Part shown: positions 1-64,000 of the stretch, piece after piece
Layout: each line of letters starts with the position of its first letter
How positions within the stretch are numbered: position 1 is the first letter of the stretch
NCBI GenBank assembly: GCA_029262455.1
Contig: JAJCZJ010000020.1
Location: 325,078-389,077 of the forward strand
Reading direction: 5' to 3'
Length of the DNA stretch: 64,000 nucleotides
Source: Deltaproteobacteria bacterium
GTDB lineage: Bacteria > Desulfobacterota > Binatia > HRBIN30 > CADEER01
The notes under the pieces: generated by a model
What the model was told of the DNA's origin: nothing
The model's input: the letters and a program-made list of their open reading frames with translations, nothing else
Database searches by the model: none
Translations under genes and position numbers: made by a program

Positions 1-3000
1 GTCAGATTCCAGAGTGAGAAACGTGACTGTGTCGCGCCCGACTCGATACGGGACTCGCGGATCACATGCCTCAAAGCGGCAAGGTACGATGGCCTGGCCA
101 CTTGGGACAACCTGGCGGGCCTCAAGGTCATACACGTACAGGACGTCGTCCTCGACGTCTCCGTCATCGTTTAGAGGCTTTCCGCCCTGAGAGGCCTCGC
201 TGACTCGATAAGCGAGCAAGGTGGGTGCACAACGATCTTCGTCTCCGCAGTCAGCCTCGGAAGCGCAGGGGCAGCCCGTCGCCCAACAGAACTTTGGACC
301 GAAGACGAAATCCTCGACTGCGAATCCCCCGCCAATGCTCAAGGGGGCATCGCGTTCCGCGTCATAGAGCTGCAGAACCCGATCCTCGACGTCATCGTCC
401 CCATTCAGGTCTTCAGAGCTGGTCTCGGACCGCTCTTCGGCGATGAACGCAACGAACGGCCCCGACGCTTCAATCACGTCGGCTCTCATTTCGACATTGA
501 CCCACGACTCCGGCGCAAGCATCGCCTCGACACCGTGAACACGAACAAAACCATCGCCATCGATCACAGCGATCCACTCAGAAGACATGGATACGTCGGT
601 CGCGATCAATTCCAAACTGACGTCCTCGCCGCCGACAAATCGATGCACCACACCACCATTGAAACTCCCGGTTGCCTCCAAATTCGCCACCGACCCAGCA
701 GGTCCTTCGGGAACCAGATAGCTCGCTCCGCCATTCGCCACCGACACAATCCCAGCAGGACCCAGGATCCGAGTCTCATGGTTACCCGTATCCACTACGT
801 AGAGAACCGTGTCGTTGAAGTCTCCATCCCCCGAATGGTCTACATCACTGCCCTGGATCTGATCACAGCCATGCACAAACACCTGAACAGACTCGTCGCC
901 GTCCGGGCCTAAAACCGCCTGCACTTTAGATTCGAAGACGACAAAATCGCCATCTGCGGAAATCGTCGGAGTAATATGATCAGTCGATCCCAGCACATCG
1001 GCGAACGAAAAAGAGCTGGTCTTGCTAACGAGGGCTGTCATGCCGGTCAACGAATCGTGAATGAACACACCGCCGACGCCTGGGGAATCAGACGGCAGCA
1101 AGGCCGTTGAATTGGTCTCGAAGACTACGAATCGACCATCAGCAGAAATCGACGGCCGATCACTCAATCCGCTCGCTTGCTCACCGCCGGAACCAACAGA
1201 CACACGGCGCGTTACGCCCTCCCCCCGATCTCGAACGAAAACGTCGAAGTCGTTGTTCGTGTCCCCGGCAACGTGCAAAGACCCGTGATCTGCGAACGCA
1301 ACAAATCGCCCATCGCGAGATAGGACGGGAAAGATCCCGCCCGTCGGAACCCGCCGGCCTGACGGGTCAAGCGTTAATCTCTCGTTGGCAGCCGTCCGAT
1401 CATTGAACTCACCGTCGCCATCCGGGTCCCTTTCACGCACATAGAGGGCAAGCCCATTACCAGAGTTTGGACCGCTAGTATCGTTGGGGGTCATGAGCTC
1501 ATCAACAGCCTGAAACACCGCCACCTTCCCGTCTGCCGAGAGTGCGGGTGGGCGAACCGCGGATCTTGTCACCTCGAAGTTCTGGTCCCGGTTGAGGATC
1601 TCACTCGCATCGACATCGTAGTTCCAAACACGCGCATTTTTGAGCGTGCCAAACGCTACAGACCGACCATCGCTCGAAACAAACGAAAGCCCATCAGACA
1701 CGCGGGTACTACCAAATTGCTCTCCGTTTTCATCGACGCTGACCAGCTCCGTATAGACAGAGTCGGGCTCGTCGAATATTCCATCGCCGTCAAAATCTCG
1801 GTCATGAAGAAAGACGTCCCAGCCACACGCGCCCTCACGCGTGTCCCAGTCGACAGAGCACTCGTTCCGGCAGTCCTCGTCAAGACAGAGAGCTACACAC
1901 TTTTCGAAAACTTGACAAGAATTCTCCGCACAGTTGACATCGCCGACAGCGAGATTCGAAGCGAGGCTTTGAAAGACAACGAACCTCCCGGTTTCGGAGA
2001 GCACCGGATCCACACTGAAACAGTTTGCTGGCTCGCGATTCAACCCTCGATTGATCAAGATATTCGCTACATCGCCTGCTTCATCAAAAGTACCATCGCC
2101 GCCAACGTCACGATCACGGACGAAAACACCGCCCCAAAAAGGCGTCTCAACGTCAGCCGCAATCGCCTCGCTGAGCGAAACGAACGCAACATATCTCCCG
2201 TTCGCCGAAATCGAAGGAAGCCCCGCACCCCCGGTGGGATTGAGATCCGGGTCAGTGCTCACGATATGCACGTCGTCGCTCCGACATGCCGCCCGTTCGC
2301 TCGTGCGTACGAAAACCCGCCCCTCCGATACCACGACGCTTCTGCCGTCTACGATTGGAGCAGCATCGACAGCGATAGACTTCGAGAGGTCCACCGAATT
2401 TCCCCCGATCTCGTAAACACGAAGAATCGAGTCAAACTCATCGCCGTCCTGGTTCTTGTCCCTATTCCCTGGTGCCCCCTGAGCAGGTTCGGATTCGAGA
2501 ATCGCGAGAACACCTCCGTCAGTTGCAAGTGCCGGCAAACGAAATGGCCCCTGGGAGACACGCACCACCGCACGACCGCTTTCAGCCTCCTCGCCCAATG
2601 CCTGCACCTCCCCCGTGCTGCGGTCGAATAGGAGAACAACATCATCGTCGGCGTCCTCATCACCGTTCACATCGCGACCGTCAACTCCCTCATCCAGCAC
2701 AACAACCAAGGCTTCGTCACTCAGTGTCAGCCCATCAATCGCGACCGGAAACCCCGCTGTCATCTGGAAGCCAACACAACGACTCCCCGCGCACTGGGCG
2801 TCACTGGTGCAAGGGGCCCCCGAGGCCACACCGGCCTGACAGATACCCTGCTCGAGTCCTGCCGATCCTGAGGTCGCCAGGTCGCCAGTGTCCTGTTCGA
2901 GCAACCGCCGGACCAGAATCGGCCCAAACCCCAAGTGATAACGCGAGGCGAAGTCAAATATTGGGTCGCACTCGTCGCCAGCACACCCTGGAGCGCGACG

Positions 3001-4053
3001 CAGGATGCGGAGCACGGTGCGCGCCGCGTCGACAGTGCCGAAGACGATCGATGCGTCCGACACGCTGCCGTCGGTCCGAGGGTCGAAAACGGGCGGGAGT
3101 AGAGACCCTTCTGGCGACAAGGACTGCAGGAAGTCATTGCTGGGGATTCGGATCGGCGCTGGGTCATCGGGAAACGCCGGGATCGCCAACGCCCCACTCA
3201 GGAGACGCCCGGCCCGTAACAATGGCGACGGCAATACGCCACTCCAGTCCATCGACAATAGGAGATTCCCTTCAGCGTCGGTTGTCATACGAAGCTGCGA
3301 GGCCCCGGGGGCGCAGGGCGGAACAGGATCAAAGCAAAGAGCCTGGAAGTTATTTTCGGGCGGGAGCGCAGTGAAGGATCCAAAGAGCTCGTGTGGCGAG
3401 TCGTCGCAGCTACCATTCGCGGCAAACAGCGAATCGATACACGCCAATCCCTGCGGCGCGGCGGTACAGTCAGCCGTCGCCGCGGCACAAGGCAAAGGAC
3501 TATTGGCAAGACTGACCACAATGCGTGCTGGACCTGCCAGAGTGAGATCGTCAGTGTCGGTACCCACCAGCTCATCCGTATCTGGGAAGACAAACCGAAG
3601 CTTCTTGTCGCCCTCAAGGCTGATCGACGGCACTGCCGCTCCCGGGTCAATCTCGACGCACGAAGTCCCACCAGTCAGGGCCATACACTGCGCGAGCTGC
3701 GGTCGGAGGGAGCTGCAATCGGTAGCCAACGTAACCGCACTAGGCGGCCCACCTGGCGGGATAAAGAAGACCGTAACAACAAGATCTTCGACCAGATCCC
3801 CAAAGGTCGGCACATCCCCATCACACAATGGGCTCAACGTGACTTCGACAACATCGCCAGGGCCAGCGTGCGGACGATCCAGGCTCCCGACTGAGCCGCG
3901 GAGATTCTTCGACACACCCGGAATCACGTTACACGCCGCACCCGCATCCCGAGGCGCCATCAACAACACAGTCACGATCAGCAACGGAACGAAACAGCGG
4001 TACGAGTCGAGATCGGTACGATTCGTGACGAGACTTGCAGCAAACTGAAACAT
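1..4053 (-). CDS. Large secreted repeat protein, C-terminus cut by the window edge; PD40/TolB-like beta-propeller blades plus Asp-rich DxDGD loops
   Basis: Absent from the ORF track because it has no in-window stop. My reverse translation from ATG 4053 gives MFQFAASLVTNRTDLDSYRCFVPLLIVTVLLMAPRDAGAAC (signal-like) and remains in frame to nt 1 (...KPLNDDGDVEDDVLYVYDLEARQVV...TFLTLESD). Repeats SADGRFVVFES, SRDGRFVAFAD and DPDGDGEFND. All listed minus-strand ORFs here are in another frame. Confidence 0.75.
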   Translation of the reverse strand, partial: MFQFAASLVTNRTDLDSYRCFVPLLIVTVLLMAPRDAGAACNVIPGVSKNLRGSVGSLDRPHAGPGDVVEVTLSPLCDGDVPTFGDLVEDLVVTVFFIPPGGPPSAVTLATDCSSLRPQLAQCMALTGGTSCVEIDPGAAVPSISLEGDKKLRFVFPDTDELVGTDTDDLTLAGPARIVVSLANSPLPCAAATADCTAAPQGLACIDSLFAANGSCDDSPHELFGSFTALPPENNFQALCFDPVPPCAPGASQLRMTTDAEGNLLLSMDWSGVLPSPLLRAGRLLSGALAIPAFPDDPAPIRIPSNDFLQSLSPEGSLLPPVFDPRTDGSVSDASIVFGTVDAARTVLRILRRAPGCAGDECDPIFDFASRYHLGFGPILVRRLLEQDTGDLATSGSAGLEQGICQAGVASGAPCTSDAQCAGSRCVGFQMTAGFPVAIDGLTLSDEALVVVLDEGVDGRDVNGDEDADDDVVLLFDRSTGEVQALGEEAESGRAVVRVSQGPFRLPALATDGGVLAILESEPAQGAPGNRDKNQDGDEFDSILRVYEIGGNSVDLSKSIAVDAAPIVDGRSVVVSEGRVFVRTSERAACRSDDVHIVSTDPDLNPTGGAGLPSISANGRYVAFVSLSEAIAADVETPFWGGVFVRDRDVGGDGTFDEAGDVANILINRGLNREPANCFSVDPVLSETGRFVVFQSLASNLAVGDVNCAENSCQVFEKCVALCLDEDCRNECSVDWDTREGACGWDVFLHDRDFDGDGIFDEPDSVYTELVSVDENGEQFGSTRVSDGLSFVSSDGRSVAFGTLKNARVWNYDVDASEILNRDQNFEVTRSAVRPPALSADGKVAVFQAVDELMTPNDTSGPNSGNGLALYVRERDPDGDGEFNDRTAANERLTLDPSGRRVPTGGIFPVLSRDGRFVAFADHGSLHVAGDTNNDFDVFVRDRGEGVTRRVSVGSGGEQASGLSDRPSISADGRFVVFETNSTALLPSDSPGVGGVFIHDSLTGMTALVSKTSSFSFADVLGSTDHITPTISADGDFVVFESKVQAVLGPDGDESVQVFVHGCDQIQGSDVDHSGDGDFNDTVLYVVDTGNHETRILGPAGIVSVANGGASYLVPEGPAGSVANLEATGSFNGGVVHRFVGGEDVSLELIATDVSMSSEWIAVIDGDGFVRVHGVEAMLAPESWVNVEMRADVIEASGPFVAFIAEERSETSSEDLNGDDDVEDRVLQLYDAERDAPLSIGGGFAVEDFVFGPKFCWATGCPCASEADCGDEDRCAPTLLAYRVSEASQGGKPLNDDGDVEDDVLYVYDLEARQVVPSGQAIVPCRFEACDPRVPYRVGRDTVTFLTLESD

Positions 4054-4393
4054 TCCCACCCCCGTCGTGCGTCTAGTCTAACAGATAGTACTCGTTCTCT
4101 ACTGAGCAATTCCCGCGCCACCCCGAAGACCCGCTTAGCACTAAAGCTCACTTCGACCGGAGTGGGCAAACGTCTTCTCACTCGATCCGCCGACGAGCAG
4201 ATTGCTACCCGGTGCCATCCGCCCGGCATCGCCCAGGCCGAGCTGAGTGAGGGCGGCACGAAACTTGACCTCCCTCCAAGCCATGACTCGACACAGCTTC
4301 GGTTCGATCGAAAAGGCTTACGAAACGATCGGCCCCCGAGAGCTCAATCAGGGAAGGGAACGCTCGGCGAGCGGCCCAAGGAGAGGAGCACCA

Positions 4394-5590
4394 ATGACAA
4401 ATCTTGTTCAAGGACTCGTAAACGATCAGCGATCACGGATAGCCAAAATCGAACATGCCTCGGCGCCGAGGCATCGGACCAACCGGGCCAGCCGGTACGT
4501 CCTAGCCGCGTACGCCGCCCTCGCGATCGGCTTGGCTGGCACTTCCATCGCCTACGCCGAGTGCACAACTCGGATCGAAGGCAACAACTTCATCATTGAG
4601 GGGTGCAACGTTCACGTCCGGGATGGCAGCGGCGGTACCGACTGCGACACTTTGGCCGGCTGCAGCGGTCTCGGCAACATCGTACTCGGCTACAATGAAG
4701 ACACCGGGGACCCAAGCCCCAGAGGCGGCCAGCACAACTTGGTGGTCGGCCCTGACCACAGCTACACGAGCTCGGGAGGCTTGGTTGCCGGCCGGTCGAA
4801 CACTGTGAGTGGTGCAAACTCTTCGGTGTTTGGCGGCGGCGGGAATGTCGCTAGCGGCCTTGCTTCGTCGATCACTGGGGGAGGACTAAACATCGCAAAC
4901 GGCTGGGCCGTCACTGTCGGCGGCGGAATCAGGAATAAAGCCACCGGACCGTTCTCGACAGTTGCCGGCGGGTCCGACAATTGGACCCCCGGTCTCTTCA
5001 GCTCGGCCACGGGAGGCTTCGGAAACACAGCAGCCGGAGACCGGTCAGCAGTCACAGGCGGGTCCGAAAACACCGCGTCAGGATTCGCTTCAAGTGTCGT
5101 CGCTGGAATCGACAACGCAGCCACCGGAGCTGGTGCTTCGGTGGTCGGCGGTCGGACGAACATCGCTAGCGGCAACGGCAGCACGGTCTCGGGCGGCGAG
5201 AACAACACCGCGCAGGGCATCTCTTCCTCTGTGTCCGGTGGTGGCGACTCAGATCCAGCCAACGGGAACATAGCGTCTGGCGACTATGCGTCGGTATCCG
5301 GCGGAGGAAAGAACCAAGCAAGCGGCCCGTACGCTGCCGTCAGCGGCGGCGCAAACAACAATGCTAGCGCGGAACTGTCGAGCATCAACGGCGGCGCCGG
5401 CAACATCGCGAGCGGACAGTCCGCGACGGTCAGCGGTGGCGTTTCGAACGAGGCGTCGGGTTTGGAGTCGGTCATCAGCGGCGGCGTCCAGAATACGGCC
5501 GACGACATCGGTTCGACAGTAAGCGGCGGCGATCAACTGACGACGACGAGCCTCTTCGATCATCAGCCAGCTTGCAGCTGCGGGCCTTGA
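4394..5590 (+). CDS. Secreted or membrane-anchored protein made of 14-15-residue Gly/Ser/Asn repeats (YadA-head / Hep_Hag-like beta-roll), no autotransporter anchor
   Basis: ORF 4247..5590. Start moved to ATG 4394, preceded by GGAGAGGAG. N-terminal hydrophobic segment YVLAAYAALAIGLAGTSIAYA. About 20 repeats of the type S.VSGG..N.A.G.. Confidence 0.7.
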   Translation: MTNLVQGLVNDQRSRIAKIEHASAPRHRTNRASRYVLAAYAALAIGLAGTSIAYAECTTRIEGNNFIIEGCNVHVRDGSGGTDCDTLAGCSGLGNIVLGYNEDTGDPSPRGGQHNLVVGPDHSYTSSGGLVAGRSNTVSGANSSVFGGGGNVASGLASSITGGGLNIANGWAVTVGGGIRNKATGPFSTVAGGSDNWTPGLFSSATGGFGNTAAGDRSAVTGGSENTASGFASSVVAGIDNAATGAGASVVGGRTNIASGNGSTVSGGENNTAQGISSSVSGGGDSDPANGNIASGDYASVSGGGKNQASGPYAAVSGGANNNASAELSSINGGAGNIASGQSATVSGGVSNEASGLESVISGGVQNTADDIGSTVSGGDQLTTTSLFDHQPACSCGP

Positions 5591-5692
5591 TTCGGGCTCC
5601 GTCCACACTCCGAAGCACTGTCTTGCAGCCGTCGAGCCCATTCCGTGGCCAGCAAGTTCAGTACACATCGCGCACCTATCGGGAGGAAGACA

Positions 5693-7879
5693 ATGAAACA
5701 GCGAACAAAACACGTCCGCAAACCCGCGACCTCAAAATCGATGGTGATCATCGTATCGGTCGCACTCTCGTTGTCGCTACACGTCGCGACGGCCGACGCA
5801 GCTGTCTGTAACGCTGCGGATCTCTGCAGCCCAGGTCTGACCCTCTGCACGATCAACGGCACACACGAAATCGGCGACTTCTGCGAGCTCGATTTTCGCG
5901 GTCTGGCCGTTGCCAAGGTCGTACTGAACGGAACGCTGCAATCCGAAATCCCTGGTGGAGGTTTCGACATTCTCTCCAACGAGTTCACCCTGAACGGGAC
6001 GATCGCTGCATCTGGATCGATCGACGACACCGGCGGATCTATTTGGATCAACGCCGCGGGCGATTTCATACTCGCCAGCGGAAGGATCAATGTCTCCGGC
6101 CCGTCAGGCGCCGGAGACATTGACATCACCGCGACCGGGTCTGTCGACCTCCTGTCCGGCAGCGGCGCTGGGTTGCGCGCCGAGGGAACTACGCGAGAGG
6201 CTGACGGCGGAGCCGTCGCGATTGATGCCACGGGCCCCCTGCGCATTCATCGCAAGATCGCTACCTCCGGCGGCAACGACTCGAGCGGCGGCGACATCAA
6301 TCTCCGCGGCGCCACGATTGATATCGACGCTGAGCTCGATGTCCGCGCAAACTCCTCCGGATTGATCGAAGTGCTGGCAACTGGCGACCTGGAGATCGGC
6401 CCTAGCGGTCGCCTGCTGACGAAGGCCGTGCCCTTCGAGGACTCGGCGTCGTCCGCCGGAGATGTCGACCTCTTCTCTTTCGAAGGTAGCATCCTCATCG
6501 ACGGACAGATCGATGTCGACGGCGCCGCCGACACCGACGGCGCCGTCGTTTACCTCGACGCCGAGACCGACCTCACAGTGAACGGCGAGATTTTCGCAAG
6601 AGGAGGCAGCCTCTCAGCGAGTGGCGGTAGTATCGAAGCCTTCGCTAAGGGCGATCTGTCACTCTCCGGAAAGCTGTCGGTCGACGGCAACGGCGGCGAG
6701 AACGACGCCGGAGCCATCTCGATCGATGTCGACGGAGTTGCGCAAGTCACGGGTGAAGTGTCGGCAAACGGCGGTGCTCTATTCGGAAGCGGCGGATACA
6801 TCGACATCTTCGCAGACCAACTAAGCGTTCAGTCGCCAAGTAGTCTCCAAGTCAACGGTGGCGGCGGCGGCGGCTCTATCTTCGCAGAATCCCGCGCCGG
6901 CGACGCGATAGTCGGCGGTACTATGAAAGCAAACGGAACGGGAGGTAGCTTTGCCGGCGACATCGAGGTCCAAGCTCGCTGCCTGGTCGAAATCGGCGGA
7001 ACTGTAGAGGCCAAAGGAGAACCCGACGGTGCGATAACCCTCCAAGGCGAACAGATCTCAATTCTCTCCAACGCCAAGTTGATGGCAGCCTGCGGTCCCG
7101 CCGCTGACTGTATCCTCTTCCGAATCCGCCAAGTTTCTCCGACGAATCCAGACGTTCATCCACAGGCCATGGTCGATCCTCCTCCAACCGTCCAAGAGAT
7201 CCCCACGCTTCCAGCCTGTATCCCGCCAACACCGACACCAACCAGCACGCCGACAGCGACGCCCACCGCGACGCCGACCGCGACCGCAACCCCGACGGCG
7301 ACAGAATTACCCAGCGCAACCGCGACACCGACCCTAAGCACTCTGTGCGATACGGAGCCTAGGGACGATTGCGCCGAAGCGACGAGATCGTCCCTGTTGA
7401 TAAGGACGGACGCCGATCCAGAGCGCCAGAAGCTCATTTGGAAATGGTTGGGCGACGACCCCAACGGTTCTTTTTCGTTCGGCGCTCCCGACTCCATGAC
7501 GCGGTACCAATTCTGTGTGTACGAACAAATCGACCTCTTCGCGGCGCTTGAAATACCTCCCGCAACGACTTGCGGAACGAAACCGTGCTGGAAGCGCCTC
7601 GGGCCTACCTCCGAGCCACGGGGCTTTCGCTACAAAGATACCGATCTATCTTCAGACGGAATTCGCGTCCTACTCCTCAAAGCCAGCCAGGCAGGGACAA
7701 CGAAAGCAAAGGTCCTAGCAAAGGACGAAAACCTTCCATTCCCGTCTGCACTGGCGCTGGCACCTGAGGTCACGGTACAACTCGTCAACGATCTGGCCGC
7801 TAGTCCCTGCTGGTCGACGACGTATCAAGAAGAAGATGTGGTTCGGAACGACGACTCGCAGTTCAAAGCAAAACGTTGA
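5693..7879 (+). CDS. Secreted beta-helix-like repeat protein with a Pro-Thr linker and a Cys-containing C-terminal domain
   Basis: ORF 5645..7879. ATG 5693 follows GGGAGGAAG. Signal-like MKQRTKHVRKPATSKSMVIIVSVALSLSLHVATADA. Repeats GG.I.I.A.GDL.L.G.L.VDG. PT linker PTPTPTSTPTATPTATPTATATPTA at about nt 7223-7337. Confidence 0.75.
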   Translation: MKQRTKHVRKPATSKSMVIIVSVALSLSLHVATADAAVCNAADLCSPGLTLCTINGTHEIGDFCELDFRGLAVAKVVLNGTLQSEIPGGGFDILSNEFTLNGTIAASGSIDDTGGSIWINAAGDFILASGRINVSGPSGAGDIDITATGSVDLLSGSGAGLRAEGTTREADGGAVAIDATGPLRIHRKIATSGGNDSSGGDINLRGATIDIDAELDVRANSSGLIEVLATGDLEIGPSGRLLTKAVPFEDSASSAGDVDLFSFEGSILIDGQIDVDGAADTDGAVVYLDAETDLTVNGEIFARGGSLSASGGSIEAFAKGDLSLSGKLSVDGNGGENDAGAISIDVDGVAQVTGEVSANGGALFGSGGYIDIFADQLSVQSPSSLQVNGGGGGGSIFAESRAGDAIVGGTMKANGTGGSFAGDIEVQARCLVEIGGTVEAKGEPDGAITLQGEQISILSNAKLMAACGPAADCILFRIRQVSPTNPDVHPQAMVDPPPTVQEIPTLPACIPPTPTPTSTPTATPTATPTATATPTATELPSATATPTLSTLCDTEPRDDCAEATRSSLLIRTDADPERQKLIWKWLGDDPNGSFSFGAPDSMTRYQFCVYEQIDLFAALEIPPATTCGTKPCWKRLGPTSEPRGFRYKDTDLSSDGIRVLLLKASQAGTTKAKVLAKDENLPFPSALALAPEVTVQLVNDLAASPCWSTTYQEEDVVRNDDSQFKAKR

Positions 7880-9401
7880 TGCGCGCGGCGGAACCGCCAC
7901 TGGAGCACAGGCCATCTGCCTCCTGGTCGGTTCCGTCGTTGCCTATTCGACGACATTCGCACCCTGGAACGCTTCCGCACTGTCATGGATCGCCCTGACT
8001 CCCCTATTCTGGATCCTACAAAGCCAGACACCGGCCCAAGGCGCTCTCATTGGCCTGGCCTGGGGGACGGGCGCCATTTGGGGTGTCGGCTACTGGGTCC
8101 CTTCAGCCCTCGCGCATTACTACCAGCAGCCTCTGTGGTTCGGTTACCTGTTCGCCATCGGCGCGTCGCTTATCTTCGCGGGATCTTACACCGCTGGGTT
8201 CGCCGCCTGCGCGGCGTACGTCAGCTCGAAGCGATCGGGTTTGGCTAGAATCTTGACGGTCACTTGCCTGTGGGTCGCATGGGAACTAGCGCGAGCGCGT
8301 CTACTGACCGGCGACCCCTGGCTGCTCAGCGGATACGGCATCCTCACCTACAATCATCTGGCACAGACCGCAGACATCGGCGGTGTTTACATGCTTTCGT
8401 TCCTAATCGCACTGGTCAACGCAACCATGGCCGAGGTGATCGCGACCCGACCACTACAAAGAATTGTACCGCTTGCATTGATGACCGCCTGCATTCTGGT
8501 CGTCGCCAATGGTTACGGCTCTTTTCGGCTTCATCAACCTTTCCCATCTGAACCCGAGCTTGCCATCGCGGTCGTCCAGGGAAACAACGACGTCGGTTCC
8601 CAGTGGGAGTCCAAACATTACGGCCAAGGCTTGCGCACCTATCTTCAGCTCAGCACTGACGCTGCCGACAGCAAGCCCCGCTTGCTCGTATGGCCTGAAA
8701 ACGCGGTCACATTCTTTCTTGCGCACGAACCGACTTATCGATCGATAATCGGCAGAACCCTAAGTAGTCTCAACGCGGACCTGATCATCGGGACACCACA
8801 CTTCGAATCGGAAGATCCCGCACGACCGATCTATTTCAATTCAGCTTTCTACCTCTCAAAGAACGGCGAGATTCGCGACCGCTACGACAAAGTGCACCTG
8901 TTGCCCTTCGCAGAATATTTCCCACTCCACGCGATCGGGCTGTTGCGAAGAAACTTCGCGCGCGTCCGGTCGTTCGAAGAGGGGCGGGAGACCCGTCCCC
9001 TCGATACACAGTTCGGCCCAATCGCCACCTTGATCTGTTTCGAGGGCATCTTTCCTGAACTCGCACGCAGTCAGATGAACCAGGGAGCTTCCCTCCTTGT
9101 CAACCTATCAAACGACGCTTGGCTCGGCTCCACCATCGGTGCCGAACAGCACCTCTCGATGGTCGCTCTACGCGCCATCGAGAACCGTACATGGGTCATA
9201 CGCGCAACGACGACCGGCATCTCAGCGATCGTCGCCCCCGACGGACGCGTGGTGGCCCGAACAAACTCCCTCGAGAAAGCCTTGCTCCAGAAAACGGTAA
9301 TCCCGATGCAGATTTCGACTTTCTACAAACGGTGGGGCGATCTGTTCGCTTACGCGTGCTTGACATTCGCCGTCATCGGCACGGCAACTCGCCGCCACTG
9401 A
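7836..9401 (+). CDS. lnt: Apolipoprotein N-acyltransferase
   Basis: Multi-TM N-terminus plus CN-hydrolase motifs VVQGN, LLVWPENAV, FNSAFYL, YDKVHLLPFAEYFP, ICFEGIFPE, NLSNDAW. Start uncertain: 7836 overlaps the upstream stop by 44 nt. Confidence 0.85.
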   Translation: MWFGTTTRSSKQNVDARGGTATGAQAICLLVGSVVAYSTTFAPWNASALSWIALTPLFWILQSQTPAQGALIGLAWGTGAIWGVGYWVPSALAHYYQQPLWFGYLFAIGASLIFAGSYTAGFAACAAYVSSKRSGLARILTVTCLWVAWELARARLLTGDPWLLSGYGILTYNHLAQTADIGGVYMLSFLIALVNATMAEVIATRPLQRIVPLALMTACILVVANGYGSFRLHQPFPSEPELAIAVVQGNNDVGSQWESKHYGQGLRTYLQLSTDAADSKPRLLVWPENAVTFFLAHEPTYRSIIGRTLSSLNADLIIGTPHFESEDPARPIYFNSAFYLSKNGEIRDRYDKVHLLPFAEYFPLHAIGLLRRNFARVRSFEEGRETRPLDTQFGPIATLICFEGIFPELARSQMNQGASLLVNLSNDAWLGSTIGAEQHLSMVALRAIENRTWVIRATTTGISAIVAPDGRVVARTNSLEKALLQKTVIPMQISTFYKRWGDLFAYACLTFAVIGTATRRH

Positions 9402-9587
9402 ACTCGGGCTGTGATCTGGGGAAGCGATAGCGCATTCCGACACCATCTCGGGTACAACTGCCATGTCCAAAGCTACCGACAAGCCTGTATTGAAAACGAA
9501 GCGAGAAATTGTAGGCTCCTGAATGTCTCTGGGCCCGACGCGACTTTTCGCCGAAAACTGCCCAGCACTCTTTAAGGAGCGGTTCTC

Positions 9588-10637
9588 ATGCGCAGCGCCA
9601 AAGACTTCTTCAAACCCCTAGCGATCGGTGCCCCGGAGCCACTTCGCGAAGTTCCGTTCCGGCCTTCGCGCATGATCCATTTTTTCGATCCGAGCAATCC
9701 GAAGATGGCGGCGAAGGTGCCGGACATCGCGAAACGCTGCGATGTCGTCCTCGGCAATCTCGAGGATGCTGTCGCCGCCGACCGCAAGATTGCCGCGCGC
9801 GAGGGGCTGGTCAAGATCGGCCGCGACACCGATTTCGGCAATGCGCAGCTGTGGACACGCATCAACAGCTTGGACTCACCTTGGGCGCTGGACGATCTCA
9901 CCCAACTCATCTCTGAAATTGGCGACAAGTTGGACGTGATCATGATCCCCAAAGTCGAAGGCGATTGGGACATTCACTACGCCGACCGCCTGGTCGCCCA
10001 ACTCGAGGCCCGTGCCGGACTCAAGAAGCCTCTGCTCTTCCATGCAATTCTCGAAACGGCCACCGGCGTCAGCAACGTCGAAGAGATTTGTGGCGCTAGC
10101 CCGCGCATGCAAGGGCTCTCGCTCGGACCGGCTGACCTCGCCGCGTCGCGGCGAATGAAAACGACACGGGTCGGCGGCGGGCACCCAGGATATATCGTCC
10201 GCACCGATCCCGACCCGGCCAACGAAGACGCGCCCCGCCCTACCGCGCAACAAGATCTTTGGCACTACACCTTGGCGCGCATGGTCGACGCCTGTAACGC
10301 ACACGGCATCCTGCCGTACTACGGACCGTTCGGCGACATCAAAGACACCCTCGCTTGCGAGGACCAGTTCCGAAACGCCTTCCTCCTGGGATGTGTCGGG
10401 GCGTGGAGTTTGCACCCGGTTCAGATCGACATCGCCAAGAAAGTCTTCTCTCCCCCCGCCGAGGAAGTGCTGTGGGCCAAGCGGGTCATCGCCGAGATGG
10501 GTGACGGCACCGGCGCCGTCATGATCGACGGCAAGATGCAGGACGACGCCACGTTCAAGCAGTGCGTCGTCATGGTCGACCTGGCCGAAAAGCTCGCCGC
10601 CAACGACGACGATCTCAAGAAGGCTTACGAACTCTAG
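9588..10637 (+). CDS. mcl: L-malyl-CoA/beta-methylmalyl-CoA lyase (HpcH/HpaI aldolase / CitE-like family)
   Basis: Collinear with Chloroflexus/Rhodobacter Mcl as I recall them: [92 protein letters not shown] at 9574-9579. Confidence 0.9.
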
Positions 10638-10644
10638 TCGTCGC

Positions 10645-11640
10645 TCATCTCTGGGCGCCGGCGGCCACGTAGGCGACCGTGTGCCCATCATCGCGGAGAC
10701 TCGCAAAGACATCTTCGAGTCGGTCCCCGCCGCCGCTCAGGTATGTGTCGTAGAACGCAATCATCACCTCTGCGGCGACGTCGAGCAACGGATCCGGTTG
10801 CTCTAAGAAGCGTTCGATCATGTTGACGTGATTGCCGCCAACCATCTCGATGAGGATCTTGGGAGCCTCGAGTGCCGCGTGAAAATCGCGCGAAGCTTGT
10901 GGTGGGATTGGGAAATCGACGTCGCCCTGGAAGGTCAATGTCGGTGGACCAGCCGCGCCGAACGGTTCGCCAAAAAATGGAGCGACGGCGGTCGCGGCGG
11001 GCTCGACGAACACTGTGGCCGCGATCCGGGAATCGGCACAACAAGGCGATCGGGTTGCCGCGATCACAGTCGTTCCGCCGAGAGAGTGCCCCATGGCACC
11101 GACACCGCGGTCGTCGACGCGCTGATACAATGGATCGCCCGGATCGTTGCTCGCCTCGAGTAGCGCGTTGACAACAACCGACAGGTCCTGTGGTTGCTCG
11201 CGAACATCGCCAATGCCGCTATTAAAGCCCCCCGGGGCGTCCTGATTCGTCAGCGGGAAGGCAACGGCGACGGCTATGTAGCCGGCCGCCGCCAGACGTT
11301 GTCCGATCGCATCAAAGCGTTCCGTCCTGCCACCGAAACCGTGAGCGAGCAGGACGAGCCTGCAGCGACTACCGCGGCACGCCGGCCGACTCAGTGGCGT
11401 GGCGGCGTACCAGAGCCGGGTTTCCAGCACCCGATCAATGCGCCCCGCAAAGTCGCCGTTTGGCGGCGTTGCCCGTGTCGAGTCGGTGATCGTGCGTGTT
11501 TCTTCGATCACATCTTCAAGAGCGACGTCGGTCGGAAAACCGCCACCGTCGTCATCCCCACACGAGATTGCGAGCGACGCAGCCGCAACCACGACCACGA
11601 TTTGTTTCGCCATGAGCCGGTCGCTTGCCAGATACCTCAT
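10645..11640 (-). CDS. Lipoprotein alpha/beta-hydrolase (dienelactone hydrolase / PAF-acetylhydrolase / chlorophyllase-like)
   Basis: ORF 10645..11871 trimmed to ATG 11640, which has a GGGAGGA SD upstream. Lipobox-like LAISC. VLLAHGFGG and nucleophile elbow GHSLGG. Confidence 0.75.
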   Translation of the reverse strand: MRYLASDRLMAKQIVVVVAAASLAISCGDDDGGGFPTDVALEDVIEETRTITDSTRATPPNGDFAGRIDRVLETRLWYAATPLSRPACRGSRCRLVLLAHGFGGRTERFDAIGQRLAAAGYIAVAVAFPLTNQDAPGGFNSGIGDVREQPQDLSVVVNALLEASNDPGDPLYQRVDDRGVGAMGHSLGGTTVIAATRSPCCADSRIAATVFVEPAATAVAPFFGEPFGAAGPPTLTFQGDVDFPIPPQASRDFHAALEAPKILIEMVGGNHVNMIERFLEQPDPLLDVAAEVMIAFYDTYLSGGGDRLEDVFASLRDDGHTVAYVAAGAQR

Positions 11641-11741
11641 CGGGCGCAGTCCTCCCTGTAGCCATCGTTGAAGTCGAATGAACAGACCCGTGGATATACT
11701 TCGACGGCTGCGAGCAGTACAGCACCGCGATCCGAACCCGA

Positions 11742-13133
11742 TCACAGTGCAGGCGACGGTCTCGAGACCCACCACAACCGCGCGCTCAACAAGCACGCTG
11801 CCGTGGCGAGACCAGCGAGTAAGCCATACCACACACCCGTAGCACCAATCGGGGTAAAAAGCCCGAGCCAAGCGGAGACGGGAAACCCGACCAACCAGTA
11901 GCTGACGAATGTGATGTACATCGGCAAGCGAACATCTTTCAGCCCACGCAGCGCTTGGTTGGCGGAAACCTGTGTCGCGTCAAAGAGGGCGAAGGTCGCC
12001 GCAATCGGCAGGAACGACGATGCAAGACCGAGCACTGTCGCGTTCAACGGGTCAGCCGCATCGAGGTAGAGTCCCGCGATCCCGGTGGGGACCGTCATCG
12101 CCGGCACCGCTACGAACATGATCGCTCCGATGCAAGACAGGATGGAAACCACCGCTGCGCGGCGCACCCCCGCTGCGTCGCGCGCACCCGCCATGAGTCC
12201 GACGCGCACCCCGCCGGCCATCGACAAGCCCAACGGCATCATGAACGCAAGCGCCGCGACATTGAGCGCAACTTGGTACGCAGCCATTTCGTCGATGCCG
12301 ATGCGTCCCATCAGGAAGACAGCCGCGTTGAACAACATCGCCTCGAAAAACATGGTGAAGCCGATGGGCCAGCTCAGCTGCACCAACTCATCGAGGCTCA
12401 CCCAACAGGGCTTGGAAAAGTTCGAGAAGAGCGCAAAGCGCCGGCTCGCAGATTCCAGATTGATGTAAGCGACGAGAGAGAAGAAGCCAGCGGCGTGCGA
12501 GATCGAGGACGCGATCCCAGCTCCCACGAGTTCGAGCCGGGGAAATCCCCAATTGCCGTAGATGAGCAGCCAATTGAGGAGCGCGTTGAGCAACGTCGAA
12601 ATGACGATAATGACAAGCGGTGCGCGCGTCCGTTCGATCGCAGCAAGAAAATTGCGCAGCGCCACGACTCCGAGAGCAAACGGCAATCCCGCGGCGAGCG
12701 CTAACACGTAGGGCTCGGCCATCGCAGCCGGGAGAGCCGGCTGACCGAGAATCTGGGCGATCTCCTCCGTAAAGAGAAAGGTGATCGACAGGATCGGGAT
12801 ACAGACGCCAATCGTCCACAACCCCATGCGCACCGCTCGTCGCACGCTCGCGGTATCATCTGGATCGGCACCGAGCGCCTGGGAGACCATCGGCGACACG
12901 GCCATCGCCGGACCGAAGCCGAAAAGAAACATCGCGTAAAAAATGACTTGGCCAAGTGACGCGCTCGCCAACGCCTCCGGCCCGAGCCGACCGATCATCA
13001 AGACGTCCACGGTGTTGATGGAGAACTGGACGAGCTGCGTCAGTCCCATCGGGATGCCGATGGCCAGGAGCGCAAGAAATTCGCGCCGCCAGGGGCCCGC
13101 TGGAGTGTTCGATCGGTTCGCTGAAGTCGCCAT
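11742..13133 (-). CDS. MATE family efflux transporter
   Basis: 463 aa, about 12 hydrophobic helices. N-terminus REFLALLAIGIPMGLTQLVQFSINTVDVLMIGRLGPEALAS is typical of NorM/DinF-type MATE. Confidence 0.85.
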   Translation of the reverse strand: MATSANRSNTPAGPWRREFLALLAIGIPMGLTQLVQFSINTVDVLMIGRLGPEALASASLGQVIFYAMFLFGFGPAMAVSPMVSQALGADPDDTASVRRAVRMGLWTIGVCIPILSITFLFTEEIAQILGQPALPAAMAEPYVLALAAGLPFALGVVALRNFLAAIERTRAPLVIIVISTLLNALLNWLLIYGNWGFPRLELVGAGIASSISHAAGFFSLVAYINLESASRRFALFSNFSKPCWVSLDELVQLSWPIGFTMFFEAMLFNAAVFLMGRIGIDEMAAYQVALNVAALAFMMPLGLSMAGGVRVGLMAGARDAAGVRRAAVVSILSCIGAIMFVAVPAMTVPTGIAGLYLDAADPLNATVLGLASSFLPIAATFALFDATQVSANQALRGLKDVRLPMYITFVSYWLVGFPVSAWLGLFTPIGATGVWYGLLAGLATAACLLSARLWWVSRPSPAL

Positions 13134-13445
13134 GATATTCGACCGAAGATGCTACAAGAGGCTAGCTGGCGATAGGGCCTCGATTTCGACGATCGACGAA
13201 CCATCGCGCGCGATCGCGCATGAGACCAGAAGTGGCGGCGAACCACGACGTGTGCAGTCGGCCAGCTTAATCCCAACCTACGTCAACCCAAAATCCTGGC
13301 TCGCTTCCTTGCAAGCCAGGGAACTTCCGAGTCAGATCGTTGGTTCTCCTGTCGGCAATACGCTTTGACGAACCGTCCAAAGAATTGGACGCGGTGCAAT
13401 CTGCCAACGGTCATCAATTCCCACACCAATCAAAGGAGCATACTC

Positions 13446-15086
13446 ATGAAGGCAAGTGACCTATTGGTCCGCGCCCTGGAGAACGAGGGGGTCGAGTACA
13501 TCTTCGGCATTCCCGGCGAAGAGAATCTCGATTTACTCGAATCACTCAGATCCTCAAAAATCCGCTTGATCCTGACACGCCACGAACAGGCAGCTGGATT
13601 CATGGCCGCAACGGTCGGCCGGCTCACCGGCAAGGTCGGCGTGTGTCTATCGACGCTCGGACCAGGCGCGACCAACTTCATGACCGCCGCATCCTACGCT
13701 TTGCTGGCCGGACTGCCGGTCTTGTTCATCACAGGTCAAAAGCCAATCAAGAAGAGCAAACAGGGACGTTTTCAGATCATCGACATCGTGCGGATGATGG
13801 AGCCGGTAACCAAGCTCAGCAAGCAGATCGTCGACGGCAACAACATCCCCTACTTCGTACGCGAAGCCTTCCGCGTCGCCCGACAAGAGAAACCCGGGCC
13901 AATCCATCTGGAACTACCGGAGGATATCGCGGCCGAAGAAGTCGACCGCCATCCGTTTGCAGTGACCGAGCCGACACCGCCGGGAGCGAGTCACTCCGCT
14001 CTCAAACACGCCGCAGAATTGGTCATGCAAGCCAAGCGCCCGCTGCTCTGCGTCGCGGCCGGCGCAAACCGGCAAGACACACGCGCCGCGCTCGAGCAGC
14101 TGATCAACAACACCGGACTATATTTCGTAACCACTCAAATGGGCAAAGGCGCGGTCGACGAACGCCACGACCGTTTTCTCGGCACGACAGCTCTTTCGAG
14201 TGACGACTACGTTCATTGCGCCATTGAGCGTGCGGACCTCATCGTCAACTTCGGTCACGACCTGAGCGAAAAACCGCCGTTCTTCATGAAGGAGGGGGGT
14301 CGAACCGTGATCCACGTGTCCTACTCACCGGCCGAAATGGACGACGTGTACTTCCCGCAACACGAGGTGATCGGCTGCACCGCGGCCAACGCGACATCCC
14401 TGAGCGATCTCATCAAGCCCTCGGAGCATTGGGATCTCGACTACTTCGCAAGGGTCAAAGAGCAGGTCGATACGCACGTACTGCACCACTTCGGCGACGA
14501 ACGCTTTCCGTTCCTGCCACCGCGCGCTGTGCACGAGGTGCGCTCCGCGGTGAAGAGCGACGCCATCCTTTCGCTGGACAACGGTATGTACAAGATCTGG
14601 TTCGCCCGAAACTACCAGGCGCACGCCCCGAACACCGTGCTGCTCGACAATGCCCTGGCGACCATGGGCGCCGGTCTACCGGTCGCGATCGGGGCCAAAC
14701 TTCTCCGGCCCGATCGCCAGGTGATAGCCGTCTGCGGCGATGGCGGCTTTATGATGAACTCACAGGAATTGGAAACCGCGGTCCGACTCGAACTGGATCT
14801 CGTCGTCCTCGTGCTACGCGACGACTCCTACGGAATGATTCGCTGGAAGCAGGAGTCCGTCGGCTTCCCCGACTGGGGGTTGGAGTTCAAGAACCCCGAC
14901 TTCGTTCGCTACGCCGAATGCTACGGCGCCACGGGACACCGCGTGAAAGAAATCGGCGGTCTCGAAGAAACAATGCGCCGGGCGTTGGCCGCGGGCGGAG
15001 TCCATCTGATCGAAGCGCCGATCGACTACTCGGAAGACAATCACGCGCTCGGAGAGGCCCTGCGCGAAAGAACATGTGCAATCTGA
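13446..15086 (+). CDS. Thiamine-diphosphate enzyme, acetolactate synthase large-subunit-like
   Basis: ATG 13446 follows AAAGGAG. GIPGEENLDLL, RHEQAAGFMA, GPGATN, ThDP-binding GDGGFMMNSQELET. Confidence 0.85.
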   Translation: MKASDLLVRALENEGVEYIFGIPGEENLDLLESLRSSKIRLILTRHEQAAGFMAATVGRLTGKVGVCLSTLGPGATNFMTAASYALLAGLPVLFITGQKPIKKSKQGRFQIIDIVRMMEPVTKLSKQIVDGNNIPYFVREAFRVARQEKPGPIHLELPEDIAAEEVDRHPFAVTEPTPPGASHSALKHAAELVMQAKRPLLCVAAGANRQDTRAALEQLINNTGLYFVTTQMGKGAVDERHDRFLGTTALSSDDYVHCAIERADLIVNFGHDLSEKPPFFMKEGGRTVIHVSYSPAEMDDVYFPQHEVIGCTAANATSLSDLIKPSEHWDLDYFARVKEQVDTHVLHHFGDERFPFLPPRAVHEVRSAVKSDAILSLDNGMYKIWFARNYQAHAPNTVLLDNALATMGAGLPVAIGAKLLRPDRQVIAVCGDGGFMMNSQELETAVRLELDLVVLVLRDDSYGMIRWKQESVGFPDWGLEFKNPDFVRYAECYGATGHRVKEIGGLEETMRRALAAGGVHLIEAPIDYSEDNHALGEALRERTCAI

Positions 15087-15096
15087 GGAGATAGGG

Positions 15097-16482
15097 ATGT
15101 CCATCCGAATCGAAGCGGCCTACGACGGAAGCCTGATCGAGGAACTGCCACTGCACACAGAAGCCGAGGCCATCGAGATGATGAGCGCTGCCCACGCCGC
15201 GTACATGGATCGCACTCGGTGGCTGCCGGCCCACCAGCGCATCGCCATTCTCGAGAAAGTAGCCGACGCAATTTCGTCACGCACGGAAGAGTTGGCCCTG
15301 CAGGCAGCCCGAGAAGGAGGCAAGCCGCTGCAAGATTCCCGCGTCGAAGTCGCCCGGGCTGTAGACGGTGTGAAGACCGCGATCGAGACATTGCGGCAAT
15401 TGGGTGGCACAGAAATTCCGATGGGCATCACCCCTTCGTCTGCGGGACGGACTGCGCACACCTACCGCGAGCCACGCGGTGTGGTGCTGGCGATCAGCGC
15501 CTTCAACCACCCCTTCAACCTGATCGTGCACCAAGTCGTCACCGCAGTGGCGGCAGGATGTCCGGTGGTGGTCAAGCCCGCCGCCACCACTCCCTTGTCT
15601 TGCCGATCCCTCGTACGGATCGTGCAAGAAGCGGGACTGCCGACCGATCTGTGCCATTTCGTCTTGTGCGAGCGAGATGTTGCTGAACGCCTTGTGACCG
15701 ATCGGCGAACGGCTTTTCTCACATTCATCGGCTCAGCCCGGGTCGGCTGGAGTCTGCGCTCGAAGTTACCACCCGGGGCGGCATGTGCCCTCGAGCACGG
15801 CGGTGTGGCACCAGCAGTCGTCGATGCTACGGCCGACATCGACGATGCCCTGCCGCTCCTCGTCAAAGGCGGCTTCTACCACGCCGGCCAGGTCTGCGTG
15901 TCGGTCCAGCGCATCTACGTCGACGACACGATCGCAGACGACTTCGTGCAGGGCTTCGAGCAGCAAGTGCGCGACCTGAAGGTCGGCGATCCTACGGATC
16001 CCGGTACCGAGGTCGGCCCGTTGATCCTGCCGCGCGAGGTCGACCGTGTAGACGAGTGGGTCAAGGAAGCTGTCGCCGCGGGCGCCGAACTGCGATGCGG
16101 CGGCGAGAGAGTTTCACCCCACGTCTACGCCCCAACGATTCTCGTCGATCCACCCGACGACGCACGCGTCACAACTTCCGAGATTTTCGGGCCCGTGGTT
16201 TGCGTCTACCGATACAAAGATCTCGACGAGGCGGTGCGGAGGGCCAACGCCCCCGACAGCTACTTCCAGGCGTCGGTCTTTACGCAGCGACTCGATGTCG
16301 CCTTGGATCTGTCCAGGCGCTTGAATGGCATGGCGGTGATGGTCAACGATCACACCGCCTTTCGCGTCGACTGGATGCCGTTCGGCGGGCACCGCCAATC
16401 CGGTCTCGGTCGCGGCGGCATCGGATACACGATCGAAGACATGTCGATCGAGCGCATGGTGGTCTTCCGAACGCCGCATTGA
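15097..16482 (+). CDS. NAD(P)-dependent aldehyde dehydrogenase
   Basis: ATG 15097 follows GAGGAG. VVKPAATTPLS, LEHGGVAP, GQVCVSVQR (catalytic Cys context), EIFGPV. Confidence 0.85.
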   Translation: MSIRIEAAYDGSLIEELPLHTEAEAIEMMSAAHAAYMDRTRWLPAHQRIAILEKVADAISSRTEELALQAAREGGKPLQDSRVEVARAVDGVKTAIETLRQLGGTEIPMGITPSSAGRTAHTYREPRGVVLAISAFNHPFNLIVHQVVTAVAAGCPVVVKPAATTPLSCRSLVRIVQEAGLPTDLCHFVLCERDVAERLVTDRRTAFLTFIGSARVGWSLRSKLPPGAACALEHGGVAPAVVDATADIDDALPLLVKGGFYHAGQVCVSVQRIYVDDTIADDFVQGFEQQVRDLKVGDPTDPGTEVGPLILPREVDRVDEWVKEAVAAGAELRCGGERVSPHVYAPTILVDPPDDARVTTSEIFGPVVCVYRYKDLDEAVRRANAPDSYFQASVFTQRLDVALDLSRRLNGMAVMVNDHTAFRVDWMPFGGHRQSGLGRGGIGYTIEDMSIERMVVFRTPH

Positions 16483-16732
16483 GAAAGCCCGTGTGGCATA
16501 CGCGGTTTGACGAATCGGCAGAATGGGCTAGTTCTTCCACAATGGTTAGACTCCTGCCTCCCACTGCCACAACGATGTTCTCGTCGACCTACCCGGCGGC
16601 TCTTTCGAACGCCGAGGCGACGTCATTGGCGGCGTTCGCCATGCTAGGGGTTTACCGACTCGGAAAGCCAGGCCACTGGGCCTGAGAAACCGCCCGCTCG
16701 GCCTCAACATCTAAGACCACGACAAAGGGCGT

Positions 16733-18856
16733 ATGGTTTCAGAAAACCAAGTCGGTTCGAGTTTGCGCTGGTGGGCCATCGTCGGGCTTGGGATCGCAGG
16801 ATATCTCGCTGCCTTCGCCCTATGGCAGATCTCGGACACCGAGCTGCCGGCAACCGGACCACCGGGACGCGGCGCTGATCTGAAGTCGTACTTCCTTCCC
16901 GGTATGGCTTTCATTCGCCAGTCATTGCTCGACGGCGAGCTGCCGCTTTGGAATCCATACGCACTGGCCGGCTCTCCGTTCATCGCGCTACACCACCCGG
17001 GCGCTCTTTACCCACTGCTCGTCGCCTTCGCTCCCCTGCCCCCACACCTAGCCATCGCTGCGCACGGACTCCTCCACCTCGCACTCGCGGGCATTTTCAC
17101 CGCCGTCTACGCGAGAAAAGTCGGCCTGCAGGCCGGAGCCTGTCTCGCTGCAGGCCTTGCGTACATGGGTTCCGGGCCCTTGATTACGGCCCTGTTCAAC
17201 ACTGCCTACCTGTCGACCTTCGTCTGGCTTCCGGCGATCCTTTGGGCCATCGAGCACCTTTGCGACAGGCCAGGTCGACTTGCAGCGGTGCGAATGGCTG
17301 GCGCGATCGCCCTTTGCTTTCTCGCCGGGCACGTACAGGCCTTTGTCTATTCAGTCCAATTCGCTGCGCTCTATGGAGCCGCCCGGTTGTTCGCCTCACA
17401 ACCGAGACAACGCTGGCTAGCCACCATCGGGTGGAGCTTTGCAGCGGGCCTACTAGCTGTTGGATTAATCGCCATACAGCTACTCCCAACGGCAAGCCAT
17501 GCAGCTTCGGCGGCTCGCAGTTTGGAGGGCCTTGTATACAATCTAGCCCGCTGGTCTCAGCTGCGATGGACGGCACTGCCGGAAATTCTCGCCGGCCAAG
17601 GCCACTACCCGTTCAGTCTGCCGTTCCTTTTCGCCCCTTTGGTCGTCGCAGCGCTGTTGTCGAGCCAGCGCATGGTCGCCGCAACGCTCTTGGCGATCTT
17701 CCTCCTTTGCTTCGACTTCATGACCGGGGGGCATGCCTTTGGTTCCAGATTCTACTACGCCCTCCCCGCTGGAAATCTGTTTCGCTTCCCCACGCGCATG
17801 GACTTTGCCTATCACTTCGCAGCCGCCACACTTATCGGATTCGGGGCGAATTTCTTTATCCTGCAGGCCAAGCGACGGAGTTCCCGATTCGCGCTCATCG
17901 CTAGCATCCTGATTCCTTCGCTCCTGGCGATCGACCTATTCTCGCGCAATCGTCTCCCGTATCACTACGACCTCTGGAGCGACCCGTTCTCAACCAGTGC
18001 CGTAGACAACACGGTCGATCTAGCCGCGACCGCCGGCTACGATCGGATGTTCATTCAGAACCACGCCTGGGTGACCGTACCGCTCAAGTTCGGGACGCTG
18101 CGCGGCGTTTTCGCTCTGCCGGATTACGATCCGATGCCACCTGGCCTCTACACTGAGTTCTTCGAAGTGCCAGGTGCGCTGTGGCACGGCCGACTCGAAG
18201 TCGTCGATCCGTGGCCAGGAAAGCAGAAAAACCGAAACCTGCAGCCGGCCAGCAGGCTCGACCTACTCAGTGTTCGTTACTACGTTGACGCACGGACAAA
18301 CGCTGTCAGAACCGGCCCCAACGGCATGGCTACCGTGGCCAAAGCCCACCGCATTCGCAGAGGCCCCCCCGCGGCTTACAAGCGCGAATCGGCCCTGCCT
18401 CGGACCTACATCGTCAAGGACGTTATCGCAGCGACGTCGGACGATGAAGCCTTGGCGCGAGTCAAAGCGCTCGACTTTGACCCCAGGCAAACCGCTGTTG
18501 TCATCGGCACCGACGCATTTCCATCAACACCGCTGAGCCCTGACGACAGCGCCCGGATCACCGCCTTCAGGCGCAACGATGTCTCGATCGAAGCCTCTTG
18601 CACTTCCGATTGCCTGCTCGTACTCACAGACCTCTACGACCCAGACTGGTCCGTGCACGTCGACGGAGCACCGCGCGAACTCCTGCGCGCCAACTACCTG
18701 GTGCGCGGAGTCCGACTCGAGGCGGGAACCCACAGGGTCGACTTCCACTACCGCGCGCCCGCGTTCTGGACCGGCGCGGCGACCACCTTGATCACCATGA
18801 CCATCGCCATATACCTGGCCGCAAGCGGACGACGGAGGCCCTCTCGTGAGCCCTGA
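16733..18856 (+). CDS. YfhO-like polytopic membrane glycosyltransferase (GT-C-like), paralog 1
   Basis: LKSYFLPGMAFIRQSLLDGELPLWNPYALAGSPF, many TM helices. C-terminal DLYDPDWSVHVDGAPRELLRANYLVRGVRLEAGTHRVDFHYRAP is typical of the YfhO C-terminal domain. Confidence 0.7.
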   Translation: MVSENQVGSSLRWWAIVGLGIAGYLAAFALWQISDTELPATGPPGRGADLKSYFLPGMAFIRQSLLDGELPLWNPYALAGSPFIALHHPGALYPLLVAFAPLPPHLAIAAHGLLHLALAGIFTAVYARKVGLQAGACLAAGLAYMGSGPLITALFNTAYLSTFVWLPAILWAIEHLCDRPGRLAAVRMAGAIALCFLAGHVQAFVYSVQFAALYGAARLFASQPRQRWLATIGWSFAAGLLAVGLIAIQLLPTASHAASAARSLEGLVYNLARWSQLRWTALPEILAGQGHYPFSLPFLFAPLVVAALLSSQRMVAATLLAIFLLCFDFMTGGHAFGSRFYYALPAGNLFRFPTRMDFAYHFAAATLIGFGANFFILQAKRRSSRFALIASILIPSLLAIDLFSRNRLPYHYDLWSDPFSTSAVDNTVDLAATAGYDRMFIQNHAWVTVPLKFGTLRGVFALPDYDPMPPGLYTEFFEVPGALWHGRLEVVDPWPGKQKNRNLQPASRLDLLSVRYYVDARTNAVRTGPNGMATVAKAHRIRRGPPAAYKRESALPRTYIVKDVIAATSDDEALARVKALDFDPRQTAVVIGTDAFPSTPLSPDDSARITAFRRNDVSIEASCTSDCLLVLTDLYDPDWSVHVDGAPRELLRANYLVRGVRLEAGTHRVDFHYRAPAFWTGAATTLITMTIAIYLAASGRRRPSREP

Positions 18857-21008
18857 GAACCCCGACGCGAGTTCAGATGCCGTTCGGAACAACCGCCACG
18901 CAACCTTGCGATGGTGGTTGGTCGTCGGGCTCGGGATCGGGGGATTCCTCGCTGCGTTTATCGTCTTCCGCCTACTCGACCAGAGCCTTCCGCTCACCGG
19001 CCCGCCGGCGAACGGCGCCGACCTAAAGTCCTATTTCATTCCGGCGATGGCGTTCATGCGACAGGCCTTCTTCGACGGCGAGCTGCCCCTGTGGAACCCG
19101 TACCAACTCGCCGGGTCTCCGTTCATTGCGCTCCATGGACCAGGCGCGCTCTACCCGTTGCTCTTCATCTTCACTCCACTACCGCCCCACGTCGCGCTGA
19201 TCGCACACGCCCTGCTCCACTACGTTCTCGCTGGACTGTTCAGCGCGCTGTACGCGCGAAAGATCGGTCTACCAAGTGCCGCATGTCTCGTGGCTGGACT
19301 CGCGTACGTGGGCTCGCCGCCACTCGTCGACGCCGCATTCAACACGGGATACCTGTCGACCTTCGTCTGGCTTCCGGCGATCCTGCTGGCAGTCGAGAGC
19401 ATCTGCGACACGCCCGGGCGTCGGACGGCGGTTCTCCTAGCCGGAGTCCTGGCGCTCTGCTTTTTGGCCGGACACCCCCAGGCGTTCGTTTATTCCGTCT
19501 TCATCGCCGCACCCTACGGCGCCCTGCGCCTGTTGACCTCCCAACCTTCTGCAAAGTGGGTGTCGATTCTCGTCTGGAGTACGACAGCAGGCTTGCTGGC
19601 GGCTGGTCTGATGGCGATACAGATCCTACCGACCGCCAGCCACGCCAACACCGCCGCCAGAAACCTCGACGGTCTCAACTATCATCTCGCACGATGGTCG
19701 GCCCTGCGATGGCATCATCTACCTAGCCTTCTCACCGGCCAAGACGGCCCCCCGCTCGGTCTACCATTTCTCTTCGCGCCCCTAACCATCGCTGCGCTCT
19801 TCTCGCGCCAACGCGTACTCGCGCTGACTCTGCTGTCGATCTTTCTATTGTCCTTCGACTACATGACCGGCGTCAGCGCACTCGGGTCAAAACTCTACTA
19901 TGCCTTGCCTGCGGGGAATCTGTTTCGTCTCCCCCAACGAATGGCATTTGCGTACCACGCGCTTGCCGCTGCATTAATGGCGCTCGGCGTGAGCGCCGTA
20001 ATCTCCGGAGCCAAACGCTGGGGATCTACCCTCGCGATCATCGCGGCAATCACGATCCCGGCGATCCTCGCACTCGATCTCTTCGTCCGTAATCCACTTC
20101 GTTTTCGCTACGACCTCTGGCGCGCCCCCTGGTCGGTCCCCGGAGCCGCAGAAACCTCACCCCTATTGAACGCAGCCGGCTTCGACCGACTTTTCATCCA
20201 GAATCGGGCCAAAGTAACAATACCGCGAAAATTTGGAATGTTGCATCGAGCGTTCATCCTGCCGGACTACGATCCGTTGCTCCCCGGCATCTACCGCCCG
20301 TTCTTTCAGATCCCGCCGAAAGGGCTGTGGCACGGTACCCTCGACATTGTCGATCCGTGGCGCGGCAGACCGCTAAATTCTGTGCGCAAGCCGATTCTGC
20401 AACCCCCAACACGCCTCGATTTACTCAGCGTTCGCTACTACGTGGATGCTCGCCACGGAGCCGCTAGCGACCCGAAAAAACTAGGCCCGGCCTCCCAACT
20501 CGCGGACATCCACGTCGGGCAACACGCTGTCTACAAACGTGAGACGGCAGTGCCCCGCACGTACATCGTGAAGGACATCGTCGGTGTGAATTCGGAGGCA
20601 GATGCCTTGGCGAGAGTGCACGCCCTCGACTTCGACCCTGCTCGGACGGCCATTGTCGTCGGTCCCCCTGCACAATCCTCAGAAACTCCGGCGGCGAACG
20701 AAGGGGCGCGCATCACGTCTTTTCGCCGCAACGACGTTCGCATCGAAGCATCCTGCAATTCGGATTGCCTGCTCGTCCTGACCGACCTGTACGACCCCGA
20801 TTGGTCAGTTCAGGTCGACGGGCAACCTACAACGTTGCTGCGCACCAACTACTTGGTTCGTGGCGTCCGGCTCAACCCTGGAACCCACACCGTAGATTTC
20901 CACTATCGCGCCCCCGCCTTCTGGACCGGTGCTGCGATCACGCTTGCGGCGCTGCTGGTGTCAGGCTACCTCGCCCTGTCCGGAAGAGAACATAAGCGAG
21001 TCGGCTAG
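18846..21008 (+). CDS. YfhO-like polytopic membrane glycosyltransferase, paralog 2
   Basis: GTG start overlaps the upstream stop by 11 nt. Long blocks identical to paralog 1, for example a 34-nt identical DNA stretch at about 17209-17242 and about 19351-19384. Confidence 0.7.
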   Translation: MSPENPDASSDAVRNNRHATLRWWLVVGLGIGGFLAAFIVFRLLDQSLPLTGPPANGADLKSYFIPAMAFMRQAFFDGELPLWNPYQLAGSPFIALHGPGALYPLLFIFTPLPPHVALIAHALLHYVLAGLFSALYARKIGLPSAACLVAGLAYVGSPPLVDAAFNTGYLSTFVWLPAILLAVESICDTPGRRTAVLLAGVLALCFLAGHPQAFVYSVFIAAPYGALRLLTSQPSAKWVSILVWSTTAGLLAAGLMAIQILPTASHANTAARNLDGLNYHLARWSALRWHHLPSLLTGQDGPPLGLPFLFAPLTIAALFSRQRVLALTLLSIFLLSFDYMTGVSALGSKLYYALPAGNLFRLPQRMAFAYHALAAALMALGVSAVISGAKRWGSTLAIIAAITIPAILALDLFVRNPLRFRYDLWRAPWSVPGAAETSPLLNAAGFDRLFIQNRAKVTIPRKFGMLHRAFILPDYDPLLPGIYRPFFQIPPKGLWHGTLDIVDPWRGRPLNSVRKPILQPPTRLDLLSVRYYVDARHGAASDPKKLGPASQLADIHVGQHAVYKRETAVPRTYIVKDIVGVNSEADALARVHALDFDPARTAIVVGPPAQSSETPAANEGARITSFRRNDVRIEASCNSDCLLVLTDLYDPDWSVQVDGQPTTLLRTNYLVRGVRLNPGTHTVDFHYRAPAFWTGAAITLAALLVSGYLALSGREHKRVG

Positions 21009-21114
21009 GCGAAACGACCTTCCGCCGTCCAGCGCAGGATCGGCTCTTGCGAGCCGAACAATCGCCGAGGCCCCCGACGCACGTAACCCCTGGAAGCGTG
21101 AAATCATCCAGACT

Positions 21115-21939
21115 ATGTTATCTCGGATGAGCCAAGGAGCGACATTCCCAACTCCCCCCCTCTCTGTGGTAATACCGGCCTTCGAGGAGTCCAGTCGCAT
21201 CGGCCCTCCACTCGCAAAAATTTGCCAGTATATTGCACAGAACCACCCGGGCACTGAGATCATCATCGTCGACGACGGCAGTCGCGACAGTACCTCGGAA
21301 ACGGTTGAGAAGCTCGCCCCGGATCTGCCATGCCCGGTCACCCTGTTGCGCTATGAGAAAAATCGCGGCAAGGGCTACGCGCTGCGCGTAGGTTTCGCGC
21401 ACAGCAGCGGGCAGCGCGTCCTGTTTACCGATTGCGATCTTTCGACGCCGATCGAGGAACTCGATCGGCTTCTCCCCGCGATCGAGGATGGCGCCGATGT
21501 GGTGATCGGCTCGCGGAAGATGACCGGTGCCGACATCGTCGTTCATCAAAAATGGTACCGCGAGCGGCTCGGCAAAGTCTTTACGTTTCTCGTCAACATC
21601 GCAATCGCCAACGTCAGCGACGCAACGTGCGGTTTCAAGCTCTTCGACGGTGACGTTGGCCGGAAACTCTTCGCACTCGGTCAAATCGACGACTGGAGTT
21701 TCGACGCCGAAATCCTCTTCCTAGCCAGCCGACAGAACCATCGCATCGTCGAGATTCCCGTAACCTGGCGCGATGCCGAGGGCACAAAAGTCCGCCTTGG
21801 CCGCGACGCGCTCGCGGCCCTGACTGGGCTGATGCGCATTCGATGGCTGGCGCTGCGCGGCGTCTATCGGGAGGCTGCTTCTCCGAGCCTGGACTCCTCC
21901 GTCGAAGTCAAGATGCTGCCTGACCGGCTCATATCGTGA
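21115..21939 (+). CDS. GT2 polyprenol-phosphate glycosyltransferase (DPM1/GtrB/CsbB/ALG5-like)
   Basis: ORF 20929..21939 trimmed to ATG 21115. LSVVIPAFEE, IIIVDDGSRDST, NRGKGYAL, FTDCDLSTP, DAEILFLA. Confidence 0.8.
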   Translation: MLSRMSQGATFPTPPLSVVIPAFEESSRIGPPLAKICQYIAQNHPGTEIIIVDDGSRDSTSETVEKLAPDLPCPVTLLRYEKNRGKGYALRVGFAHSSGQRVLFTDCDLSTPIEELDRLLPAIEDGADVVIGSRKMTGADIVVHQKWYRERLGKVFTFLVNIAIANVSDATCGFKLFDGDVGRKLFALGQIDDWSFDAEILFLASRQNHRIVEIPVTWRDAEGTKVRLGRDALAALTGLMRIRWLALRGVYREAASPSLDSSVEVKMLPDRLIS

Positions 21940-24116
21940 GCACAGGTAGTTCCCCGCAACTCGTCAAGCAGACAAACGTCGATTCCTGGCAGTGGTGGAC
22001 ACTCGTAGGGCTGGGGCTCGGCGCCTTCCTCGCGGTATTCATAGCACTTCGGCTCACGGACCCCACATTGCCTCCAAGCGCGCCGCCGGCCCGCGGTTCC
22101 GACCTCAAGTCCTACTTCCTCCCCTCGATGGTGTTCATTCACCAATCACTGATGGATCTCGAGCTGCCACTCTGGAACCCGTTCCAGCTCGCCGGCTCTC
22201 CGTTCATCGCCAGCCATCACCCCGGCGCCCTCTATCCCCTGCTCGTCGTGTTCGCACCGCTACCTCCACATCTGGCGCTCGCCGCCCACGCACTCCTCCA
22301 CTACGCACTCGCCGGTATATTCACTGCCCTATACGCACGAAAAATCGGCGCCCAGGCCGGTGCTTGCCTCGCTGCCGGAGTTGCCTACATGGGTTGCGCA
22401 CCAATGGTGAACGCCGCCTTCAACACCGCCTATCTGTCGACCTTCATCTGGCTGCCGGCGATTCTGCTGGCCATCGAGCACATGTTTCAGAAACCCGGCC
22501 GCCGGGCAGCCGTGATATTGGCCGCCACACTTTCCCTCAGCTTTCTGGCCGCGCATGCGCAGGCATTCGTTTACTCGGTCGAAGTTGGCGCACTCTACGG
22601 AATCGCACGACTGGCCGCGTCGCAGCCAAGAGCGCAATGGCCACGCATCGCGGGTTGGAGTATCGCTGCCGGATTGATCGCCGCGGGGCTGGTCGCGATC
22701 CAGTTGCTTCCCGCAGTCGAACACGCATCCGCCGGCGGGCGCAATCTCGAAGGCGTCAACTACGGTATCGCTCGTTGGCCTGGTCTCTATTGGCAGCAGG
22801 TCCCTCGAATCCTCTCCGGACTCGACCATCGAGGCACAGGTGTCCCCTTCCTTTTCGTCCCCTTAGCCATCGCGGCAATTTTTTCCCGCTGGCGGACACT
22901 TGCCCTCACGTTCCTCGTAATCTTCTTTCTCTGCATCGATTTCATGGCCGGATCCACCGGATTCGGGTCAAAGTTGTACTACGCTCTTCCCGCCGGAAAT
23001 TTGTTTCGCTTTTCAACCCGAATGGGATTCGCATATCAGCTCGTCGCCGCTGTCATCATGGGCCTCGGCACCAGTGCGGTCATCACGCGATCACAACGAT
23101 GGGGCCCAAAAGCAGCAGGCGCCGTCGGCATCGCACTTCCTGCCCTCCTCGCTCTCGATCTCTTCTGGCGCAATCCCCTGCCCTACCGATTCGACCTGTG
23201 GAGCGACCCGTGGGACGTGAGCGCCGTCAACGCCACCGCCGATCTAGCGAAAACCACCGAATACGACAGACTCTTCATTCAGAATCACGCGTGGGTGACC
23301 GTTCCAACGAAAGTCGGGATGCTGCACAGTGCCTTCGTCGTCCCGGACTATGACCCGCTACTGCCGGGGGCTTACAAGCACATGTTCGGGTCTGGTTCGA
23401 AAGTTGTCTGGCAAGGGCGCCTCGATATGGTCGATCCATGGCCTGGCGAGAGAAAGAAAAACCACAAGCCCCCCGTCCTCCAACCACCCACGCGACTCGA
23501 TCTGCTCAGTGTTCGGTACTACGTCGACGCCCGCACAATCGCGAGGCTAGGTCCTACCAAGCTGGGATCCGTTTTAGACGCCAAACAGATCCGCGAGGGA
23601 CCACCGCCGGTCTACGAACGCACGACTGCGTTGCCGCGTACCTACATCGTCAAGAATGTGATTGCCGTCGCGTCCGAGGACGATGCTCTGAAGCACGTGC
23701 ACGAGCTCGCCTTCGACCCGACCGAAACGGCTATCGTCGTCGGGAACACCACCCTAGACACGCAGCCGCTGACTGCAGACGATCAGGCTCACATCACGTC
23801 GTTCCACCGCAACGACGTATCCATCGAAGCATCCTGCACTTCGGAATGTTTGCTCGTCCTAACCGATCTCTTCGATCCCGATTGGACTGTGCATGTAAAC
23901 GACCAGCCGCACGAAATATTGCGCACGAACTATCTGGTACGTGGCGTCCGCTTGGAAGCGGGTACCCATCGCGTCGATTTCCACTACCGCGCGCGAGAGT
24001 TCTGGAAAGGCGCAATCATCACTCTCGCAGCACTCCTGGTTTCGGCGTACCTGCTGGCAACGGGCGACCCGACTCTCCACCGCCCTGCGACCAACACCGC
24101 TCGCAGTACCGGCTGA
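21936..24116 (+). CDS. YfhO-like polytopic membrane glycosyltransferase, paralog 3
   Basis: GTGA start/stop overlap with the GT2 gene. Same conserved N- and C-terminal blocks as paralogs 1 and 2. Confidence 0.7.
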   Translation: MSTGSSPQLVKQTNVDSWQWWTLVGLGLGAFLAVFIALRLTDPTLPPSAPPARGSDLKSYFLPSMVFIHQSLMDLELPLWNPFQLAGSPFIASHHPGALYPLLVVFAPLPPHLALAAHALLHYALAGIFTALYARKIGAQAGACLAAGVAYMGCAPMVNAAFNTAYLSTFIWLPAILLAIEHMFQKPGRRAAVILAATLSLSFLAAHAQAFVYSVEVGALYGIARLAASQPRAQWPRIAGWSIAAGLIAAGLVAIQLLPAVEHASAGGRNLEGVNYGIARWPGLYWQQVPRILSGLDHRGTGVPFLFVPLAIAAIFSRWRTLALTFLVIFFLCIDFMAGSTGFGSKLYYALPAGNLFRFSTRMGFAYQLVAAVIMGLGTSAVITRSQRWGPKAAGAVGIALPALLALDLFWRNPLPYRFDLWSDPWDVSAVNATADLAKTTEYDRLFIQNHAWVTVPTKVGMLHSAFVVPDYDPLLPGAYKHMFGSGSKVVWQGRLDMVDPWPGERKKNHKPPVLQPPTRLDLLSVRYYVDARTIARLGPTKLGSVLDAKQIREGPPPVYERTTALPRTYIVKNVIAVASEDDALKHVHELAFDPTETAIVVGNTTLDTQPLTADDQAHITSFHRNDVSIEASCTSECLLVLTDLFDPDWTVHVNDQPHEILRTNYLVRGVRLEAGTHRVDFHYRAREFWKGAIITLAALLVSAYLLATGDPTLHRPATNTARSTG

Positions 24117-24157
24117 GCATCGGCTCACCCAACAAACCGGCCCCACACGCCAAGCCT

Positions 24158-24916
24158 TCACAGGATCTCCCAGCCTTCACAATAGAGATCCTGCCAATTT
24201 CGAGGGCCTGCCGGTTTGAACCAAGTGCGTGGGGCGACAGTCGGCCCACCGCCAAGCCAAGCCGCCCACCAGCTATAGGTACTGTTCGCAATGACATGGG
24301 CGTGGCACAGCGCCATCGCGCACATGTCGACATGTGCGTCGTTCCCCGAGACGACGACCTGGCTGTCAAAGTGCCGACGACACCAGTCAGGGTCATCAGA
24401 GAAGACAATCGGGCTGTGACCTTCGAACCTTGCCAACGCTTGCCTGTACCACGACAAAGGCAGATTGGAGTGGATCCGGCTCTTATCCGTGTAATCGCCC
24501 CGACGCACGTGAACCGACACACGTGAAGTGCGAACGCCGGCAAGCACCTCCTCTGCCCGTTCCCGCACTTCGTCGGTGAATGTGAAGTTGCTTCGCACAA
24601 TCTCTTCGCAATGCGCGAAATACTTGGGACTCTGGTAGTAACCCAAGAGATCGAAGTCGCGCCGCTCGCTGAGGCCGAACACCTCCCGCGAGAACGAGAA
24701 GCGAGGCTCGCGAAAGCTTTCTACGGGCGGCGGGACAGATTCGTCGAGAACCGAACCGAGGATGAAACCCCGAGCAAGATCGGACGCCGAGATCGGCGCG
24801 CACGGATCGTGGCCGGTAATGATCGATGCACCCAAGACGGCAGCATATTGAAACATCTGGTTTCCCAAACGCCCCTGAATCCCAATAGAGTTATGTCCGA
24901 GTCTCGCCACGTTCAA
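24158..24916 (-). CDS. GT11 alpha-1,2-fucosyltransferase-like
   Basis: GRLGNQMFQYA, VSVHVRRGDY, IANSTYSWWAAWLG. Confidence 0.8.
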   Translation of the reverse strand: MNVARLGHNSIGIQGRLGNQMFQYAAVLGASIITGHDPCAPISASDLARGFILGSVLDESVPPPVESFREPRFSFSREVFGLSERRDFDLLGYYQSPKYFAHCEEIVRSNFTFTDEVRERAEEVLAGVRTSRVSVHVRRGDYTDKSRIHSNLPLSWYRQALARFEGHSPIVFSDDPDWCRRHFDSQVVVSGNDAHVDMCAMALCHAHVIANSTYSWWAAWLGGGPTVAPRTWFKPAGPRNWQDLYCEGWEIL

Positions 24917-24940
24917 CCATGAGTGAATCAGCGCGGGCGG

Positions 24941-27472
24941 TCAAAGTCCGATCACGTGCGTAATGGCGGGAATGGGCTTCGCCAAGGCCGGCAGGCGGAT
25001 CCCAATGTGGACCGTCGCCAACTCGCCTGTCGTTCCGGGAGCGAAACGCGGCTGCACCTCGACACACTTGCCGTTTCGAATCGGACGCGGCGCCGACGCC
25101 GGCTTCTTGCCGTCGAGGAGGAACTTGACGCCGGCCTCCAACATCGCCTGGCCGCACTTCTTCTTCGAACAACACACCGCAACAAATCCCAAGCGCATCT
25201 GCGGCATCGAGAACGTCAGCCAGCCTGCCTGCTGCGAAGCGCGTGTCACCAGCCCCGCGCACGCTGCGGGGTGCCGGCACTCGGGCATGCTGCGTTCGTT
25301 GTCGGGAATGTAGCGCCCGCCCTCCTCCGCCTTCCATCGTGTCCAACCCGCGTCCGAAGTTTGCGCAAGAGCCCGGTGCGGATTCTTCTCAGCCATCGCA
25401 TCGAGGCGCGCGAAGTGCTGTTCTCCAAACGTCGGCACTTCGTAGTTGGTACACCGCGGCGGTTCAGAAACCGCACACCACTCCGCCGGGCAAGCCAGCG
25501 GCTTGGGCAGGACCGAGGCCGACGGCTGACGGGGACGCTTCGGCCAGCGCACAGTCGGATAAGGCTCAGCAGAAACTCGACCCAACGCCAGGAGCAACGC
25601 GTCCGAAAGTTTGTACGCCAGCGCGTCGGCAGTCGTCTGAAACAGAAGCGGACCGGGATGCCAATTGCGGAACACGACGCCCAACGACTGGCGGCGCCGT
25701 TCAGACACGCCCGCTGCCTCCCCCTCCCGCGTCGTCTCGTGAAGCGTGTCACCAACCACACCCCACTCCTTGCCGGGGTAGCCAACGCTCTTGATGCCAC
25801 GCTCCATACAGAGCACATCCGCGCCAAACGGACCGTAGACATCAAGCAACACCTGGTCCTCGGCCGGCAGACGCGAGCAGTCATGCGTATAAAGAATCTG
25901 CGGCACCGGGCTGCGCTCCATCAGCAGCGACCAGCGATAGAATAGCTCGTGGTAGAGCTGGAGATCTTCCGCGGAGCTGCCGGCCTCGAAATAGGTCCAC
26001 GAGTAGTGCGTCATGTCGACGTCGTCGCCCACCAGCGTGCGCAAACACCAAACCTGGTTATCGAACGAGTCGCCGCAATCCCCACCCTGGCCGGTGTTCC
26101 GCACTTCAAACTCGACGCCGGCGGTATTCCAGACCGGAGCCATCAGGCGTTCGAGCTGGAGCTGGTAAGAATCGTAGTGACAGTTGTCGAAACCCGCGGT
26201 CACCGAGCTTCCGATCGTGCCGATGACGAAGCGGTCTCGCCAAACCAGGGCCCGCGCAAGCTTGTCAGCCAAGAAGTCGATTCCTTGCTGGTAGCGGCGG
26301 TCGTTTGGTTGCAAATACCAAGTCTTACGCAACACATCGGGACCACCGTAATAGTCCTCGAGCATCGAGCGCATCTTCTCCACCTCGGCCCGGATTACGG
26401 CATAGCGGGCGCCCTCTGCGTCGGAATCGCCGGCACCGCCTCCTTGTCGCAGCGAGAGTTTCTCGCGAACTGCCGGAACAGCGATCAGCTCCCGCCAAAA
26501 CGCACGCGCAAAGCGCTCGCCACTGTCGCGATTCAGGTGTGAGCCGTCGCTCGTTGCCAAGTCCGCGACGTCGGGCAAAACGACCGGAACCCCGAGAGCA
26601 TCGCCCAAATGAGGAAGATGGCCGGTCTGGGTTTGCGCGTAGGGAGTGAGAGTCACCACCATGAGAGCACCGCGCGATCTCAGTTCACTCTGGAGTTCTC
26701 GCGCTGCCGGCACCACTCGGTCGTAGTTCCGGTCCTCCCGAGTCCAGCCAACCGCATAACTCGCAGCCGGCTCAACTGCGGGTCGCCACCAACCAGTTCG
26801 CGAAGACCGATAGATGACCCATTGCGAAGCGATCTCATCGCCAAACCAATCCAGCTTCGGCACAATGGTGTGAAGCCAACGCTGCAAGCCCCACCGAGCC
26901 CGGGTCTCGATCCATAGCTTGTGGGCCTGCCACCAAGTCAACTGCATCGCCGCGACCGCACGATCCGACACTCGATCGCCGAAGAAGTGCGGCCCGCCGG
27001 CGACGACCACCACCTTCGGTCGCAGATCATGTCGACGGATCAGCTCCAGGGCAAAACCCAGCCCTTCCGAGTGCCCCATGCCGAGAGAAAAGACTCTTGA
27101 CCCCATCACCTCAGCGGCAGGCACTATACCGTCCTCACGCAGACCGAGCGGCATGCGCGAATTACCGATGAAGAGAACATCGGCCCGGCGCGCGTTTGAA
27201 ACCGAGTCTCCGATGTCGTGAAACAGCGCGACATGACTCAGTTCATCACCAACCGAATACGTGAAGAACGCGTCGTCCCCCGGCACCTCGAACGACGGCA
27301 TCCACTGCATCCGGGCCTGGCGCCCATCGGGCAAGGACAACTTCGGTAAGAGCAATGCCGTCAGCACAAAAGAAGAAAGAAAAAGAAGAACCGCGGATGA
27401 ACGCTGATCAACGCTGATGCGCCGCGGGAAGCCACGGCTGACATCGGACGATCTGCGTTCACCTGCGTTCAT
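24941..27472 (-). CDS. Membrane-anchored protein with two SGNH/GDSL-like domains and a Cys-rich C-terminal domain; probable partner of the adjacent MBOAT
   Basis: ORF 24941..27571 trimmed to ATG 27472 to avoid a 74-nt overlap. TM SSAVLLFLSSFVLTALLLP. Domain 1 has FIGNSR ... DGSHLN, domain 2 has IGTIGSSVTAGFDN ... GQGG. Tail is rich in Cys. Confidence 0.65.
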   Translation of the reverse strand: MNAGERRSSDVSRGFPRRISVDQRSSAVLLFLSSFVLTALLLPKLSLPDGRQARMQWMPSFEVPGDDAFFTYSVGDELSHVALFHDIGDSVSNARRADVLFIGNSRMPLGLREDGIVPAAEVMGSRVFSLGMGHSEGLGFALELIRRHDLRPKVVVVAGGPHFFGDRVSDRAVAAMQLTWWQAHKLWIETRARWGLQRWLHTIVPKLDWFGDEIASQWVIYRSSRTGWWRPAVEPAASYAVGWTREDRNYDRVVPAARELQSELRSRGALMVVTLTPYAQTQTGHLPHLGDALGVPVVLPDVADLATSDGSHLNRDSGERFARAFWRELIAVPAVREKLSLRQGGGAGDSDAEGARYAVIRAEVEKMRSMLEDYYGGPDVLRKTWYLQPNDRRYQQGIDFLADKLARALVWRDRFVIGTIGSSVTAGFDNCHYDSYQLQLERLMAPVWNTAGVEFEVRNTGQGGDCGDSFDNQVWCLRTLVGDDVDMTHYSWTYFEAGSSAEDLQLYHELFYRWSLLMERSPVPQILYTHDCSRLPAEDQVLLDVYGPFGADVLCMERGIKSVGYPGKEWGVVGDTLHETTREGEAAGVSERRRQSLGVVFRNWHPGPLLFQTTADALAYKLSDALLLALGRVSAEPYPTVRWPKRPRQPSASVLPKPLACPAEWCAVSEPPRCTNYEVPTFGEQHFARLDAMAEKNPHRALAQTSDAGWTRWKAEEGGRYIPDNERSMPECRHPAACAGLVTRASQQAGWLTFSMPQMRLGFVAVCCSKKKCGQAMLEAGVKFLLDGKKPASAPRPIRNGKCVEVQPRFAPGTTGELATVHIGIRLPALAKPIPAITHVIGL

Positions 27473-27497
27473 CTGCGGTTCAAATCCCTTGCTCGGC

Positions 27498-28907
27498 TCA
27501 AAACTGGAAGTAAATGAACTGCTGTTCCGTCGTGTACAGCGCAAGGACCGCCGCCAACATGGCACCGGCATAGATCGGCATCTCGAAGCGCTTCATTCCG
27601 AGTCCCGAGCTCCGGATCATTGCGGACCGCAAGTGAAGCGCCACGACCGGAGCGACGAAATACCAACCGAGTACTGTCAGATCGTCTAGGGAGCCAAGCC
27701 CACCACCAACCAACGAGACGATCCCCGCCACTGCATTGCCGACAACTCGCGTGCTCTGCGATAGATCCTCGGCGCGGAACAGGCCCATGCTCAGGATCCA
27801 CGTCACTTGCACGACGAGATACCAGCCCATCGAGGCCAGACGTCCCTGAGGTCCGCGCGAGAAACCCAAGGTCCGCTCGATCGCGAGCGCCAGCCCGTGC
27901 AACGCCCCCCACATCACGAAGGTCCAACTCGCACCATGCCAAAGTCCAGCGATCACCATGACCGCTGTGACGTTCACCAACGTGCGAGCTCGTCCGTGCC
28001 GGTTCCCCCCCAACGGGATGTACAGGTAGTCGCGGAACCAACGCGAGAGCGTGATGTGCCAACGACGCCAGAAATCGCTGAAGGTTGCCGCGATGTAGGG
28101 AGCGTCAAAATTGATCGGCAAGCGAAAGCCAAGCTGATAGGCAAGCCCGCGCGCAATGTCGGTATATCCCGCGAAGTCACAGAACAGCTGGCAGGAGAAA
28201 AAGGCGAGCATCGAGAGAGCCAGCAATCCGCCACCGGTTTCCGACGCGGCGCTCTCCCAATGCGTATCGACGACGCGTCCGAGGTTGTCAGCGACGACGA
28301 CCTTGAGAAACAGGCCGCGAACGATCAGGTAGGCGCCTTCGAAGAAGACTCTACCTCTGAAACCACGGTCGCGTTCCAACTGATAGAGAAAATCCCGCGC
28401 TCGAACGATCGGGCCCGCGACGAGCTGCGGAAAGAAGGCGATATAGCAGGCGAGTCGGACAAAGCTTTTCTCAGCCGGGATGTCGCCGCGGTAAACGTCG
28501 ATCGTGTAGCTCATCGACTGAAACGTATAGAACGAGATCCCAATCGGGAGGACAATCTCCGGATCCACAAACTGCCAAAGGCCCGAGGTCGCAATGTTCT
28601 GCGCCACAAAGCCACCGTACTTGAAGTAGCCGAGCAGCCCCAGATTGAGCAGCAGAGAAAGCGAAAGAATGCCCTTGCGCCGTGCCGTAGCCGACCCTGG
28701 CGCAGCGGCAATCACGCGGGCAGCGAAATAGTCGACACACGTGCTGAAGAGAATGAGGGCGAAGTACTTGGGGACGTGCCAGGAATAAAACGCCCAGCTC
28801 AGCAACAAGAGCCCGAAGACGTACGATCGGTTCGATCGGCGCGTCGCACCGCGCAGCGCCAACGCCAAAAAGAACAGGAACAAGAAAGAGACAGAAAGAA
28901 AGCTCAC
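27498..28907 (-). CDS. MBOAT family O-acyltransferase (AlgI/DltB/PatA-like)
   Basis: 469 aa polytopic protein. FWRRWHITLSRWFRDYLYIPLGGNR with the conserved His. Confidence 0.85.
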   Translation of the reverse strand: MSFLSVSFLFLFFLALALRGATRRSNRSYVFGLLLLSWAFYSWHVPKYFALILFSTCVDYFAARVIAAAPGSATARRKGILSLSLLLNLGLLGYFKYGGFVAQNIATSGLWQFVDPEIVLPIGISFYTFQSMSYTIDVYRGDIPAEKSFVRLACYIAFFPQLVAGPIVRARDFLYQLERDRGFRGRVFFEGAYLIVRGLFLKVVVADNLGRVVDTHWESAASETGGGLLALSMLAFFSCQLFCDFAGYTDIARGLAYQLGFRLPINFDAPYIAATFSDFWRRWHITLSRWFRDYLYIPLGGNRHGRARTLVNVTAVMVIAGLWHGASWTFVMWGALHGLALAIERTLGFSRGPQGRLASMGWYLVVQVTWILSMGLFRAEDLSQSTRVVGNAVAGIVSLVGGGLGSLDDLTVLGWYFVAPVVALHLRSAMIRSSGLGMKRFEMPIYAGAMLAAVLALYTTEQQFIYFQF

Positions 28908-29405
28908 GTTTTCGGCGCCGGATTGAAGTGCGAAAACACATAGCGGCCGGAGAGGCAGATGTCAGCGACCGAGGACATCGGGGGTAGTGGGTCACTTTGA
29001 TCCTGAGCTCGGCGCAACCGGAGCGAAGTTGGGAGGGCACGGCACCGCCGAGCCTTTCCGGGGTGGAGTCTTGTCACAGCTACCACCCGCAGGAGCTATG
29101 CGCGGCTCGGCGGCGCCGCGCCCTCCCGGGACCCGGCTGCTCCCGTCCGCTTCGATCAAACCGACCCACCACCGGACATCGAACGCGGTACGCGTATTCT
29201 CCCTCGAAGGCCCGTTCCAAGGCGGCCTCATTCACACCCCGGTCGTAACGCAGCAAGGAGCCGTCTGCATACGCGCGCTGCGCTGTTTCCGGGTCTATGG
29301 AAATGCCACTCCGTTCCGCATTCATTTCCGTCATTTGCAGTTTCCGACACAAACCAATCCGCCCTCTTGCGGAGCCACCCAGGTCGCGCCAGGATCGCAT
29401 CCCTT

Positions 29406-30590
29406 ATGCCGAAAGAAGAGATCGAGGTCGAGGTTCGGGTTCGGCTGCGCGGAGGGCATTCCTACGATCTCACCCTATCATCCAACTCCGCTCTTCTGCG
29501 CGACTTGATCACGACGCTCGGCGGGTCGAGAAACTCGGTCCAGCCCCGACTCTTCCAGCTACCCCTCGACGGCGGCCAAACCTCCGCAACATTCGCCAGC
29601 GATCAGATATCAGCGATCGACACCCGTCCGCCACTCGACTGGAACACCATCACAACTGGTACGGAAGAGCGGTCCGCAAAAAGCCTCGGCGATGGTCCGC
29701 CTCTCGTCCTACGCGGCGCCCGCAACATTACACGCCAGCCATCCTACGAGGCAGCAGAGCGACGAGCGCGGCGGCTGATGGAACCGTTCGTGGCGCATCG
29801 ACAAGCCCGCCGTGCCGCACTGAAGAGCACTTGCGACGAGCTCGGCGGAAACACCTTCGTCGTCTCCCCCTTCAACCAAGGCTTCGTCCCGCTACTGCGC
29901 AACTGGGCCGCATCCTGTGATCGTTCCGGCATCGACTGCCGCGCCAGGACGGTACTGTTTCCGACCGACAACGGCGCCGACACTGCAGCACGCGAGCTCG
30001 GATTCGCAACCCTCTTCGACGGCGTCTCGTTTGACGGTGCCCCGCGCGACGCTATCAAAGTCTACGGGGACGCCCACTTTGCCGATTGTGTCTTCGCCAA
30101 GCTCGGCGCAGCAATCGACATGCTCGCTCTCGGCTACGACATCCTACTCCAGGATATGGATCTCGTCTGGTTCAAAGACCCGCTCCCCGGACTCAAAACT
30201 CGAGCGATGGCCGACGATCTGGACTTACAGTTCATGCGCGACATGAATCCGCGCTTCCAGCCGCTGTACTACAACTCCGGCTTCGTATTTATGCGCAACA
30301 ACGAATTCACCCGCCAAACCTGGAACACCATCTTCGACGCCTTTGCGGCGGTCGTGTTCTACCGCTCCGATCAAACCGTCGTGAACCAGGTCGTCGACTG
30401 CTACAAAGAGCGAGGATTGCGAGCCGCCCGTCTTCCAGATCGCTACGTAGATGGACAACTGCTGATCCGGGCCCAAACAAAACGCCGGCCTCTACCGCCA
30501 GATTCGATCGTGGCTCACGTCAACTGGACCGGAAACCTTGCCGAGAAGATCGCTCGGCTCAAAGCACTCGAACTGTGGTTCATCGACTGA
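29406..30590 (+). CDS. Unassigned N-terminal ~75-aa domain fused to a GT77/PF03407-like nucleotide-diphospho-sugar transferase
   Basis: ORF 29367..30590, ATG 29406. ILLQDMDLVWFKDPLPGL (DxD) and PLYYNSGFVFMRN are typical of Nucleotid_trans/GT77. N-terminus is described in the findings. Confidence 0.65.
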   Translation: MPKEEIEVEVRVRLRGGHSYDLTLSSNSALLRDLITTLGGSRNSVQPRLFQLPLDGGQTSATFASDQISAIDTRPPLDWNTITTGTEERSAKSLGDGPPLVLRGARNITRQPSYEAAERRARRLMEPFVAHRQARRAALKSTCDELGGNTFVVSPFNQGFVPLLRNWAASCDRSGIDCRARTVLFPTDNGADTAARELGFATLFDGVSFDGAPRDAIKVYGDAHFADCVFAKLGAAIDMLALGYDILLQDMDLVWFKDPLPGLKTRAMADDLDLQFMRDMNPRFQPLYYNSGFVFMRNNEFTRQTWNTIFDAFAAVVFYRSDQTVVNQVVDCYKERGLRAARLPDRYVDGQLLIRAQTKRRPLPPDSIVAHVNWTGNLAEKIARLKALELWFID

Positions 30591-30673
30591 TCGATGCAAA
30601 TCACTTGCCGTGTCACAAGTTTTCCCCTTTTAAGCTTGACAGGAAGTCAGCGAACGTCGAGACTGCCTCCCGG

Positions 30674-31942
30674 ATGCCGACATTTGTTGGCGACACCTTA
30701 CCGGAGGCGCTTCGAGCCTTGGACTGCTCAAAATCCATCGAAACTCGTGTCCTGCCGCGCGCAGTGGCCTTCGGTCGCTTGCTTCTCGCTATCGCGGCGG
30801 CACTTGCCGTGGTGACAGCTCCGCATAGGGCGCCGGCAGCCCAGATCAAGTTCACGGGATTTGCCCAAATCAACGGCGCCCCGAGCGGACCGTTCGCAGC
30901 ATTCACAATGAATGAGGTCGTCGATATGACGATCACGATCGACGAGACTACGGCCGATTCGAATGGCGCCGGCGGCGCCGGATCATACAGCGATCCGACC
31001 TCGACCGCATTGTTCGAGGGACAGACCTCCGTGCAGATGGTCACTTTCACCGGCTTCGGCTTCGAACTCCTCGATTCGACGCGACTCGACCCGGCCAACG
31101 GCCTCGTCTCATCGAGCCCGAGCGCGGCGTACGTCGAGGACTGGGACCTGACCAACCTGTCGCCGATTTCGAACGTCGACGACCTTCCGACCATCATTGC
31201 CGAGTTGCCCAATGTGAACATTGGAACCGTCAGCGCCAACTTTTCGATACAACAACTGCCCGCCGGCCCGACCACGCTCTTCCTCGGGCTCAAGCCAACC
31301 GTCACGGTCACCGACTTTTGCGGCAACGGCATCGTCGAGGCCCCGGAAGCGTGTGACGATCCGGTGTGTTGCAACCCGACCTGCACCGCAATCATAGCGA
31401 ACGGAACTGAATGCCGCGCTTCAGCCGGCGTCTGTGATGTGGCCGAGACCTGCAGCAACGGCGCATGCCCCGTCGACGGCTTCGCCTCGATCGGCACCGT
31501 GTGCAACCCGTCATTGGGCGTCTGTGATCCAGAGGAAGTGTGCAGCGGCTCGAGCGCGGAATGCCCGCCGGACACGCTGACTCAGTTCACCTGTGGCACG
31601 ATCTGCGGCGCCCCGGTAGACGAGTGCGACGTTGCCGACATCTGCGTCTCCGGCAACGTCGATTGCCCACCGATGGGGACAATGTGCACACCGACACCGG
31701 TTCCGACTCCGACGCCCACGCCCGTTCCCGAAAATGGGTCCGGGGACGGGGCTTGCAGCGACGGTCTCGACAACGACAACGACAACCTCATCGACTGCGA
31801 CGACCCTGATTGCCTCGACGTCGAGGCATGCGAAACCGTGCACGCACCGACGCTCTCGCCAGGTGGATTGACGATCACCGTGCTCATCCTCGCCCTCATC
31901 GGCTTGTTGGCGATGGGGCGGGCAGTGCTCCGGAAGAACTGA
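30674..31942 (+). CDS. Secreted Cys-rich protein with disintegrin-like motifs, a PT linker, a DxDxD motif and an IPTL-CTERM-like tail
   Basis: Inner part of ORF 30086..31942. Start is ATG 30674 or GTG 30764 (MAFGRLLLAIAAALAVVTA signal). CGNGIVEAPEACDD, three copies of C-x5-CD-x2-E-x-C-x(4,5)-CP-x-D, TPTPVPTPTPTPVP, DGLDNDNDNLIDCDDPDC, APTLSPGGLTITVLILALIGLLAMGRAVLRKN. Confidence 0.7.
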   Translation: MPTFVGDTLPEALRALDCSKSIETRVLPRAVAFGRLLLAIAAALAVVTAPHRAPAAQIKFTGFAQINGAPSGPFAAFTMNEVVDMTITIDETTADSNGAGGAGSYSDPTSTALFEGQTSVQMVTFTGFGFELLDSTRLDPANGLVSSSPSAAYVEDWDLTNLSPISNVDDLPTIIAELPNVNIGTVSANFSIQQLPAGPTTLFLGLKPTVTVTDFCGNGIVEAPEACDDPVCCNPTCTAIIANGTECRASAGVCDVAETCSNGACPVDGFASIGTVCNPSLGVCDPEEVCSGSSAECPPDTLTQFTCGTICGAPVDECDVADICVSGNVDCPPMGTMCTPTPVPTPTPTPVPENGSGDGACSDGLDNDNDNLIDCDDPDCLDVEACETVHAPTLSPGGLTITVLILALIGLLAMGRAVLRKN

Positions 31943-31962
31943 CGGCCGAGGTGCCTGATCAA

Positions 31963-32469
31963 ATGAGCGACTCCAAAAAGACAAGAAAGCAGCTAATCGA
32001 AGAACTCGAACAACTTCGTGGTCAAGTCGCGCAGCGACAGCAGTCGCAGTCGGACAACAGTGCACCGGCGCTTGCCGGCGACGTTTCACGACGCACCGCG
32101 CTAAAGGTCGCCTGGACCGCGCCGGTCATTTTGGCAATCCCTCTCCAGGCCGATCGCTCTGGCGCCCAACCTCCGGTCGGAACGGTGGCCCCGGGCTGTC
32201 CCACCATGACCCCGACCAACGCGGCCCCTCCGACTAGCTCGCCGACCTTGTTCCCAACGACCGCTGAGCCGACGATTTCGCCGACTCAACCAGTCCCGAC
32301 CACCAGGTTGCCAACGTCCAGTCCCACGAACGACCCGACATTGCGTCCGACCACCAGCCCGACGATCCCTGCCCCGACGGCTATGCCGACGGCGAGGCCG
32401 ACCACCAGCCCGACGATCCCTGCTCCGACGCTTTCCCCGACCCCTGGTTTCCCGACGCTTTCCCCGTAA
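31963..32469 (+). CDS. Pro/Thr-rich small protein with a conserved N-terminal helix and an SRRTALK Tat-like motif; candidate substrate/precursor 1
   Basis: Inner part of ORF 31810..32469, ATG 31963 lies 20 nt after the upstream stop. MSDSKKTRKQLIEELEQLRGQV...DVSRRTALKVAWTAPVILAIPL, then about 90 aa with about 26 Pro, mostly as P-T. Paralog of 45413..45892. Confidence 0.7.
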   Translation: MSDSKKTRKQLIEELEQLRGQVAQRQQSQSDNSAPALAGDVSRRTALKVAWTAPVILAIPLQADRSGAQPPVGTVAPGCPTMTPTNAAPPTSSPTLFPTTAEPTISPTQPVPTTRLPTSSPTNDPTLRPTTSPTIPAPTAMPTARPTTSPTIPAPTLSPTPGFPTLSP

Positions 32470-32473
32470 TCAT

Positions 32474-32520
32474 CGGCGGTCAGCCCGCAATTCGGTTGAG
32501 AAACCGCCGTCGCTTTCTTC
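32474..32520 (+). terminator. Weak stem-loop directly after the candidate precursor gene (possible attenuator)
   Basis: CGGCGGT (32474-32480) pairs with ACCGCCG (32503-32509) across a 22-nt loop, followed by TCGCTTTCTTC. Not a canonical intrinsic terminator. Confidence 0.2.
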
Positions 32521-32611
32521 AGAGGACTTTCATCGTCCCCGCCCAATCGTGTCGAACACCATACCGGGCCTCATCCGCGTCAGCGCAAGCACCGTTCCGA
32601 AAAGCTAGCAA

Positions 32612-33976
32612 ATGTCGTCAGGAAACAGCGTAGAAACGCCGCCTACCAACTCTGGAGACTCCCCACGAGCACGGGGTGCGGCGGCTCGGCGGGTACGTCC
32701 GCGGCAGCGGGGCGGGCTCGAGACTTTCGAAGTACACAACGAAATCGTCGTGCTTCCCGGCGAGGGGGACCGCGTTTACGCGCTGAACGAGTCCGGTAAG
32801 GAGATCTTCGGCCTCTGCGACGGTCGCCACACCCTAGAGGCAATGGTCGACCAACTGGCGTCGAGGTACGACGCGCCTGACGTCGCGATCATGGGCGACG
32901 TGTCCGCAGCGATATTCGACCTCCACGGCCTCGGGCTGGTCGATATTCCTCCACCGGCTGACGCAGCTGCATCGATCGAGCCGCAGACCTCGGTCAAGGC
33001 ACGACCCAACGTGCGTTTCGTCTTCGGCATAGAGGACGTGCCCTATTTCCACTGGCAGCTTGCCATCCTCTTCGAGTCGCTCGTCGGCCAATTGCCCGAC
33101 GGTTGGGACGTCACCGTCGTCGTTTGCAACGACGAAGCACCGATTTCCGACGAGCTCATGAAGATCGTTTCCGAGTACGGTGTTCGCATCATGACCGGCA
33201 CCAGTCTCGCCGATCGCCACAGTCTCGACTTCGCCGGCGGCGGTGATCGCTACGTTCCGATGAACCGAGTCGAAGCACTCAGCGTCATTCGGCAAATCGT
33301 CGAACCCGAAGACGTCGTTTGCCTTCTGGACACCGACGTCTTCCTGTACGGCAACCTTCAAGAACAACTCTTCCCGACCGGCAACGCAATGGCCCGCAAC
33401 TGGATCATCTCCGAAGATCGGTACTTCGCGTTCTCGACCAACAACGAACGAGGACTGTCGCTCCCGAAGCTGCTCGAAGCCCTGGGGTGCGAGCAGGAGT
33501 TCAAACCCGGTGGCGTAGCGGTCTTCTTGACGGGAGAGACGATCCAACGCGAGCGCGTCATCCCCGACATTTTCCGTTTCCTTCAGGTTCTGTTCCTGCT
33601 CGGGAAAATCGTCGACGCACCAGCGCACGGCGTTTGGGTCGCCGAAATGGCATGCTTCGCAATGGCCATGTACCCCAACGAAATCGACTACGAGCTTCTC
33701 GACATCCCGCAATTCGCCGTCCAGGAGCAGCATGCTGAAGTCGCCCCCGACGGTTCGTTCTTCCACTACTACACCGACATCAACGACGGCGGGGGATCAA
33801 ATGGTCCGTTTTTCGAATCGCAGTGGCATAAACAGTTATTTCACCAGTCCAACATGCTCCTCGAAGACTTCGACAGCTTCAGAGTGAACGCCAAAGGCCG
33901 CCTCGAGCAGCGCTTCTTCGAAATCGCCGACAAGGCGAGAAAGCGCCTTTACGGCATCGAACGCACGGGCAAGTAG
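32612..33976 (+). CDS. PqqD-like domain fused to a GT95/GT96-like (HPAT / peptidyl-Ser galactosyltransferase-like) glycosyltransferase
   Basis: PqqD-like VYALNESGKEIFGLCDGRHTLEAMVDQLASRYD...AIFDLHGLGLV. GT part: FVFGIEDVPYFHWQLAILFESL, VVCLLDTDVFLYG, VWVAEMACFAMAMY. Confidence 0.6.
   Translation: MSSGNSVETPPTNSGDSPRARGAAARRVRPRQRGGLETFEVHNEIVVLPGEGDRVYALNESGKEIFGLCDGRHTLEAMVDQLASRYDAPDVAIMGDVSAAIFDLHGLGLVDIPPPADAAASIEPQTSVKARPNVRFVFGIEDVPYFHWQLAILFESLVGQLPDGWDVTVVVCNDEAPISDELMKIVSEYGVRIMTGTSLADRHSLDFAGGGDRYVPMNRVEALSVIRQIVEPEDVVCLLDTDVFLYGNLQEQLFPTGNAMARNWIISEDRYFAFSTNNERGLSLPKLLEALGCEQEFKPGGVAVFLTGETIQRERVIPDIFRFLQVLFLLGKIVDAPAHGVWVAEMACFAMAMYPNEIDYELLDIPQFAVQEQHAEVAPDGSFFHYYTDINDGGGSNGPFFESQWHKQLFHQSNMLLEDFDSFRVNAKGRLEQRFFEIADKARKRLYGIERTGK
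32717..32947 (+). other. PqqD-like (RRE-type) domain, copy 1, N-terminal
   Basis: aa 36-112 of ORF 32612; pattern L.LN..g..IW.LCDG..T..EI...L matches PF05402 by eye. Confidence 0.6.
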
Positions 33977-33980
33977 AGCC

Positions 33981-34598
33981 GTGTTGTCAATGTTCGATAC
34001 GCCCGCACACCTCGAGCAGCAGACGCGCGAGCAACAGGCCGCAGCCCGGTACTGCGGGCTCGGCTTCAAAAAGGCCACGCTGCCCTCCGAGGTCTTGCAA
34101 CGGTTGCGCCAACACCTGGAAACGAACAGCCGCCGATTCCGCGCCGAGGAGCCCATCGACTACCTCGTCAACCCGGACCCCGGGAAGATTCCGGCCCTTT
34201 ATTTCGAGGACAAAGAATTCAACGCCACCCTAAGTCGCGAGCTACAAGGATTGCACGAAGAGTGGGCCGGAAGGAGTCTGACCGAGTCCGCCTGCTACGG
34301 CATCCGCGTCTATCAACGCGGCAGCTTTCTCTACAACCACGTCGACCACACCGACACACACATCATCAGCTCTTCGATCTGCGTCGACCACCGCCTCGAC
34401 AAGCCGTGGCCCCTCTACGTCGAGGATATCGACGGCAATCCCCACCAGATCGATCTCGACCCTGGCGACATACTGTTCTACGAGGGAGCCCGCCTGCGAC
34501 ACGGCCGTGCCTATCCACTCGAGGGTGACTACTACGCATCCATTTTCGTCCACTATCGACCCGCAAATCTCTGGTCTTCGCGGCTCGTTGGCACCTAG
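33981..34598 (+). CDS. 2OG-Fe(II) oxygenase, prolyl 4-hydroxylase-like
   Basis: YGIRVYQRGSFLYNHVDHTD (HxD) and distal GDILFYEGARLRHGRAYPLEGDYYASIFVHYRP. Lies 4 nt after the upstream stop. Confidence 0.7.
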   Translation: MLSMFDTPAHLEQQTREQQAAARYCGLGFKKATLPSEVLQRLRQHLETNSRRFRAEEPIDYLVNPDPGKIPALYFEDKEFNATLSRELQGLHEEWAGRSLTESACYGIRVYQRGSFLYNHVDHTDTHIISSSICVDHRLDKPWPLYVEDIDGNPHQIDLDPGDILFYEGARLRHGRAYPLEGDYYASIFVHYRPANLWSSRLVGT

Positions 34599-34640
34599 TC
34601 GCCGATTTCGTTAAGAACACCCGAAAACGCAGTATTACTC

Positions 34641-36644
34641 GTGAGACATCTACTCTATACAAACTACCAGTCCGGTCAGTCGGGTTTGAGCAACGGCATC
34701 ATGTCGATCGAGCTGGGCGTGGTCCTCGCGTTCCTGACGAATCGGTTTCTCCTGCTCGATGGCAACATCTCCCCGCCGGCCAATATCGTGTCGTACGGCG
34801 ATCGAGTCGACAACAGCCAGCCGAGCCGCGTCACCGACCTGATCGACCTACCGGTCGCCTGGAGTGAGCCAGGAAGCGTCGACGTGTCCAAGTTGCCGTT
34901 CCTCGAATTGAGCGACGACCATCTGGGGAGTGCCGCGTTCTATGTCCCCGGCACCGTCGACATCCGATCCGCCGACGCGGAAGCGTTCGCCAACGGCAGG
35001 ACAGTGTGGCTCAACGCTGGCGGCTCGCTCGACGAGATCCCGGTGCTGCGAGTGTCCGAGGATCACAGCAAAGACAATCTTCGATACAATCTCAACTACT
35101 ACTCGTACTTCTTCTACCTCGACGACGAAACGCGTCGCTCCGTCTACCGCATGCTCGAGCGGATGCAACCAAAGCAGGACCTAGGGGAGCTGGCGAAGCG
35201 CGTCGCCGGCGATCTCGGAGCATTCAACGCGGTGCACTTGCGACGCGGTGACTTCAAGGTGACCTATGGAGTCACCACCCTCGACCGTCAACCTTGGGAA
35301 GCAATCGAGGCGCTCGAGCATCACTTCAAACGCGACGACACTCTGGTCTTCGTGACCGACGAGCGCGACGACCCGTTCTTCGACGAGATCAAGAAGGTCT
35401 ATACGCATCACGTATTCATCGATCACCACATCCTCGACGACTACGAGAAGGACTTCGCCGCATTGCAGCACCGCGACAGCATCGCCTTGGCCTATCTTTC
35501 CCAGCTCGTGGCGGCCGAATCCGCCGACTTCATTGGCACCATGACCAGCACGTTCACCGCCATCATCCAGCGCTACCGCGGCAATCGCGGCAAGGCCGAG
35601 AGTTTCAAGTACCTTTGGAACGAGCTCCCGGACGACGGCGATCGTCTCGAACGCGGCCGTCATCCGGTTAGTGAGTGCGTCCCGATGGACCGCGGCATGA
35701 TGGTCGAAGAGTCGTCGGGTCCGTACTCATGGAATCGCTACAACAAGAGGATCGCCGCCAACTGGATGCGCGAATGGCCCGAAAGTTTTCTGACCCAAGA
35801 GAGCCTCGAAACCGGCAAATTGACGACCGGGGCCAGCCCCGTTGCCCGCCCCATCGTTCTGGTTCGTCCCGAAAGGACGAAAGTCGAGGTCGCGTTCGAC
35901 GGCTTGAGCATCATTCTAAACTCGCAAGTGCCTCGCGTTGCGACCAAGCTGAGCGAAGCCTTCGAATCACGCCAAGCTGCGAGTCCAGCGAACGTCATCG
36001 GGGAGTTCGAGGTTGCTGAAGAAGACGGCGACTTCCGTCTTCTGCAACGCGGCCAGGAAATCGCCACCGCAGCAAGCTACGAGGAGTTGGCGCGCACGTT
36101 AAAACTCCGCATGGTGCCGATCTTTGTCGGTGCGCGCCGCCGGCACGTGTGGCTGGAAGCTTTTTCCTTCCGTAGAGCAGGCCATGCGCTGGTTCTCGCC
36201 GGCGACATGGGTCCTCCATCGGACTGGCTGCCGGACGCCATGTGCTCGAACGGCTGGGAGCTGCTGTGGGACGAGATCGTCCCGATCCGCCTGGAAGACT
36301 GTACCGTCACACCGTTCGGCCGCACGACCTGGCCGAAGGGCGCAGCCCTGCGCATCGACCGTACGCCCTGTCGCGTCAGCGGCCTGATCGTCACCAGCCG
36401 ACAAGTCCAGCGCCGCGACACCTTGACCGTCTTGTCCCCAGCCACCGGGGTGGCGGAGTTGATCGGCCGCTGCGTCGACTTCCGCACCGACCGCAAGCGG
36501 GCGGTAGAACGCCTGTGCAAGCTGGTCGAGAAACGAACCGTAGGCAGACTGTCCTTCAGCCGCGCCGAGACCGCTGTCGATCTCCTCACGCGCCCCTTCC
36601 TCGACGCGGAGCGTGAGTCCGCCCACGGTACAAAGTCTGCATGA
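34641..36644 (+). CDS. O-fucosyltransferase-like (PF10250-type) GT domain fused to an HprK-related-kinase-like domain with a degenerate P-loop
   Basis: GLSNGIMSIELGVVLAFLTNRFLLL, FNAVHLRRGDF, ADFIGTMTSTFTAIIQRYRG. C-terminal half: VEVAFDGLSIILNS...HVWLEAFSFRRAGHALVLAGDMGPPSDWLPDAMCSNGWELLWDEIVPI. Confidence 0.55.
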   Translation: MRHLLYTNYQSGQSGLSNGIMSIELGVVLAFLTNRFLLLDGNISPPANIVSYGDRVDNSQPSRVTDLIDLPVAWSEPGSVDVSKLPFLELSDDHLGSAAFYVPGTVDIRSADAEAFANGRTVWLNAGGSLDEIPVLRVSEDHSKDNLRYNLNYYSYFFYLDDETRRSVYRMLERMQPKQDLGELAKRVAGDLGAFNAVHLRRGDFKVTYGVTTLDRQPWEAIEALEHHFKRDDTLVFVTDERDDPFFDEIKKVYTHHVFIDHHILDDYEKDFAALQHRDSIALAYLSQLVAAESADFIGTMTSTFTAIIQRYRGNRGKAESFKYLWNELPDDGDRLERGRHPVSECVPMDRGMMVEESSGPYSWNRYNKRIAANWMREWPESFLTQESLETGKLTTGASPVARPIVLVRPERTKVEVAFDGLSIILNSQVPRVATKLSEAFESRQAASPANVIGEFEVAEEDGDFRLLQRGQEIATAASYEELARTLKLRMVPIFVGARRRHVWLEAFSFRRAGHALVLAGDMGPPSDWLPDAMCSNGWELLWDEIVPIRLEDCTVTPFGRTTWPKGAALRIDRTPCRVSGLIVTSRQVQRRDTLTVLSPATGVAELIGRCVDFRTDRKRAVERLCKLVEKRTVGRLSFSRAETAVDLLTRPFLDAERESAHGTKSA

Positions 36645-37630
36645 CAGACCAAGCAACCGCACCGCGCCAGATCGACATCCGCATCTCCACCATCGGCGGG
36701 CACGAGTATCGGTTGAATCTCCGCGAAGACGCCGTCCATTTGCGCGACCTCTTTACTCGATTCGTCAACCGACCGGCGACTGGGGCTGTCCGAGCTCCTG
36801 AATTCATCCAACTGCCCCTCGACGGAGGCAACGCTTCCTGCACGATCGCCGTCGATCAGATTGTGTCGATCGTCACCACGCCACCAGTCGTCATCGAAGT
36901 GCAACAACCCGCCGTCGAGCCAAACGTAATTCCAGATGTGCCGGCAGTGGTCGCGCCACCCCAGATCCGGCGCGCACACTACACGGTGATCGACGACTTT
37001 CTCACCGTCGATGAGCACCGAGACATGCTGGCGTTGGCATTGAGCGAGAAGGACAGCTTCGAACCCGGTACGGTGCAGGGTGAACCGAGTCCACACCGAC
37101 GAAACAGCGTCATCATGAACTTCGCAGACTCGGCGCACGGAACACTGCTGACAAGTCGTCTGCTCGTTTGGTTTCCATTGATCGCAAAGGCGCTGAAGGA
37201 ACCACTGTTTCCGCTCAAGACGGTCGAGTCGCAACTGACCGCCGCCAACGACGGAGACTACTATAAGCCTCACCTCGATACCGACGGGAAGACCCCCGAT
37301 TTCCGGGTCATCGCGTGCGTCTACTATTTCTTCCGCGAGCCAAAAGGGTTCACGGGCGGCGACCTACGCCTCTATGATTCCATCGAAACAGGTGGCGAAA
37401 TCTGTCAGGCGGATTCCTTCCAAGACATTCGGCCGGCAAGCAATCGCTTGGTCGCATTCACCTGCGAGACCTTCCACGAGCTGCTCGCGACTCGCTGCCC
37501 GTCCAAGGATATCGAAGACAGTCGTTTTGCGGTGACCGCGTGGTTTCACCGCAGCGGCGCACCGGACCCCGACGCCAAGTTCGGTTGGGGACATTATCGT
37601 TGCGGCGAAGTTCCGGAGGCACTGCGGTGA
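36641..37630 (+). CDS. Unassigned N-terminal ~80-aa domain fused to a 2OG-Fe(II) oxygenase (PF13640-like)
   Basis: ATGA overlap with the upstream stop. YYKPHLDTDG (HxD), GGDLRLYD, NRLVAFTCETFHEL, RFAVTAWFH. Confidence 0.7.
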   Translation: MTDQATAPRQIDIRISTIGGHEYRLNLREDAVHLRDLFTRFVNRPATGAVRAPEFIQLPLDGGNASCTIAVDQIVSIVTTPPVVIEVQQPAVEPNVIPDVPAVVAPPQIRRAHYTVIDDFLTVDEHRDMLALALSEKDSFEPGTVQGEPSPHRRNSVIMNFADSAHGTLLTSRLLVWFPLIAKALKEPLFPLKTVESQLTAANDGDYYKPHLDTDGKTPDFRVIACVYYFFREPKGFTGGDLRLYDSIETGGEICQADSFQDIRPASNRLVAFTCETFHELLATRCPSKDIEDSRFAVTAWFHRSGAPDPDAKFGWGHYRCGEVPEALR

Positions 37631-37802
37631 GCAACGCGAGGGCTCGCTGCTCGAGACCACCGATCCTCGCGCTTTCGACCAAAGGTAGCGAAGGCGCGCC
37701 CCCCGCCGCACCGGGTACTGTCATCAGCAGCCGGCGAGTCAGCCACCTCGCTTTCGCAGGCTTGACCGAAGCCCCCGGGATCAGAGGCAGAGTGCGTTTG
37801 TC

Positions 37803-38930
37803 ATGATCTTCACGGTTTTCGTCGCACCGGTCGAACCAACGCAACAGTGGCGTGCCGATCTCCTCGAATACTCATGGCGACGCATCAAGCAGAGCGGCGA
37901 ACTGATCCGGCTGGCGCCAACCGCCCCCGGACGCGCACCAGGTAGCAGAGGGAGAGTCGGGAGAACCGTCAAAACGTTCGACTGGAACCCCCACCCGTAC
38001 ACCCAGGACGTGTACGCCGGCTATCAGACAACCGCCGGCGTACTCGAGTGGTTGTTCAACGAGCCGGCCGAAGGAACAGTCCTTTTGCTGGATTCGAGCT
38101 GCATCCTACGCCACCCGGTTACAGCAGAGGTCGAACCAGGCCACGTGCGCGGGTCGTCGTGGCCGGAGATCCCACTTGGCACGGACGGCCCATTCGGCCT
38201 GCATGATGATCTGAAGTTTCTCGAATCCTATTGCGTCAACCGCAAGCTCCCCCTCGCTCCCGTGCGGATGCCGATTTTGATCCACACGGCGGACCTGCGA
38301 AAAATCGCGGCGCGCTGGCTCGAGCTTACGGCGTTGATTCGATCCCATGCCGTAGGCGTTCACGGAAAATACCTTCATGCAGATCGCGTCGCCTACACCG
38401 TCGCCGCCGCCGAATACCGCATCCTCCACACCCTTGACGACCTCGGCACTACGACGTCGGATACCGGCAAAGACGTTCCGATCGTCGACTACAGCACACC
38501 GATCAAGTCCAAACAGGGAGAGATCGTCTGGGACCGAAAGGTCTATCGACCATGGGAGGCAGTCTACACCGAAAATGCGCGCGCAGGCGCAGGCAGAGAC
38601 GTACTCGGGATCCTGAACGAGATGGTGACGCGCCGCGAATCGGGAGCCGAGCTTGCGGCAACACGTCCACAGCGGTGCTACGGGGTGCGGGAAGCACGAA
38701 TTCTCGACGACATTCATCTCGAAGTACCTGGGTGTGCCGACTTGATGTCGCTGAATCAATCCGCGGCTGCCATCTGGGAGCTGTGCAACGGCGAGAACAC
38801 ACTCGCCGAGATCGTCAGCGAGCTCGAGAGACAATTCGACGCGTCACGCGAAACCCTCATGACATCCGTCGAATCGACGGCGAGGGATTTGGAAAGCTCA
38901 GGTGCCATCGAGCTGGAGGAGCTGTTCTGA
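37803..38930 (+). CDS. GT95/GT96-like glycosyltransferase fused to a C-terminal PqqD-like domain
   Basis: IFTVFVAPVEPTQQWRADLLEYSWRRIKQSGELIRL, AGVLEWLFNEPAEGTVLLLDSSCILRHPV, ILIHTADLRKIAARWLELT, ADRVAYTVAAAEYRILH. C-terminus: LMSLNQSAAAIWELCNGENTLAEIVSELERQFD. Confidence 0.6.
   Translation: MIFTVFVAPVEPTQQWRADLLEYSWRRIKQSGELIRLAPTAPGRAPGSRGRVGRTVKTFDWNPHPYTQDVYAGYQTTAGVLEWLFNEPAEGTVLLLDSSCILRHPVTAEVEPGHVRGSSWPEIPLGTDGPFGLHDDLKFLESYCVNRKLPLAPVRMPILIHTADLRKIAARWLELTALIRSHAVGVHGKYLHADRVAYTVAAAEYRILHTLDDLGTTTSDTGKDVPIVDYSTPIKSKQGEIVWDRKVYRPWEAVYTENARAGAGRDVLGILNEMVTRRESGAELAATRPQRCYGVREARILDDIHLEVPGCADLMSLNQSAAAIWELCNGENTLAEIVSELERQFDASRETLMTSVESTARDLESSGAIELEELF
38679..38927 (+). other. PqqD-like domain, copy 2, C-terminal
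   Basis: Last ~82 aa of ORF 37803..38930. Confidence 0.6.
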
Positions 38931-40156
38931 TGGCATCCAAAGCAAAACCAAGCGCCAAAAAGTCCGTGCCGACCACAAAAACAAAGCACGCAGCAAAACG
39001 TGCCAAAGCCTCGGCCAAGAAAACAGCCAAAGCGCCGCCCGGAAAAGCCACGACAGCACGGGCGAAGAAGACCACCAAGACTCCGGCCTCCAAGAGCCCC
39101 AAAACCCGGACCCAAAGGACCCGGGCCCAAAAGCCCCGGGCCCGCAAAGCCGCGCTCAAAGTATCGCAAACGGTGTCGCCCAAAGGATCGCAAACGACTT
39201 CGAAGACGGAGCGAACGACCCCATCGCCTCGCGCAAAGTCGCGGCAGGCCACAAAACAACCCCAGATCTTCGTGTCGATCGCCTCCTACCGCGACCAGTT
39301 TCTTCACTTCACCATCGAGTCGGTGCTCAAACAGGCGACGTACCCAGAACGGTTGACCTTCGGCCTCTGCTGGCAAGCCGACGACACCGAGCAACTCGAT
39401 CAATACCTGCACGATCCGCGTTTCCGCATTCGCAAGTACCCGTACTACGCGAGCCTCGGCTACGGTTGGGCAAGAGCCGAGATCCAAAAACTATACGCCG
39501 GCGAAGAGTACCATCTACTGATCGATTCTCACACGTATCTCGCCAAGGGGTGGGACGAGAATCTGATCGCGCAACTCGAGAGCAAGCCGGGCGAGAAGCC
39601 GCTACTGACGACCAGCTCACCCCCTTTCACCTTCGACAATGACGGCAACGTCGTAATCCCGTGGCAAGGGACCGAACACGACGGCGTGCCGCTGATGAAG
39701 TGCGCACGAATCCAACCGGCAGGGTGGGTCGACATCCAGATGTCCAATGAGCGCAAGTCCACCAAACATCAAACCACCGGATTGGTGTGCTGTAACTTTG
39801 TCTTCACGCACGGGGCTTGGATCCGCGAAGTGCCCGAGGATCCGGCGATGATCAACGCCGGCCACGAGTCAGCCCTTTCGGTTCGTACCTTCACCCACGG
39901 ATACGACATCTACCTGCCCGACGAAATTCAAATCTGGCACCTCGACTACAACAACTACCCGAACGGTGAGCGCAACAAGGTATGGGAAGCAAAGTCCGAC
40001 AGTTGGCAGTCTGAGGGCACCGAGATCATGCTGCGGCGGCTGCAAGCGCTGTTCTACAACCGCGGCGACCGCGCCTCGCTCGGCCGCTACGGACTCGGTC
40101 GATCCCGCACCGTAGCCGACTGGGCGGAGATCACCGGACTCGACCTCAGTGACTGA
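38930..40156 (+). CDS. Lys/Ala/Thr/Pro-rich basic N-terminal extension (~111 aa) fused to a GT60 Gnt1-like (PF11397) glycosyltransferase
   Basis: Inner part of ORF 38552..40156. ATGA overlap with the upstream stop, GGAGGAG SD at 38915-38921. MASKAKPSAKKSVPTTKTKHAAKRAKASAKK..., then QIFVSIASYRDQFL, LLIDSHTY. Confidence 0.65.
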   Translation: MASKAKPSAKKSVPTTKTKHAAKRAKASAKKTAKAPPGKATTARAKKTTKTPASKSPKTRTQRTRAQKPRARKAALKVSQTVSPKGSQTTSKTERTTPSPRAKSRQATKQPQIFVSIASYRDQFLHFTIESVLKQATYPERLTFGLCWQADDTEQLDQYLHDPRFRIRKYPYYASLGYGWARAEIQKLYAGEEYHLLIDSHTYLAKGWDENLIAQLESKPGEKPLLTTSSPPFTFDNDGNVVIPWQGTEHDGVPLMKCARIQPAGWVDIQMSNERKSTKHQTTGLVCCNFVFTHGAWIREVPEDPAMINAGHESALSVRTFTHGYDIYLPDEIQIWHLDYNNYPNGERNKVWEAKSDSWQSEGTEIMLRRLQALFYNRGDRASLGRYGLGRSRTVADWAEITGLDLSD

Positions 40157-41942
40157 CGTCGACTCCGCACTACTGCCAATTCCCCAACCCGAGTGGCGTG
40201 CTTCTTTATCCGGCGACGGCGCGGCAGTTGATGTCCTGATTTTAAGCAAGGACCGCGCCTGCCAACTCGACGGACTGCTGCGCACGATGCGCGCGTTCCT
40301 GACCATCCCACACCGGAAATACGTACTGTACAAGACGTCTAATTTGGCGTTCGAGCGCGGCTACGACATGCTCCGCCGGTGGAATCCCGAGGTCGAGTTC
40401 ATCGACGAGGCGCAAACGTTTCGACAATGCTACCTCGACCTCGTGGCAAGGATCGCCGCCGGGCCTGGTCGCTACTGGATGCCGGTGATGGACGACATGA
40501 TCTTCACTCGCACGTTCACCGCACAGCCACTCATCGACCTCCTCGACACAGACGAGGACGTGCTGGCGATCTCTCTGCGCCTCGGCGAGAACATTACCTA
40601 TTGCTACACCCGAAACGCTCCAACCACACCTCCGGACTTCAGCAACGGACACCGTTGGGAATGGAGAACAGCCAGCCCAGGCTACTGGAACTATCCAATG
40701 TCCGTCGACGCCAACATCTACCGCACGGCGGAAATGGCCGAATACATCCCGACCCTCCAATTCGGCAAGGCTGAAGTCATCGAGGCACGCATGGCCGGGG
40801 TGCCCTTGAACCGCCCCCATATGCTGTGTGAACCGACCCCCAGCGTACTCAATCTCGCGATCAACCGCGTTCAACACACCTTCAAGAATCGGCACGGCAC
40901 AATCACGCCAGAAGCCCTGAACGGCGCTTTCCTCGCGGGTTTCGCGATGGATGTGCGCCCGTTGCTGGGTCGAACCTTCAACGCCTGTCACGTCGAGGTC
41001 GAGCTGTCCTTGGTCCCCGATGCGCGCGAGCGCCCCGGCGCAACGCCCCTCTCTTCGACCGGCTGGAAACCACAGCGAAACGGCGCCGTCGTCGTGACCG
41101 AGAGCCATGCTGTCGTGACGCTCAAGAGGAACGGAACGAAGCTCAAACTCAATCAGAGCGCCGAAGAGATCTGGAAACTGTGCGACGGAACACGAACGCC
41201 CGAGGACATCCAAAACGAGCTCGCGCAACATTTTGACGCAACCCCGCGCCAGCTTCACAGCGGCGTACGAAGCGCCCTGGCGAATTTCATCAATCACGGC
41301 CTTCTCCGTCAGGAACGCCCGGAAGGCGCATACCGCCGCATCGACCTGCGCCAGATTCCCTGCTTCGTGATCAATTGCGAAGCCGATGCTGAGAAGGACA
41401 CGTTGATGAAGCGTCAGCTCGCTGAGCTCGGGATACCGTACGAACGTGTACCCGGGATCGCCGCAAGCCCGGATTGGGTCGGCGTCGCGCTGTCGCACCT
41501 CAAAGTGCTTCGCCTGACCCGCTCGACGACACCCTTCCTGGTGCTCGAGGACGATTGCTTGTTCAACGACCGCTTCCAACCAGTGTGGCAAGTACCGGTC
41601 GAGGCCGACGCCCTGTATCTCGGCGTTTCCGAGTTCGGCCTCGAGACCCCCGGTCACTTCAGCTGGGGCCGCCGGCGCAAGAACCAATGGAGACCCTACG
41701 ACCGGTCCTTCCTCCGCATTTTCAACATGCTCGCACGCCATGCGGTCGTGTACCTTTCCAACGACTACTGCGAGCAAGTCATCCAATCGCAAATCGAAGC
41801 ACTGACGAATCGAAGTTTGCCGTACCCTGGGGACATCGGCTGCGCGATGCTGCAAGCATCGCACGTCGTCCTGACCCCGAACGAACCGATCTGCCGGCAA
41901 ACCGGTCGTGACTCGACCGTGCGTCCGTTGCCGGAGCTCTGA
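40149..41942 (+). CDS. Three-domain protein: GT-A-like domain, central PqqD-like domain, GT25-like domain
   Basis: VDVLILSKDRACQLDGLLRTM; central KLKLNQSAEEIWKLCDGTRTPEDIQNELAQHFD; C-terminal IPCFVINCEADAEKDTLMKRQLAELGIPYERVPGI...FLVLEDDC. Confidence 0.6.
   Translation: MTDVDSALLPIPQPEWRASLSGDGAAVDVLILSKDRACQLDGLLRTMRAFLTIPHRKYVLYKTSNLAFERGYDMLRRWNPEVEFIDEAQTFRQCYLDLVARIAAGPGRYWMPVMDDMIFTRTFTAQPLIDLLDTDEDVLAISLRLGENITYCYTRNAPTTPPDFSNGHRWEWRTASPGYWNYPMSVDANIYRTAEMAEYIPTLQFGKAEVIEARMAGVPLNRPHMLCEPTPSVLNLAINRVQHTFKNRHGTITPEALNGAFLAGFAMDVRPLLGRTFNACHVEVELSLVPDARERPGATPLSSTGWKPQRNGAVVVTESHAVVTLKRNGTKLKLNQSAEEIWKLCDGTRTPEDIQNELAQHFDATPRQLHSGVRSALANFINHGLLRQERPEGAYRRIDLRQIPCFVINCEADAEKDTLMKRQLAELGIPYERVPGIAASPDWVGVALSHLKVLRLTRSTTPFLVLEDDCLFNDRFQPVWQVPVEADALYLGVSEFGLETPGHFSWGRRRKNQWRPYDRSFLRIFNMLARHAVVYLSNDYCEQVIQSQIEALTNRSLPYPGDIGCAMLQASHVVLTPNEPICRQTGRDSTVRPLPEL
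41079..41315 (+). other. PqqD-like domain, copy 3, internal
   Basis: aa 311-389 of ORF 40149..41942. Confidence 0.6.
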
Positions 41943-41977
41943 TCGAACGAGCCGTTCCTCCAAGCCGGATCCATACA

Positions 41978-44900
41978 GTGAAAAAGGGCACAATCCACGA
42001 TCTCTTCTCCCGCACCGCTTGCGTCGTGTCCGACAGGCACCGATTCATCTATTTGACGGCGCAAAACGCCACGTCTTCCCTGAAGGCCGAGCTGTCGAAC
42101 GAGCACTGCGGCGGCGTTGTCCTCGCCCGCGCACAGGTGGCTGATAAACTCTGGAACCAATACTTTACGTTCGCCTTCCTGCGCGACCCGCTGACGCGCT
42201 TTCTCTCCGCCTATCAGGAAGTGTCTCTGCACATGGAGCGTGACAAACTCGAACCGCGCCCTTTCGGCCGGATGCCCGACGGCCTCGATCGCTTTCAGGC
42301 ATTTCTCGCGGACGTCGAGCAGAACGGTCCGTGGAACGAGCACATTGCACTCCAGCTAGCCTTCGTCGAGCGCCGAAGAATCGACTTTTGGGGGCTCGTC
42401 GAAACGCTGCAAGACGACTTCCAACAAATCTACACCCGGCTGGGATTGGGGACCTGTCCCGTTCTGCCAAAACGCCGCTCTCGCAGCGGCCGTGAGGAAA
42501 AGGACGGCATCTCGCGCTTCGCCTTCCATCCGGAGGACCTCGATGCGACGACAATTGAGCGCATCTACGACCTCTACCGTGAGGACGTCTTGCTGATTCG
42601 AGCGGTTCGCCCCGACGCACCTGAAATGCAGCCGCACTCAACCCGTGCCGCACCGCCCCCCGGAATGGTGCAGGTGGCGATCGCCCTGGCCAACGGCGGC
42701 GAATACTCCCTCGAACTTCCGCCCGGCCAACCAGAGCTGGGCGCTCTGCAAGCTGTGGTATCACCACAACAATCCGATGGACGTTTTCTCGGCCCGCAAG
42801 TTCTGCAGGTTCCACTGCGTGGTGGCAATTCCGCGCTGACGTTTTCCACGCAGCACCTCGTTCGTCTCGAGCTACGCCCCCCCGACGCCCGAGAACTGCG
42901 CCGAATCGAGGCGCCGGCCACCGGCACGGGCAACTCCGGAGTGAATCTAATAAACGTCGGGAACAAGCGGCCGCCAACCGAGGACCCATCGAGCAATATC
43001 GACGAGGCGCATCTCGGTGGCTACATTCGTGCGGCCAATACACCGATTCTCCACAGCGCCGCAGGCCCACACGGGGACCGGGGAACCTGGAATCCGCTGC
43101 TGTGGCGTTGGGCAATCGAAGATCTCGACGTGCGATCAGTGATCGATATCGGATGCGGCGAGGGACACGCCGCCGGATTTTTCTCCGACGGCGGGTGTGA
43201 AGTGCTCGCGCTCGATGGCAGCCTTCAAGCGCGCTATTCCAGCGTTGTTCCAGATCGCCACGTCGTACACGACTTCGTCGAGGGACCTTTCGTCCCAGAG
43301 AAAAGCTTCGACATGGCCTGGACCTGCGAGTTCGTCGAACACGTCGAGGCGCGTTTTCTCCACAATTTCCTGGCTACGATCGCATCGAGCCGCAAGTACG
43401 TGATGATGACGTTCGCCAGCCCGACACAAACAGGCTGGCATCACGTCAATTGCCAAGAACAGGGTTACTGGGTCGATCAGTTGGGACGCCTCGGGTTTCG
43501 CCTGGACGACGATCTAACCGAGAGAGGCCGAGCCTTGGCTCACTCTCATTTTCGCGAACGTGGCCTGGTCTTCGTCCGGCACCATCGAAAAGGCGAGTCA
43601 TCGAAGTCCACAGAACCGTCGCTGCGCGCGACTGCCGAGAGTCACTGTCTCGACCCGCTGCCGGTCCAATCCATGCAGGTCGCACAGCGCGAGAGCGATG
43701 CCTTCTACCTGTTTGTCGACATCTTCGTGCATCCGACCGCACCGAGAATCGTGGCGATCTCACCACCCTATGGCGAAGACTGGAATCCTAACGTTGTCGG
43801 CATCGACTACGATGCCGTCGACCTTGTATTCGGTGACATACGCGTCCGCGGCCGCTGCCTGCGGCACCGTCTCGACTCCTGGGAGCCTTGCATGCTTCTC
43901 GAGTTCGAGGACGAAGACCTAACAGAGCGCATTCGGGCCAACGACGAGATCAACGTCACGATCGAGGCCGGCTCGCATTCGTCGTCCTTCGTCCTGACGA
44001 CCCGCCCAGCGCCAGCCTACGATGTCGCAATGAGCCTCGTCGTACGCAACGAAAACCGCTGGATCCGCACGTTTCTCGACTACTACCTCGACTGCGTCAA
44101 AGCCGACCACGTCTTCATCTACGACAACGGAACGTCGGAACAAGACCAGCTGCTTTCCATTCTTCACCCGTACCGAGAGCGCGGGCAAGTGACGTACATC
44201 CCGTGGGATTTTCGCTGGCGCAACCGCATCGACCGCAAGATGATCGGCCAACCGACACAGGAGGCTCACTCCCTTGCAAGATTCGCAAACACCGGGTGGA
44301 TCGGCTTTCTCGACATCGACGAGTTCCTGCGCTTGCCGCACAGCACCCTGCCACAATTTCTCGCTCGCTTCGCGTCCGCGGAGGTCGACGGACTCTCGTT
44401 CGGTATCCGGTGGTTTTCTTACGAGGGCCCGCTTGCACTCGATGAGATTACGAGTGTGCCACTGCAATTCCTCCACTCGCGCCGCAATGAGCTCGGCCGA
44501 AAACGGCAGAAGTTCTTCGTCAAAGGCGGCGGCTCGAAGTTTCTTCGCTTGCATTGGCTCGAAGACGGAGGTCGCGAACTGCCCATCGACGACACCGAGA
44601 TCTACTTTCACCACTACGATCAACGTCCCGGCCGTTTCGAAGAAGGAAAGCAAATCGGAGGAGCGCGCGACGAATACATGCTGCGCTTCGCCGACCAGCT
44701 CTCGCGCCCCGAGCGGCACAGAGCCCCTCTAACCGAGAGAGGATGGATCACCCACATCAACTCTTCGATCGAACGCGCCGAACGCGACACCTCCAAACTC
44801 ACCCCGGAAGTCCTCGCCGTCGACGGCATGTGCGGGCGCTACACCCGTCACTTCTACAACAACCTCTGCAGCTTCGGAGGATGCCGCTACCTCGAGATCG

Positions 44901-45385
44901 GCAGCTATCACGGGGCCAGCACCTGCGCGGCAATCTTCGGCAACGACGTATCCGCCGTGTGCATCGACAATTGGACACAGTTTCACGGCAAGCGAAGCCG
45001 CTTCGAGGATGCCCTACGACGCTTCCGAGGAGATCGCTCGGTCCGAGTCATCGAGCAAAACTGCTTCGAAGTAGACGCCTCAAGCCTCGGCCCATTCGAC
45101 ATCTATCTCTACGATGGCGACCACAGCCAGCAGAACCAGTACCGAGCCTTGCAGCACTTCGTTCAGACGCTGGCCAAGCTCGCCGTAGTCGTCATCGACG
45201 ACTGGAATCGTCGGCATATCCGTCGGGGGACACAGGACGCGATTCGGGACCTCGAACTCGATGTAATCTTCGACCGAGAGATCCTACTGCCAACCGACCA
45301 GACGGCGGATGAAAACCGTGACGCTGGAGCGCGAACTTGGTGGAACGGACTCTACATCATGCTCGTTCGCAGTAGAACGCAGTAG
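41978..45385 (+). CDS. 1135-aa five-module enzyme: sulfotransferase, shared ~75-aa domain, class I SAM-MTase, GT92/Glyco_tranf_2_4-like, second SAM-MTase (Methyltransf_24-like)
   Basis: FTFAFLRDPLTRFLSAY; MVQVAIALANGGEYSLELPP...LQVPLRGGNSALTF; VIDIGCGEGHAAGF; SLVVRNENRWIRTFLDYYL...FIYDNGTS...FLDIDEFL; YLEIGSYHGAST...IYLYDGDHS...VVIDDWN. GTG start has a weak SD. Confidence 0.65.
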   Translation: MKKGTIHDLFSRTACVVSDRHRFIYLTAQNATSSLKAELSNEHCGGVVLARAQVADKLWNQYFTFAFLRDPLTRFLSAYQEVSLHMERDKLEPRPFGRMPDGLDRFQAFLADVEQNGPWNEHIALQLAFVERRRIDFWGLVETLQDDFQQIYTRLGLGTCPVLPKRRSRSGREEKDGISRFAFHPEDLDATTIERIYDLYREDVLLIRAVRPDAPEMQPHSTRAAPPPGMVQVAIALANGGEYSLELPPGQPELGALQAVVSPQQSDGRFLGPQVLQVPLRGGNSALTFSTQHLVRLELRPPDARELRRIEAPATGTGNSGVNLINVGNKRPPTEDPSSNIDEAHLGGYIRAANTPILHSAAGPHGDRGTWNPLLWRWAIEDLDVRSVIDIGCGEGHAAGFFSDGGCEVLALDGSLQARYSSVVPDRHVVHDFVEGPFVPEKSFDMAWTCEFVEHVEARFLHNFLATIASSRKYVMMTFASPTQTGWHHVNCQEQGYWVDQLGRLGFRLDDDLTERGRALAHSHFRERGLVFVRHHRKGESSKSTEPSLRATAESHCLDPLPVQSMQVAQRESDAFYLFVDIFVHPTAPRIVAISPPYGEDWNPNVVGIDYDAVDLVFGDIRVRGRCLRHRLDSWEPCMLLEFEDEDLTERIRANDEINVTIEAGSHSSSFVLTTRPAPAYDVAMSLVVRNENRWIRTFLDYYLDCVKADHVFIYDNGTSEQDQLLSILHPYRERGQVTYIPWDFRWRNRIDRKMIGQPTQEAHSLARFANTGWIGFLDIDEFLRLPHSTLPQFLARFASAEVDGLSFGIRWFSYEGPLALDEITSVPLQFLHSRRNELGRKRQKFFVKGGGSKFLRLHWLEDGGRELPIDDTEIYFHHYDQRPGRFEEGKQIGGARDEYMLRFADQLSRPERHRAPLTERGWITHINSSIERAERDTSKLTPEVLAVDGMCGRYTRHFYNNLCSFGGCRYLEIGSYHGASTCAAIFGNDVSAVCIDNWTQFHGKRSRFEDALRRFRGDRSVRVIEQNCFEVDASSLGPFDIYLYDGDHSQQNQYRALQHFVQTLAKLAVVVIDDWNRRHIRRGTQDAIRDLELDVIFDREILLPTDQTADENRDAGARTWWNGLYIMLVRSRTQ

Positions 45386-45412
45386 AAACGCCGCAAATAT
45401 CGAAACCGGGAA

Positions 45413-45892
45413 TTACTCCTCGCCCTTGGTTTCTTTTCCCACGGGAGCCGGTCGGCCCTCGTCGTCATCCGAAGCAATGAGCTTTTTAGCACCGAAGCCA
45501 AAGAGCGCCGCTGCGGCCACAGCCGCGGCGCCGCCTGAAACCACAGGCGCATCGACTGCTGCCTGAAAGGCGGTCGGAACCGCCGTACTGGGAAGGCCCG
45601 GATCGAGGACCGTCGGGACCTGCGTCGGTGCGGCAGTAGGATTGAGGCAAAGTGACGGCGAATTGGTACATTGCGTCGTCCCAGCTTCGACAGGCGCGAC
45701 GAATCCAAGATCAGACGAGACCGGTACCGATAAGATCACCGGCGTTACCCAGGCAATCTTGAGCGCCGAGCGCCTTGAAATATCGTCGGAAAAAGTCGGC
45801 CGCGCCGCCTTCCCGTCCGTCACCAGCTCGCCCCGCAGCCGCTCGATCTCCTCGAGAAGCTCCTTTTTCGTCTTCGTTCCGTCACCCGCCAT
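45413..45892 (-). CDS. Pro/Thr-rich small protein, paralog of 31963..32469, with a C-terminal hydrophobic anchor and acidic tail; candidate substrate/precursor 2
   Basis: ORF 45413..45997 trimmed to ATG 45892, which has a GGAGAGGG SD upstream. MAGDGTKTKKELLEEIERLRGEL...DISRRSALKIAWVTPVILSVPV, P/T/S/A-rich middle, GGAAAVAAAALFGFGAKKLIASDDDEG. Confidence 0.65.
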   Translation of the reverse strand: MAGDGTKTKKELLEEIERLRGELVTDGKAARPTFSDDISRRSALKIAWVTPVILSVPVSSDLGFVAPVEAGTTQCTNSPSLCLNPTAAPTQVPTVLDPGLPSTAVPTAFQAAVDAPVVSGGAAAVAAAALFGFGAKKLIASDDDEGRPAPVGKETKGEE

Positions 45893-46048
45893 TATAGACC
45901 CTCTCCAATGCTGCCGCTGCCATAGCAAGAATCCGACCCAAATCCCAGGCCTGCGACATCGATTTCCTGGATTCGCGGTGAGACACCCCCTGCGCACTCG
46001 TAGCAGCGGCTCGGCAGCCTATCCCGATCAAGTGGGAGAATGGGCGTG

Positions 46049-46744
46049 TCATCCCACCCCGCAGACCTCCCGACCCGTGGCTTCACGATAGTAGGACACA
46101 TCCTCGGCGCAAATGCGCAAAGCCAGTTCTCGCGTCTCCCCATCATAGAAAAGCTCCGGAACCGGCATCCCGTGCCGGCGAAGCCAGCCCGGGGAACGAT
46201 CTGTCGCGCGCTCTCGAATCGTCACGTCCTGCGGCGAAGGATTCTCGTGCAGGACCGGCGCGGAAACCGAAACTCTCTCGTTTAAGCTCGCCAGCCCCCG
46301 CGAGAGATCTTCCACCGCAACGACTTCGTCGAAGTCTATCTGATGCGTGTTTCGGACCTGCGGCACCAAATGGTGCTGGGGTTCGATCCCGCGGGTCTGA
46401 ACATGCTGCAAGGTGTAGAGGAACTTGCGAAAGCTCTTGTCCCGCAGCGAGAGCTTCCGGTCATCGTCGGCAAAGCACCACAACGTTTCATCGCGCACGA
46501 CCCACAAGGTGTAGAACCCGACGAGTCGGCGAAGCGGATCGCGCACAAAGAAGACCTTCCAATAGTCACGACAGCGGTCGATGTCGCCGTGCCAAATCAG
46601 GAAAGCGTCAAGGTCTTCGACCGGTTGCTTCGTCTTCTCCTCAATCGCTGCCTTGCACCACGATCGGATGCTGTTCGAACCACACTTGGGACTATAGACG
46701 GCAAGTACTTCGAGTGGATCCGCGGCTAGGAAGAAGTGGGCCAT
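46049..46744 (-). CDS. Sulfotransferase (Sulfotransfer_2-like)
   Basis: MAHFFLAADPLEVLAVYSPKCGSNSIRSW (5'-PSB-like), KVFFVRDPLRRLVGFY (3'-PB-like). The frame stays open upstream through the heptamer repeat to GTG 46900, so an N-terminal HESPVTS-repeat extension cannot be excluded. Confidence 0.65.
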   Translation of the reverse strand: MAHFFLAADPLEVLAVYSPKCGSNSIRSWCKAAIEEKTKQPVEDLDAFLIWHGDIDRCRDYWKVFFVRDPLRRLVGFYTLWVVRDETLWCFADDDRKLSLRDKSFRKFLYTLQHVQTRGIEPQHHLVPQVRNTHQIDFDEVVAVEDLSRGLASLNERVSVSAPVLHENPSPQDVTIRERATDRSPGWLRRHGMPVPELFYDGETRELALRICAEDVSYYREATGREVCGVG

Positions 46745-46759
46745 GGGGATTCTATGTGT

Positions 46760-46878
46760 GTGATTGGTGACTGGTGATTCGTGACTGGTGACTGGTGATT
46801 CGTGACTGGTGACTGGTGATTCGTGACTGGTGACTGGTGATTCGTGACTGGTGACTGGTGACTGGTGACTGGTGATTG
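46760..46878. repeat. 17 tandem heptamers GTGAYTS, with a 21-bp super-repeat GTGACTGGTGACTGGTGATTC
   Basis: Counted by hand from the sequence: 119 bp = 17 x 7, lying between the GT60-like stop (46893) and the sulfotransferase ATG (46744). Confidence 0.9.
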
Positions 46879-46892
46879 GTTGGGCAAAAGTT

Positions 46893-47900
46893 CTACACAC
46901 CGGCGCCGGCCTGGTACTCTTCGAAAGTGACGCAGCTCTCCCAGTCGGACGGCGACCGGATTGTCACTGGGTCGGGGTTCGCGCCACTAAACGCATCCGG
47001 ATGCGCGCGTTTGGCTCGGAAGTCAAAGCCCGAAAAAATCTCGTAGTCCCGCAAGGTCCGCACCCGACCGAAACCGTACGGTCCGGGCAGCGGTGATTCA
47101 TAGCTCGAGAGCAGCTGTTCCAAACGGGCAAACGCCTCGCGGTTGCGGCGCTCGACGACGTCTTCCCCCTGCTCCCAATGGCGCCGCGGCGGCCCGTCGT
47201 TGTGCTGCATGTGCCATGCCACGACTTCCGTTGGAAGAAAGAAGTCGTACCCCCAGGTGTACGAACGAATGGTCACATTCAGCTCTTCGCCCCAATAGTA
47301 TTGTCCGGGATCCTGCGGCACCTCGACATTCCAGATGCCGCGCGAGAACGCGAAGTTGCCGTTGACAAACCGTGTACGCCCCGGCTTCTTGACGTTGGGG
47401 GCTCCAAAGTCGAACCACGGCGCCCAATGGTCCGACGCGCTCCAGCCGCTCACCTTGGTCGTCGGCACACCCATTTCAGTACGACGCTGCGGCACACCAT
47501 CCTCGTCGTACCAGAATAGGGGAGCATTCATGCTGAGAACGGGTTTCTCACTGGGGAGAGCCTCCAGCATCTCGATCAGCCGCGCGTCCCAGTCGGGCTC
47601 GAGCTTCATATGGGAATCGATCTGCAGAGTGTAGGGTTCACCTCGCCACAGAGACTGCGCAATATTACGCGCCCAGGGGCCGCCCTGGCTTGCCGCAATC
47701 GTCGTATCCACAAACCGAAACCGCGGATCTCGGCGAAAATCCTCCAACGGCACCGGCGCTTTTGGGTCACGCTGCCAGCAAATTCCGAAACGCAGCGAAT
47801 CTGGAGCACTTGCCGTTTCGATCGCGTCACGCAAGGTGCGCGGCAACTCGGGGTCCGTGTACGACGCGATCGCGACGAAGATCTGAGGGTGGGAAGCCAC
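46893..47900 (-). CDS. GT60 Gnt1-like (PF11397) glycosyltransferase, paralog of 38930..40156 without the basic extension
   Basis: MASHPQIFVAIASYTDPEL, LQIDSHMKL, and the C-terminal GFGRVRTLRDYEIFSGFD parallels GLGRSRTVADWAEITGLD. Confidence 0.65.
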   Translation of the reverse strand: MASHPQIFVAIASYTDPELPRTLRDAIETASAPDSLRFGICWQRDPKAPVPLEDFRRDPRFRFVDTTIAASQGGPWARNIAQSLWRGEPYTLQIDSHMKLEPDWDARLIEMLEALPSEKPVLSMNAPLFWYDEDGVPQRRTEMGVPTTKVSGWSASDHWAPWFDFGAPNVKKPGRTRFVNGNFAFSRGIWNVEVPQDPGQYYWGEELNVTIRSYTWGYDFFLPTEVVAWHMQHNDGPPRRHWEQGEDVVERRNREAFARLEQLLSSYESPLPGPYGFGRVRTLRDYEIFSGFDFRAKRAHPDAFSGANPDPVTIRSPSDWESCVTFEEYQAGAGV

Positions 47901-48115
47901 GATTCATACTCTTGCCGAAGCCAAGGTCGCACCGCAAGTGACAGAGACACCCGTCTATAGCCGCTCCACCGCTTGAATCTTGGTCGAGGACTCGGGATTC
48001 CAAACAACCTCCTCATGGCTCCAAGATCGGGATCTTCGCAGACAATCGACCCGCAAGGTTGCCCGAGCCACTGCGAGCGCGGCCGCAAACCCACCCGATC
48101 CACTCGACCCCCGGA

Positions 48116-49114
48116 TCAGACCTTGTGGGCGAGCCCCTTTTCCCGCGCCGTGTACTGATCGAAGATCCAGGCGTAGGTTTTCTCGATACCGTCGCGCAAT
48201 GAAGTAGACGGAGCCCAACCGAGCTTCTCAATGATCATCGTGTTGTCGCTGCTCCGCCCGTCGACACCCTTCGGAGCATCCAGTTTATAGGTTCGCTCGA
48301 GCCGAATTCCGGCAATCTCTTCGACGACATCGACCAGATCATTGATGGACACTGTCTCACTTGAGCCGAGATTGATCGGGTCCGAGACACTGCTCTCCAT
48401 CAGCCGACGAATTCCCTCGATGCAGTCATCGATGTACGTAAACGAGCGACCCTGGTTTCCATCGCCCCAGATTTCAATGCGATGATCGCCGCGGACTTTT
48501 GCTTCGATCACCTTTCGACAGATCGCCGCGGGTGCCTTCTCGCGACCACCGTCCCAGGTCCCATGAGGCCCATACACATTGTGGAAGCGAGCCACTCGCG
48601 TCCGCATCCCAAAGTCCTCCATGAAATGGCGGCACATACGCTCGGAGAACAGCTTCTCCCACCCGTACCCATCTTCCGGCATCGCCGGGTACACGTCGTC
48701 CTCTTTCAAGGGAGTGACATCATAGCCACGTTGCTTGTCCGCCCTGTATACGCATGCCGACGACGCGTAGAAAAAGCTCTCGGTGCCGCACACATTCGCA
48801 GCTTCCAACAGATGGGTATTGATCAAGACGTTGAGCATGCACAGAGCCTTGTTGCTCTCGATGAAGCCCATGCCGCCCATATCACAGGCCATCTGGTACA
48901 CGACTCCGACCCCCTCGCAGACATCCATGCACGGACTCCGCAACCGCAGATCCAGCTGCCGATTGTCGACGTCGTCGAAGCACTGGTACCACTCTTCGAT
49001 CGGTTTGAGATCGACCGCGCGTAGGTTGGGCTCACCACGCTGGCGCAAGTCGGCAACAATCTGCCCCCCGATAAACCCGCCCGCGCCTGTGACTAGAACA
49101 GTAGAAGCAACCAT
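48116..49114 (-). CDS. GDP-mannose 3,5-epimerase-like extended SDR
   Basis: VTGAGGFIGG, ACDMGGMGFI, FFYASSACVY, RFHNVYGPHGTWDGGREKAPAAICRK, EIWGDGNQGRSFTYIDDC, GVDGRSSDNTMIIEKLGWAP. Collinear with plant GME as I recall it. Confidence 0.8.
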   Translation of the reverse strand: MVASTVLVTGAGGFIGGQIVADLRQRGEPNLRAVDLKPIEEWYQCFDDVDNRQLDLRLRSPCMDVCEGVGVVYQMACDMGGMGFIESNKALCMLNVLINTHLLEAANVCGTESFFYASSACVYRADKQRGYDVTPLKEDDVYPAMPEDGYGWEKLFSERMCRHFMEDFGMRTRVARFHNVYGPHGTWDGGREKAPAAICRKVIEAKVRGDHRIEIWGDGNQGRSFTYIDDCIEGIRRLMESSVSDPINLGSSETVSINDLVDVVEEIAGIRLERTYKLDAPKGVDGRSSDNTMIIEKLGWAPSTSLRDGIEKTYAWIFDQYTAREKGLAHKV

Positions 49115-49228
49115 GGTCAGTCTGTATTTGCCTCTAACAGCTCACGTTGCAAGGATCAGCCGGGAACAATCGATGCATTCACTTCCTCATGCTTCGCCCG
49201 AAAGAGTAGACTCGAAGGTCAGGCAACA

Positions 49229-51316
49229 ATGACTGAGAAATCGCCCTGGCATGACGCTCTGAAGCTGGCGGCGTCAGGAAGTCGCAACGGAGTAGCGGCC
49301 ATCGTAGACGAGGCGCTCGCGGCTTCTGCTGTCAGCTCGAAGTACGAAACTATAGCTGCGAGAATCTTCCTTCTCGCCGCAGACTTCCCAAAGGCCGTCG
49401 CAGCTTGGGAACGTGCTCGACAAAAGGCGCAGACGGACGAAGACACTCGTGAGGTGAACATCGTGCGCGCGCTCGTTTCAGGGATGCTCGGAGACTTCGC
49501 GACCTCTCTGGACACCTACCACCAAGTCGTCAACGAGGGTTCCGACATCGCAACAATCCTCGCCGCAATCGAGGTCGCAGTGCGCGCCGAAGCCTGGGAA
49601 AAAATCCAACGTTGGCAACCGATCCTGGAAAAGCACGCGTCAGCAAAGCTCGAGCACAACCTGCGCCTCGCCGATCAGCTTCGACTCGCTGGCCGAGTCG
49701 ACGATGCTCGAGCGCTCATCCTCAGAGCCGTCGCGGCATCGACAGATCCGAAGGTCGCCAGGCCAGCGGCCGCACAACTTCTGATCGTCTGCGGCGCCTA
49801 CGACGAAGCGAGGCAGCTGTTCGAAGCACAGATCTCAGCAGGCGTAGCCTGTGCTTCGTCTCATGCGGGCATGTCTACCCTTCAGCTGTGGCACGGAGAC
49901 GTGGGCACCGCGTTGCAGGCCGCAGCAAACGCCTGCCGAATCAATCCGGAACTGAAGACAACGCGAAAAGTTGAGGCCATTGGGAAACTTCTCGACGGGG
50001 AGCACGCAGCGGCCATCGAGGCTTTGGACTCTTTGGTGAACTCCGGCGAAGCAAACGATGCTGAAACTCATGCATGGCGCGCTGAAGCGCTTGTGAGACA
50101 GGGCAAACACGATCTCGCAATGGCTGCCGCGCGCAACGCTGGAGATCTCAGTCCAGATCACGCCACTTTCATCGCGGTGCGCGTCATCGAAGCGCTCACG
50201 GCAGTACGCAGCGGGCGACGACCAACGGGAGACGGCACACTCGTCCGTGCCGTTGAGGTGCTCTGCGGTGCGCGCGACGCGTCTCTGCTACGAAAAACAA
50301 TGCGGCGCGTCGCGGCCGGTCCCTGGATGGGTCCGGACAGAGTATTGGCAGCTGGGACACGGTGGCTCCGCCGCATCGGGATCCCTGTCGCCGAAATCGC
50401 CACACCGGCGGAGGTCGAATCCATTTTGGAACGAAGTCTGGAGGCCATGGGTGGAAATCGTAGCCCCTTTCATCCGACACGAGTGGAGGGTGGAAAGCTC
50501 AAGCCGCTGCGCGTCGAAGCGCCGCCGCGCACACTCGTGAGAGATGCCCAACACGCGGTTCGGTTCGGCGGCTACGAGACCGCGCGCCGACGGCTCGACC
50601 TATTGATCGAGCGTTACCCTGGCTGGCCGCAGCCTTGGTACTACCGCGCCGAGATCTTGATGTGGCTCGGTCGCTACGACGAAGCTCGGGAAGACCTGGA
50701 GATCGCCCTGTCCCGGAAGCACAGTGATCCGGAAATCGAACACGGATACTGGCACCACATCGGCCTCGCCGGCGTGCATCTCATGCAAGGGAGACCCGAG
50801 ATCGCGCTGCGAACCATTGATCGCGTGCGGCGCCGTATGATCGGATCTCCGGCCCAACCGTACTACGCCTGGCGCGGCGAGATCCTTCGAGCCTTGGGAC
50901 GAAGCGAAGAAGCAAGGGATGCGCTGCAGGAGGTTTGCCCACCTGGCGGTCGCCGTCTCGGTTCGTGGCTTACGTTGGCAATGGTCTGCCACGATCTCGG
51001 AGAAACTCAGCGAACCAGGCAGATCCTCGTGCAAGCGGCGGAGAGCGCACCATCCTTGATGCTCGACCTTGCGCGGTCACCACAAGTCGCCCGATCTCTC
51101 AATCGGCTACAAGGTCAATCCGGCTGCGACACACTGTCGGACCGGGAGGTTCTCGAACTCCTAGCTCGAATGACAAAAGCTCTGCGCGGCAATCGCAGTG
51201 CCTCTTGTGTCACCTTTGTCGACTCCGATGGGAGTCTCCGTGCGATCCCACCGAACGGCTTCTACGAAAACGTCGCCCGACACATCGAGATTGATGGCAT
51301 TCGCGCCAAGTTGTAG
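49229..51316 (+). CDS. TPR-like all-helical repeat protein, function unknown
   Basis: 695 aa, Ala/Leu/Arg-rich helical repeats (for example YYRAEILMWLGRYDEAREDLEIAL). Divergent from the epimerase gene. Confidence 0.6.
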   Translation: MTEKSPWHDALKLAASGSRNGVAAIVDEALAASAVSSKYETIAARIFLLAADFPKAVAAWERARQKAQTDEDTREVNIVRALVSGMLGDFATSLDTYHQVVNEGSDIATILAAIEVAVRAEAWEKIQRWQPILEKHASAKLEHNLRLADQLRLAGRVDDARALILRAVAASTDPKVARPAAAQLLIVCGAYDEARQLFEAQISAGVACASSHAGMSTLQLWHGDVGTALQAAANACRINPELKTTRKVEAIGKLLDGEHAAAIEALDSLVNSGEANDAETHAWRAEALVRQGKHDLAMAAARNAGDLSPDHATFIAVRVIEALTAVRSGRRPTGDGTLVRAVEVLCGARDASLLRKTMRRVAAGPWMGPDRVLAAGTRWLRRIGIPVAEIATPAEVESILERSLEAMGGNRSPFHPTRVEGGKLKPLRVEAPPRTLVRDAQHAVRFGGYETARRRLDLLIERYPGWPQPWYYRAEILMWLGRYDEAREDLEIALSRKHSDPEIEHGYWHHIGLAGVHLMQGRPEIALRTIDRVRRRMIGSPAQPYYAWRGEILRALGRSEEARDALQEVCPPGGRRLGSWLTLAMVCHDLGETQRTRQILVQAAESAPSLMLDLARSPQVARSLNRLQGQSGCDTLSDREVLELLARMTKALRGNRSASCVTFVDSDGSLRAIPPNGFYENVARHIEIDGIRAKL

Positions 51317-51498
51317 TGCCCGCTCAAATCCTCCGATACCAGCCGACTGCTACGGAGCAAAGCAAGTAGTGCGCTTGGCCCGTTTTGCGAGACAGGAGCC
51401 TGCTATTCGGGGGCCGGGGGTGGATACGGCTGGGTGCGCCGAACTCGTGGGCATCACCGGGTGGGCGCTCGCACCGTCGGCCTGCTATCGTGTCGGTC

Positions 51499-52260
51499 AT
51501 GAACGAGAACCTCTCGAAAAATCCACACCTGGCAGCGCTCCTCGTAGCCATGCTCGCGACGACCTCCGCCCTAGCCGAACCGCCGCCAGCCTATTTGAGC
51601 GCGGCAGTTGCCAATCCCGATCGCAACGCCGCCGACCGTGCCAGGGATGAGAATCGCAATCCCGCTGAAGTGCTTGCGTTCTTCGGGATCGAACCAGGCA
51701 TGACGGTGGTCGACCTCATGGCGGGTCGGGGCTACTACTCGGACCTGCTGTGTCGCGCTGTCGGCGACACAGGCAAAGTCTTCGTACATAACAATCGCTT
51801 CGTGCTAGAGCGCTTCGCCGAGAAAGCCGTCGCCGAGCTGGTTGCAAAGCCCGAGTTCGCTCATTGCAAGAGGTTGGATCGCGAGCTGGACAATCTCGGC
51901 CTTGGCGACGGGACCCTCGACGCTGCCGTCATGGTGTTGTTCTACCACGACACCTATTGGCAGAAGACTGATCGGACAAAGATGAACGCGGGCATCCTTC
52001 GAGCGCTGAAACCAGGCGGCGTTTTTGGAGTCGTCGACCACCACGCTGAGCCGGGCTCCAAAGACCGCGATGTGAGCACACTACATCGAGTCGAGGCCAC
52101 CATCGTGAAGCGTGAAATCATCGACGCCGGATTCGTTCTCGAAGCGGAGAGCGAGCTACTCCGCCATCCCGACGATGATCGCACGCTCAACGTCTTCAAG
52201 CCGGAGATACGCGGCAAAACAGACCGCTTTATCTACCGCTTCCGCAAGCCGACCGAGTAG
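51499..52260 (+). CDS. Secreted class I SAM-dependent methyltransferase-like protein
   Basis: ORF 51385..52260 trimmed to ATG 51499. Signal LAALLVAMLATTSALA. VVDLMAGRGYYS, LKPGGVFGVVDH. Confidence 0.65.
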   Translation: MNENLSKNPHLAALLVAMLATTSALAEPPPAYLSAAVANPDRNAADRARDENRNPAEVLAFFGIEPGMTVVDLMAGRGYYSDLLCRAVGDTGKVFVHNNRFVLERFAEKAVAELVAKPEFAHCKRLDRELDNLGLGDGTLDAAVMVLFYHDTYWQKTDRTKMNAGILRALKPGGVFGVVDHHAEPGSKDRDVSTLHRVEATIVKREIIDAGFVLEAESELLRHPDDDRTLNVFKPEIRGKTDRFIYRFRKPTE

Positions 52261-52266
52261 CACGAC

Positions 52267-53163
52267 ATGACTTCCAGTGACACGAACGGCAAGCGGGTCC
52301 TCGTCGCCGGGGCAACAGGTTACCTCGGCAAGTTTGCAGTCCAGCAGTTCAAGCGGCGCGGATACTGGGTTCGAGCTCTAACCCGCAGCGAGGAGCGACT
52401 GCGACGCGGCGGCCCGTTCACGGCTCCCGCCATCGCACCAGAAGACTGCGACGAAATCTTTGTGGGTGAGGCTACAAAACCGGAGACGCTCGCAGGCCTG
52501 CTGGACGGAATCGACATTGTCTTCTCGTCGATTGGGATCTCGCGCCAACGCGACGGCCTGACCTTCGAGCAGGTCGACTATCAGGCCAACCGCAATCTGA
52601 TCGACCTTTGCTCAGGGACGTCGGTCGAAAACTTCGTCTATGTCTCCATGCTCGGGGCAGAGCAGATTTCCAACCTTGCCATCACCATCGCGCACGAACG
52701 GGTCGTCGAAACATTGCGCACCTCTGGTCTCGAATACACCATTGTCCGGCCCTCCGGGTACTTCTCCGATATGGGAGTACTGCTGGATATGGCAAAGCGT
52801 GGTCGGGCGTTGTTGGTCGGCAGCGGGAACAACCGCTTTACCCCTATCCACGGTCGCGACCTCGCCGATGTTTGCGTCGACGCGGCCGCCGGAAGTGATC
52901 GAGAGGTCGAAGCCGGCGGCCCTGAGACGATGACCCAACGCGAAGCCGCCGCGCTGGCATTCGACGTTGCGGGCAAGCCGGTGAAGATGACCGTCATACC
53001 CCTGTGGCTGGCCAAAGGATTGGCCCGAACCATCGGGCTGCTCAACACACAGTTCGGCGATCTCGCAGAGTTCATCGTCACCGCCGGTGAAGTCGACGCC
53101 GTCGCTCCAACACGCGGCAGAACCACCCTGCGCAGCTACTTCGAGAGCTTGAACGATAGTTGA
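52267..53163 (+). CDS. NAD(P)-binding NmrA/atypical SDR family protein
   Basis: VLVAGATGYLGKFAVQQFKRRGYWVRALTRS Rossmann motif. Confidence 0.75.
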   Translation: MTSSDTNGKRVLVAGATGYLGKFAVQQFKRRGYWVRALTRSEERLRRGGPFTAPAIAPEDCDEIFVGEATKPETLAGLLDGIDIVFSSIGISRQRDGLTFEQVDYQANRNLIDLCSGTSVENFVYVSMLGAEQISNLAITIAHERVVETLRTSGLEYTIVRPSGYFSDMGVLLDMAKRGRALLVGSGNNRFTPIHGRDLADVCVDAAAGSDREVEAGGPETMTQREAAALAFDVAGKPVKMTVIPLWLAKGLARTIGLLNTQFGDLAEFIVTAGEVDAVAPTRGRTTLRSYFESLNDS

Positions 53164-53226
53164 GGACGCCGGCACAACGAGGTGCCAACGCGCCGACATT
53201 GCTCAGCACCCCGCAACGGCCTGCGG

Positions 53227-54837
53227 CTAGTGGTCCCGAGCTTTCCCAGCCGAACCCGGTCGCCCTTGGGCAAACCAGGCGTGCTCGGGACGAGCGAGGA
53301 TCTCTGCAATCAGCGTATCGATCGCCGACGCCGCCACACCCTCACCGCGCGCTGCCGCATGCTCGGCGATCTCACGCGCTTGCGGCAGTAGCTCCTGATA
53401 AAATCGTTCCGCAACCTCGTACATCCCGTGCCACTGAGTGTAGTCCGGCGCCATCATCGCCGCACCCATGCGCGCGCGACGGCCTTCGTGGTGCCAGAGG
53501 TAGAACCAGGTCCATTCGATCTCCTCATCAAAGGGAGTCGCCGTGATCAGATCGTTCGTCTTGAGCGCCTTCATGATCGACTGACCTGGCGCTGCAAACT
53601 TCTCGTTGTAGAGAGTCACGAGATCGTCATACTGCCGGTAAAACCCGCTCGTGTGGTCGTCCGTGTGGCAGTGCGAGCAAACTTCGCGCATCCGTCCGCG
53701 CTTATCGGCGGCGCTATCGGTCACCAGCTCACGCCGCTTCTGTGGGTCGAGCTCACGTACAATCGCCCCATCTTTATCGGTGTCCATCTGCAGACTCAGA
53801 GGCGGTCGGTTGTTCCAAGAGATCCGCTCGCGCGGATCATGCGTGATCTTGCCACCGTTTCGTGAGTGTCCAGACATGTGGCAGGTAGCGCAGGTCGGTG
53901 CCTGCGCGTAGTCGCGGCCGAGCACCCAGCTGTCGCCGTCCAGGTCCATGTCTTCGCGCAGGTCGCGGTAGGCGACACCGTGCTTCGACTCCTCATAGAT
54001 CTCCTTTTGCGGATGGTCGGGTCCGAGGTGGCATTTGCCGCAATTCTCCGGCTGTCGCGCACGTCGCGGCGAAAAATCGTGACGGCTGTGGCAGGCGGAA
54101 CACGAGCCGCGTGATCCGTCGAGGTTCAACCGGCCAATTCCCGTATTCGGCCAAGTCCCGGTGTCGAGGAGCGGACGGCCATTGTCGTCGCGCAGCACGC
54201 GAGCAACCGCGTCGAGGTCCGTTGGCTTGCCGTCAACGCCAGGCTTCAAGTCCACAAACGTGATCGACTCCCCGGTGGTCGCTCGCAGTGCGACCTTGCT
54301 CCCGTGGCATTGCTGGCAGCCAGAGAGGGCTGCGGCCATACCGTCGACTTCATCTCCTCGCGCAATTGCTTCGGGCGAATGTGGTGAAAAAGCCACGCGA
54401 GAGCCCTCGACCGTCTCGGCGAGAAAGTTGTCCAACGAGGCAAGGATGTTGCCGGCCGCAGCGTGATGACTCCGCTCGAACTCGTCGGCCACCTGCGGGT
54501 GACATCCCGCACAATCGCGCGGCGTTACGATCGTCGCTATGTCTGCGCCGTAATGGGAGAACGCATCCGCCTCATCGCGTTCGGCTCGGTGACAGTCTAG
54601 GCAGGCGACACCGACCTCCGCGTGCTTGCTGCTGCGCCAGTGCGTCACGATGCCGGGATGTGCTTGACTGTGGCAGGCTACACAGCCCTCGCTACTCGAA
54701 GCCACCGAAATGATCGGCTCGCGCATCCCACCCTCTACTTCGCGTCGTACGATCTCCATGCGTTGCACGAAGAACAGAGAACCGACGAAGATCAGGGCCG
54801 CTGCGATCAGCACCAGTCGTTTGGCGTTCAAATCCAT
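53227..54837 (-). CDS. Membrane-anchored octaheme cytochrome c, hydroxylamine-oxidoreductase (HAO) family-like
   Basis: Eight CxxCH motifs: CVACH, CLDCH, CAGCH, CQQCH, CSACH, CGKCH, CATCH, CSHCH. N-terminal TM LVLIAAALIFVGSLFFV. HAO-like WRSSKHAEVGVACLDCH, PTCATCHM, LWHHEGRRARMGAAMMAPDYTQWHG. Confidence 0.65.
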   Translation of the reverse strand: MDLNAKRLVLIAAALIFVGSLFFVQRMEIVRREVEGGMREPIISVASSSEGCVACHSQAHPGIVTHWRSSKHAEVGVACLDCHRAERDEADAFSHYGADIATIVTPRDCAGCHPQVADEFERSHHAAAGNILASLDNFLAETVEGSRVAFSPHSPEAIARGDEVDGMAAALSGCQQCHGSKVALRATTGESITFVDLKPGVDGKPTDLDAVARVLRDDNGRPLLDTGTWPNTGIGRLNLDGSRGSCSACHSRHDFSPRRARQPENCGKCHLGPDHPQKEIYEESKHGVAYRDLREDMDLDGDSWVLGRDYAQAPTCATCHMSGHSRNGGKITHDPRERISWNNRPPLSLQMDTDKDGAIVRELDPQKRRELVTDSAADKRGRMREVCSHCHTDDHTSGFYRQYDDLVTLYNEKFAAPGQSIMKALKTNDLITATPFDEEIEWTWFYLWHHEGRRARMGAAMMAPDYTQWHGMYEVAERFYQELLPQAREIAEHAAARGEGVAASAIDTLIAEILARPEHAWFAQGRPGSAGKARDH

Positions 54838-54859
54838 GGAATCCCCCGTGGTCTTCGCC

Positions 54860-55906
54860 TCAGTGGGCGACGGCCGCCTCCCAAATCATGAGAACCGAGA
54901 TCAGGACAACGGCCAACAGACCAATCCAAACACTCGCTTCGGAAAATCTCGTTTTTCGACGAATCAAGTCGTCGATAAAAGGCCAACAGAACATCGTGAA
55001 GACCACGAAGCCCATGCTGAGAATGGCCACGGTTCCGGAAAAAAGTTTCAGCCAACGAAACGCCACATAGAAGAACCACTCGGGTTTGATCACTTCGGGA
55101 GTCGTCAACGGATCGGCCAAAGGACCCATCGTGGCCGGGAACACAGTCGCCAACGCGCTCAGGAGAACCATCAACGACAGTCCGATGGTCAGCTCCATAT
55201 AGACGTGATCGGGGAACAGATTGAACGTTCCACCTCCGTCCGGCTCCTCCTCGAACGAGAGCTCGCTGACACCCTGCAACCGGACGATCGCGATGTGCAC
55301 AACGATCAACAGAGTCAGAATGATCGGCAACACCGCTCCGTGAAGGACAAAGAAGCGCGCCAGGGTATGGCTATTGTACGAATCGCCTCCGAGCAGCATG
55401 CGCTTGACGGTCGACCCGATCAGGGGAACGCCATCGGCGATGTTGGCGCCGACCGTCGCCCCCCAGTAGCTCAGCTGCTCATAGACGAGGCTGTAGCCGG
55501 TGAAGGCAATCGTCAGAGTGCAGACGAGCATCGACATACCGATCATCCAGTTGATCTCGCGCGGCTTGCGATAAGCCCCGGAAAAAAACACCCGCATCTG
55601 ATGGAGCACGATCGCGGCGATCATGAAGGTTGCGCCCCACTTGTGCACGCTCCGGACGTACCAACCAAATGGGACTTCGTCGGTGACATAGGCCACCGAC
55701 TGGTACGCGCGCGACGGCGACGGTTCGTAGTAAAAGGCGAGCAACAACCCCGTCACGATCTGAATCGCGTAGAGGTACGCCGGCGTACCTCCGAGGGCGA
55801 ACCACCATCGCTTCATGTGATTCGGCACCGGCTCGTTGGTGAGCCAACGTAAATCCTCACCGCTCACATCGAGTCGTTCCCCGAACCAATGGCGCACCGA
55901 CATCAT
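54860..55906 (-). CDS. Cytochrome b of a Rieske/cyt b complex (b6 plus subunit IV-like fusion)
   Basis: WFALGGTPAYLYAIQIVTGLLLAFYY, VRSVHKWGATFMIAAIVLHQMRVFFSGAY, YWGATVGANI, RFFVLHGAVLP. Confidence 0.85.
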   Translation of the reverse strand: MMSVRHWFGERLDVSGEDLRWLTNEPVPNHMKRWWFALGGTPAYLYAIQIVTGLLLAFYYEPSPSRAYQSVAYVTDEVPFGWYVRSVHKWGATFMIAAIVLHQMRVFFSGAYRKPREINWMIGMSMLVCTLTIAFTGYSLVYEQLSYWGATVGANIADGVPLIGSTVKRMLLGGDSYNSHTLARFFVLHGAVLPIILTLLIVVHIAIVRLQGVSELSFEEEPDGGGTFNLFPDHVYMELTIGLSLMVLLSALATVFPATMGPLADPLTTPEVIKPEWFFYVAFRWLKLFSGTVAILSMGFVVFTMFCWPFIDDLIRRKTRFSEASVWIGLLAVVLISVLMIWEAAVAH

Positions 55907-55915
55907 GCTCTGCCC

Positions 55916-56455
55916 CTAGGTCCGAAGCGCGCCCGTAGTGGACGGGATCAAGTCGGCTTCCGCCAACTCGATGAAAAGAAGGTTTCCTTCGACCTTTAGA
56001 TTGTACGGGATCAGATCGAGCCCCTGCTCCCCTGGCGGGCCACCCGTACCCTTGCCGGTCGAATCAAACACACCATTGTGACAGGGACAGAAATAGCGTT
56101 GGTCCCTACTCTGCCAATGAACCTTGCACCCGAGATGCGGGCAGACGTCCGAAAGCGCAGTGAATGTCACCGCGTCGACGTCATCGGCCTGGCGCGCAAT
56201 CACGACAGTCGCGCCGCTCGGTGTCGTATACTGAATCGTGCCCTCGACTCCCAGCCGGTCCAAGTCGCCGACATAGAGCCATTGCCCGAGGTTGCGCTGC
56301 GGCGGATAGAGGAACCTCGCGGCCAGTGAGGCAAACCCACCATAGGCCGTGACTAGGCTGACGAACAAACCACCCGACAAGAGCCTGGCAAAAAAGGCGC
56401 GACGCGGCGGTTGCTCCGGAATCTTCTTCCCCGATGACTCCTGCAGTATTGCCAT
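55916..56455 (-). CDS. Rieske [2Fe-2S] protein
   Basis: CPHLGCKVHW ... CPCHNGVF. N-terminal PRRAFFARLL followed by a TM segment. Confidence 0.85.
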   Translation of the reverse strand: MAILQESSGKKIPEQPPRRAFFARLLSGGLFVSLVTAYGGFASLAARFLYPPQRNLGQWLYVGDLDRLGVEGTIQYTTPSGATVVIARQADDVDAVTFTALSDVCPHLGCKVHWQSRDQRYFCPCHNGVFDSTGKGTGGPPGEQGLDLIPYNLKVEGNLLFIELAEADLIPSTTGALRT

Positions 56456-56458
56456 GAC

Positions 56459-56908
56459 CTATGCGACAGCCGACGACGCGTTTGCCAGACGCTGTCCAAG
56501 AAAACGCAGGCAATCGGTTTCGCTAACCAGGCCCACGATCTCGTCCCCCGCCGCACCGCCGACGACAGGCAAACAACCGATGCGCTTCTCCAACATCGTC
56601 GCGACAGCATGCCGAAGCGGCGTCGTCTCGCGCGCGGTTTCGACATGCCTGGTCATCACGTGGCGAACTTCAATCTTTGAAAGCCATTCACGTTGTGGCC
56701 CCGGCTCGAACTCAAGCACTGACGAGATCGCAGCGCGGAATAAATCTCGCTGCGAAAGGATTCCGGCAAGGCGGTTGTTGACCACTACAGGCATATGGCG
56801 GATTCGGCCAAGCCGCATGATGTCATCGGCCAGATCGAGGGCGTCATCCACCTTTAGAGTGACGACCTCGCCCTGCATGATGTCTCTCAGAATCGGTTCA
56901 TCAGACAT
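56459..56908 (-). CDS. CBS-domain pair protein
   Basis: ILRDIMQGEVVTLKVDD...IRHMPVV...LAGILSQRDL and a second CBS repeat. Lies 4 nt upstream of the Rieske gene. Confidence 0.75.
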   Translation of the reverse strand: MSDEPILRDIMQGEVVTLKVDDALDLADDIMRLGRIRHMPVVVNNRLAGILSQRDLFRAAISSVLEFEPGPQREWLSKIEVRHVMTRHVETARETTPLRHAVATMLEKRIGCLPVVGGAAGDEIVGLVSETDCLRFLGQRLANASSAVA

Positions 56909-57393
56909 GACAGTGACATCAGCAATTGTCGTACCGTCATTCCGCTGGTCCGTACGAACAGCGAACGAGAACAGGGATTCTCAAAATCACTGCTGGCAGC
57001 CGCTGGGTTTCTCACGTATGGGAAACCTGAATTCCAAATTCTCTGACCTGCGCGGTGGGTGGTACGACAAATCTAGTAGGGTCAGTGCGAGTCGTGCGCC
57101 GGCATCGAGGCAAAGGTATTTCGCCAAGTCGATCAAGCTTCTCTACGCCGCTTACTTCGGCGCGCTGAACACCTATTCAGCAGCAGCGCTCCAGTCGATC
57201 CAGAAGAAGGTGCCGATCTACGTACCCGACTTGGCGTTCGGCGTGCTAGGCGTCAGCCCTACCGAAGTAGCCCGACGCACTCGTCCGCGCAGGTGAACAA
57301 CCCGTCCGACGAATAACGTCGGCCGATGCCGCCCTCAGATCGTTGGTAACATTTTCTTGCTGCAATCCAGCAATCCTGGTCTACTTCGAACTG

Positions 57394-58962
57394 ATGAAAC
57401 AGACTCACCTCGTATTCCTCGCGCTGGGCCTCAGCACCCTATGCACGCACCCGATCGCGGCGCAGATCGAACCCATTGGCAACAGTATTCAAGTCGGTAC
57501 CAACGACGGCACCAACCAATTTCTGCCAACGGTCGCCGCGGCGCCGAACGGCAACTTTGTGGTTGCTTGGAGTCGTGCATTTGACTTCCCATTCATGGGG
57601 CAGATGATCCCGGTGCGCCAGCTACAAGCGCGCGCCTTCGACAGCGCCGGAGCGCCAGTGGGCTTCGAATTCAACATTCGTTCGGGGTACCAAACCGCGT
57701 TCATTCCAGACGCCACCGCGATCGATGGCGGATTCGTTGTGGCTTGGGAAAAACAGTTTGACTACGGCGTCCACGCGATAAAGCTCGACGCGTCGGGAAG
57801 CGCGCCCACCGGAGCGGAGTTTCTCGTCGACTCCACGGTTGTTTACAACAACCCGCCCGGCGAACCCGGCGACACCCTCAACCCGGAACAACCTGTCGTC
57901 GCTGCGACTGCCAACGGCGGTTTCGTCGTCGTGTGGTCCCGCGTCTACCTCGAGTGGCCCCCCACTGGAATCAGAGAGGGGCGTGGTGTGCACGGACGTC
58001 TCTATGACAGCAACGGCACGCCGGGTTCGAAGTTTCAGGTAAACACCACCCAACCAATGGAACACGCAGCCGCGGGACGCGACGTCGCCTCGGATCCCTC
58101 TGGAAACTTCGTTGCCGTCTGGGACTTTGAGAACGACGACGCAATCTTCGGGCAACGGTTTAACTCGAACGGGACACCGGTCGGCACCGAATTCTCAGTG
58201 AGCGGTCCGCCGGACACTCGCACCGACCCATCGACCTGCATGCACTCTGACTCCAGCTTCGTCGTCGAGTGGACGGCAACGGACGGCTCGGGGAACCCAC
58301 GCATTCAAGCCCAACGCTTCGACAGCGGTGGCACTTCCCAAGGCACAGATTTTCGAGTCAGCTTACCTTCGGCGACCTCAGCGCAGTACGGAGAGATTGT
58401 TTGCACCGGCGATGGCGGCTTCACCATTGCCTGGGACGAGCCCAGCGGCTTCTTCGGCCGTCGTTACGACGCCGCGGGCGATCCAGTCGGGACACGGGTA
58501 TCGTTACATGCGTCCGGACAGTCGCTTGACTCGCGTCCGCGCCTCGCGGCGCAGACGTTTCCCAATCTACTGATGGTGCATGACAGCAGCGCTATTACCG
58601 CTCAGCGAATGCGGGCGTCAGGAGAGGGATTCCCGGTCGACAGCTTCAAATGCTACAAGGCTATCGACCGAGAGGCGCCGCCGTTTCAGTCGCTGAGTGT
58701 AACGCTGGCGGACCAGTTCGCCATCAACGACGGCACTTTCAAGGTCGTCAAACCGCGCCTCCTCTGCAACCCCGTGGCAGTGGACAGCGAGGGGATTAAC
58801 CGACCTGACGAACACCAGGTTTGCTATAAGATCCGCGGACCAAGAATAGACCGCGACGAGAGACCCCTCATCTCCGTGAGCAGCGACTTCGGGGTTTCGC
58901 AGCTGGAGATCGTCAGACCATTGTACTTGTGCATACCTTCTCTCAAGACGGTACTTCCCTAG
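57394..58962 (+). CDS. Secreted beta-propeller-like repeat protein with a 4-Cys C-terminal domain
   Basis: ORF 57343..58962 trimmed to ATG 57394. Signal MKQTHLVFLALGLSTLCTHPIAAQ. Repeats G.EF.V......P.VA....G.FVV.W....QRF...G. Tail: FKCYKA...LLCNP...QVCYKI...LYLCIP. Confidence 0.7.
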   Translation: MKQTHLVFLALGLSTLCTHPIAAQIEPIGNSIQVGTNDGTNQFLPTVAAAPNGNFVVAWSRAFDFPFMGQMIPVRQLQARAFDSAGAPVGFEFNIRSGYQTAFIPDATAIDGGFVVAWEKQFDYGVHAIKLDASGSAPTGAEFLVDSTVVYNNPPGEPGDTLNPEQPVVAATANGGFVVVWSRVYLEWPPTGIREGRGVHGRLYDSNGTPGSKFQVNTTQPMEHAAAGRDVASDPSGNFVAVWDFENDDAIFGQRFNSNGTPVGTEFSVSGPPDTRTDPSTCMHSDSSFVVEWTATDGSGNPRIQAQRFDSGGTSQGTDFRVSLPSATSAQYGEIVCTGDGGFTIAWDEPSGFFGRRYDAAGDPVGTRVSLHASGQSLDSRPRLAAQTFPNLLMVHDSSAITAQRMRASGEGFPVDSFKCYKAIDREAPPFQSLSVTLADQFAINDGTFKVVKPRLLCNPVAVDSEGINRPDEHQVCYKIRGPRIDRDERPLISVSSDFGVSQLEIVRPLYLCIPSLKTVLP

Positions 58963-59031
58963 CGCGAACTCAAGGACGCCAATGCGGCGGCACAGACGGC
59001 ACCACCCGTCGCGGAGGCAATCAACTAAGCT

Positions 59032-60456
59032 ATGGGCGACGAGATCAATCAGCGCTACTACGACGCCGATGACTTCAGCGACTTTCGACACAATCTCGAT
59101 GAGGAAACAGCGCTACTCGGCAATCTCTTTCAACAAGACGACTTCAGCAAGCGCGGAGACATGGCAGGCTTCGAGCTCGAAGCCTGGCTGATCGACGACC
59201 AGGGGGATCCATTCCCGGACAACGAAAGTTACCTGAAGGCCCTCGACAACCCACTCGTCGTTCCCGAGCTCGCTAGGTTCAACGTCGAATTGAACGGAAG
59301 CCCGACTGCCCTCACTGGCCGGGTGTTTTCACGCTTGCAAGATGAACTCGATGCAACCTGGCGATCCTGCCGCAAAGCAGCGGACCGATTGAAGTGTCAC
59401 CTCCTGACAATCGGTATCCTGCCGACCGTCAAGGAAGCCATGTTGTCGGACGAGTACATGTCGCACATGGTCCGCTATCAGACGTTGAATGATCGGGTCA
59501 TGGCGCTGCGCGACGGAAAGCCGCTCGAGCTCAACATCGAAGGCACGCCCAACCTCCTCGCGACACATTCCGACGTCATGCTCGAGGCCGCCGCCACGTC
59601 GTTTCAGGTCCACCTGCAATGCCTGCCCGACCGGGCGGTGCGCGACTTCAACGCGTCGCTGATCGCGTCTGCACCGATGGTCGCCGTCTCGGCGAATTCA
59701 CCCTTTCTGTTCGGACACGCGCTCTGGGACGAAACCCGCATCCCGCTATTTGAACAGGCAGTTGACCTCGGCGAGCGATTCCCGTCCAGAGTCAGTTTCG
59801 GCAAGAGCTATGTAAACGAGTCGCTCTTCGAAATCTTCGAAGAGAACCAGCGCGAGCATCCGATCCTGATTCCGGCGGTCCAGGAGCAACCGGCGAACCA
59901 ATTCGCTCACGTGCGCTTCCACAATGGGACACTGTGGCGTTGGAATCGCCCCTTGATCGGCTTCGATTTCGACGGCCAGGTGCATCTGCGGATCGAACAC
60001 CGGGTCATTCCAGCCGGCCCCACGATCAAGGATTGTATCGCCAATTGCGCCTTCTACTTTGGTTTGGTGCGCGGCTGGGGCCTGGACAAGGAGCCACTGG
60101 AGAACCACATCCCCTTCGAAGTCGCGCGCGACAACTTCTACAACGCCGCCCGATACGGTTTGGGCGCTCGGGTCCGATGGTCGCGCGATGGCACCGAGAG
60201 TGAAGTCTCGATTCGATCCCTGATCATCGACGAACTATTGCCAATCGCTCGCGCCGGCCTTCAGTCGAGATCAATTCCGGACTCGGAGATCGACGACTAC
60301 CTGGGAGTGATCGCAGCGCGCGCCGAATCGTCACAGAACGGCGCGGCCTGGCAACGGCGTTGGATCGAAGAGAACGGTCCAGACTTCAACGGTCTGGTCC
60401 TCGCATACCGCGAACAACAGAACCGGGGTTGCCCGGTTCACGAATGGACGCTTTAA
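59032..60456 (+). CDS. Glutamate-cysteine ligase family 2 (carboxylate-amine ligase)-like protein
   Basis: GFELEAWLID, RFNVELNGSP, ATSFQVHLQ, VSANSPFLFG. Confidence 0.65.
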   Translation: MGDEINQRYYDADDFSDFRHNLDEETALLGNLFQQDDFSKRGDMAGFELEAWLIDDQGDPFPDNESYLKALDNPLVVPELARFNVELNGSPTALTGRVFSRLQDELDATWRSCRKAADRLKCHLLTIGILPTVKEAMLSDEYMSHMVRYQTLNDRVMALRDGKPLELNIEGTPNLLATHSDVMLEAAATSFQVHLQCLPDRAVRDFNASLIASAPMVAVSANSPFLFGHALWDETRIPLFEQAVDLGERFPSRVSFGKSYVNESLFEIFEENQREHPILIPAVQEQPANQFAHVRFHNGTLWRWNRPLIGFDFDGQVHLRIEHRVIPAGPTIKDCIANCAFYFGLVRGWGLDKEPLENHIPFEVARDNFYNAARYGLGARVRWSRDGTESEVSIRSLIIDELLPIARAGLQSRSIPDSEIDDYLGVIAARAESSQNGAAWQRRWIEENGPDFNGLVLAYREQQNRGCPVHEWTL

Positions 60457-60465
60457 GTCCGTCTC

Positions 60466-61461
60466 GTGCAAGAGCTTACAACCCTCCCGAAGCACCTACT
60501 GGAATGCCCTGCGACCGAGCTCAAGGCGCTGCTGGGTGGACCAACTCTGCTGCACTTGCAGGGAGAGAAAGAGCCGGCGCTCTTCGTCTCACTGCTCCTC
60601 CACGGTAACGAGGTGAGCGGATGGGACGGCCTTCGCCGCCTGCTGGCGGCGAATCCGGACTTGCCGCGGTCGATGTCGATTTTCATTGGAAACATAGACG
60701 CCGCGGAGCAACGCGTCCGCACACTGCCGAATCAGCAAGACTTCAACCGAATCTGGCGCGGTGCGACCGGCCCAGAAGGACAGATGGCGGCATCCGCCCT
60801 CCGGTCGATGACCGCGCGCAAGCTCTTTGCCGCCGTAGACTTGCACAACAATACTGGACGCAACCCCCACTACAGCGTGCTCACTGACCTGAGCGCCAGC
60901 AACTTCGGGCTGGCGTACCTGTTCTCAAACAATGCCGTCTACATCCGAGAGCCCGACACGGTGTTGACCAGCGTGCTCTCCGAACACTGTCCAGCAATCG
61001 CGCTGGAACTCGGCCCGGTCGGCGATCCGAGATGCGCCGAACGCTCGTACGACTACCTCACAAGACTTCTCCAACTCGAAGAGGTGCCCACGGCAACCCC
61101 CGACAACTTCAACCTCTTCCGTACCGTCGTACGCGTACACATCCCCGAGGGCATCGAGTTCTCGTTCGCTGACACCCCCACAGACAGCGGCGAGCTCGTA
61201 CTCACCGCGGGCATCGAGAGCATCAACTTCCACGAGATGCCCGCCGGCACGAGCTTCGGCCTCACCAACCGGCCCCTGAACGAGTCCCTCCGGGCCCTCG
61301 ACGTGGTTCACGACGATGTTACCGACCGGTACTTTCAGGTGACGGACAACGAGATCCGCACAAGAAAAAGTATCGTACCCGCCATGTACACCACCGACCC
61401 TCAGGTCATTCGGCAGGACTGCTTGTGCTACTTCATGGAACGAATCACCGGGCTTGTTTGA
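60466..61461 (+). CDS. Succinylglutamate desuccinylase/aspartoacylase (AstE/AspA, M14-like) family protein
   Basis: PALFVSLLLHGNEVSGW (HxxE zinc motif), DLHNNTG. Confidence 0.65.
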   Translation: MQELTTLPKHLLECPATELKALLGGPTLLHLQGEKEPALFVSLLLHGNEVSGWDGLRRLLAANPDLPRSMSIFIGNIDAAEQRVRTLPNQQDFNRIWRGATGPEGQMAASALRSMTARKLFAAVDLHNNTGRNPHYSVLTDLSASNFGLAYLFSNNAVYIREPDTVLTSVLSEHCPAIALELGPVGDPRCAERSYDYLTRLLQLEEVPTATPDNFNLFRTVVRVHIPEGIEFSFADTPTDSGELVLTAGIESINFHEMPAGTSFGLTNRPLNESLRALDVVHDDVTDRYFQVTDNEIRTRKSIVPAMYTTDPQVIRQDCLCYFMERITGLV

Positions 61462-61541
61462 CGGATCAGAGCCAACCGTCTTCATGACGACACGGGATGG
61501 AATGGCGTTCAACTGGTTGAACGCCAGCCGTTGGCCGTGGC

Positions 61542-62876
61542 CTAACGAATCGGTTGGAAATCGAGATTCGGGAGCTCACGTATTGCCGGCCGCAGCAGCA
61601 GCTCCTGCATCAGGGTTCGCCGATGCAGGCAACGGATCAACTCTGCATCGCGACTGCGGTCATCTTCCCAGACGAAACGCTCGAGTTCCGAGTCGGCCTC
61701 AGCCCAATCGCCGACGGATTTTCCAACGAGAACCGACACCAGCGCGAGATCTTCCTTGTCGGCAGCATCGCCCCAGAGGTCGACGGAGCGCGCCGCCTGC
61801 GCCATACGCAGCGCGGTTCCGAACTCATAGTCGGTCCTTTCGCGCTCGAGGGTTTTCACGAGCAGCTCGAACATTCCCGCGTGCCGCGATTCGGCCGCCT
61901 CGGGCAGCGCCACGGAATCGAGCTCAACTCCCTCGACACCGGCAATCGTCTCGATCGCCATGCGCCCAAACACCAGATACCAACTGAGGTACTGCGGAAG
62001 ATTCAGTCCGGCGAAAGGCTTGGCACACACTGCGGCCACCGCCATCGGCGTGTTCAACGAGAATCGCGCCGAGTGGTAGGCAATGACGCCGAGATCGATC
62101 TCTTCTCCGGTAATCTCTGCGTACTTGCGATACGCCCGTGCGATATCCCCGAGTGGTTCCGAAACATCGCGACCACGAAAAGCAGCCAGGTCGCCGAGCG
62201 GATCGCCGAGATGCGATAATTCAAAATCGAGAACAGCCGTCACCTTTCCGTCGTCGAAGAGAAACTGCGCCGCGTCCCCGGTTACGAACGTCGTCCGACT
62301 GCGATGCATCGGCACATTGCGCTTGAGCCAAAGCAAAGCAAACTCGATCAGCGGCTCCGGTCTCTGCTTGCCCTGTCGATAGCCCTTTTCCCAGACCGGC
62401 AAGTCGTCGAGCCCGATCTGCCGTGCCCCCTCGGGGCGTTGCAGACCGATCGCGTCGAACGCCGCCAGATCGATCGAGTGCATGCGTGCCAAGATAGCGA
62501 CGTACTCGTCCATCACCGCGCAACGCTCCGCTTCGTCCTGAGCGGTTGCCAGGTTCGCCCGACCGGGGGCACAGGCCATGACGATACCGCGAGGATCTTC
62601 GCAGAAACCGTAGAGCCGAGGCACAGGAATCCCGTGGTCTTCGAGAACCCGCATCACCTCGTACTCATGCCGGATGTCGTATGTCCCCTGCCCCATCTCA
62701 CGGTCGCCACGGTAGTAGACTCGCACGACCTCACCGTCGCATTCGACCTCGAGAAACCACGCCGGACGCCAGCGCGGTTGGCGTTCGACGCGAAGCGCCC
62801 GACCGCCAACCATGCGGCCAACTTCCGCGAACACGCGCTGCCAGCGATCCTCCTTTACTTGCTCGACTGGGATCAT
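61542..62876 (-). CDS. Phosphotransferase (APH/choline-kinase-like) family protein
   Basis: ORF 61542..62990 trimmed to ATG 62876, which has a CAGGAGGGG SD. FVTGDAAQFLFDDGKVTAVLDFELSHLGDPLGDLA. Confidence 0.7.
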   Translation of the reverse strand: MIPVEQVKEDRWQRVFAEVGRMVGGRALRVERQPRWRPAWFLEVECDGEVVRVYYRGDREMGQGTYDIRHEYEVMRVLEDHGIPVPRLYGFCEDPRGIVMACAPGRANLATAQDEAERCAVMDEYVAILARMHSIDLAAFDAIGLQRPEGARQIGLDDLPVWEKGYRQGKQRPEPLIEFALLWLKRNVPMHRSRTTFVTGDAAQFLFDDGKVTAVLDFELSHLGDPLGDLAAFRGRDVSEPLGDIARAYRKYAEITGEEIDLGVIAYHSARFSLNTPMAVAAVCAKPFAGLNLPQYLSWYLVFGRMAIETIAGVEGVELDSVALPEAAESRHAGMFELLVKTLERERTDYEFGTALRMAQAARSVDLWGDAADKEDLALVSVLVGKSVGDWAEADSELERFVWEDDRSRDAELIRCLHRRTLMQELLLRPAIRELPNLDFQPIR

Positions 62877-63096
62877 ACCCCTCCTGGGTTGCAAGGTCCG
62901 ACTCTGAGTTGGCTCGACGCACCGCACAATGCAAGCGAGCAAGCGATGACAAGCGAAGAAACCCAGATATCGGTTCACTGGGCGCTCCAAATCTGGGTCG
63001 ACGCCGAAAGGTTGCGTCCTTACCTGGGGAGGCGTTATTGTCCGAAAGCGTGTCGCATTTTTGACCGCGAGCTAGGCAACCAAGGGGGGACATCGC

Positions 63097-64000
63097 ATGA
63101 AGACTCGGACCAGGAGTTTTGTGTTTGCGTTAGCTGCGTCGATCGTGATCGCCAGCGGAAGCGCCAGCGCCAATACCGTTACACAAAACACATCGTGGAC
63201 GATTGACCGCAGCGGCACCGGCACAACCTACCGCGTCGTCGCCTACGGCGATTCAATCTACGCTGGGTACTACGGCTCGATCTCGAGGGTAGCCCGGCGA
63301 GCCGCACCCTGGATCGAGGGCGAATACCTCTCGGCACATTGGAACGCCGACATCGAAGTCATCCGCCGCACGAAGTCAGGAGCTGTCGCCTCCGACATTT
63401 ATCAAAACAAAATCGTCGCGGAAGATTCCCACATGCAAAGCGCGAACACCCGCGTCGTCACGTTCGAGATGTGCGGTAACGACGGCCTGCAAGCGCGGTC
63501 GGACTTCGCCGGCCAGTCGGGAACCTGCAACTACGCCCCGTTGGACAATGCGTTGGCGAACTGCACGACCTACCAAGAGCTAGCGATGCAGTACATCAAT
63601 GCCAACGCCCATGCCAACACCGAACTCAAGATCGTCGCCAACCTTTACTATCCGGGTTACGACGCCGACAACGGCTTGGCGAACTGCAACGATCCAACGA
63701 CCGGCCAGCCACCGAGCAGGCAAGACATCATGATGCCGTATCTCGTGCGCATGAACTGGCGGGCCTGCAACTTCGCCAACACTTACGGCTTCGAGTGCGC
63801 CGACAGTTTCGCGGAGTACATGGGCGCCGACTACGACACCAACGGCGACAGCCTGATCGACTCGGACGCGCTGCGCTACGTGCAAGGCGAGAGTGAAGCG
63901 GACTACGTGACCCGGCTGACACAAACTCTGCGCTCAACGGTGCGTGACGCCAGCTTCCACTTCGTAAACAACACGACTAGCTTCGACTACATCCAGTCGG
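63097..64000 (+). CDS. Secreted SGNH/GDSL hydrolase, 3' end cut by the window edge
   Basis: Not in the track (no stop). My translation from ATG 63097 (AAGGGGGGA SD) gives MKTRTRSFVFALAASIVIASGSASA...RVVAYGDSIYAGYYG...VTFEMCGNDG... Confidence 0.75.
   Translation, partial: MKTRTRSFVFALAASIVIASGSASANTVTQNTSWTIDRSGTGTTYRVVAYGDSIYAGYYGSISRVARRAAPWIEGEYLSAHWNADIEVIRRTKSGAVASDIYQNKIVAEDSHMQSANTRVVTFEMCGNDGLQARSDFAGQSGTCNYAPLDNALANCTTYQELAMQYINANAHANTELKIVANLYYPGYDADNGLANCNDPTTGQPPSRQDIMMPYLVRMNWRACNFANTYGFECADSFAEYMGADYDTNGDSLIDSDALRYVQGESEADYVTRLTQTLRSTVRDASFHFVNNTTSFDYIQS

Follow-up and report, generated by a model that had tools for sequence, protein, structure and literature searches.

A portable domain of about 80 residues shared by bacterial tailoring enzymes, and a proposed role in docking

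Three enzymes encoded in a 64-kb stretch of DNA from a Deltaproteobacteria bacterium (the whole stretch analysed, hereafter the window) share a segment of about 80 residues, which is a real domain and represents a new sequence family absent from current databases. This domain, here called the module, is portable across four catalytic folds: the PHD-type prolyl 4-hydroxylase, the class-I methyltransferase, GT77 and GT92. Our preferred reading, to which we give a probability of roughly 45%, is that it is non-catalytic and serves to dock tailoring enzymes on a shared acceptor, most likely a proline-rich repeat; both the binding and the proline-rich target are what we infer. Accessory recognition domains decide the targets of tailoring enzymes; for finding and engineering pathways, the one in wide use is the PqqD-type RRE. 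The module would be a second accessory domain, unrelated to RRE and without cover in the databases, that moves among hydroxylases, methyltransferases and glycosyltransferases.

A new domain family and its partners

The three copies and their hosts are as follows.

29406..29639, plus strand: module copy 1, N-terminus of a GT77-like protein (HMM envelope 29409-29639)
29406..30590, plus strand: host 1, 394 aa, module and PF03407 Nucleotid_trans (GT77 family) at aa 181-385
36641..36892, plus strand: module copy 2, N-terminus of a prolyl-hydroxylase-like 2OG oxygenase (folded core, residues 10-80)
36641..37630, plus strand: host 2, 329 aa, module, low-confidence linker (about aa 85-105) and PHD-type double-stranded beta-helix oxygenase
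42659..42883, plus strand: module copy 3, internal, about aa 228-302 of a 1135-aa multi-enzyme (HMM envelope 42650-42889)
41978..45385, plus strand: host 3, Sulfotransfer_2, module, Methyltransf_23, GT92 and Methyltransf_24 (Pfam)

The translations of the three segments quoted in an earlier, sequence-only reading of this DNA are exact on re-translation, the reading frames and starts of the hosts match public gene calls, and the 394-aa and 1135-aa products are present in a public collection. That reading had proposed a common domain in three otherwise unrelated enzymes, and both halves of the claim hold. With compositional matrix adjustment, BLASTP is significant for all pairs (copies 1 and 2, E=3e-18 with 42% identity; copies 1 and 3, E=3e-9; copies 2 and 3, E=1e-10), whereas the hosts have no mutual similarity once the module is masked (best E=0.16). 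An HMM built from the three sequences finds only these copies in the six frames of the window, the next match having E=1.1. The Pfam coordinates bear out the placement given earlier: copy 1 precedes the GT77-like domain (PF03407, E=3.9e-15), copy 2 precedes the 2OG oxygenase (PF13640 2OG-FeII_Oxy_3, aa 198-303 of 329), and copy 3 lies between Sulfotransfer_2 (aa 10-206) and Methyltransf_23 (aa 382-473), with GT92 and Methyltransf_24 beyond. Chance similarity, low complexity or a common linker is refuted by the composition-corrected E-values, the confident fold and the conservation across phyla.

The family could not be named at first sight, and rightly so, as Pfam-A (2025), NCBIfam (2026), PDB sequences and PDB folds all leave the segment uncovered. 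Its family-wide core reads L.GG(h)...l.L..d.p.L..L....l.Q.P..gG..a..F....lv...t.PP; the Tyr of the GGxxY pattern described earlier is not conserved across the family. When 61 module sequences were scanned against Pfam (E up to 10), no family recurred, and there was no sign of membership with Rv3208A/TB9.4 of Mycobacterium tuberculosis (PDB 7rur). That protein stands free, was solved as a hexadecamer, has only 10% identity to the module and is absent among the module's Foldseek matches with E<0.2. Judged by title and abstract, none of the literature mentions of Rv3208A/TB9.4 is a functional study.

An exhaustive profile search among 1.84 billion cluster representatives recovered 142 (81 at E<1e-10). 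The module is borne by 93 of 99 oxygenase homologues and by all 117 further homologues that were checked, and it occurs in Binatia, Gammaproteobacteria, Myxococcota, Acidobacteriota and many Cyanobacteria. It always stands immediately N-terminal to a catalytic unit, which is a 2OG oxygenase in 214 cases, Methyltransf_23 in 15, GT77 in four and GT92 in one; in Luminiphilus syltensis, the module-methyltransferase is a free protein of about 280 aa. Modules do not group by catalytic partner: identity is 0.34-0.37 within partner types versus 0.30-0.35 between them, and the nearest neighbour often comes from another type. Mean column identity is 52% for the module versus 51% for the full-length alignment of module and oxygenase. 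Free-standing module proteins were looked for among library matches below 200 aa, but nearly all of these are fragments that continue into the linker and the beginning of the oxygenase, or into garbled sequence. The N-terminal slot is exchangeable: in 24 cyanobacterial orthologues, it is empty or holds unrelated small domains, and in Lyngbya-type orthologues it holds a helical domain. A profile of the module would single out gene clusters of a conserved, unstudied family that occurs in Binatia, Gammaproteobacteria, Myxococcota and Acidobacteriota and has leader-bearing Pro/Thr-rich precursors and PHD-type prolyl hydroxylase, GT60, GT77, GT92 and fucosyltransferase-like enzymes, which include enzyme families of eukaryotic hydroxyproline glycosylation, and it would annotate well over 100 cyanobacterial 'proline hydroxylases' (up to about 1,850 homologue clusters).

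The module is predicted to fold autonomously, on a flexible Ala/Pro-rich tether. Copy 2 modelled alone reaches an AF2 pLDDT of 90, with strands at residues 10-17 and 22-28, a helix at 32-42 and strands at 55-60, 65-70 and 74-80, that is, in the order strand-strand-helix-strand-strand-strand. This order is compatible with beta-grasp or ubiquitin-like domains (including SLBB), which share strand-strand-helix-strand-strand(-strand), and a fold search for the module against the PDB found no 3D similarity to solved beta-grasp domains. In the full-length AF2 model of host 2, the module is a separate globule followed by a linker at pLDDT 54, and since the full-length pTM of 0.68 is close to the fraction of residues in the catalytic domain, no confident packing between the domains is predicted. 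Linkers between module and catalytic unit have a median length of 17 aa (range 3-70), and Ala and Pro make up 38% of their residues. The co-substrates of the partners differ (2OG, SAM, nucleotide sugars), which argues that the module is no cofactor site and that what its hosts have in common is the acceptor or a complex. A role as small-molecule sensor or regulatory domain for the adjoining enzyme is very improbable: a small pocket could arise from the conserved glycine turns (GG-H, D-G-G) with a conserved His and Gln, but no confident packing on the catalytic domain is predicted, a flexible linker of such variable length suits allosteric coupling poorly, the chemistries of the attached enzymes are unrelated, and the fold matches of the module are at noise level.

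The surrounding gene cluster

The catalytic part of host 2 appears, by sequence and model, to fit a PHD-type prolyl 4-hydroxylase in both fold and residues. H211, D213, H279 and R295 are invariant in 38 sequences, as in an HxD...H...R arrangement of iron triad and 2OG-binding Arg, and the top Foldseek matches are the Pseudomonas putida P4H (4j25, E=9e-12), Dictyostelium PhyA (6t8m, E=1.9e-5 by phmmer) and human PHD2, with PHD-type enzymes, including P. putida PPHD (4j25/4iw3), ranging from 9e-12 to 1e-9. These matches align about 200 columns, close to the roughly 225 residues of the catalytic part, and thus none of them spans the module. PHD2 has an N-terminal MYND zinc finger, which serves recruitment; in host 2 the module takes this place. 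Its neighbours in the window include two putative substrate precursors and further enzymes.

31963..32469, plus strand: putative substrate precursor 1, 168 aa, with a helical leader, an SRRTALK and a WTAPVILAIPL motif, then xPT repeats
32612..33976, plus strand: PqqD-A, with an N-terminal PqqD (RRE; PF05402, aa 44-110), adjoining the precursor
34641..36644, plus strand: O-FucT-like protein with a C-terminal HprK-related/ScmC-like domain
37803..38930, plus strand: PqqD-B, with a C-terminal PqqD (PF05402, aa 314-369), immediately 3' of the module-2OG gene in a conserved operon
40149..41942, plus strand: glycosyltransferase-like protein, PqqD internal, C-terminus weakly GT25-like
45413..45892, minus strand: putative substrate precursor 2, 159 aa, with a leader as in precursor 1 (leader HMM, E=3e-16), a P/T-rich region and a C-terminal TM helix

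Precursors with a leader and (xPT)n are encoded at 25 loci of this cluster type, and homologous precursors immediately precede the core operon at 24 further loci. The O-FucT-like protein is often fused directly upstream of the module-2OG protein in other genomes. Judged by sequence, the enzyme set of the cluster resembles that of eukaryotic hydroxyproline glycosylation, beside leader-bearing Pro/Thr-rich precursors. PDB sequence searches with the 205-aa protein, the N-terminal part of the PqqD-B protein and the GT77 catalytic part gave only noise. The precursors also carry a motif resembling (S/T)RRxxLK, after which come a hydrophobic stretch and AxA; TAT models from Pfam and NCBIfam matched none of four precursors at E up to 1, and because these curated models are unmatched the motif is a lead only.

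The module is, on sequence comparison, unrelated to PqqD and not redundant with it. Both are non-catalytic, have about 70-80 residues and are fused to or encoded beside peptide- or protein-tailoring enzymes. RRE is a winged helix-turn-helix with three helices and a three-stranded sheet, however, whereas the module model has five strands and one helix. PF05402 matches neither the module of the three hosts nor any of the 61 module sequences at E up to 10, and hhalign of the module profile against the profile of the window's PqqD gives a probability of 0.1%, on which a divergent RRE is rejected. In the window, PqqD occurs on three proteins and the module on three others, and elsewhere single chains hold both domains, as module-2OG-PqqD and PqqD-...-module-2OG. 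As indirect evidence of a further difference, the precursor leader co-varies with the PqqD domain of PqqD-A and not significantly with the module (values below).

What the module may hold on to

The earlier suggestion of a second docking or substrate-binding module fits the tethered globule, the N-terminal placement, the four partner folds and the distinctness from PqqD, and its binding half stays presumptive; of the two targets that it named, the P/T region and an enzyme-enzyme assembly, both are candidates. In the mechanism that we propose, the Ala/Pro-rich tether would put the module right before the catalytic unit, where it would grip a macromolecule common to all partner enzymes, most likely an acceptor protein at its proline-rich repeats, and docking would raise the local concentration such that many repeats could be modified one after another. 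In the window's cluster, the PqqD/RRE domains would read the N-terminal leader of the precursor, and the module would act alongside them, not instead of them.

The proline-rich acceptor is suggested by the (xPT)n precursors at the 25 cluster-type loci and by cyanobacterial module-hydroxylases, which have no PqqD, no leader-type precursor and no second module protein nearby, and several of which adjoin (Pro-Ala)n proteins: a secreted (Pro-Ala)n PEP-CTERM protein is encoded directly downstream in Nostoc HK-01, Nostoc FACHB-152 and two Myxacorys loci. Cyanobacterial orthologues without the module have Pro-rich neighbours as well, so the association is not specific to it, and the majority of cyanobacterial loci have no Pro-rich neighbour within 10 kb. 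Two further points argue against repeat binding. No Trp or Tyr is conserved in the consensus of the family, and a single Phe reaches >=80%, which speaks against a classical polyproline binder, as known binders of this kind (SH3, WW, GYF, EVH1, profilin and the collagen-P4H substrate-binding domain) use an aromatic cradle of Trp, Tyr or Phe. In addition, late enzymes that work on a glycosylated chain (GT77, methyltransferase/GT92) would be better served by a constant handle.

Such a handle might be a second leader or signal that the module reads, either the helical leader or the conserved (S/T)RR...W(V/I)APVILS(V/I)P segment of the precursor. It would suit enzymes of early and of late steps, and two conserved N-terminal precursor elements stand beside two kinds of accessory domain in the cluster. 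We regard this as improbable. In partial Mantel tests over 24 loci, an indirect method and one prone to false positives, the module does not co-vary significantly with the leader (partial r=0.07, p=0.27), whereas the PqqD domain of PqqD-A, the positive control, does so strongly (partial r=0.41, p=0.0004); towards the RR/hydrophobic part of the precursor, the module gives a weak positive value (partial r=0.13, p=0.12). Furthermore, the cyanobacterial module enzymes have no such precursor nearby, and their Pro-rich neighbours bear an ordinary Sec-type signal in place of a cluster-type leader.

For the module against PqqD-B, the same tests give partial r=0.28 (p=0.008), which exceeds the baseline set by the catalytic domain and is marginal after 12 tests. 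Together with the fusion of PqqD-B's PqqD to module-2OG in P0101, P0106 and P0242, this points to a protein partner instead of the acceptor: the module might be an adaptor that docks its enzyme onto a pathway protein, either the complex of PqqD-B/RRE and leader or the HprK/ScmC-like domain, so that the precursor is reached indirectly. The PqqD-B gene immediately follows module-2OG in the conserved operon, and in the fusions P0108, P0120 and P0127 an HprK/ScmC-like domain directly precedes the module, both of which would suit an adaptor. More than 30 cyanobacterial, actinobacterial and Stellaceae module-2OG loci, however, have no PqqD or cluster protein within 10 kb, their neighbours being housekeeping genes, and if the module bound PqqD-B, a fusion with both would not be expected to retain the module. 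On balance, an adaptor is rather unlikely.

A self-association domain, which would make the enzymes multimeric or cluster them through module-module contacts, is also unlikely, if less so. With a single helix, a five-stranded sheet has one face uncovered, conservation independent of the partner suits self-contact as well as it suits a shared ligand, and the helical domain in the Lyngbya-type slot could equally be a dimerisation element; collagen prolyl 4-hydroxylase alpha has an N-terminal dimerisation domain. Only one module protein is encoded at 48 of 60 loci, however, which argues that joining different enzymes through module-module contacts is not a general role, and giant single-chain multi-enzymes, whose activities are joined in any case, keep exactly one module, always right before the methyltransferase unit.

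Returning to docking on a proline-rich acceptor, a more specific form of it is doubtful. The module may be an RRE-unrelated acceptor-recognition element that reads (X-Pro)n without an aromatic cradle and serves a leader-guided, cytoplasmic pathway of bacteria as its processivity handle, in which proline hydroxylation and O-glycans, later methylated and sulfated, would be installed on Pro/Thr-rich precursors before export. Such a pathway would be a counterpart of the maturation of plant arabinogalactan-proteins and extensins and of protist Skp1 hydroxyproline glycosylation. If repeat binding is true, the module could find further use in directing enzymes to sequences rich in proline, and it is a defined object of about 80 residues for experiments in cultured hosts (Luminiphilus syltensis NOR5-1B, Nostoc).

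Among known systems, collagen prolyl 4-hydroxylase alpha has a separate N-terminal domain that binds the proline-rich substrate and aids multi-site hydroxylation. Its place and role are those proposed for the module, but this domain is all-helical (TPR-like) with a tyrosine-lined groove, whereas the module is beta-rich and has no kinship to it in sequence or fold, which makes it an analogue only. Appended domains that target acceptors are also found in glycosyltransferases, namely the ricin-like lectin of pp-GalNAc-transferases in metazoans and, in Dictyostelium, the WD40 propeller of AgtA, which is a GT77 enzyme from a pathway of hydroxyproline glycosylation (PMC8724618). These domains are C-terminal and of other folds and sizes, whereas the module is N-terminal and also occurs on oxygenases and methyltransferases. 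In both systems, a non-catalytic domain steers a glycosyltransferase to its protein acceptor, and copy 1 likewise sits on a GT77-family enzyme.

A domain family shared by three tailoring enzymes

Three enzymes of the window carry copies of one module of about 80 residues, which the sequence-only reading had singled out without recognising its family.

29406-29639, plus strand: copy 1, in host 1, a 394-aa GT77-type protein
36641-36892, plus strand: copy 2, in host 2, a 329-aa 2OG oxygenase
42659-42883, plus strand: copy 3, in host 3, a 1135-aa multi-enzyme

The translations match the peptides of that reading exactly, and the similarity it had pointed out is significant after compositional adjustment (BLASTP E=3e-18, 3e-9 and 1e-10 for the three pairs). 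A profile of the three copies, searched against the six-frame translation of the window, returns no fourth copy, and the next match is at E=1.1. According to Pfam, and as had been proposed, copy 1 precedes a PF03407 (GT77-family) domain, copy 2 precedes a 2OG-Fe(II) oxygenase domain and copy 3 is located between Sulfotransfer_2 and Methyltransf_23, downstream of which host 3 also contains GT92 and Methyltransf_24. The hosts are otherwise unrelated, as described earlier: with the module masked, they have nothing in common. The gene models of the window are consistent with products in the public protein collection.

The family is indeed absent from Pfam-A (2025 copy) and NCBIfam (2026), where no model covers the module at E up to 10 across 61 members. 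Its profile matches none of the PDB sequences, and a Foldseek search of the PDB gave nothing better than E=0.2; the strand order is beta-grasp-like, and no beta-grasp structure was matched in that search. The AlphaFold2 model, built from a 61-sequence alignment, has a mean pLDDT of 90 and a pTM of 0.76, and consists of strands 10-17 and 22-28, helix 32-42, a variable loop and strands 55-60, 65-70 and 74-80; on this prediction, the module is a domain and not a linker. This is a genuine domain family, which is conserved and had not been annotated before. In the full-length 329-aa model, a stretch with pLDDT 54 (~residues 85-105) separates the module globule from the oxygenase; the overall pTM of 0.68 roughly equals the share of residues that belong to the catalytic domain, which suggests that no fixed packing of module and oxygenase is predicted. 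Among 158 distinct module-oxygenase proteins, the length of the linker between the two ranges from 3 to 70 residues (median 17), and Ala+Pro make up 38% of it. By Foldseek, the oxygenase of host 2 resembles P. putida P4H, Dictyostelium PhyA and human PHD2 (E 9e-12 to 1e-9), and its HxD...H...R residues are invariant; judged by predicted fold and conserved residues, it is of the PHD type.

Architecture, distribution and relation to PqqD

In every case the module lies directly N-terminal to a catalytic unit.

Catalytic units found directly downstream of the module
2OG oxygenase: 214 cases
Methyltransf_23: 15 cases
GT77: 4 cases
GT92: 1 case

The module-methyltransferase is a free protein of ~280 aa in Luminiphilus and elsewhere part of multi-enzymes of 1,200-2,300 aa. 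Modules do not group by partner: mean identity is 0.34-0.37 among modules on the same partner type and 0.30-0.35 across types, and the nearest neighbour is often on a different partner. A module standing on its own is not well supported, as library matches of <200 aa are almost all gene fragments. The N-terminal slot is empty or occupied by unrelated small domains in 24 cyanobacterial oxygenase orthologues. Small domains replacing the module were seen at L072, L074, L075, L078, L083, L067, L071, L073, L076 and L059, and at L064, L065 and L079 (loci in other genomes); one is helical ('...SIETLESLL.SPD...KAEIAFKILE...') and another has a 'GYW.T..EL' motif.

The module was present in 93 of 99 homologues of the 2OG host in a word-indexed search. 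HMMER, run exhaustively over 1.84 billion cluster representatives, returned 142 matches at E<1e-3, of which 81 had E<1e-10. Seeding with a cyanobacteria-like member gave 1,855 homologues at E<1e-20, and the module is present in each of the 117 that were new to the list, including proteins from complete genomes of Nostoc, Westiellopsis, Aliinostoc and Thermocoleostomius that are annotated merely as proline hydroxylase or 2OG oxygenase. Species-representative genomes with a module-oxygenase protein belong to Binatia, Gammaproteobacteria (Luminiphilus syltensis NOR5-1B, Elongatibacter, Halieaceae, Congregibacter), Nitrotoga, Polyangia, Acidobacteriota, Actinomycetota, Stellaceae and many filamentous cyanobacteria.

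The window also encodes PqqD-type RiPP recognition elements (RREs), which are found on three proteins, with the module on three others and both on none. Two of the PqqD proteins are referred to below.

32612-33976, plus strand: PqqD-A, protein with an N-terminal PqqD
37803-38930, plus strand: PqqD-B, protein with a C-terminal PqqD

The module as a divergent RRE was rejected (hhalign probability 0.1%). Single chains with both domains occur elsewhere, either as module-oxygenase-PqqD (homologues P0101, P0106 and P0242) or as PqqD-...-module-oxygenase (P0127), and the module is therefore not redundant with the RRE. The former arrangement, also seen at L088 3514-4749, is a minimal cluster variant, in which a separate PqqD-B protein is absent. 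In distance-matrix tests over 24 loci, which were controlled for oxygenase catalytic-domain divergence and are of a kind prone to false positives, the partial r was 0.41 (p 0.0004) for PqqD-A and the leader of the precursors described below, 0.07 (p 0.27) for the module and that leader, and 0.28 (p 0.008; marginal after 12 tests) for the module and PqqD-B.

Possible role of the module

At over 30 loci (from cyanobacteria, one Actinomycetota and Stellaceae), the module-oxygenase gene lies amid housekeeping genes, with no PqqD domain, leader-type precursor or second module within 10 kb; the module thus has no general dependence on PqqD proteins, a leader or other module proteins. Because the co-substrates of the partner enzymes differ, what these enzymes share is an acceptor or an assembly. 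Proline-rich repeat proteins are common to both contexts. The cluster type has (xPT)n precursors; in the other, secreted proteins with long (Pro-Ala)n tracts and a PEP-CTERM sorting signal, which are candidate substrates, are encoded directly downstream of the cyanobacterial module-hydroxylase gene in Nostoc HK-01, Nostoc FACHB-152 and two Myxacorys loci.

(Pro-Ala)n PEP-CTERM proteins
L084 7401-9188 (Nostoc sp. HK-01)
L037 11395-12696
L032 1635-2867
L036 11226-12167

On these three grounds, namely the dispensable cluster partners, the differing co-substrates and the proline-rich proteins in both contexts, we favour a plausible role in which the module would act as a tethered acceptor-docking domain on tailoring enzymes (probability roughly 0.45). 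That it is, more broadly, a non-catalytic targeting or assembly domain is considered likely. Several points speak against a proline-rich ligand: the module has no conserved aromatic cradle, Pro-rich proteins also neighbour module-less orthologues, most cyanobacterial loci have no such neighbour in their 10-kb flanks, and a constant handle would be expected for late-acting enzymes. Self-association through the module is considered less likely than acceptor docking, and docking onto a pathway protein such as PqqD-B is rated a little lower still.

Functionally, the module comes closest to several known domains. Collagen prolyl 4-hydroxylase has a peptide-substrate-binding domain and PHD2 has a MYND finger; the module is unrelated to either by sequence and fold, and by both measures it also falls outside the RREs, a further analogue. 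Nor is it related to two acceptor-targeting domains, a lectin domain in pp-GalNAc-transferases and a WD40 domain in AgtA (PMC8724618). Plausibly, the module is a new accessory targeting domain on tailoring enzymes, structurally unrelated to the known ones; neither the bacterial system nor the module turned up in the literature we searched.

The surrounding cluster and its putative substrates

The cluster (~29400-47900) encodes a PHD-type prolyl hydroxylase, GT77, GT92 and O-FucT-like enzymes, methyltransferases, two GT60 (PF11397) enzymes, two sulfotransferases and three PqqD-fused proteins. Its GT77 and GT92 families are known from plant cell-wall glycan synthesis. Its enzyme set includes the PHD-type P4H, GT60 and GT77 families of protist Skp1 hydroxyproline glycosylation (PMC8724618). 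The conserved operon order is a small ORF, a protein with N-terminal PqqD, a ~205-aa protein, an O-FucT-like protein with an HprK/ScmC-like C-terminus, the module-oxygenase and a protein with C-terminal PqqD, followed by GT60 (PF11397), an epimerase and further transferases. The small ORF represents a precursor family (25 loci), with two members in the window.

31963-32469, plus strand: precursor 1, putative substrate
45892-45413, minus strand: precursor 2, putative substrate

Further members include L002 5562-6047, L004 5090-6118 and those at 20+ other loci. The precursors have a helical leader (K-T-K-E-E-L-L-A-E-I-E-A-L-R), an (S/T)RRxxL...W(V/I)APVILS(V/I)P segment ending in AxA, which looks Tat-like yet matched no curated TAT model, and then Pro/Thr/Ala-rich repeats, often with a C-terminal membrane helix. 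Members of this unannotated family are probably what the whole cluster acts on. Halieaceae-type precursors (L019, L024, L025, L026) end in a conserved IPVE(I/L)S(D/E)F(D/E)(I/V)(S/K) motif with no TM helix there; this motif may serve as a distinct signal for sorting or processing. Another kind of substrate may be the Cys-rich protein encoded between the GT77 gene and precursor 1 (30668-31942, plus strand), which has an N-terminal hydrophobic segment and disintegrin-like/acidic double-disulfide repeats, together with a TPTPVPTPTPTPVP tract and, at the C-terminus, a TM helix.

Residues ~417-650 of the O-FucT-like protein (34641-36644) show weak likeness to HprK-related kinase A (TIGR04352, 27.7 bits) and ScmC, and such a domain is repeatedly fused immediately before the module in other genomes (P0108, P0120, P0127; L088 1461-3491). 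In the GT60 enzyme at 38930-40156 (plus strand), the first ~150 residues form a long N-terminal extension that is rich in Lys, Ala and Thr and resembles histone H1; the gene contains a 15-bp repeat at 39096-39143 (TRF). A 21-bp tandem repeat (46760-46880; 5.8 copies, 96% matches, sub-period 7, GTGACTG) separates the GT60 gene on the minus strand (46893-47900) from the probable start of the sulfotransferase gene, and would encode (HESPVTS)n in the longest ORF. Directly upstream of the cluster, three tandem YfhO-like membrane proteins (16733-24116, plus strand) and an MBOAT acyltransferase (27498-28907, minus strand) suggest further envelope glycan or acyl modification.

Follow-up and report, generated by a model that had tools for sequence, protein, structure and literature searches.

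The window, by which we mean the entire stretch of 64,000 nucleotides analyzed here, contains a gene for a glycosyltransferase of the GT77 (PF03407) type, followed by a cluster of genes for further transferases, oxygenase-like proteins, and candidate substrates (Table 1). The initial annotation placed the start of the GT77 gene at position 29640, which is an in-frame tryptophan codon within the gene. Translation likely begins with the ATG of position 29406: an AGGA, checked on the DNA, lies 11 nt upstream of it, and homologs align from this point. The start at 29640 was too late and thus left out a conserved N-terminal domain of 75 amino acids. The proposal that the gene opens the operon holds for its position in the window but not for its relatives, in which the GT77 gene is usually divergent. 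Scans for promoters, terminators, Rfam families, and tRNAs around the gene returned nothing informative. A MBOAT/DltB-like gene adjoins the GT77 gene in the window, and polyprenol-type glycosyltransferase genes (GT-C/PgfS-like) are found further upstream.

Table 1. Features of the GT77 gene and of the adjoining cluster, with positions numbered from the first nucleotide of the window
Feature	Coordinates	Strand	Remarks
GT77/PF03407 glycosyltransferase gene	29406..30590	+	394 aa; ORF 29367/29406..30590
Docking domain, ~75 aa (aa 7-77), GT77 N-terminus	29424..29636	+	Not seen in the initial annotation
Helical linker (aa 112-146), docking to catalytic domain	29739..29843	+	AF2 helices 112-130 and 132-146
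GT-A catalytic domain (aa 149-394)	29850..30590	+	
DxD motif D250-M-D252	30153..30161	+	Unchanged in 21 close and 54 diverse members
N-S-G-F block N290-F293	30273..30284	+	N290, G292 invariant; F293 at least 90%
C-terminal H371-x-x-W374-T375 block	30516..30530	+	H371, W374 invariant; T375 at least 90%
Candidate substrate 1	31963..32469	+	Leader HMM E 1.7e-32
PqqD/RRE plus unclassified domain with conserved DTD motif	32612..33976	+	PqqD E 7.6e-14
205-aa protein, invariant H-x-D...H...R pattern	33981..34598	+	14 orthologs
O-FucT-like protein, weak HprK-related C-terminal region	34641..36644	+	PF10250 E 1.3e-5, below cutoff
Prolyl 4-hydroxylase (P4H)-like 2OG oxygenase	36641..37630	+	PF13640 E 3.9e-15; PDB 6t8m (P4H alpha subunit) E 4e-5
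Docking domain within the P4H gene	36668-36889	+	
HPAT-like (GT95-like) transferase with C-terminal PqqD/RRE	37803..38930	+	PqqD E 1.9e-13
GT60/PF11397 (Gnt1-like) transferase a	38930..40156	+	PF11397 E 5e-44; basic Lys/Ala-rich N-terminal extension
N-terminal domain without assignment, PqqD, weak GT25-like region	40149..41942	+	PqqD E 3.6e-11
Sulfotransferase-docking domain-methyltransferase-GT92-methyltransferase	41978..45385	+	Docking domain at 42668-42883
Candidate substrate 2	45413..45892	-	Leader HMM E 8.9e-27
GT60/PF11397 transferase b	46893..47900	-	PF11397 E 1.1e-43
GDP-mannose 3,5-epimerase homolog	48116..49141	-	PDB 8sg0, 2c59: E 1e-93 to 1e-92

The full-length GT77 protein matches PF03407 (Nucleotid_trans), the Pfam family of CAZy GT77, with an E value of 4.2e-15 and 56.7 bits, against a curated gathering score of 22 bits, over profile positions 5-208 of 208. 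The match occupies the C-terminal 250 amino acids, and the catalytic domain by itself scores 58.6 bits. All 54 diverse family members that we collected match the same profile. Both peptides quoted in the initial annotation (DILLQDMDLVWFKDPLPGL and PLYYNSGFVFMRNNEFT) are present in the plus-strand translation, and the DxD and N.GF blocks that they were said to represent are real. In alignments of 21 close and 54 diverse family members, D250, D252, N290, G292, H371, and W374 are invariant. The predicted structure has a GT-A fold, to which retaining GT8-type enzymes are closest; glycogenin and GlyE, both of which glycosylate protein, are among the nearest solved folds. The score, the motifs, and the predicted fold together support the original assignment of the protein to a PF03407/GT77-like family of GT-A enzymes rather than to an unrelated one; Pfam does not place it in a GT8 family, and identity to GT8 enzymes (glycogenin, LgtC, and Gat1 of the Skp1 pathway) and their relatives is only 11-17%. 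The enzyme is probably metal dependent and, like its structural neighbors, retaining. By precedent from GT-A enzymes, H371 is a candidate for the third metal ligand. The protein carries neither a signal peptide nor a transmembrane segment (Kyte-Doolittle maximum of 1.44 in a 19-residue window) and, to judge from its sequence, is soluble and cytoplasmic.

Sequence and profile searches with the GT77 protein matched no PDB chain. No GT77 structure was found in the PDB copy searched, which makes a soluble bacterial member attractive for crystallization. A word-indexed search with the 54-sequence profile gave 19 matches, all of them close relatives. The nearest relatives that bear a name, two PF03407 proteins of stramenopile algae, serve as an outgroup: a neighbor-joining tree, unbootstrapped, places them outside the bacterial clade.

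The N-terminal domain, which is joined to the catalytic domain by helices that are predicted with a pLDDT above 90 and partially conserved among homologs, is not confined to the GT77 protein. It is 41.6% identical to a copy in the P4H protein (E 1e-11), and it recurs in the multidomain sulfotransferase/methyltransferase/GT92 protein. P4H orthologs in seven other loci carry it as well (33 loci examined). It is absent from most GT77 relatives, and a profile of the domain gave no match at the database-wide E threshold. The Pfam scan detected no PqqD domain in the GT77 protein itself. We interpret the 75-residue domain as a second type of docking module, which would bind either the precursor or a partner enzyme. 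That it binds the N-terminal helix of the leader described below is unsupported: the precursor of locus L004 has no helix, but the P4H of that locus keeps the domain.

PqqD/RRE domains are found in three other enzymes of the cluster, namely the DTD-motif protein, the HPAT-like transferase, and the protein with the GT25-like region, and the PqqD profile matches the lasso-peptide RRE TbiB1 (5v1u) with an E value of 2e-7. D240 and D242 are invariant in the DTD-motif protein. The GT25-like match (E 0.0038) is below cutoff. The HPAT-like protein of the window matches the HPAT family PF23452 with an E value of only 0.13, so that its assignment is transitive, by way of orthologs: seven of 11 match PF23452 (best E 7.3e-13), and those of loci L004 and L006 are annotated as HPAT. 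GT60 transferase a has a start codon with a ribosome-binding site. The O-FucT-like gene is conserved in related loci, and its product matches TIGR04352 far under cutoff (E 1.3e-6). The 205-residue protein has no match in Pfam or the PDB; H120, D122, H174, R176, and H191 are invariant in its 14 orthologs, and on this residue pattern alone we regard it as a putative second 2OG oxygenase.

The sole nucleotide-sugar enzyme among the cluster open reading frames scanned is the GDP-mannose 3,5-epimerase homolog, which would supply GDP-L-galactose or GDP-L-gulose; the scan found no gene for UDP-L-Araf supply (UDP-Arap mutase or UDP-Xyl 4-epimerase). An ortholog of the epimerase (at least 44% identity) is present in 12 of 27 related loci. 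We considered GDP-L-galactose as the donor for GT77, but the epimerase is the immediate same-strand neighbor of the GT77 gene in only three loci (L013, L019, and L027). We do not claim it as the donor because the O-FucT-like enzyme, or the GT10 enzyme of loci L001 and L006, would be a more natural user.

Two genes of the window appear to encode substrates. The first candidate has a leader made up of a helix (K.ELIEELE.LR) followed by SRR.ALK.AW.APVIL.V.L, and a core that is 29% proline and 26% threonine, with 20 Pro-Thr dipeptides. The second has a leader like that of the first, a PT-containing core, a C-terminal transmembrane anchor, and an acidic tail. With 11 more from related loci, 13 distinct leader precursors were recognized, all sharing the helix and the RR..L..AW.APVIL.V.L leader and differing in their PT-repeat cores. 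Genes for a leader joined to (x-Pro-Thr)n repeats are present in 11 of the 27 loci with GT77 relatives. The prolines stand isolated in the x-P-T units rather than contiguous as in Ser-Pro3-5, and threonine is as conserved as proline and is present in every repeat. The SRR.ALK segment is twin-arginine-like, but the Pfam TAT_signal profile matches with an E value of 9.6; moreover, the hydrophobic region of signal peptides is usually less conserved than the AW.APVIL block of the leader. Export of the pathway product by the Tat route can thus be suggested only as a conjecture.

How constant is the association of GT77 with these genes? The 27 distinct loci that contain a GT77 relative were inspected with flanks of ~10 kb; they come from Acidobacteriota, Alpha- and Gammaproteobacteria (the cultured Elongatibacter sediminis among them), and Acidimicrobiales. 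A PF11397/GT60 gene lies within ~10 kb of the GT77 relative at 19 of the 27 loci, which makes it the most constant neighbor, and most of the 19 also have genes for P4H, the HPAT-like-PqqD protein, the O-FucT-like protein, and the PqqD-glycosyltransferase protein. At least one cluster marker is nearby at 21 loci. The order of the cluster genes is conserved among related loci, and the position and strand of the GT77 gene are variable: it is divergent from the core operon in L003/L008, L009, L013, L020, and L031. Between the window and L013, the locus of E. sediminis CH-27, GT77 has the lowest identity in the cluster (37%, versus 46-73% for the core enzymes). Six of the 27 loci, three of them with large flanks, have no cluster genes near the GT77 relative, and hence PF03407 relatives are not exclusive to the pathway. 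Finally, the homolog P0031 is a single protein of 700 amino acids with HPAT-like, PqqD, and GT77 parts, and in other homologs the fusion partner is a sulfotransferase or a PLOD-type glycosyltransferase domain.

Our interpretation is that GT77 is an accessory (tailoring) enzyme in a conserved, leader-guided bacterial system for the modification of PT-repeat proteins, where it extends an O-glycan, a reading to which we give somewhat better than an even chance. One or more 2OG-dependent prolyl hydroxylases would create hydroxyproline (Hyp) in the (x-Pro-Thr)n repeats, sugar attachment would begin with the GT60 (Gnt1-like) and HPAT-like transferases, and GT77 would add one further sugar to the growing O-glycan. 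The fused PqqD/RRE domains would bring three of the enzymes to the substrate; GT77, P4H, and the sulfotransferase/methyltransferase/GT92 protein would use the 75-residue domain for docking instead. The acceptor and pathway position of GT77 are inferred from context, by association, and the context supports well the extension by GT77 of glycans on hydroxylated PT-repeat proteins. This role is strengthened by the co-localization of GT77 with genes for P4H, HPAT-like, and GT60 enzymes and for PT-repeat precursors, by the HPAT-like-PqqD-GT77 fusion, and by the docking domain held in common with P4H.

The same pathway could, however, build a Thr/Ser-linked glycan of the mucin type, started by a GT60 polypeptide alpha-GlcNAc transferase or by the O-FucT-like protein, with GT77 extending this glycan and the 2OG oxygenases serving another purpose. 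In enzymes that bacteria secrete, PT linkers are known to carry O-glycans on threonine; in the present precursors every unit contains a threonine conserved like the proline, and the O-FucT-like protein is a conserved member of the core. Arguing the other way, an oxygenase of the P4H family, to judge from its PF13640 and PDB matches, is conserved in the core and bears the docking domain, and the HPAT-like proteins likewise belong to the core; to our knowledge, the only characterized activity of HPAT is on Hyp. On balance we consider a Thr/Ser linkage unlikely, while noting that GT60 includes the protist Ser/Thr pp-alpha-GlcNAcTs (PMC8724618) and that, with threonine in every repeat, the glycan may not be Hyp-linked.

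Less probable, in our estimation, is that GT77 is itself a protein-directed initiator that places the first sugar on a Hyp, Thr, or Ser residue in the repeats. It shares its docking domain with P4H, whose substrate is the polypeptide itself, so that on this point an initiator fits equally well, and glycogenin and GlyE are among its structural neighbors. Yet the characterized GT77 enzymes all use a sugar acceptor (PMC5371791, PMC8724618), and the cluster already holds three candidate initiators (two GT60 enzymes and one HPAT-like). In addition, the clusters differ in their GT77 gene and can dispense with it, and in P0031 the GT77 part comes after the HPAT-like domain, an arrangement of consecutive steps of the kind common in the Skp1 pathway, whose consecutive enzymes are often fused (PMC8724618). 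That GT77 serves ordinary polysaccharide, LPS, or capsule synthesis beside the cluster, in one envelope glycan locus with the MBOAT/DltB-like and GT-C/PgfS-like genes, would suit its neighbors in the window, the six relatives that lack cluster genes, and the size of PF03407 (4134 representative clusters at E<1e-3), but we regard it as very improbable, as chance adjacency would hardly produce a docking domain common only to cluster enzymes, an HPAT-PqqD-GT77 fusion, and co-localization that persists in four bacterial groups although the genes have been rearranged.

Hydroxyproline O-glycosylation is regarded as eukaryotic, being found in the cell-wall glycoproteins of plants and algae and in protist Skp1. 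We suggest tentatively, with somewhat less than even confidence, that a cytoplasmic, leader-guided pathway exists in bacteria of four or more groups, that it hydroxylates, heavily O-glycosylates, sulfates, and methylates x-Pro-Thr repeat proteins, that its enzymes belong to the families of extensin and Skp1 glycosylation (P4H, HPAT-like, GT60, and GT77), and that they are recruited by RREs and by an undescribed 75-residue docking domain. We found no report in the literature of hydroxyproline O-glycosylation in bacteria, and the cluster may therefore be the first case. If so, the eukaryotic toolkit would plausibly have a prokaryotic relative or source here; the origin of the machinery could be put to the test with a conserved bacterial cluster that has the same enzyme families, substrate genes, and recognition domains of the RiPP type, and the RRE model could gain a second type of recognition module. 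E. sediminis would offer, in a cultured host, a compact genetic system for the specificities of GT77, GT60, and HPAT, for which plant assays are hard. The gain for the GT77 gene alone is smaller: a bacterial GT77 whose domain architecture is new and whose candidate substrate is clear.

The cluster resembles RRE-dependent RiPP systems of the TbiB1 type in its precursors, with conserved leaders and variable cores, and in its three PqqD enzymes, whose profile matches TbiB1. It differs in that GT77 has no RRE (PqqD is found only in the fusion homolog P0031) and in that the substrates are repeat proteins of 80-330 residues, some of them membrane anchored, instead of short peptides; neither a leader peptidase nor a dedicated exporter was identified. 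RRE fusions to GT2 (PF00535) are described in a 2025 survey, in whose main text prolyl hydroxylase and hydroxyproline do not appear (PMC12710340).

The background invoked in the initial annotation (RRA, XEG113, RGXT, and AgtA) agrees with the literature (PMC5371791, PMC3797821, PMC8724618). In plants, P4H is followed by HPAT (GT95), then RRA (GT77), and then XEG113 (GT77) (PMC5371791). As in the extensin pathway, the families of P4H, HPAT (here HPAT-like), and GT77 are represented in the cluster, where their proximity and the P0031 fusion suggest that they may act jointly, and RRA1-3 and XEG113 (CAZy GT77 clades A and C) likewise have a PF03407 catalytic domain that works downstream of P4H and HPAT (PMC5371791, PMC3797821). 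RRA and XEG113 are, however, type II membrane proteins of the Golgi, whereas the bacterial GT77 is soluble with an N-terminal docking domain; and the plant enzymes serve contiguous Hyp (Ser-Hyp4) with UDP-L-Araf, in contrast to the isolated prolines here and the lack of Araf-supply genes among those scanned.

In Dictyostelium, PhyA is followed by Gnt1 (GT60) and later by AgtA, a GT77 of the cytoplasm in which an additional, noncatalytic domain binds the protein substrate (PMC8724618). The bacterial protein resembles AgtA, the alpha-1,3-galactosyltransferase of the Skp1 Hyp-glycan, in being a soluble, cytoplasmic GT77 with an additional domain, and in Skp1 the glycan that AgtA extends is started by a GT60 enzyme (PMC8724618). 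The extra domain of AgtA is a C-terminal WD40 propeller, unrelated to the 75-residue N-terminal domain of the bacterial enzyme, and Pfam found no match in the cluster for Skp1, for a PgtA-type GT2/GT74 protein, or for a WD40 domain on GT77. The two PF11397 genes and the soluble GT77 nonetheless give the cluster a Skp1-type gene content, a likeness of genes that does not imply one of activity. What sets the bacterial cluster apart from the Skp1 pathway is its PqqD/RRE domains and its leader-bearing PT-repeat precursors.

GT77, a 394-residue protein, adds to an established enzyme family a new member whose domain architecture is also new. As the initial annotation had proposed, DxD and N-S-G-F peptides are both present in a plus-strand open reading frame (29367/29406 to 30590), and the assignment to PF03407 (Nucleotid_trans) is borne out as the sole Pfam match of that frame (E 4.2e-15; 56.7 bits, curated cutoff 22; model positions 5-208 of 208). 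All 54 diverse family members examined match PF03407 as well; across these and 21 close homologs D250, D252, N290, G292, H371, and W374 are invariant, with F293 and T375 conserved to at least 90% in the family alignments. The start previously placed at 29640 proved to be a Trp codon internal to the gene. Translation probably begins at the ATG at 29406, which has AGGA 11 nt upstream and from which homologs align. No signal peptide or hydrophobic segment was found in the protein (maximum 19-residue Kyte-Doolittle mean 1.44), which should therefore, judging from its sequence, be cytoplasmic.

An AlphaFold2 model of GT77 built from 21 sequences was confident (mean pLDDT 87.8, pTM 0.78). No PDB chain matched GT77 by sequence or profile, and no solved structure of the GT77 family was found in the PDB for comparison. 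The nearest solved fold was that of WbbM (6u4b, score 14.6), followed (score, then E value where reported) by glycogenin (1zcu/1ll0; 14.5, 1.1e-6), the Skp1 alpha-galactosyltransferase Gat1 (6mw8/6mw5; 14.4, 7.7e-6), PBCV-1 A064R (2p6w; 14.1, 1.5e-4), LARGE1 (7ui6; 14.1), UGGT (6fsn; 13.9), GlyE (5gvv; 13.9), and LgtC (1g9r; 13.8, 4.0e-6). A064R left aside, these are retaining, DxD/Mn-dependent GT-A enzymes. Their mechanism agrees with the description of GT77 as retaining in CAZy, and XEG113 has likewise been termed a retaining enzyme (PMC5371791).

We favor, at somewhat better than even confidence, the view that GT77 acts in the cytoplasm as a retaining, metal-dependent transferase and would add a sugar to an O-glycan on hydroxylated PT-repeat proteins, with its N-terminal domain holding it on the substrate or on an enzyme complex. 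The data show the family, the fold, the shared domain, the synteny, the substrate family, and the fusion; the activity, donor, acceptor residue, and place in the order of action are putative.

Features of the window, of GT77 (aa), and of related loci (L numbers, own coordinates)
Feature	Position	Strand	Remark
Three PgfM-like proteins	16733-24116	+	~707-726 aa
PgfS-like polyprenol-phosphate GT2	20929-21939	+	among PgfM-like genes
876-aa protein	24941-27571	-	divergent from GT77
MBOAT/DltB-like acyltransferase	27498-28907	-	divergent from GT77
GT77	29406-30590	+	
Small N-terminal domain	aa 7-74		beta-beta-alpha-beta-beta-beta (AlphaFold2)
Two-helix linker	aa 112-146		AlphaFold2
GT-A catalytic domain	aa about 149-394		AlphaFold2
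DxD (D250-M-D252)	30153-30161	+	confirmed on DNA
N-S-G-F block	30273-30284	+	confirmed on DNA
Cys-rich secreted protein	30674-31942	+	downstream of GT77; non-conserved
Pro/Thr-rich protein	31963-32469	+	candidate substrate
PqqD fused to unclassified domain	32612-33976	+	DTD motif invariant
205-aa protein	33981-34598	+	invariant H-x-D...H...R pattern
O-FucT-like protein	34641-36644	+	
Prolyl-4-hydroxylase (P4H)-like oxygenase	36641-37630	+	PF13640
375-aa HPAT-like protein	37803-38930	+	PqqD at its end
GT60_a, Gnt1-like transferase	38930-40156	+	PF11397
GT60_a N-terminal extension	38930-39260	+	~110 aa
Further PqqD protein	40149-41942	+	
1135-aa enzyme	41978-45385	+	sulfotransferase-methyltransferase-GT92-methyltransferase
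Second Pro/Thr protein	45413-45892	-	candidate substrate
GDP-mannose 3,5-epimerase homolog	48116-49141	-	
TPR protein	49229-51316		cluster's right-hand boundary
Rieske/cytochrome b/multihaem cytochrome c operon	53227-56455	-	past right-hand edge
IPVE-type precursor, L003	463-843		
IPVE-type precursor, L013	8081-8671	-	
IPVE-type precursor, L020	4430-5437	-	
IPVE-type precursor, L031	5527-5925	-	
GH127 match and PMT_2 gene, L033 (= L028)	4150-8191		beside HPAT-PqqD-GT77 fusion

The strand opposite to GT77 also carries a sulfotransferase, a second PF11397 gene, and the epimerase homolog. Support for the identity of the P4H comes from a PDB match to 6t8m (E 4e-5), the alpha subunit of a prolyl 4-hydroxylase. 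The window copy of the 375-aa protein matched HPAT (PF23452) at an E value of only 0.13; seven of its 11 orthologs matched this family (best E 7.3e-13), and those of L004 and L006 bear HPAT in their precomputed annotations. By profile, the PqqD domains of the cluster resemble TbiB1, a lasso-peptide leader-binding protein (5v1u, E 2e-7). In the O-FucT-like protein, residues 500-570 give a weak match, well short of the cutoff, to TIGR04352 (E 1.3e-6), the HprK-related kinase A family, which has been linked to peptide-modification systems containing PqqD. The GT60_a extension is basic, of low complexity, and rich in Lys, Ala, and Thr (AKPSAKKS...); a strong ribosome-binding site (GGAGGA) before the gene overlaps the upstream stop codon.

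The Cys-rich protein, encoded between GT77 and a precursor, is missing from all related loci. The protein shows sub-threshold matches to disintegrin and to acidic double-disulfide repeats, a PTPVPTPTPTPVP linker, and a C-terminal tail (APTLSPGG, transmembrane segment, RKN) that looks like a sorting signal. The PgfM-like proteins, whose C-termini are weakly similar to the Streptococcus mutans membrane glycosyltransferases PgfM1/PgfM2, may together with the PgfS-like protein constitute a module for protein O-glycosylation outside the cytoplasm, encoded directly upstream of the cluster. The MBOAT/DltB-like and 876-aa proteins may provide an O-acylation step; in L009, an alphaproteobacterial locus, the pair likewise adjoins GT77, and L030 and L032 each encode a copy of the 876-aa protein. 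The Rieske-cytochrome operon consists of ordinary respiratory genes.

The Pro/Thr-rich proteins form one family. An N-terminal helix motif (K.ELIEELE.LR) and a spacer are followed by a highly conserved leader block, (S/T)RR.aL...W.APVIL.V.L, that ends near A-x-A or AQ, and by cores of x-Pro-Thr repeats (for example, FPTSFPTS, NPTNNPT, SPTSQPT, EPTRSPTQ, and VSPTVSPT). A leader HMM recovered both window copies (E 1.7e-32 and 8.9e-27) and, in 11 related loci, one copy apiece. Some precursors (window copy 2, L001) have a C-terminal transmembrane anchor and others end in IPVEL.xF.V; the broader motif (I/V)PVE(L/I)(T/S/Q)xF(E/D/K)(V/I), found in neither window precursor, closes a subset and may serve as a further element for recognition or sorting. 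The RR block is Tat-like in appearance, yet was not scored by the Pfam TAT model (E 9.6); it may equally be an element bound by the RRE domains, and Tat export of the precursors is thus putative. As Thr is present in every repeat and GT60 also contains Ser/Thr-directed enzymes, a main alternative is that GT77 plays this role on a glycan linked through Thr/Ser.

GT77 shares its N-terminal domain with two other enzymes of its own window: by tblastn, residues 7-77 align with P4H residues 10-83 (41.6% identity, E 1e-11) and with residues 231-302 of the 1135-aa enzyme (28%, E 5e-5), with 15 positions invariant in the three-way alignment. A domain HMM matched P4H orthologs of seven distinct loci (L008, L009, L012, L013, L020, L027, and L031), multidomain enzymes of L001/L007 and L030, and open reading frames in L006, L027, and (weakly) L026; among GT77s it matched the window's own subclade only (L001/L007, L003/L008). 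Thus three enzymes of the window cluster carry PqqD and three others this domain. We interpret both as putative recruitment modules. The occurrence of the domain does not simply track that of the leader's N-terminal helix: in L004 the P4H retains the domain although the precursor has no such helix.

Elsewhere, GT77 is fused to other enzymes: to a sulfotransferase (P0019, P0027), to a PLOD-type GT domain (P0030), and, in P0031 (700 aa, L028/L033), in a single chain of HPAT-like, PqqD, and GT77 catalytic domains. In the protist Skp1 pathway, enzymes that act one after the other frequently occur as fusions (PMC8724618), and an HPAT-GT77 fusion is therefore expected if GT77 acts right after an HPAT-like initiator. 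A second main alternative would instead make GT77 itself the initiating, protein-directed transferase. Beside the fusion gene lie a weak match to the GH127 (beta-L-arabinofuranosidase-like) catalytic domain and a PMT_2 family membrane glycosyltransferase.

Homolog-encoding contigs, together with a scan in which each GTDB species was represented by one genome, yielded 27 distinct loci from Acidobacteriota, Alphaproteobacteria, Acidimicrobiales, and Gammaproteobacteria, the last including the cultured Elongatibacter sediminis CH-27 (L013). In tblastn searches with the window's proteins, 21 of the 27 had at least one cluster marker (three of the six markerless loci are short or edge-of-contig fragments), and 19 had a GT60 gene within the retrieved flanks. 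The third main alternative is an unrelated role for GT77, in an envelope polysaccharide. Gene order in L013 (GT60b, precursor, PqqD-GT, 205-aa protein, O-FucT-like, P4H, HPAT-PqqD, GT60a, PqqD protein) is that of the window. GT77 opens the operon in the window, as initially described, but not generally, because it is divergent in L003/L008, L009, L013, L020, and L031. Of the cluster members compared between the window and L013 it is also the least conserved (37% identity versus 46-73% for core enzymes), a pattern that, from sequence comparison, is more in keeping with a variable tailoring enzyme than with a core enzyme. The epimerase homolog (E about 1e-93 to the plant-type 8sg0 and 2c59), of a kind to our knowledge uncommon in bacteria, implies a GDP-L-galactose or GDP-L-gulose building block; orthologs (at least 44% identity) occur in 12 of the 27 loci and directly adjoin GT77 on the same strand in L013, L019, and L027.

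A word-indexed search of 5.8 billion proteins returned just 20 GT77 homologs (top identity 57%), versus 4134 matches at E<1e-3 (340 at E<1e-30) when 1.84 billion cluster representatives were searched exhaustively by profile; the window's GT77 is thus one of a small subclade within a large family. Among the remoter profile matches, many are ~600 aa long with a C-terminal catalytic domain, and two named clusters of this kind come from the stramenopile algae Skeletonema potamos and Chrysophaeum taylorii. In a quick neighbor-joining tree without bootstrap, all bacterial locus-derived GT77s formed one clade excluding the algal proteins.

Finally, the system around GT77 looks like a bacterial variant, not described before, of protein glycosylation of the Hyp type. 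We found no papers in open-access full text that link PqqD/RRE to any of hydroxyproline, prolyl hydroxylase, and these GT families, and the only RRE fusions to GT enzymes mentioned in a 2025 survey are those to GT2 (PMC12710340). Plant extensin side chains are built by P4H, then HPAT (GT95), then RRA (GT77), then XEG113 (GT77) (PMC5371791, PMC3797821), and in Dictyostelium Skp1 is modified by a P4H, next by Gnt1 (GT60), and at a later step by AgtA, a soluble member of GT77 that has an additional domain for substrate binding (PMC8724618). Members of these families, among them an HPAT-like protein, come together in the bacterial cluster, which adds to them explicit substrate genes as well as RiPP-style recognition domains.

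Follow-up and report, generated by a model that had tools for sequence, protein, structure and literature searches.

Within the 64-kb window (the whole stretch of 64,000 nt that was analysed), an open reading frame on the forward strand encodes a cysteine-rich protein with a putative signal peptide, hereafter the stalk protein, and is followed by the gene for a PT-rich, mucin-like protein, candidate substrate 1. The features of this locus are as follows:

30674..31942, forward strand, complete open reading frame (422 aa from the ATG at 30674; stop codon at 31940-31942)
30749..30835, forward strand, putative Sec signal peptide (approximately residues 26-54) with a basic n-region, the h-region LLLAIAAALAVVTA and a cleavage site between APA and AQ
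30842..31315, forward strand, N-terminal head domain of an unannotated family (residues 57-214; small beta-barrel plus a single helix)
31319..31411, forward strand, head of the cysteine-rich region, resembling the disintegrin 'shoulder', CGNGIVEAPEACDDPVCCNPTC... (residues 216-246, 5 Cys; aligns with ADAM22 from residue 215 onward)
31412..31477, forward strand, disintegrin-loop unit 1, CRASAGVCDVAETCSNGACPVD, with a shortened last loop
31502..31573, forward strand, disintegrin-loop unit 2, CNPSLGVCDPEEVCSGSSAECPPD, an exact match to the Ca2+-site III consensus and the best Pfam stretch (269-300)
31604..31672, forward strand, degenerate unit 3, CGAPVDECDVADICVSGNVDCPP, with the extra residues Cys307 and Cys338 on either side
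31688..31729, forward strand, PT linker TPTPVPTPTPTPVP (residues 339-352, 14 aa)
31745..31831, forward strand, one copy of an acidic double-disulfide repeat (residues 358-386, 4 Cys; NF033662, E = 4.3e-7)
31844..31858, forward strand, pre-membrane motif APTLS (residues 391-395)
31868..31939, forward strand, transmembrane (TM) helix LTITVLILALIGLLAMG and basic end RAVLRKN (AF2 helix 396-421)
31963..32469, forward strand, conserved downstream partner gene, PT-rich candidate substrate 1

As judged by sequence comparison, the open reading frame is a real gene, since seven orthologues with 42-52% identity share its whole architecture. Two antisense open reading frames (30613-31575 and 31511-32089, both on the reverse strand) were rejected as shadow ORFs, as it is the forward frame that has conserved orthologues. 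The true start is uncertain, with alternative start codons at 30719 (TTG) and 30764 (GTG), and the identical public protein P0001 begins at the TTG at 30719.

Conserved gene order and the head domain

An earlier note on this DNA had placed the gene directly upstream of candidate substrate 1, and the two genes are indeed separated by a gap of only 20 nt. The order of disintegrin-like gene, Tat-signal PT-rich substrate and PqqD-fused glyco-enzymes was kept in five loci, and those with the stalk gene ahead of the substrate include L001, L002/L003, L004 and L005/L006. The more distant substrate loci L007 and L008 contained no disintegrin-like stalk gene, and the gene is therefore dispensable for the glycosylation system. 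A scan of genome contigs recovered only two orthologous loci, both in MAGs and one of these in a Candidatus Binatia. Relatives were from environmental Binatia and Myxococcales-type MAGs. The stalk gene is an accessory, specific to one clade, of a large locus for protein glycosylation; it always lies immediately upstream of the gene for the mucin-like substrate, a pairing known from a few uncultured Binatia-type bacteria.

The signal-peptide cleavage site was assigned from the sequence and the alignment rather than by a prediction tool; all orthologues have an h-region and an AxA-type site ahead of the conserved domain, and AF2 placed a helix at residues 27-48, in the signal-peptide region. The head domain of roughly 160 aa was modelled confidently (pLDDT 87); it carries no functional annotation, and its fold matches were generic only. 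A head-domain profile matched 14 small proteins (E = 1.6e-8 to 3e-4, in a search of 1.84 billion representatives), which pass the cut-offs for PEP-CTERM, cyano_PEP or VPLPA-CTERM and have the motifs GF..GE.V..F..DD.T.D, DP....L.G.TSG, DIDF and FS.VDDL in common with the head in the alignment. Both the profile match and the fold place the head in an unnamed family of PEP-CTERM/VPLPA-CTERM N-domains. These relatives, cyanobacterial and other proteins of about 230 aa such as Dacsa_0988 of Dactylococcopsis salina, have the same N-terminal beta-barrel but consist of the domain and the tail only, without a disintegrin stalk or PT linker.

Homology of the stalk to disintegrin domains

Translation of 30674-31942 gives FCGNGIVEAPEACDD followed by the three Cys units CRASAGVCDVAETCSNGACPVD, CNPSLGVCDPEEVCSGSSAECPPD and CGAPVDECDVADICVSGNVDCPP, and downstream of these TPTPVPTPTPTPVP, DGLDNDNDNLIDCDDPDC and finally HAPTLSPGGLTITVLILALIGLLAMGRAVLRKN (31841-31939). 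Every motif quoted in the earlier note was recovered from the open reading frame, with minor corrections to the spacings and to the third copy: the first Cys-Cys spacing is x6 rather than x5, the third loop has x4 or x6 in place of x4-5, and copy 3 is degenerate, with D for E and CPPM for CPxD. A six-frame regular-expression scan of the whole 64 kb found the Cys unit three times only, all in this open reading frame and in one frame. The short last loop of unit 1 appears to be the remnant of a deletion that removed one repeat, as the alignment has a 34-column gap at this position relative to P0002, P0003 and P0005.

The Cys units had been likened to the C-terminal half of the disintegrin domain, and this was borne out by PF00200 (E = 2.8e-8), ADAM22 (E = 7e-4) and the loops of venom P-III proteins (E = 2e-12). 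On PF00200 the stalk protein scored 34.9 bits over three stretches, 0.2 bits short of the gathering threshold of 35.1, with six orthologues scoring 69.3, 40.6, 56.9, 40.2, 63.0 and 40.6 bits and members of the wider bacterial family reaching as much as 210 bits. The ADAM22 match was obtained with phmmer against the PDB, and a repeat-unit profile matched the solved D domains of catrocollastatin (E = 2.2e-12) and ADAM22 (E = 1.6e-7) as well as bothropasin (E = 2e-12). By these profile and sequence matches, the Cys-rich stalk is a true homologue, rather than a look-alike, of the disintegrin domain found in animal ADAM and snake-venom proteases.

The homology extends to the calcium-binding sites. 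For Ca2+-site II, with the consensus XCGN(X)3EXGEXCD (PMC4885070), the stretch FCGNGIVEAPEACD keeps the N, E, E and D residues, the sole change being P for G. The consensus for Ca2+-site III and the disintegrin loop, CD(X)2(E/D)XCXG(X)4C(X)2(D/N) (PMC4885070), is matched exactly by CDPEEVCSGSSAECPPD in unit 2, with the loop shortened in unit 1, and the G and last D absent from unit 3. ADAM and venom disintegrins thus share with the stalk both the CGN(X)3E..E.CD head with its site II ligands and the CR.....CD..E.C.G....CP.D unit with its site III ligands, but the bacterial head is shortened to 5 Cys, with the middle of the Ds/Da region missing, and the loop unit is tandemly repeated. Complete Ds and Da subdomains, with about 15 Cys, are not present in the stalk protein: the head and unit 1 together contain 9 Cys, and the PF00200 match covers only profile positions of about 26-75 of 75. 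The protein also differs from its ADAM and venom counterparts in being bacterial, in lacking a metalloproteinase and a Cys-rich/hypervariable domain, and in the fusion to a beta-barrel head and a TM tail.

In the bacterial proteins, 254 regular units from 54 retrieved homologues gave the consensus GTxCRASAGVCDVAETCTGSSAACPADxF, to which a venom stretch is identical at 19 of 31 residues (approximately 60%). Identity at this level prompts one to ask whether the unit was transferred between bacteria and animals, and in which direction; our literature searches found no paper on such a transfer of the disintegrin unit and nothing relevant on prokaryotic disintegrin domains. The repeat is common to the stalk protein and the bacterial 'cysteine-rich repeat' proteins of Binatia and Myxococcales MAGs (positive for TIGR02232 myxo_disulf_rpt, DUF4215 or PF00200), from which the stalk protein differs in having only two good units and one degenerate unit, a unique N-domain and a fixed genomic partner. 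In other bacterial proteins the unit is repeated in tandem as many as 12 times and follows many different, unrelated heads, among them legume-type lectin domains (P0022). Bacteria use the disintegrin unit as a tandem structural spacer. The proposed resemblance of the CGNG head to the myxobacterial Cys-rich repeat TIGR02232 was below threshold (14.4 bits, E = 0.024; cut-off 20.8), with no match on the whole protein, while the CGNG heads of the relatives P0013 (30.9 bits) and P0037 (40.4 bits) did pass this model.

Homology to disintegrin domains could suggest a functional disintegrin or adhesin with an integrin-like receptor on eukaryotic cells as its target, and so a host-interaction factor, but we consider this highly improbable, and it was rejected. 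There is no RGD, KGD or similar tripeptide in the protein, and its loops belong to the xCD (ADAM/P-III) class, described as buried, structural and unavailable for binding (PMC4885070). Furthermore, the relatives are from environmental MAGs, and the unit is a repeated spacer not tied to any one head. The disintegrin-like module would rather function, as in ADAMs, as a rigid spacer locked by Ca2+ and disulfides, and not as an integrin ligand. Since a full-length AF2 prediction from a five-orthologue alignment (pLDDT 41.6) gave a pLDDT of about 30 over the Cys region, and no usable stalk model, the disulfide map and rigidity envisaged here are taken from ADAM/SVMP structures.

Linker, acidic repeat and C-terminal tail

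The 14-aa PT linker is 25 to more than 130 aa in length in the orthologues. The acidic repeat behind it aligns with positions 4-32 of the 32-position NF033662 model, a domain-level similarity that is significant, although the 29.5 bits from this single repeat do not reach the whole-protein cut-off of 41, and the stalk protein is not one of the multi-repeat proteins of this family. The same repeat is present in P0005, and the other orthologues carry a different 4-Cys mini-domain.

At the pre-membrane motif the orthologues follow the consensus [AV]P-x-[LMT]-S (variants VPLLS, APAMS, APATS and VPAMS). In one orthologue (L005) the TM tail is replaced by a soluble 290-aa domain, and membrane anchoring via the tail is therefore not essential to the family. 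This domain appeared DUF7450-like by eye, but the assignment was rejected, with no match in Pfam and BLASTP to the DUF7450 protein of the window giving E = 0.02 only. The hexamer APTLSP is also found in the repeat of the neighbouring substrate 1. Only sorting-domain models match the tail.

The tail had been described as IPTL-CTERM-like, and its match to this model is below threshold. The stalk protein shares the three-part arrangement of IPTL-CTERM (TIGR04174), a P-T-L-S motif, a TM helix and a basic cluster at the extreme C-terminus (LTITVLILALIGLLAMG, then RAVLRKN), but with A for I/V and no W, and with a motif that is not conserved in orthologues. Compared with the signature [IV]PTLxxWG, APTLSPGG keeps the P, T, L and final G. 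TIGR04174 was the only NCBIfam match of the isolated tail, at 15.6-16.2 bits (E about 0.01; cut-off 20.5), and gave no match on the whole protein at E <= 10. If the stalk protein were a true IPTL-CTERM protein, its tail would be cut by a dedicated exosortase-type enzyme (the exosortase XrtH bears the name 'IPTLxxWG-CTERM-specific') and the mature protein attached to the envelope, a reading that we regard as doubtful. The P0002 tail also matched the model (16.6 bits), and the match of the stalk protein depends on PTLS, since it was lost when PTLS was scrambled or replaced, and rose to 27 bits when IPTLSEWG was grafted in. The distant relatives of the head domain, all with exosortase-type tails, fit a 'choice-of-anchor' pattern, and there is a precedent for an IPTL-CTERM tail on an S-layer protein of Methylomirabilis (PMC8671808).

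Against this reading, the scores are below the cut-off, the I and W positions are absent, and the orthologue tails match MYXO-CTERM (21.5 or 13.7 bits), LPXTG or nothing. Among the major ORFs of the 64-kb window, none had a Pfam match to an exosortase, a rhombosortase or a CAAX protease. No second protein with a strict tail was found in the window or in loci L001-L004; substrate paralogues (window 45413-45892, P0084 and P0099) have AP-x-[VL]-S and a TM helix, then a long charged cytoplasmic extension. PTLS may itself be a PT-type motif, given that the PT repeat of the neighbouring substrate likewise has APTLSP as a unit. The label IPTL-CTERM should not be transferred to the stalk protein. The range of anchors in the family (this tail, MYXO-like tails and a soluble C-terminal domain) could, with whole genomes to compare, help to define a new Binatia sorting signal.

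Relation to the neighbouring glycoprotein

The natural reading of the architecture is an exported, C-terminally anchored protein, in agreement with the surface location first proposed. We consider that the stalk protein is probably a Sec-exported envelope protein with a head-stalk-linker-anchor organisation, accessory to the mucin-like glycoprotein encoded next to it. The spacer would keep the beta-barrel head off the membrane, with the PT linker as a further, extended segment that may carry glycans, and the tail, of the sorting-signal type, would either undergo sortase-like cleavage or be retained as TM anchor. The stalk protein and the PT-rich glycoprotein may be co-expressed and act together at the cell surface, where the former could be a tether, receptor or co-displayed partner of the latter. 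Because it is invariably paired with a PT-rich substrate that has a Tat signal and a leader, the stalk protein is the best candidate for an envelope partner of this unusual glycosylation system; a search of the literature on Binatia glycosylation loci found nothing relevant.

The stalk protein might alternatively be itself a main glycosylation substrate of the locus, modified on its PT linker and APTLSP and without a separate partner function. The long PT linkers of the orthologues, the APTLSP hexamer common to both proteins, and the three YfhO-type membrane glycosyltransferases and one GT2 encoded in the glycosylation island are consistent with this, but we judge it unlikely. The linker is short in the stalk protein itself, PT linkers are common among unrelated secreted proteins, and the Tat-like motif and the conserved leader of all true substrates (MSDSKKTKK..LEELE..RR) are missing. 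Without this leader, and being disulfide-rich and of Sec type, the stalk protein is unlikely to be acted on by the cytoplasmic, PqqD-guided enzymes; the periplasmic YfhO-type enzymes could act on it. A RiPP-precursor reading was rejected, given the signal peptide, the lack of a leader and the length of 400 aa.

A more specific form of partnership, which we consider quite improbable, is that the two proteins form a two-chain, disulfide-linked 'membrane mucin'. The number of Cys in the disintegrin-like module is odd (19 or 23) in all seven orthologues, and the adjacent substrate, which in these loci lacks its own membrane anchor, has exactly one conserved Cys (GTVAPGCPTM); in about half of the wider family, with many members seemingly full-length, Cys counts are even. 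In such an arrangement the exported chain, already glycosylated, would be caught in the periplasm by a free Cys of the stalk and so be tethered to the anchored partner, and the beta-barrel head might recognise the conserved ..ALFRFDD end of the substrate or its glycan.

The glycosylation system of the locus has a eukaryote-like character, with PqqD-fused transferases, a prolyl-hydroxylase-like oxygenase and GT60-like GlcNAc transferases, and this system is a more remarkable feature of the 64-kb window than the stalk protein.

The target gene and its disintegrin-like module

Features of the window:
30674–31942, + strand: target ORF, 422 aa
31963–32469, + strand: substrate 1, PT-rich, starting 20 nt from the target stop
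45413–45892, − strand: second substrate paralogue (P0087)
16715–52000 (about 16.7 to 52 kb), both strands: one very large protein-glycosylation island

The target is a real gene, and all strings quoted for it in the earlier note are present in the translation of ORF 30674–31942; its start codon is ambiguous, and the identical public protein P0001 (407 aa) begins at TTG 30719. Three Cys units of the form C-x6-C-D-x2-[ED]-x-C-x4/6-C-P lie in tandem (the earlier note had given slightly different spacings), the third copy being degenerate, and no further units were found outside the target in a six-frame translation of the whole 64 kb. The architecture is common to the orthologues P0002, P0003, P0004, P0005, P0055, L004:1678–3042 and L005:5558–7975 (42–52% identity for the five aligned or scored).

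The proposed likeness to disintegrin domains holds. The Pfam Disintegrin model PF00200 matches the target in three stretches of its C-terminal half (E=2.8e-8, 34.9 bits), 0.2 bits short of the gathering score, which is passed by six orthologues (40–69 bits), with up to 127–210 bits and 7–12 stretches per protein in the wider bacterial family; such PF00200-positive repeat proteins are already in databases. Against solved structures, the target Cys region matched the disintegrin domain of ADAM22 (E=7e-4), as well as P-III venom enzymes. From 54 homologues we collected 254 regular units (consensus xxxGTxCRASAGVCDVAETCTGSSAACPADxF), and a profile built from 50 units matched catrocollastatin, bothropasin, AaHIV, ecarin, RVV-X, ADAM22 and VAP1 (best E=2e-12), the alignment with these venom and ADAM sequences coinciding exactly with one 31-residue segment, which comprises the disintegrin loop together with the structural Ca2+ site III (structural review PMC4885070).

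All four side chains of Ca2+ site II (consensus XCGN(X)3EXGEXCD, PMC4885070) are kept in the target (FCGNGIVEAPEACD), and unit 2 fits site III perfectly (consensus CD(X)2(E/D)XCXG(X)4C(X)2(D/N), PMC4885070). Unit 1 (31412–31477) is a hybrid with a shortened C-x4-C loop, apparently left behind when one repeat was deleted: in the alignment with P0002, P0003 and P0005, the target lacks exactly one 34-residue repeat, as do P0004, P0055 and the orthologue in L004. The loop of ADAM and P-III proteins is buried and rigidifying, and is not an integrin ligand (PMC4885070). Since the Ca2+ sites are kept and the target contains no RGD or KGD, we infer that the module serves as a Ca2+- and disulfide-locked stalk. 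The AF2 model left the Cys region not folded (pLDDT about 30). The CGNG head, a Cys-rich shoulder preceding the units and previously likened to the myxobacterial Cys-rich repeat, reaches only a sub-threshold TIGR02232 score (14.4 bits, cut-off 20.8), which relatives pass, and residues 358–386 match a single acidic double-disulfide repeat (NF033662, E=4e-7).

The N-terminal head and the C-terminal tail

The N-terminal head domain (residues 57–214) is unannotated, with no match in Pfam or NCBIfam. Among 1.84 billion representatives, a profile from five orthologues matched strongly to the orthologues alone, followed by 14 proteins of 200–240 aa (E=1e-8 to 3e-4). PEP-CTERM- or VPLPA-type tails were present in all 13 of these that were read, and 5/6 tested passed the NCBIfam cut-offs for cyano_PEP, PEP_CTERM or VPLPA-CTERM. 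Motifs shared with the orthologues were clear in the combined alignment, and AF2 gave a confident model of a small beta-barrel with one helix (pLDDT 87, pTM 0.82). We thus regard the head as an uncharacterised domain of the 'choice-of-anchor' style.

The tail had been compared with the IPTL-CTERM sorting signal. TIGR04174 did not match the whole target protein, and was the sole match of the isolated tail at 15.6–16.2 bits (cut-off 20.5), so that membership is not established. The match was lost when PTLS was scrambled or replaced, fell to 11 bits when the TM helix was shuffled, and rose to 27 bits when a canonical IPTLSEWG was grafted in; the likeness is thus real at the motif level, but incomplete. 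Orthologues carry VPLLSP, APAMSK, APATSP, VPAMSN or APATSW before the TM helix; the P0002 tail is likewise a sub-threshold IPTL-CTERM match (16.6 bits), and others match MYXO-CTERM (P0005, 21.5 bits), LPXTG weakly, or nothing. The L005 orthologue (L005/L006, 5558–7975) shares head and stalk, has a PT linker of >130 aa, and ends in a 290-aa soluble Cys-containing domain without Pfam match instead of a TM tail. The window's major ORFs include no exosortase-type enzyme, and no second strict tail of this type occurs in the window or in L001–L004. The hexamer APTLSP also occurs within the repeat of the neighbouring substrate (IPAPTLSPTPG), and AP-x-[VL]-S precedes the helix in substrate paralogues with their own TM helix. 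A sorting-type signal in the target tail is plausible because the head shows the choice-of-anchor pattern.

In a protein at 57271–58962 (+ strand), repeated 'GGFVVAW'-type units are followed by a C-terminal match to DUF7450 (E=2e-5). The disintegrin-repeat proteins P0012 (Pfam-confirmed), P0016 and P0030 close with DUF7450 or a similar ...C.PS.KT.LP ending, and P0038 ends in CVPSEIVP, which suggests an alternative C-terminal anchoring module.

Proposed partnership with the substrate, and the glycosylation island

Substrate 1 consists of a conserved, helix-like N-terminal leader (MSDSKKTKKQLIEELEQLR), a Tat-like (S/T)RRTALKVAW signal, one conserved Cys (in GTVAPGCPTM) and PT repeats. It stops at GFPTLSP, without the ...FPAAAPAPEIRTALFRFDD end of its orthologues in L001, L002, L004 and L005, which is encoded in no frame downstream of it in the window. 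P0087 shares this leader and the Tat-like motif; its PT region is short and is followed by APVVS, a TM helix and an acidic cytoplasmic tail, a layout also seen in P0084 and P0099 from other loci.

The island encodes three YfhO paralogues and a GT2, a GT11, a Nucleotid_trans protein, an 883-aa unknown protein with an MBOAT, three enzymes fused to PqqD/RRE domains, an O-FucT-like protein, a 2OG-Fe(II) (prolyl-hydroxylase-like) oxygenase, two PF11397 GlcNAc transferases, sulfotransferases, methyltransferases and a GT92. It looks unusual for a ribosomal protein substrate to be glycosylated in such an RRE-guided, eukaryote-like way. The 883-aa/MBOAT pair is conserved in L001 and L002, with the MBOAT cut by the locus end in L005.

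We propose that the target would be an envelope protein built as head, stalk, linker and anchor; it would be expressed together with the mucin-like glycoprotein and would probably serve as the latter's partner at the surface. The stalk-module Cys count is odd (19 or 23) in 7/7 orthologues; in the wider family about half of the proteins, many apparently full-length ones among them, have even counts, with partial sequences adding noise. Together with the single conserved Cys of the anchorless substrate, the odd count might allow an intermolecular disulfide tether between the two, which we consider improbable. As a bacterial PF00200-type repeat protein, the target combines an unannotated head domain with a genomic partnership of interest.

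In L001, L002/L003, L004 and L005/L006, a target orthologue is likewise followed by a substrate gene and then by a PqqD enzyme, but a disintegrin-like gene is absent from the more distant loci L007 and L008, so that the target counts as a clade-specific accessory to the glycosylation system, in Binatia-type MAGs. These two distant loci combine substrate, PqqD, O-FucT, oxygenase and GlcNAc-T genes, and L008 is bordered by genes for an ECF sigma factor and a vanadium-haloperoxidase-like protein.
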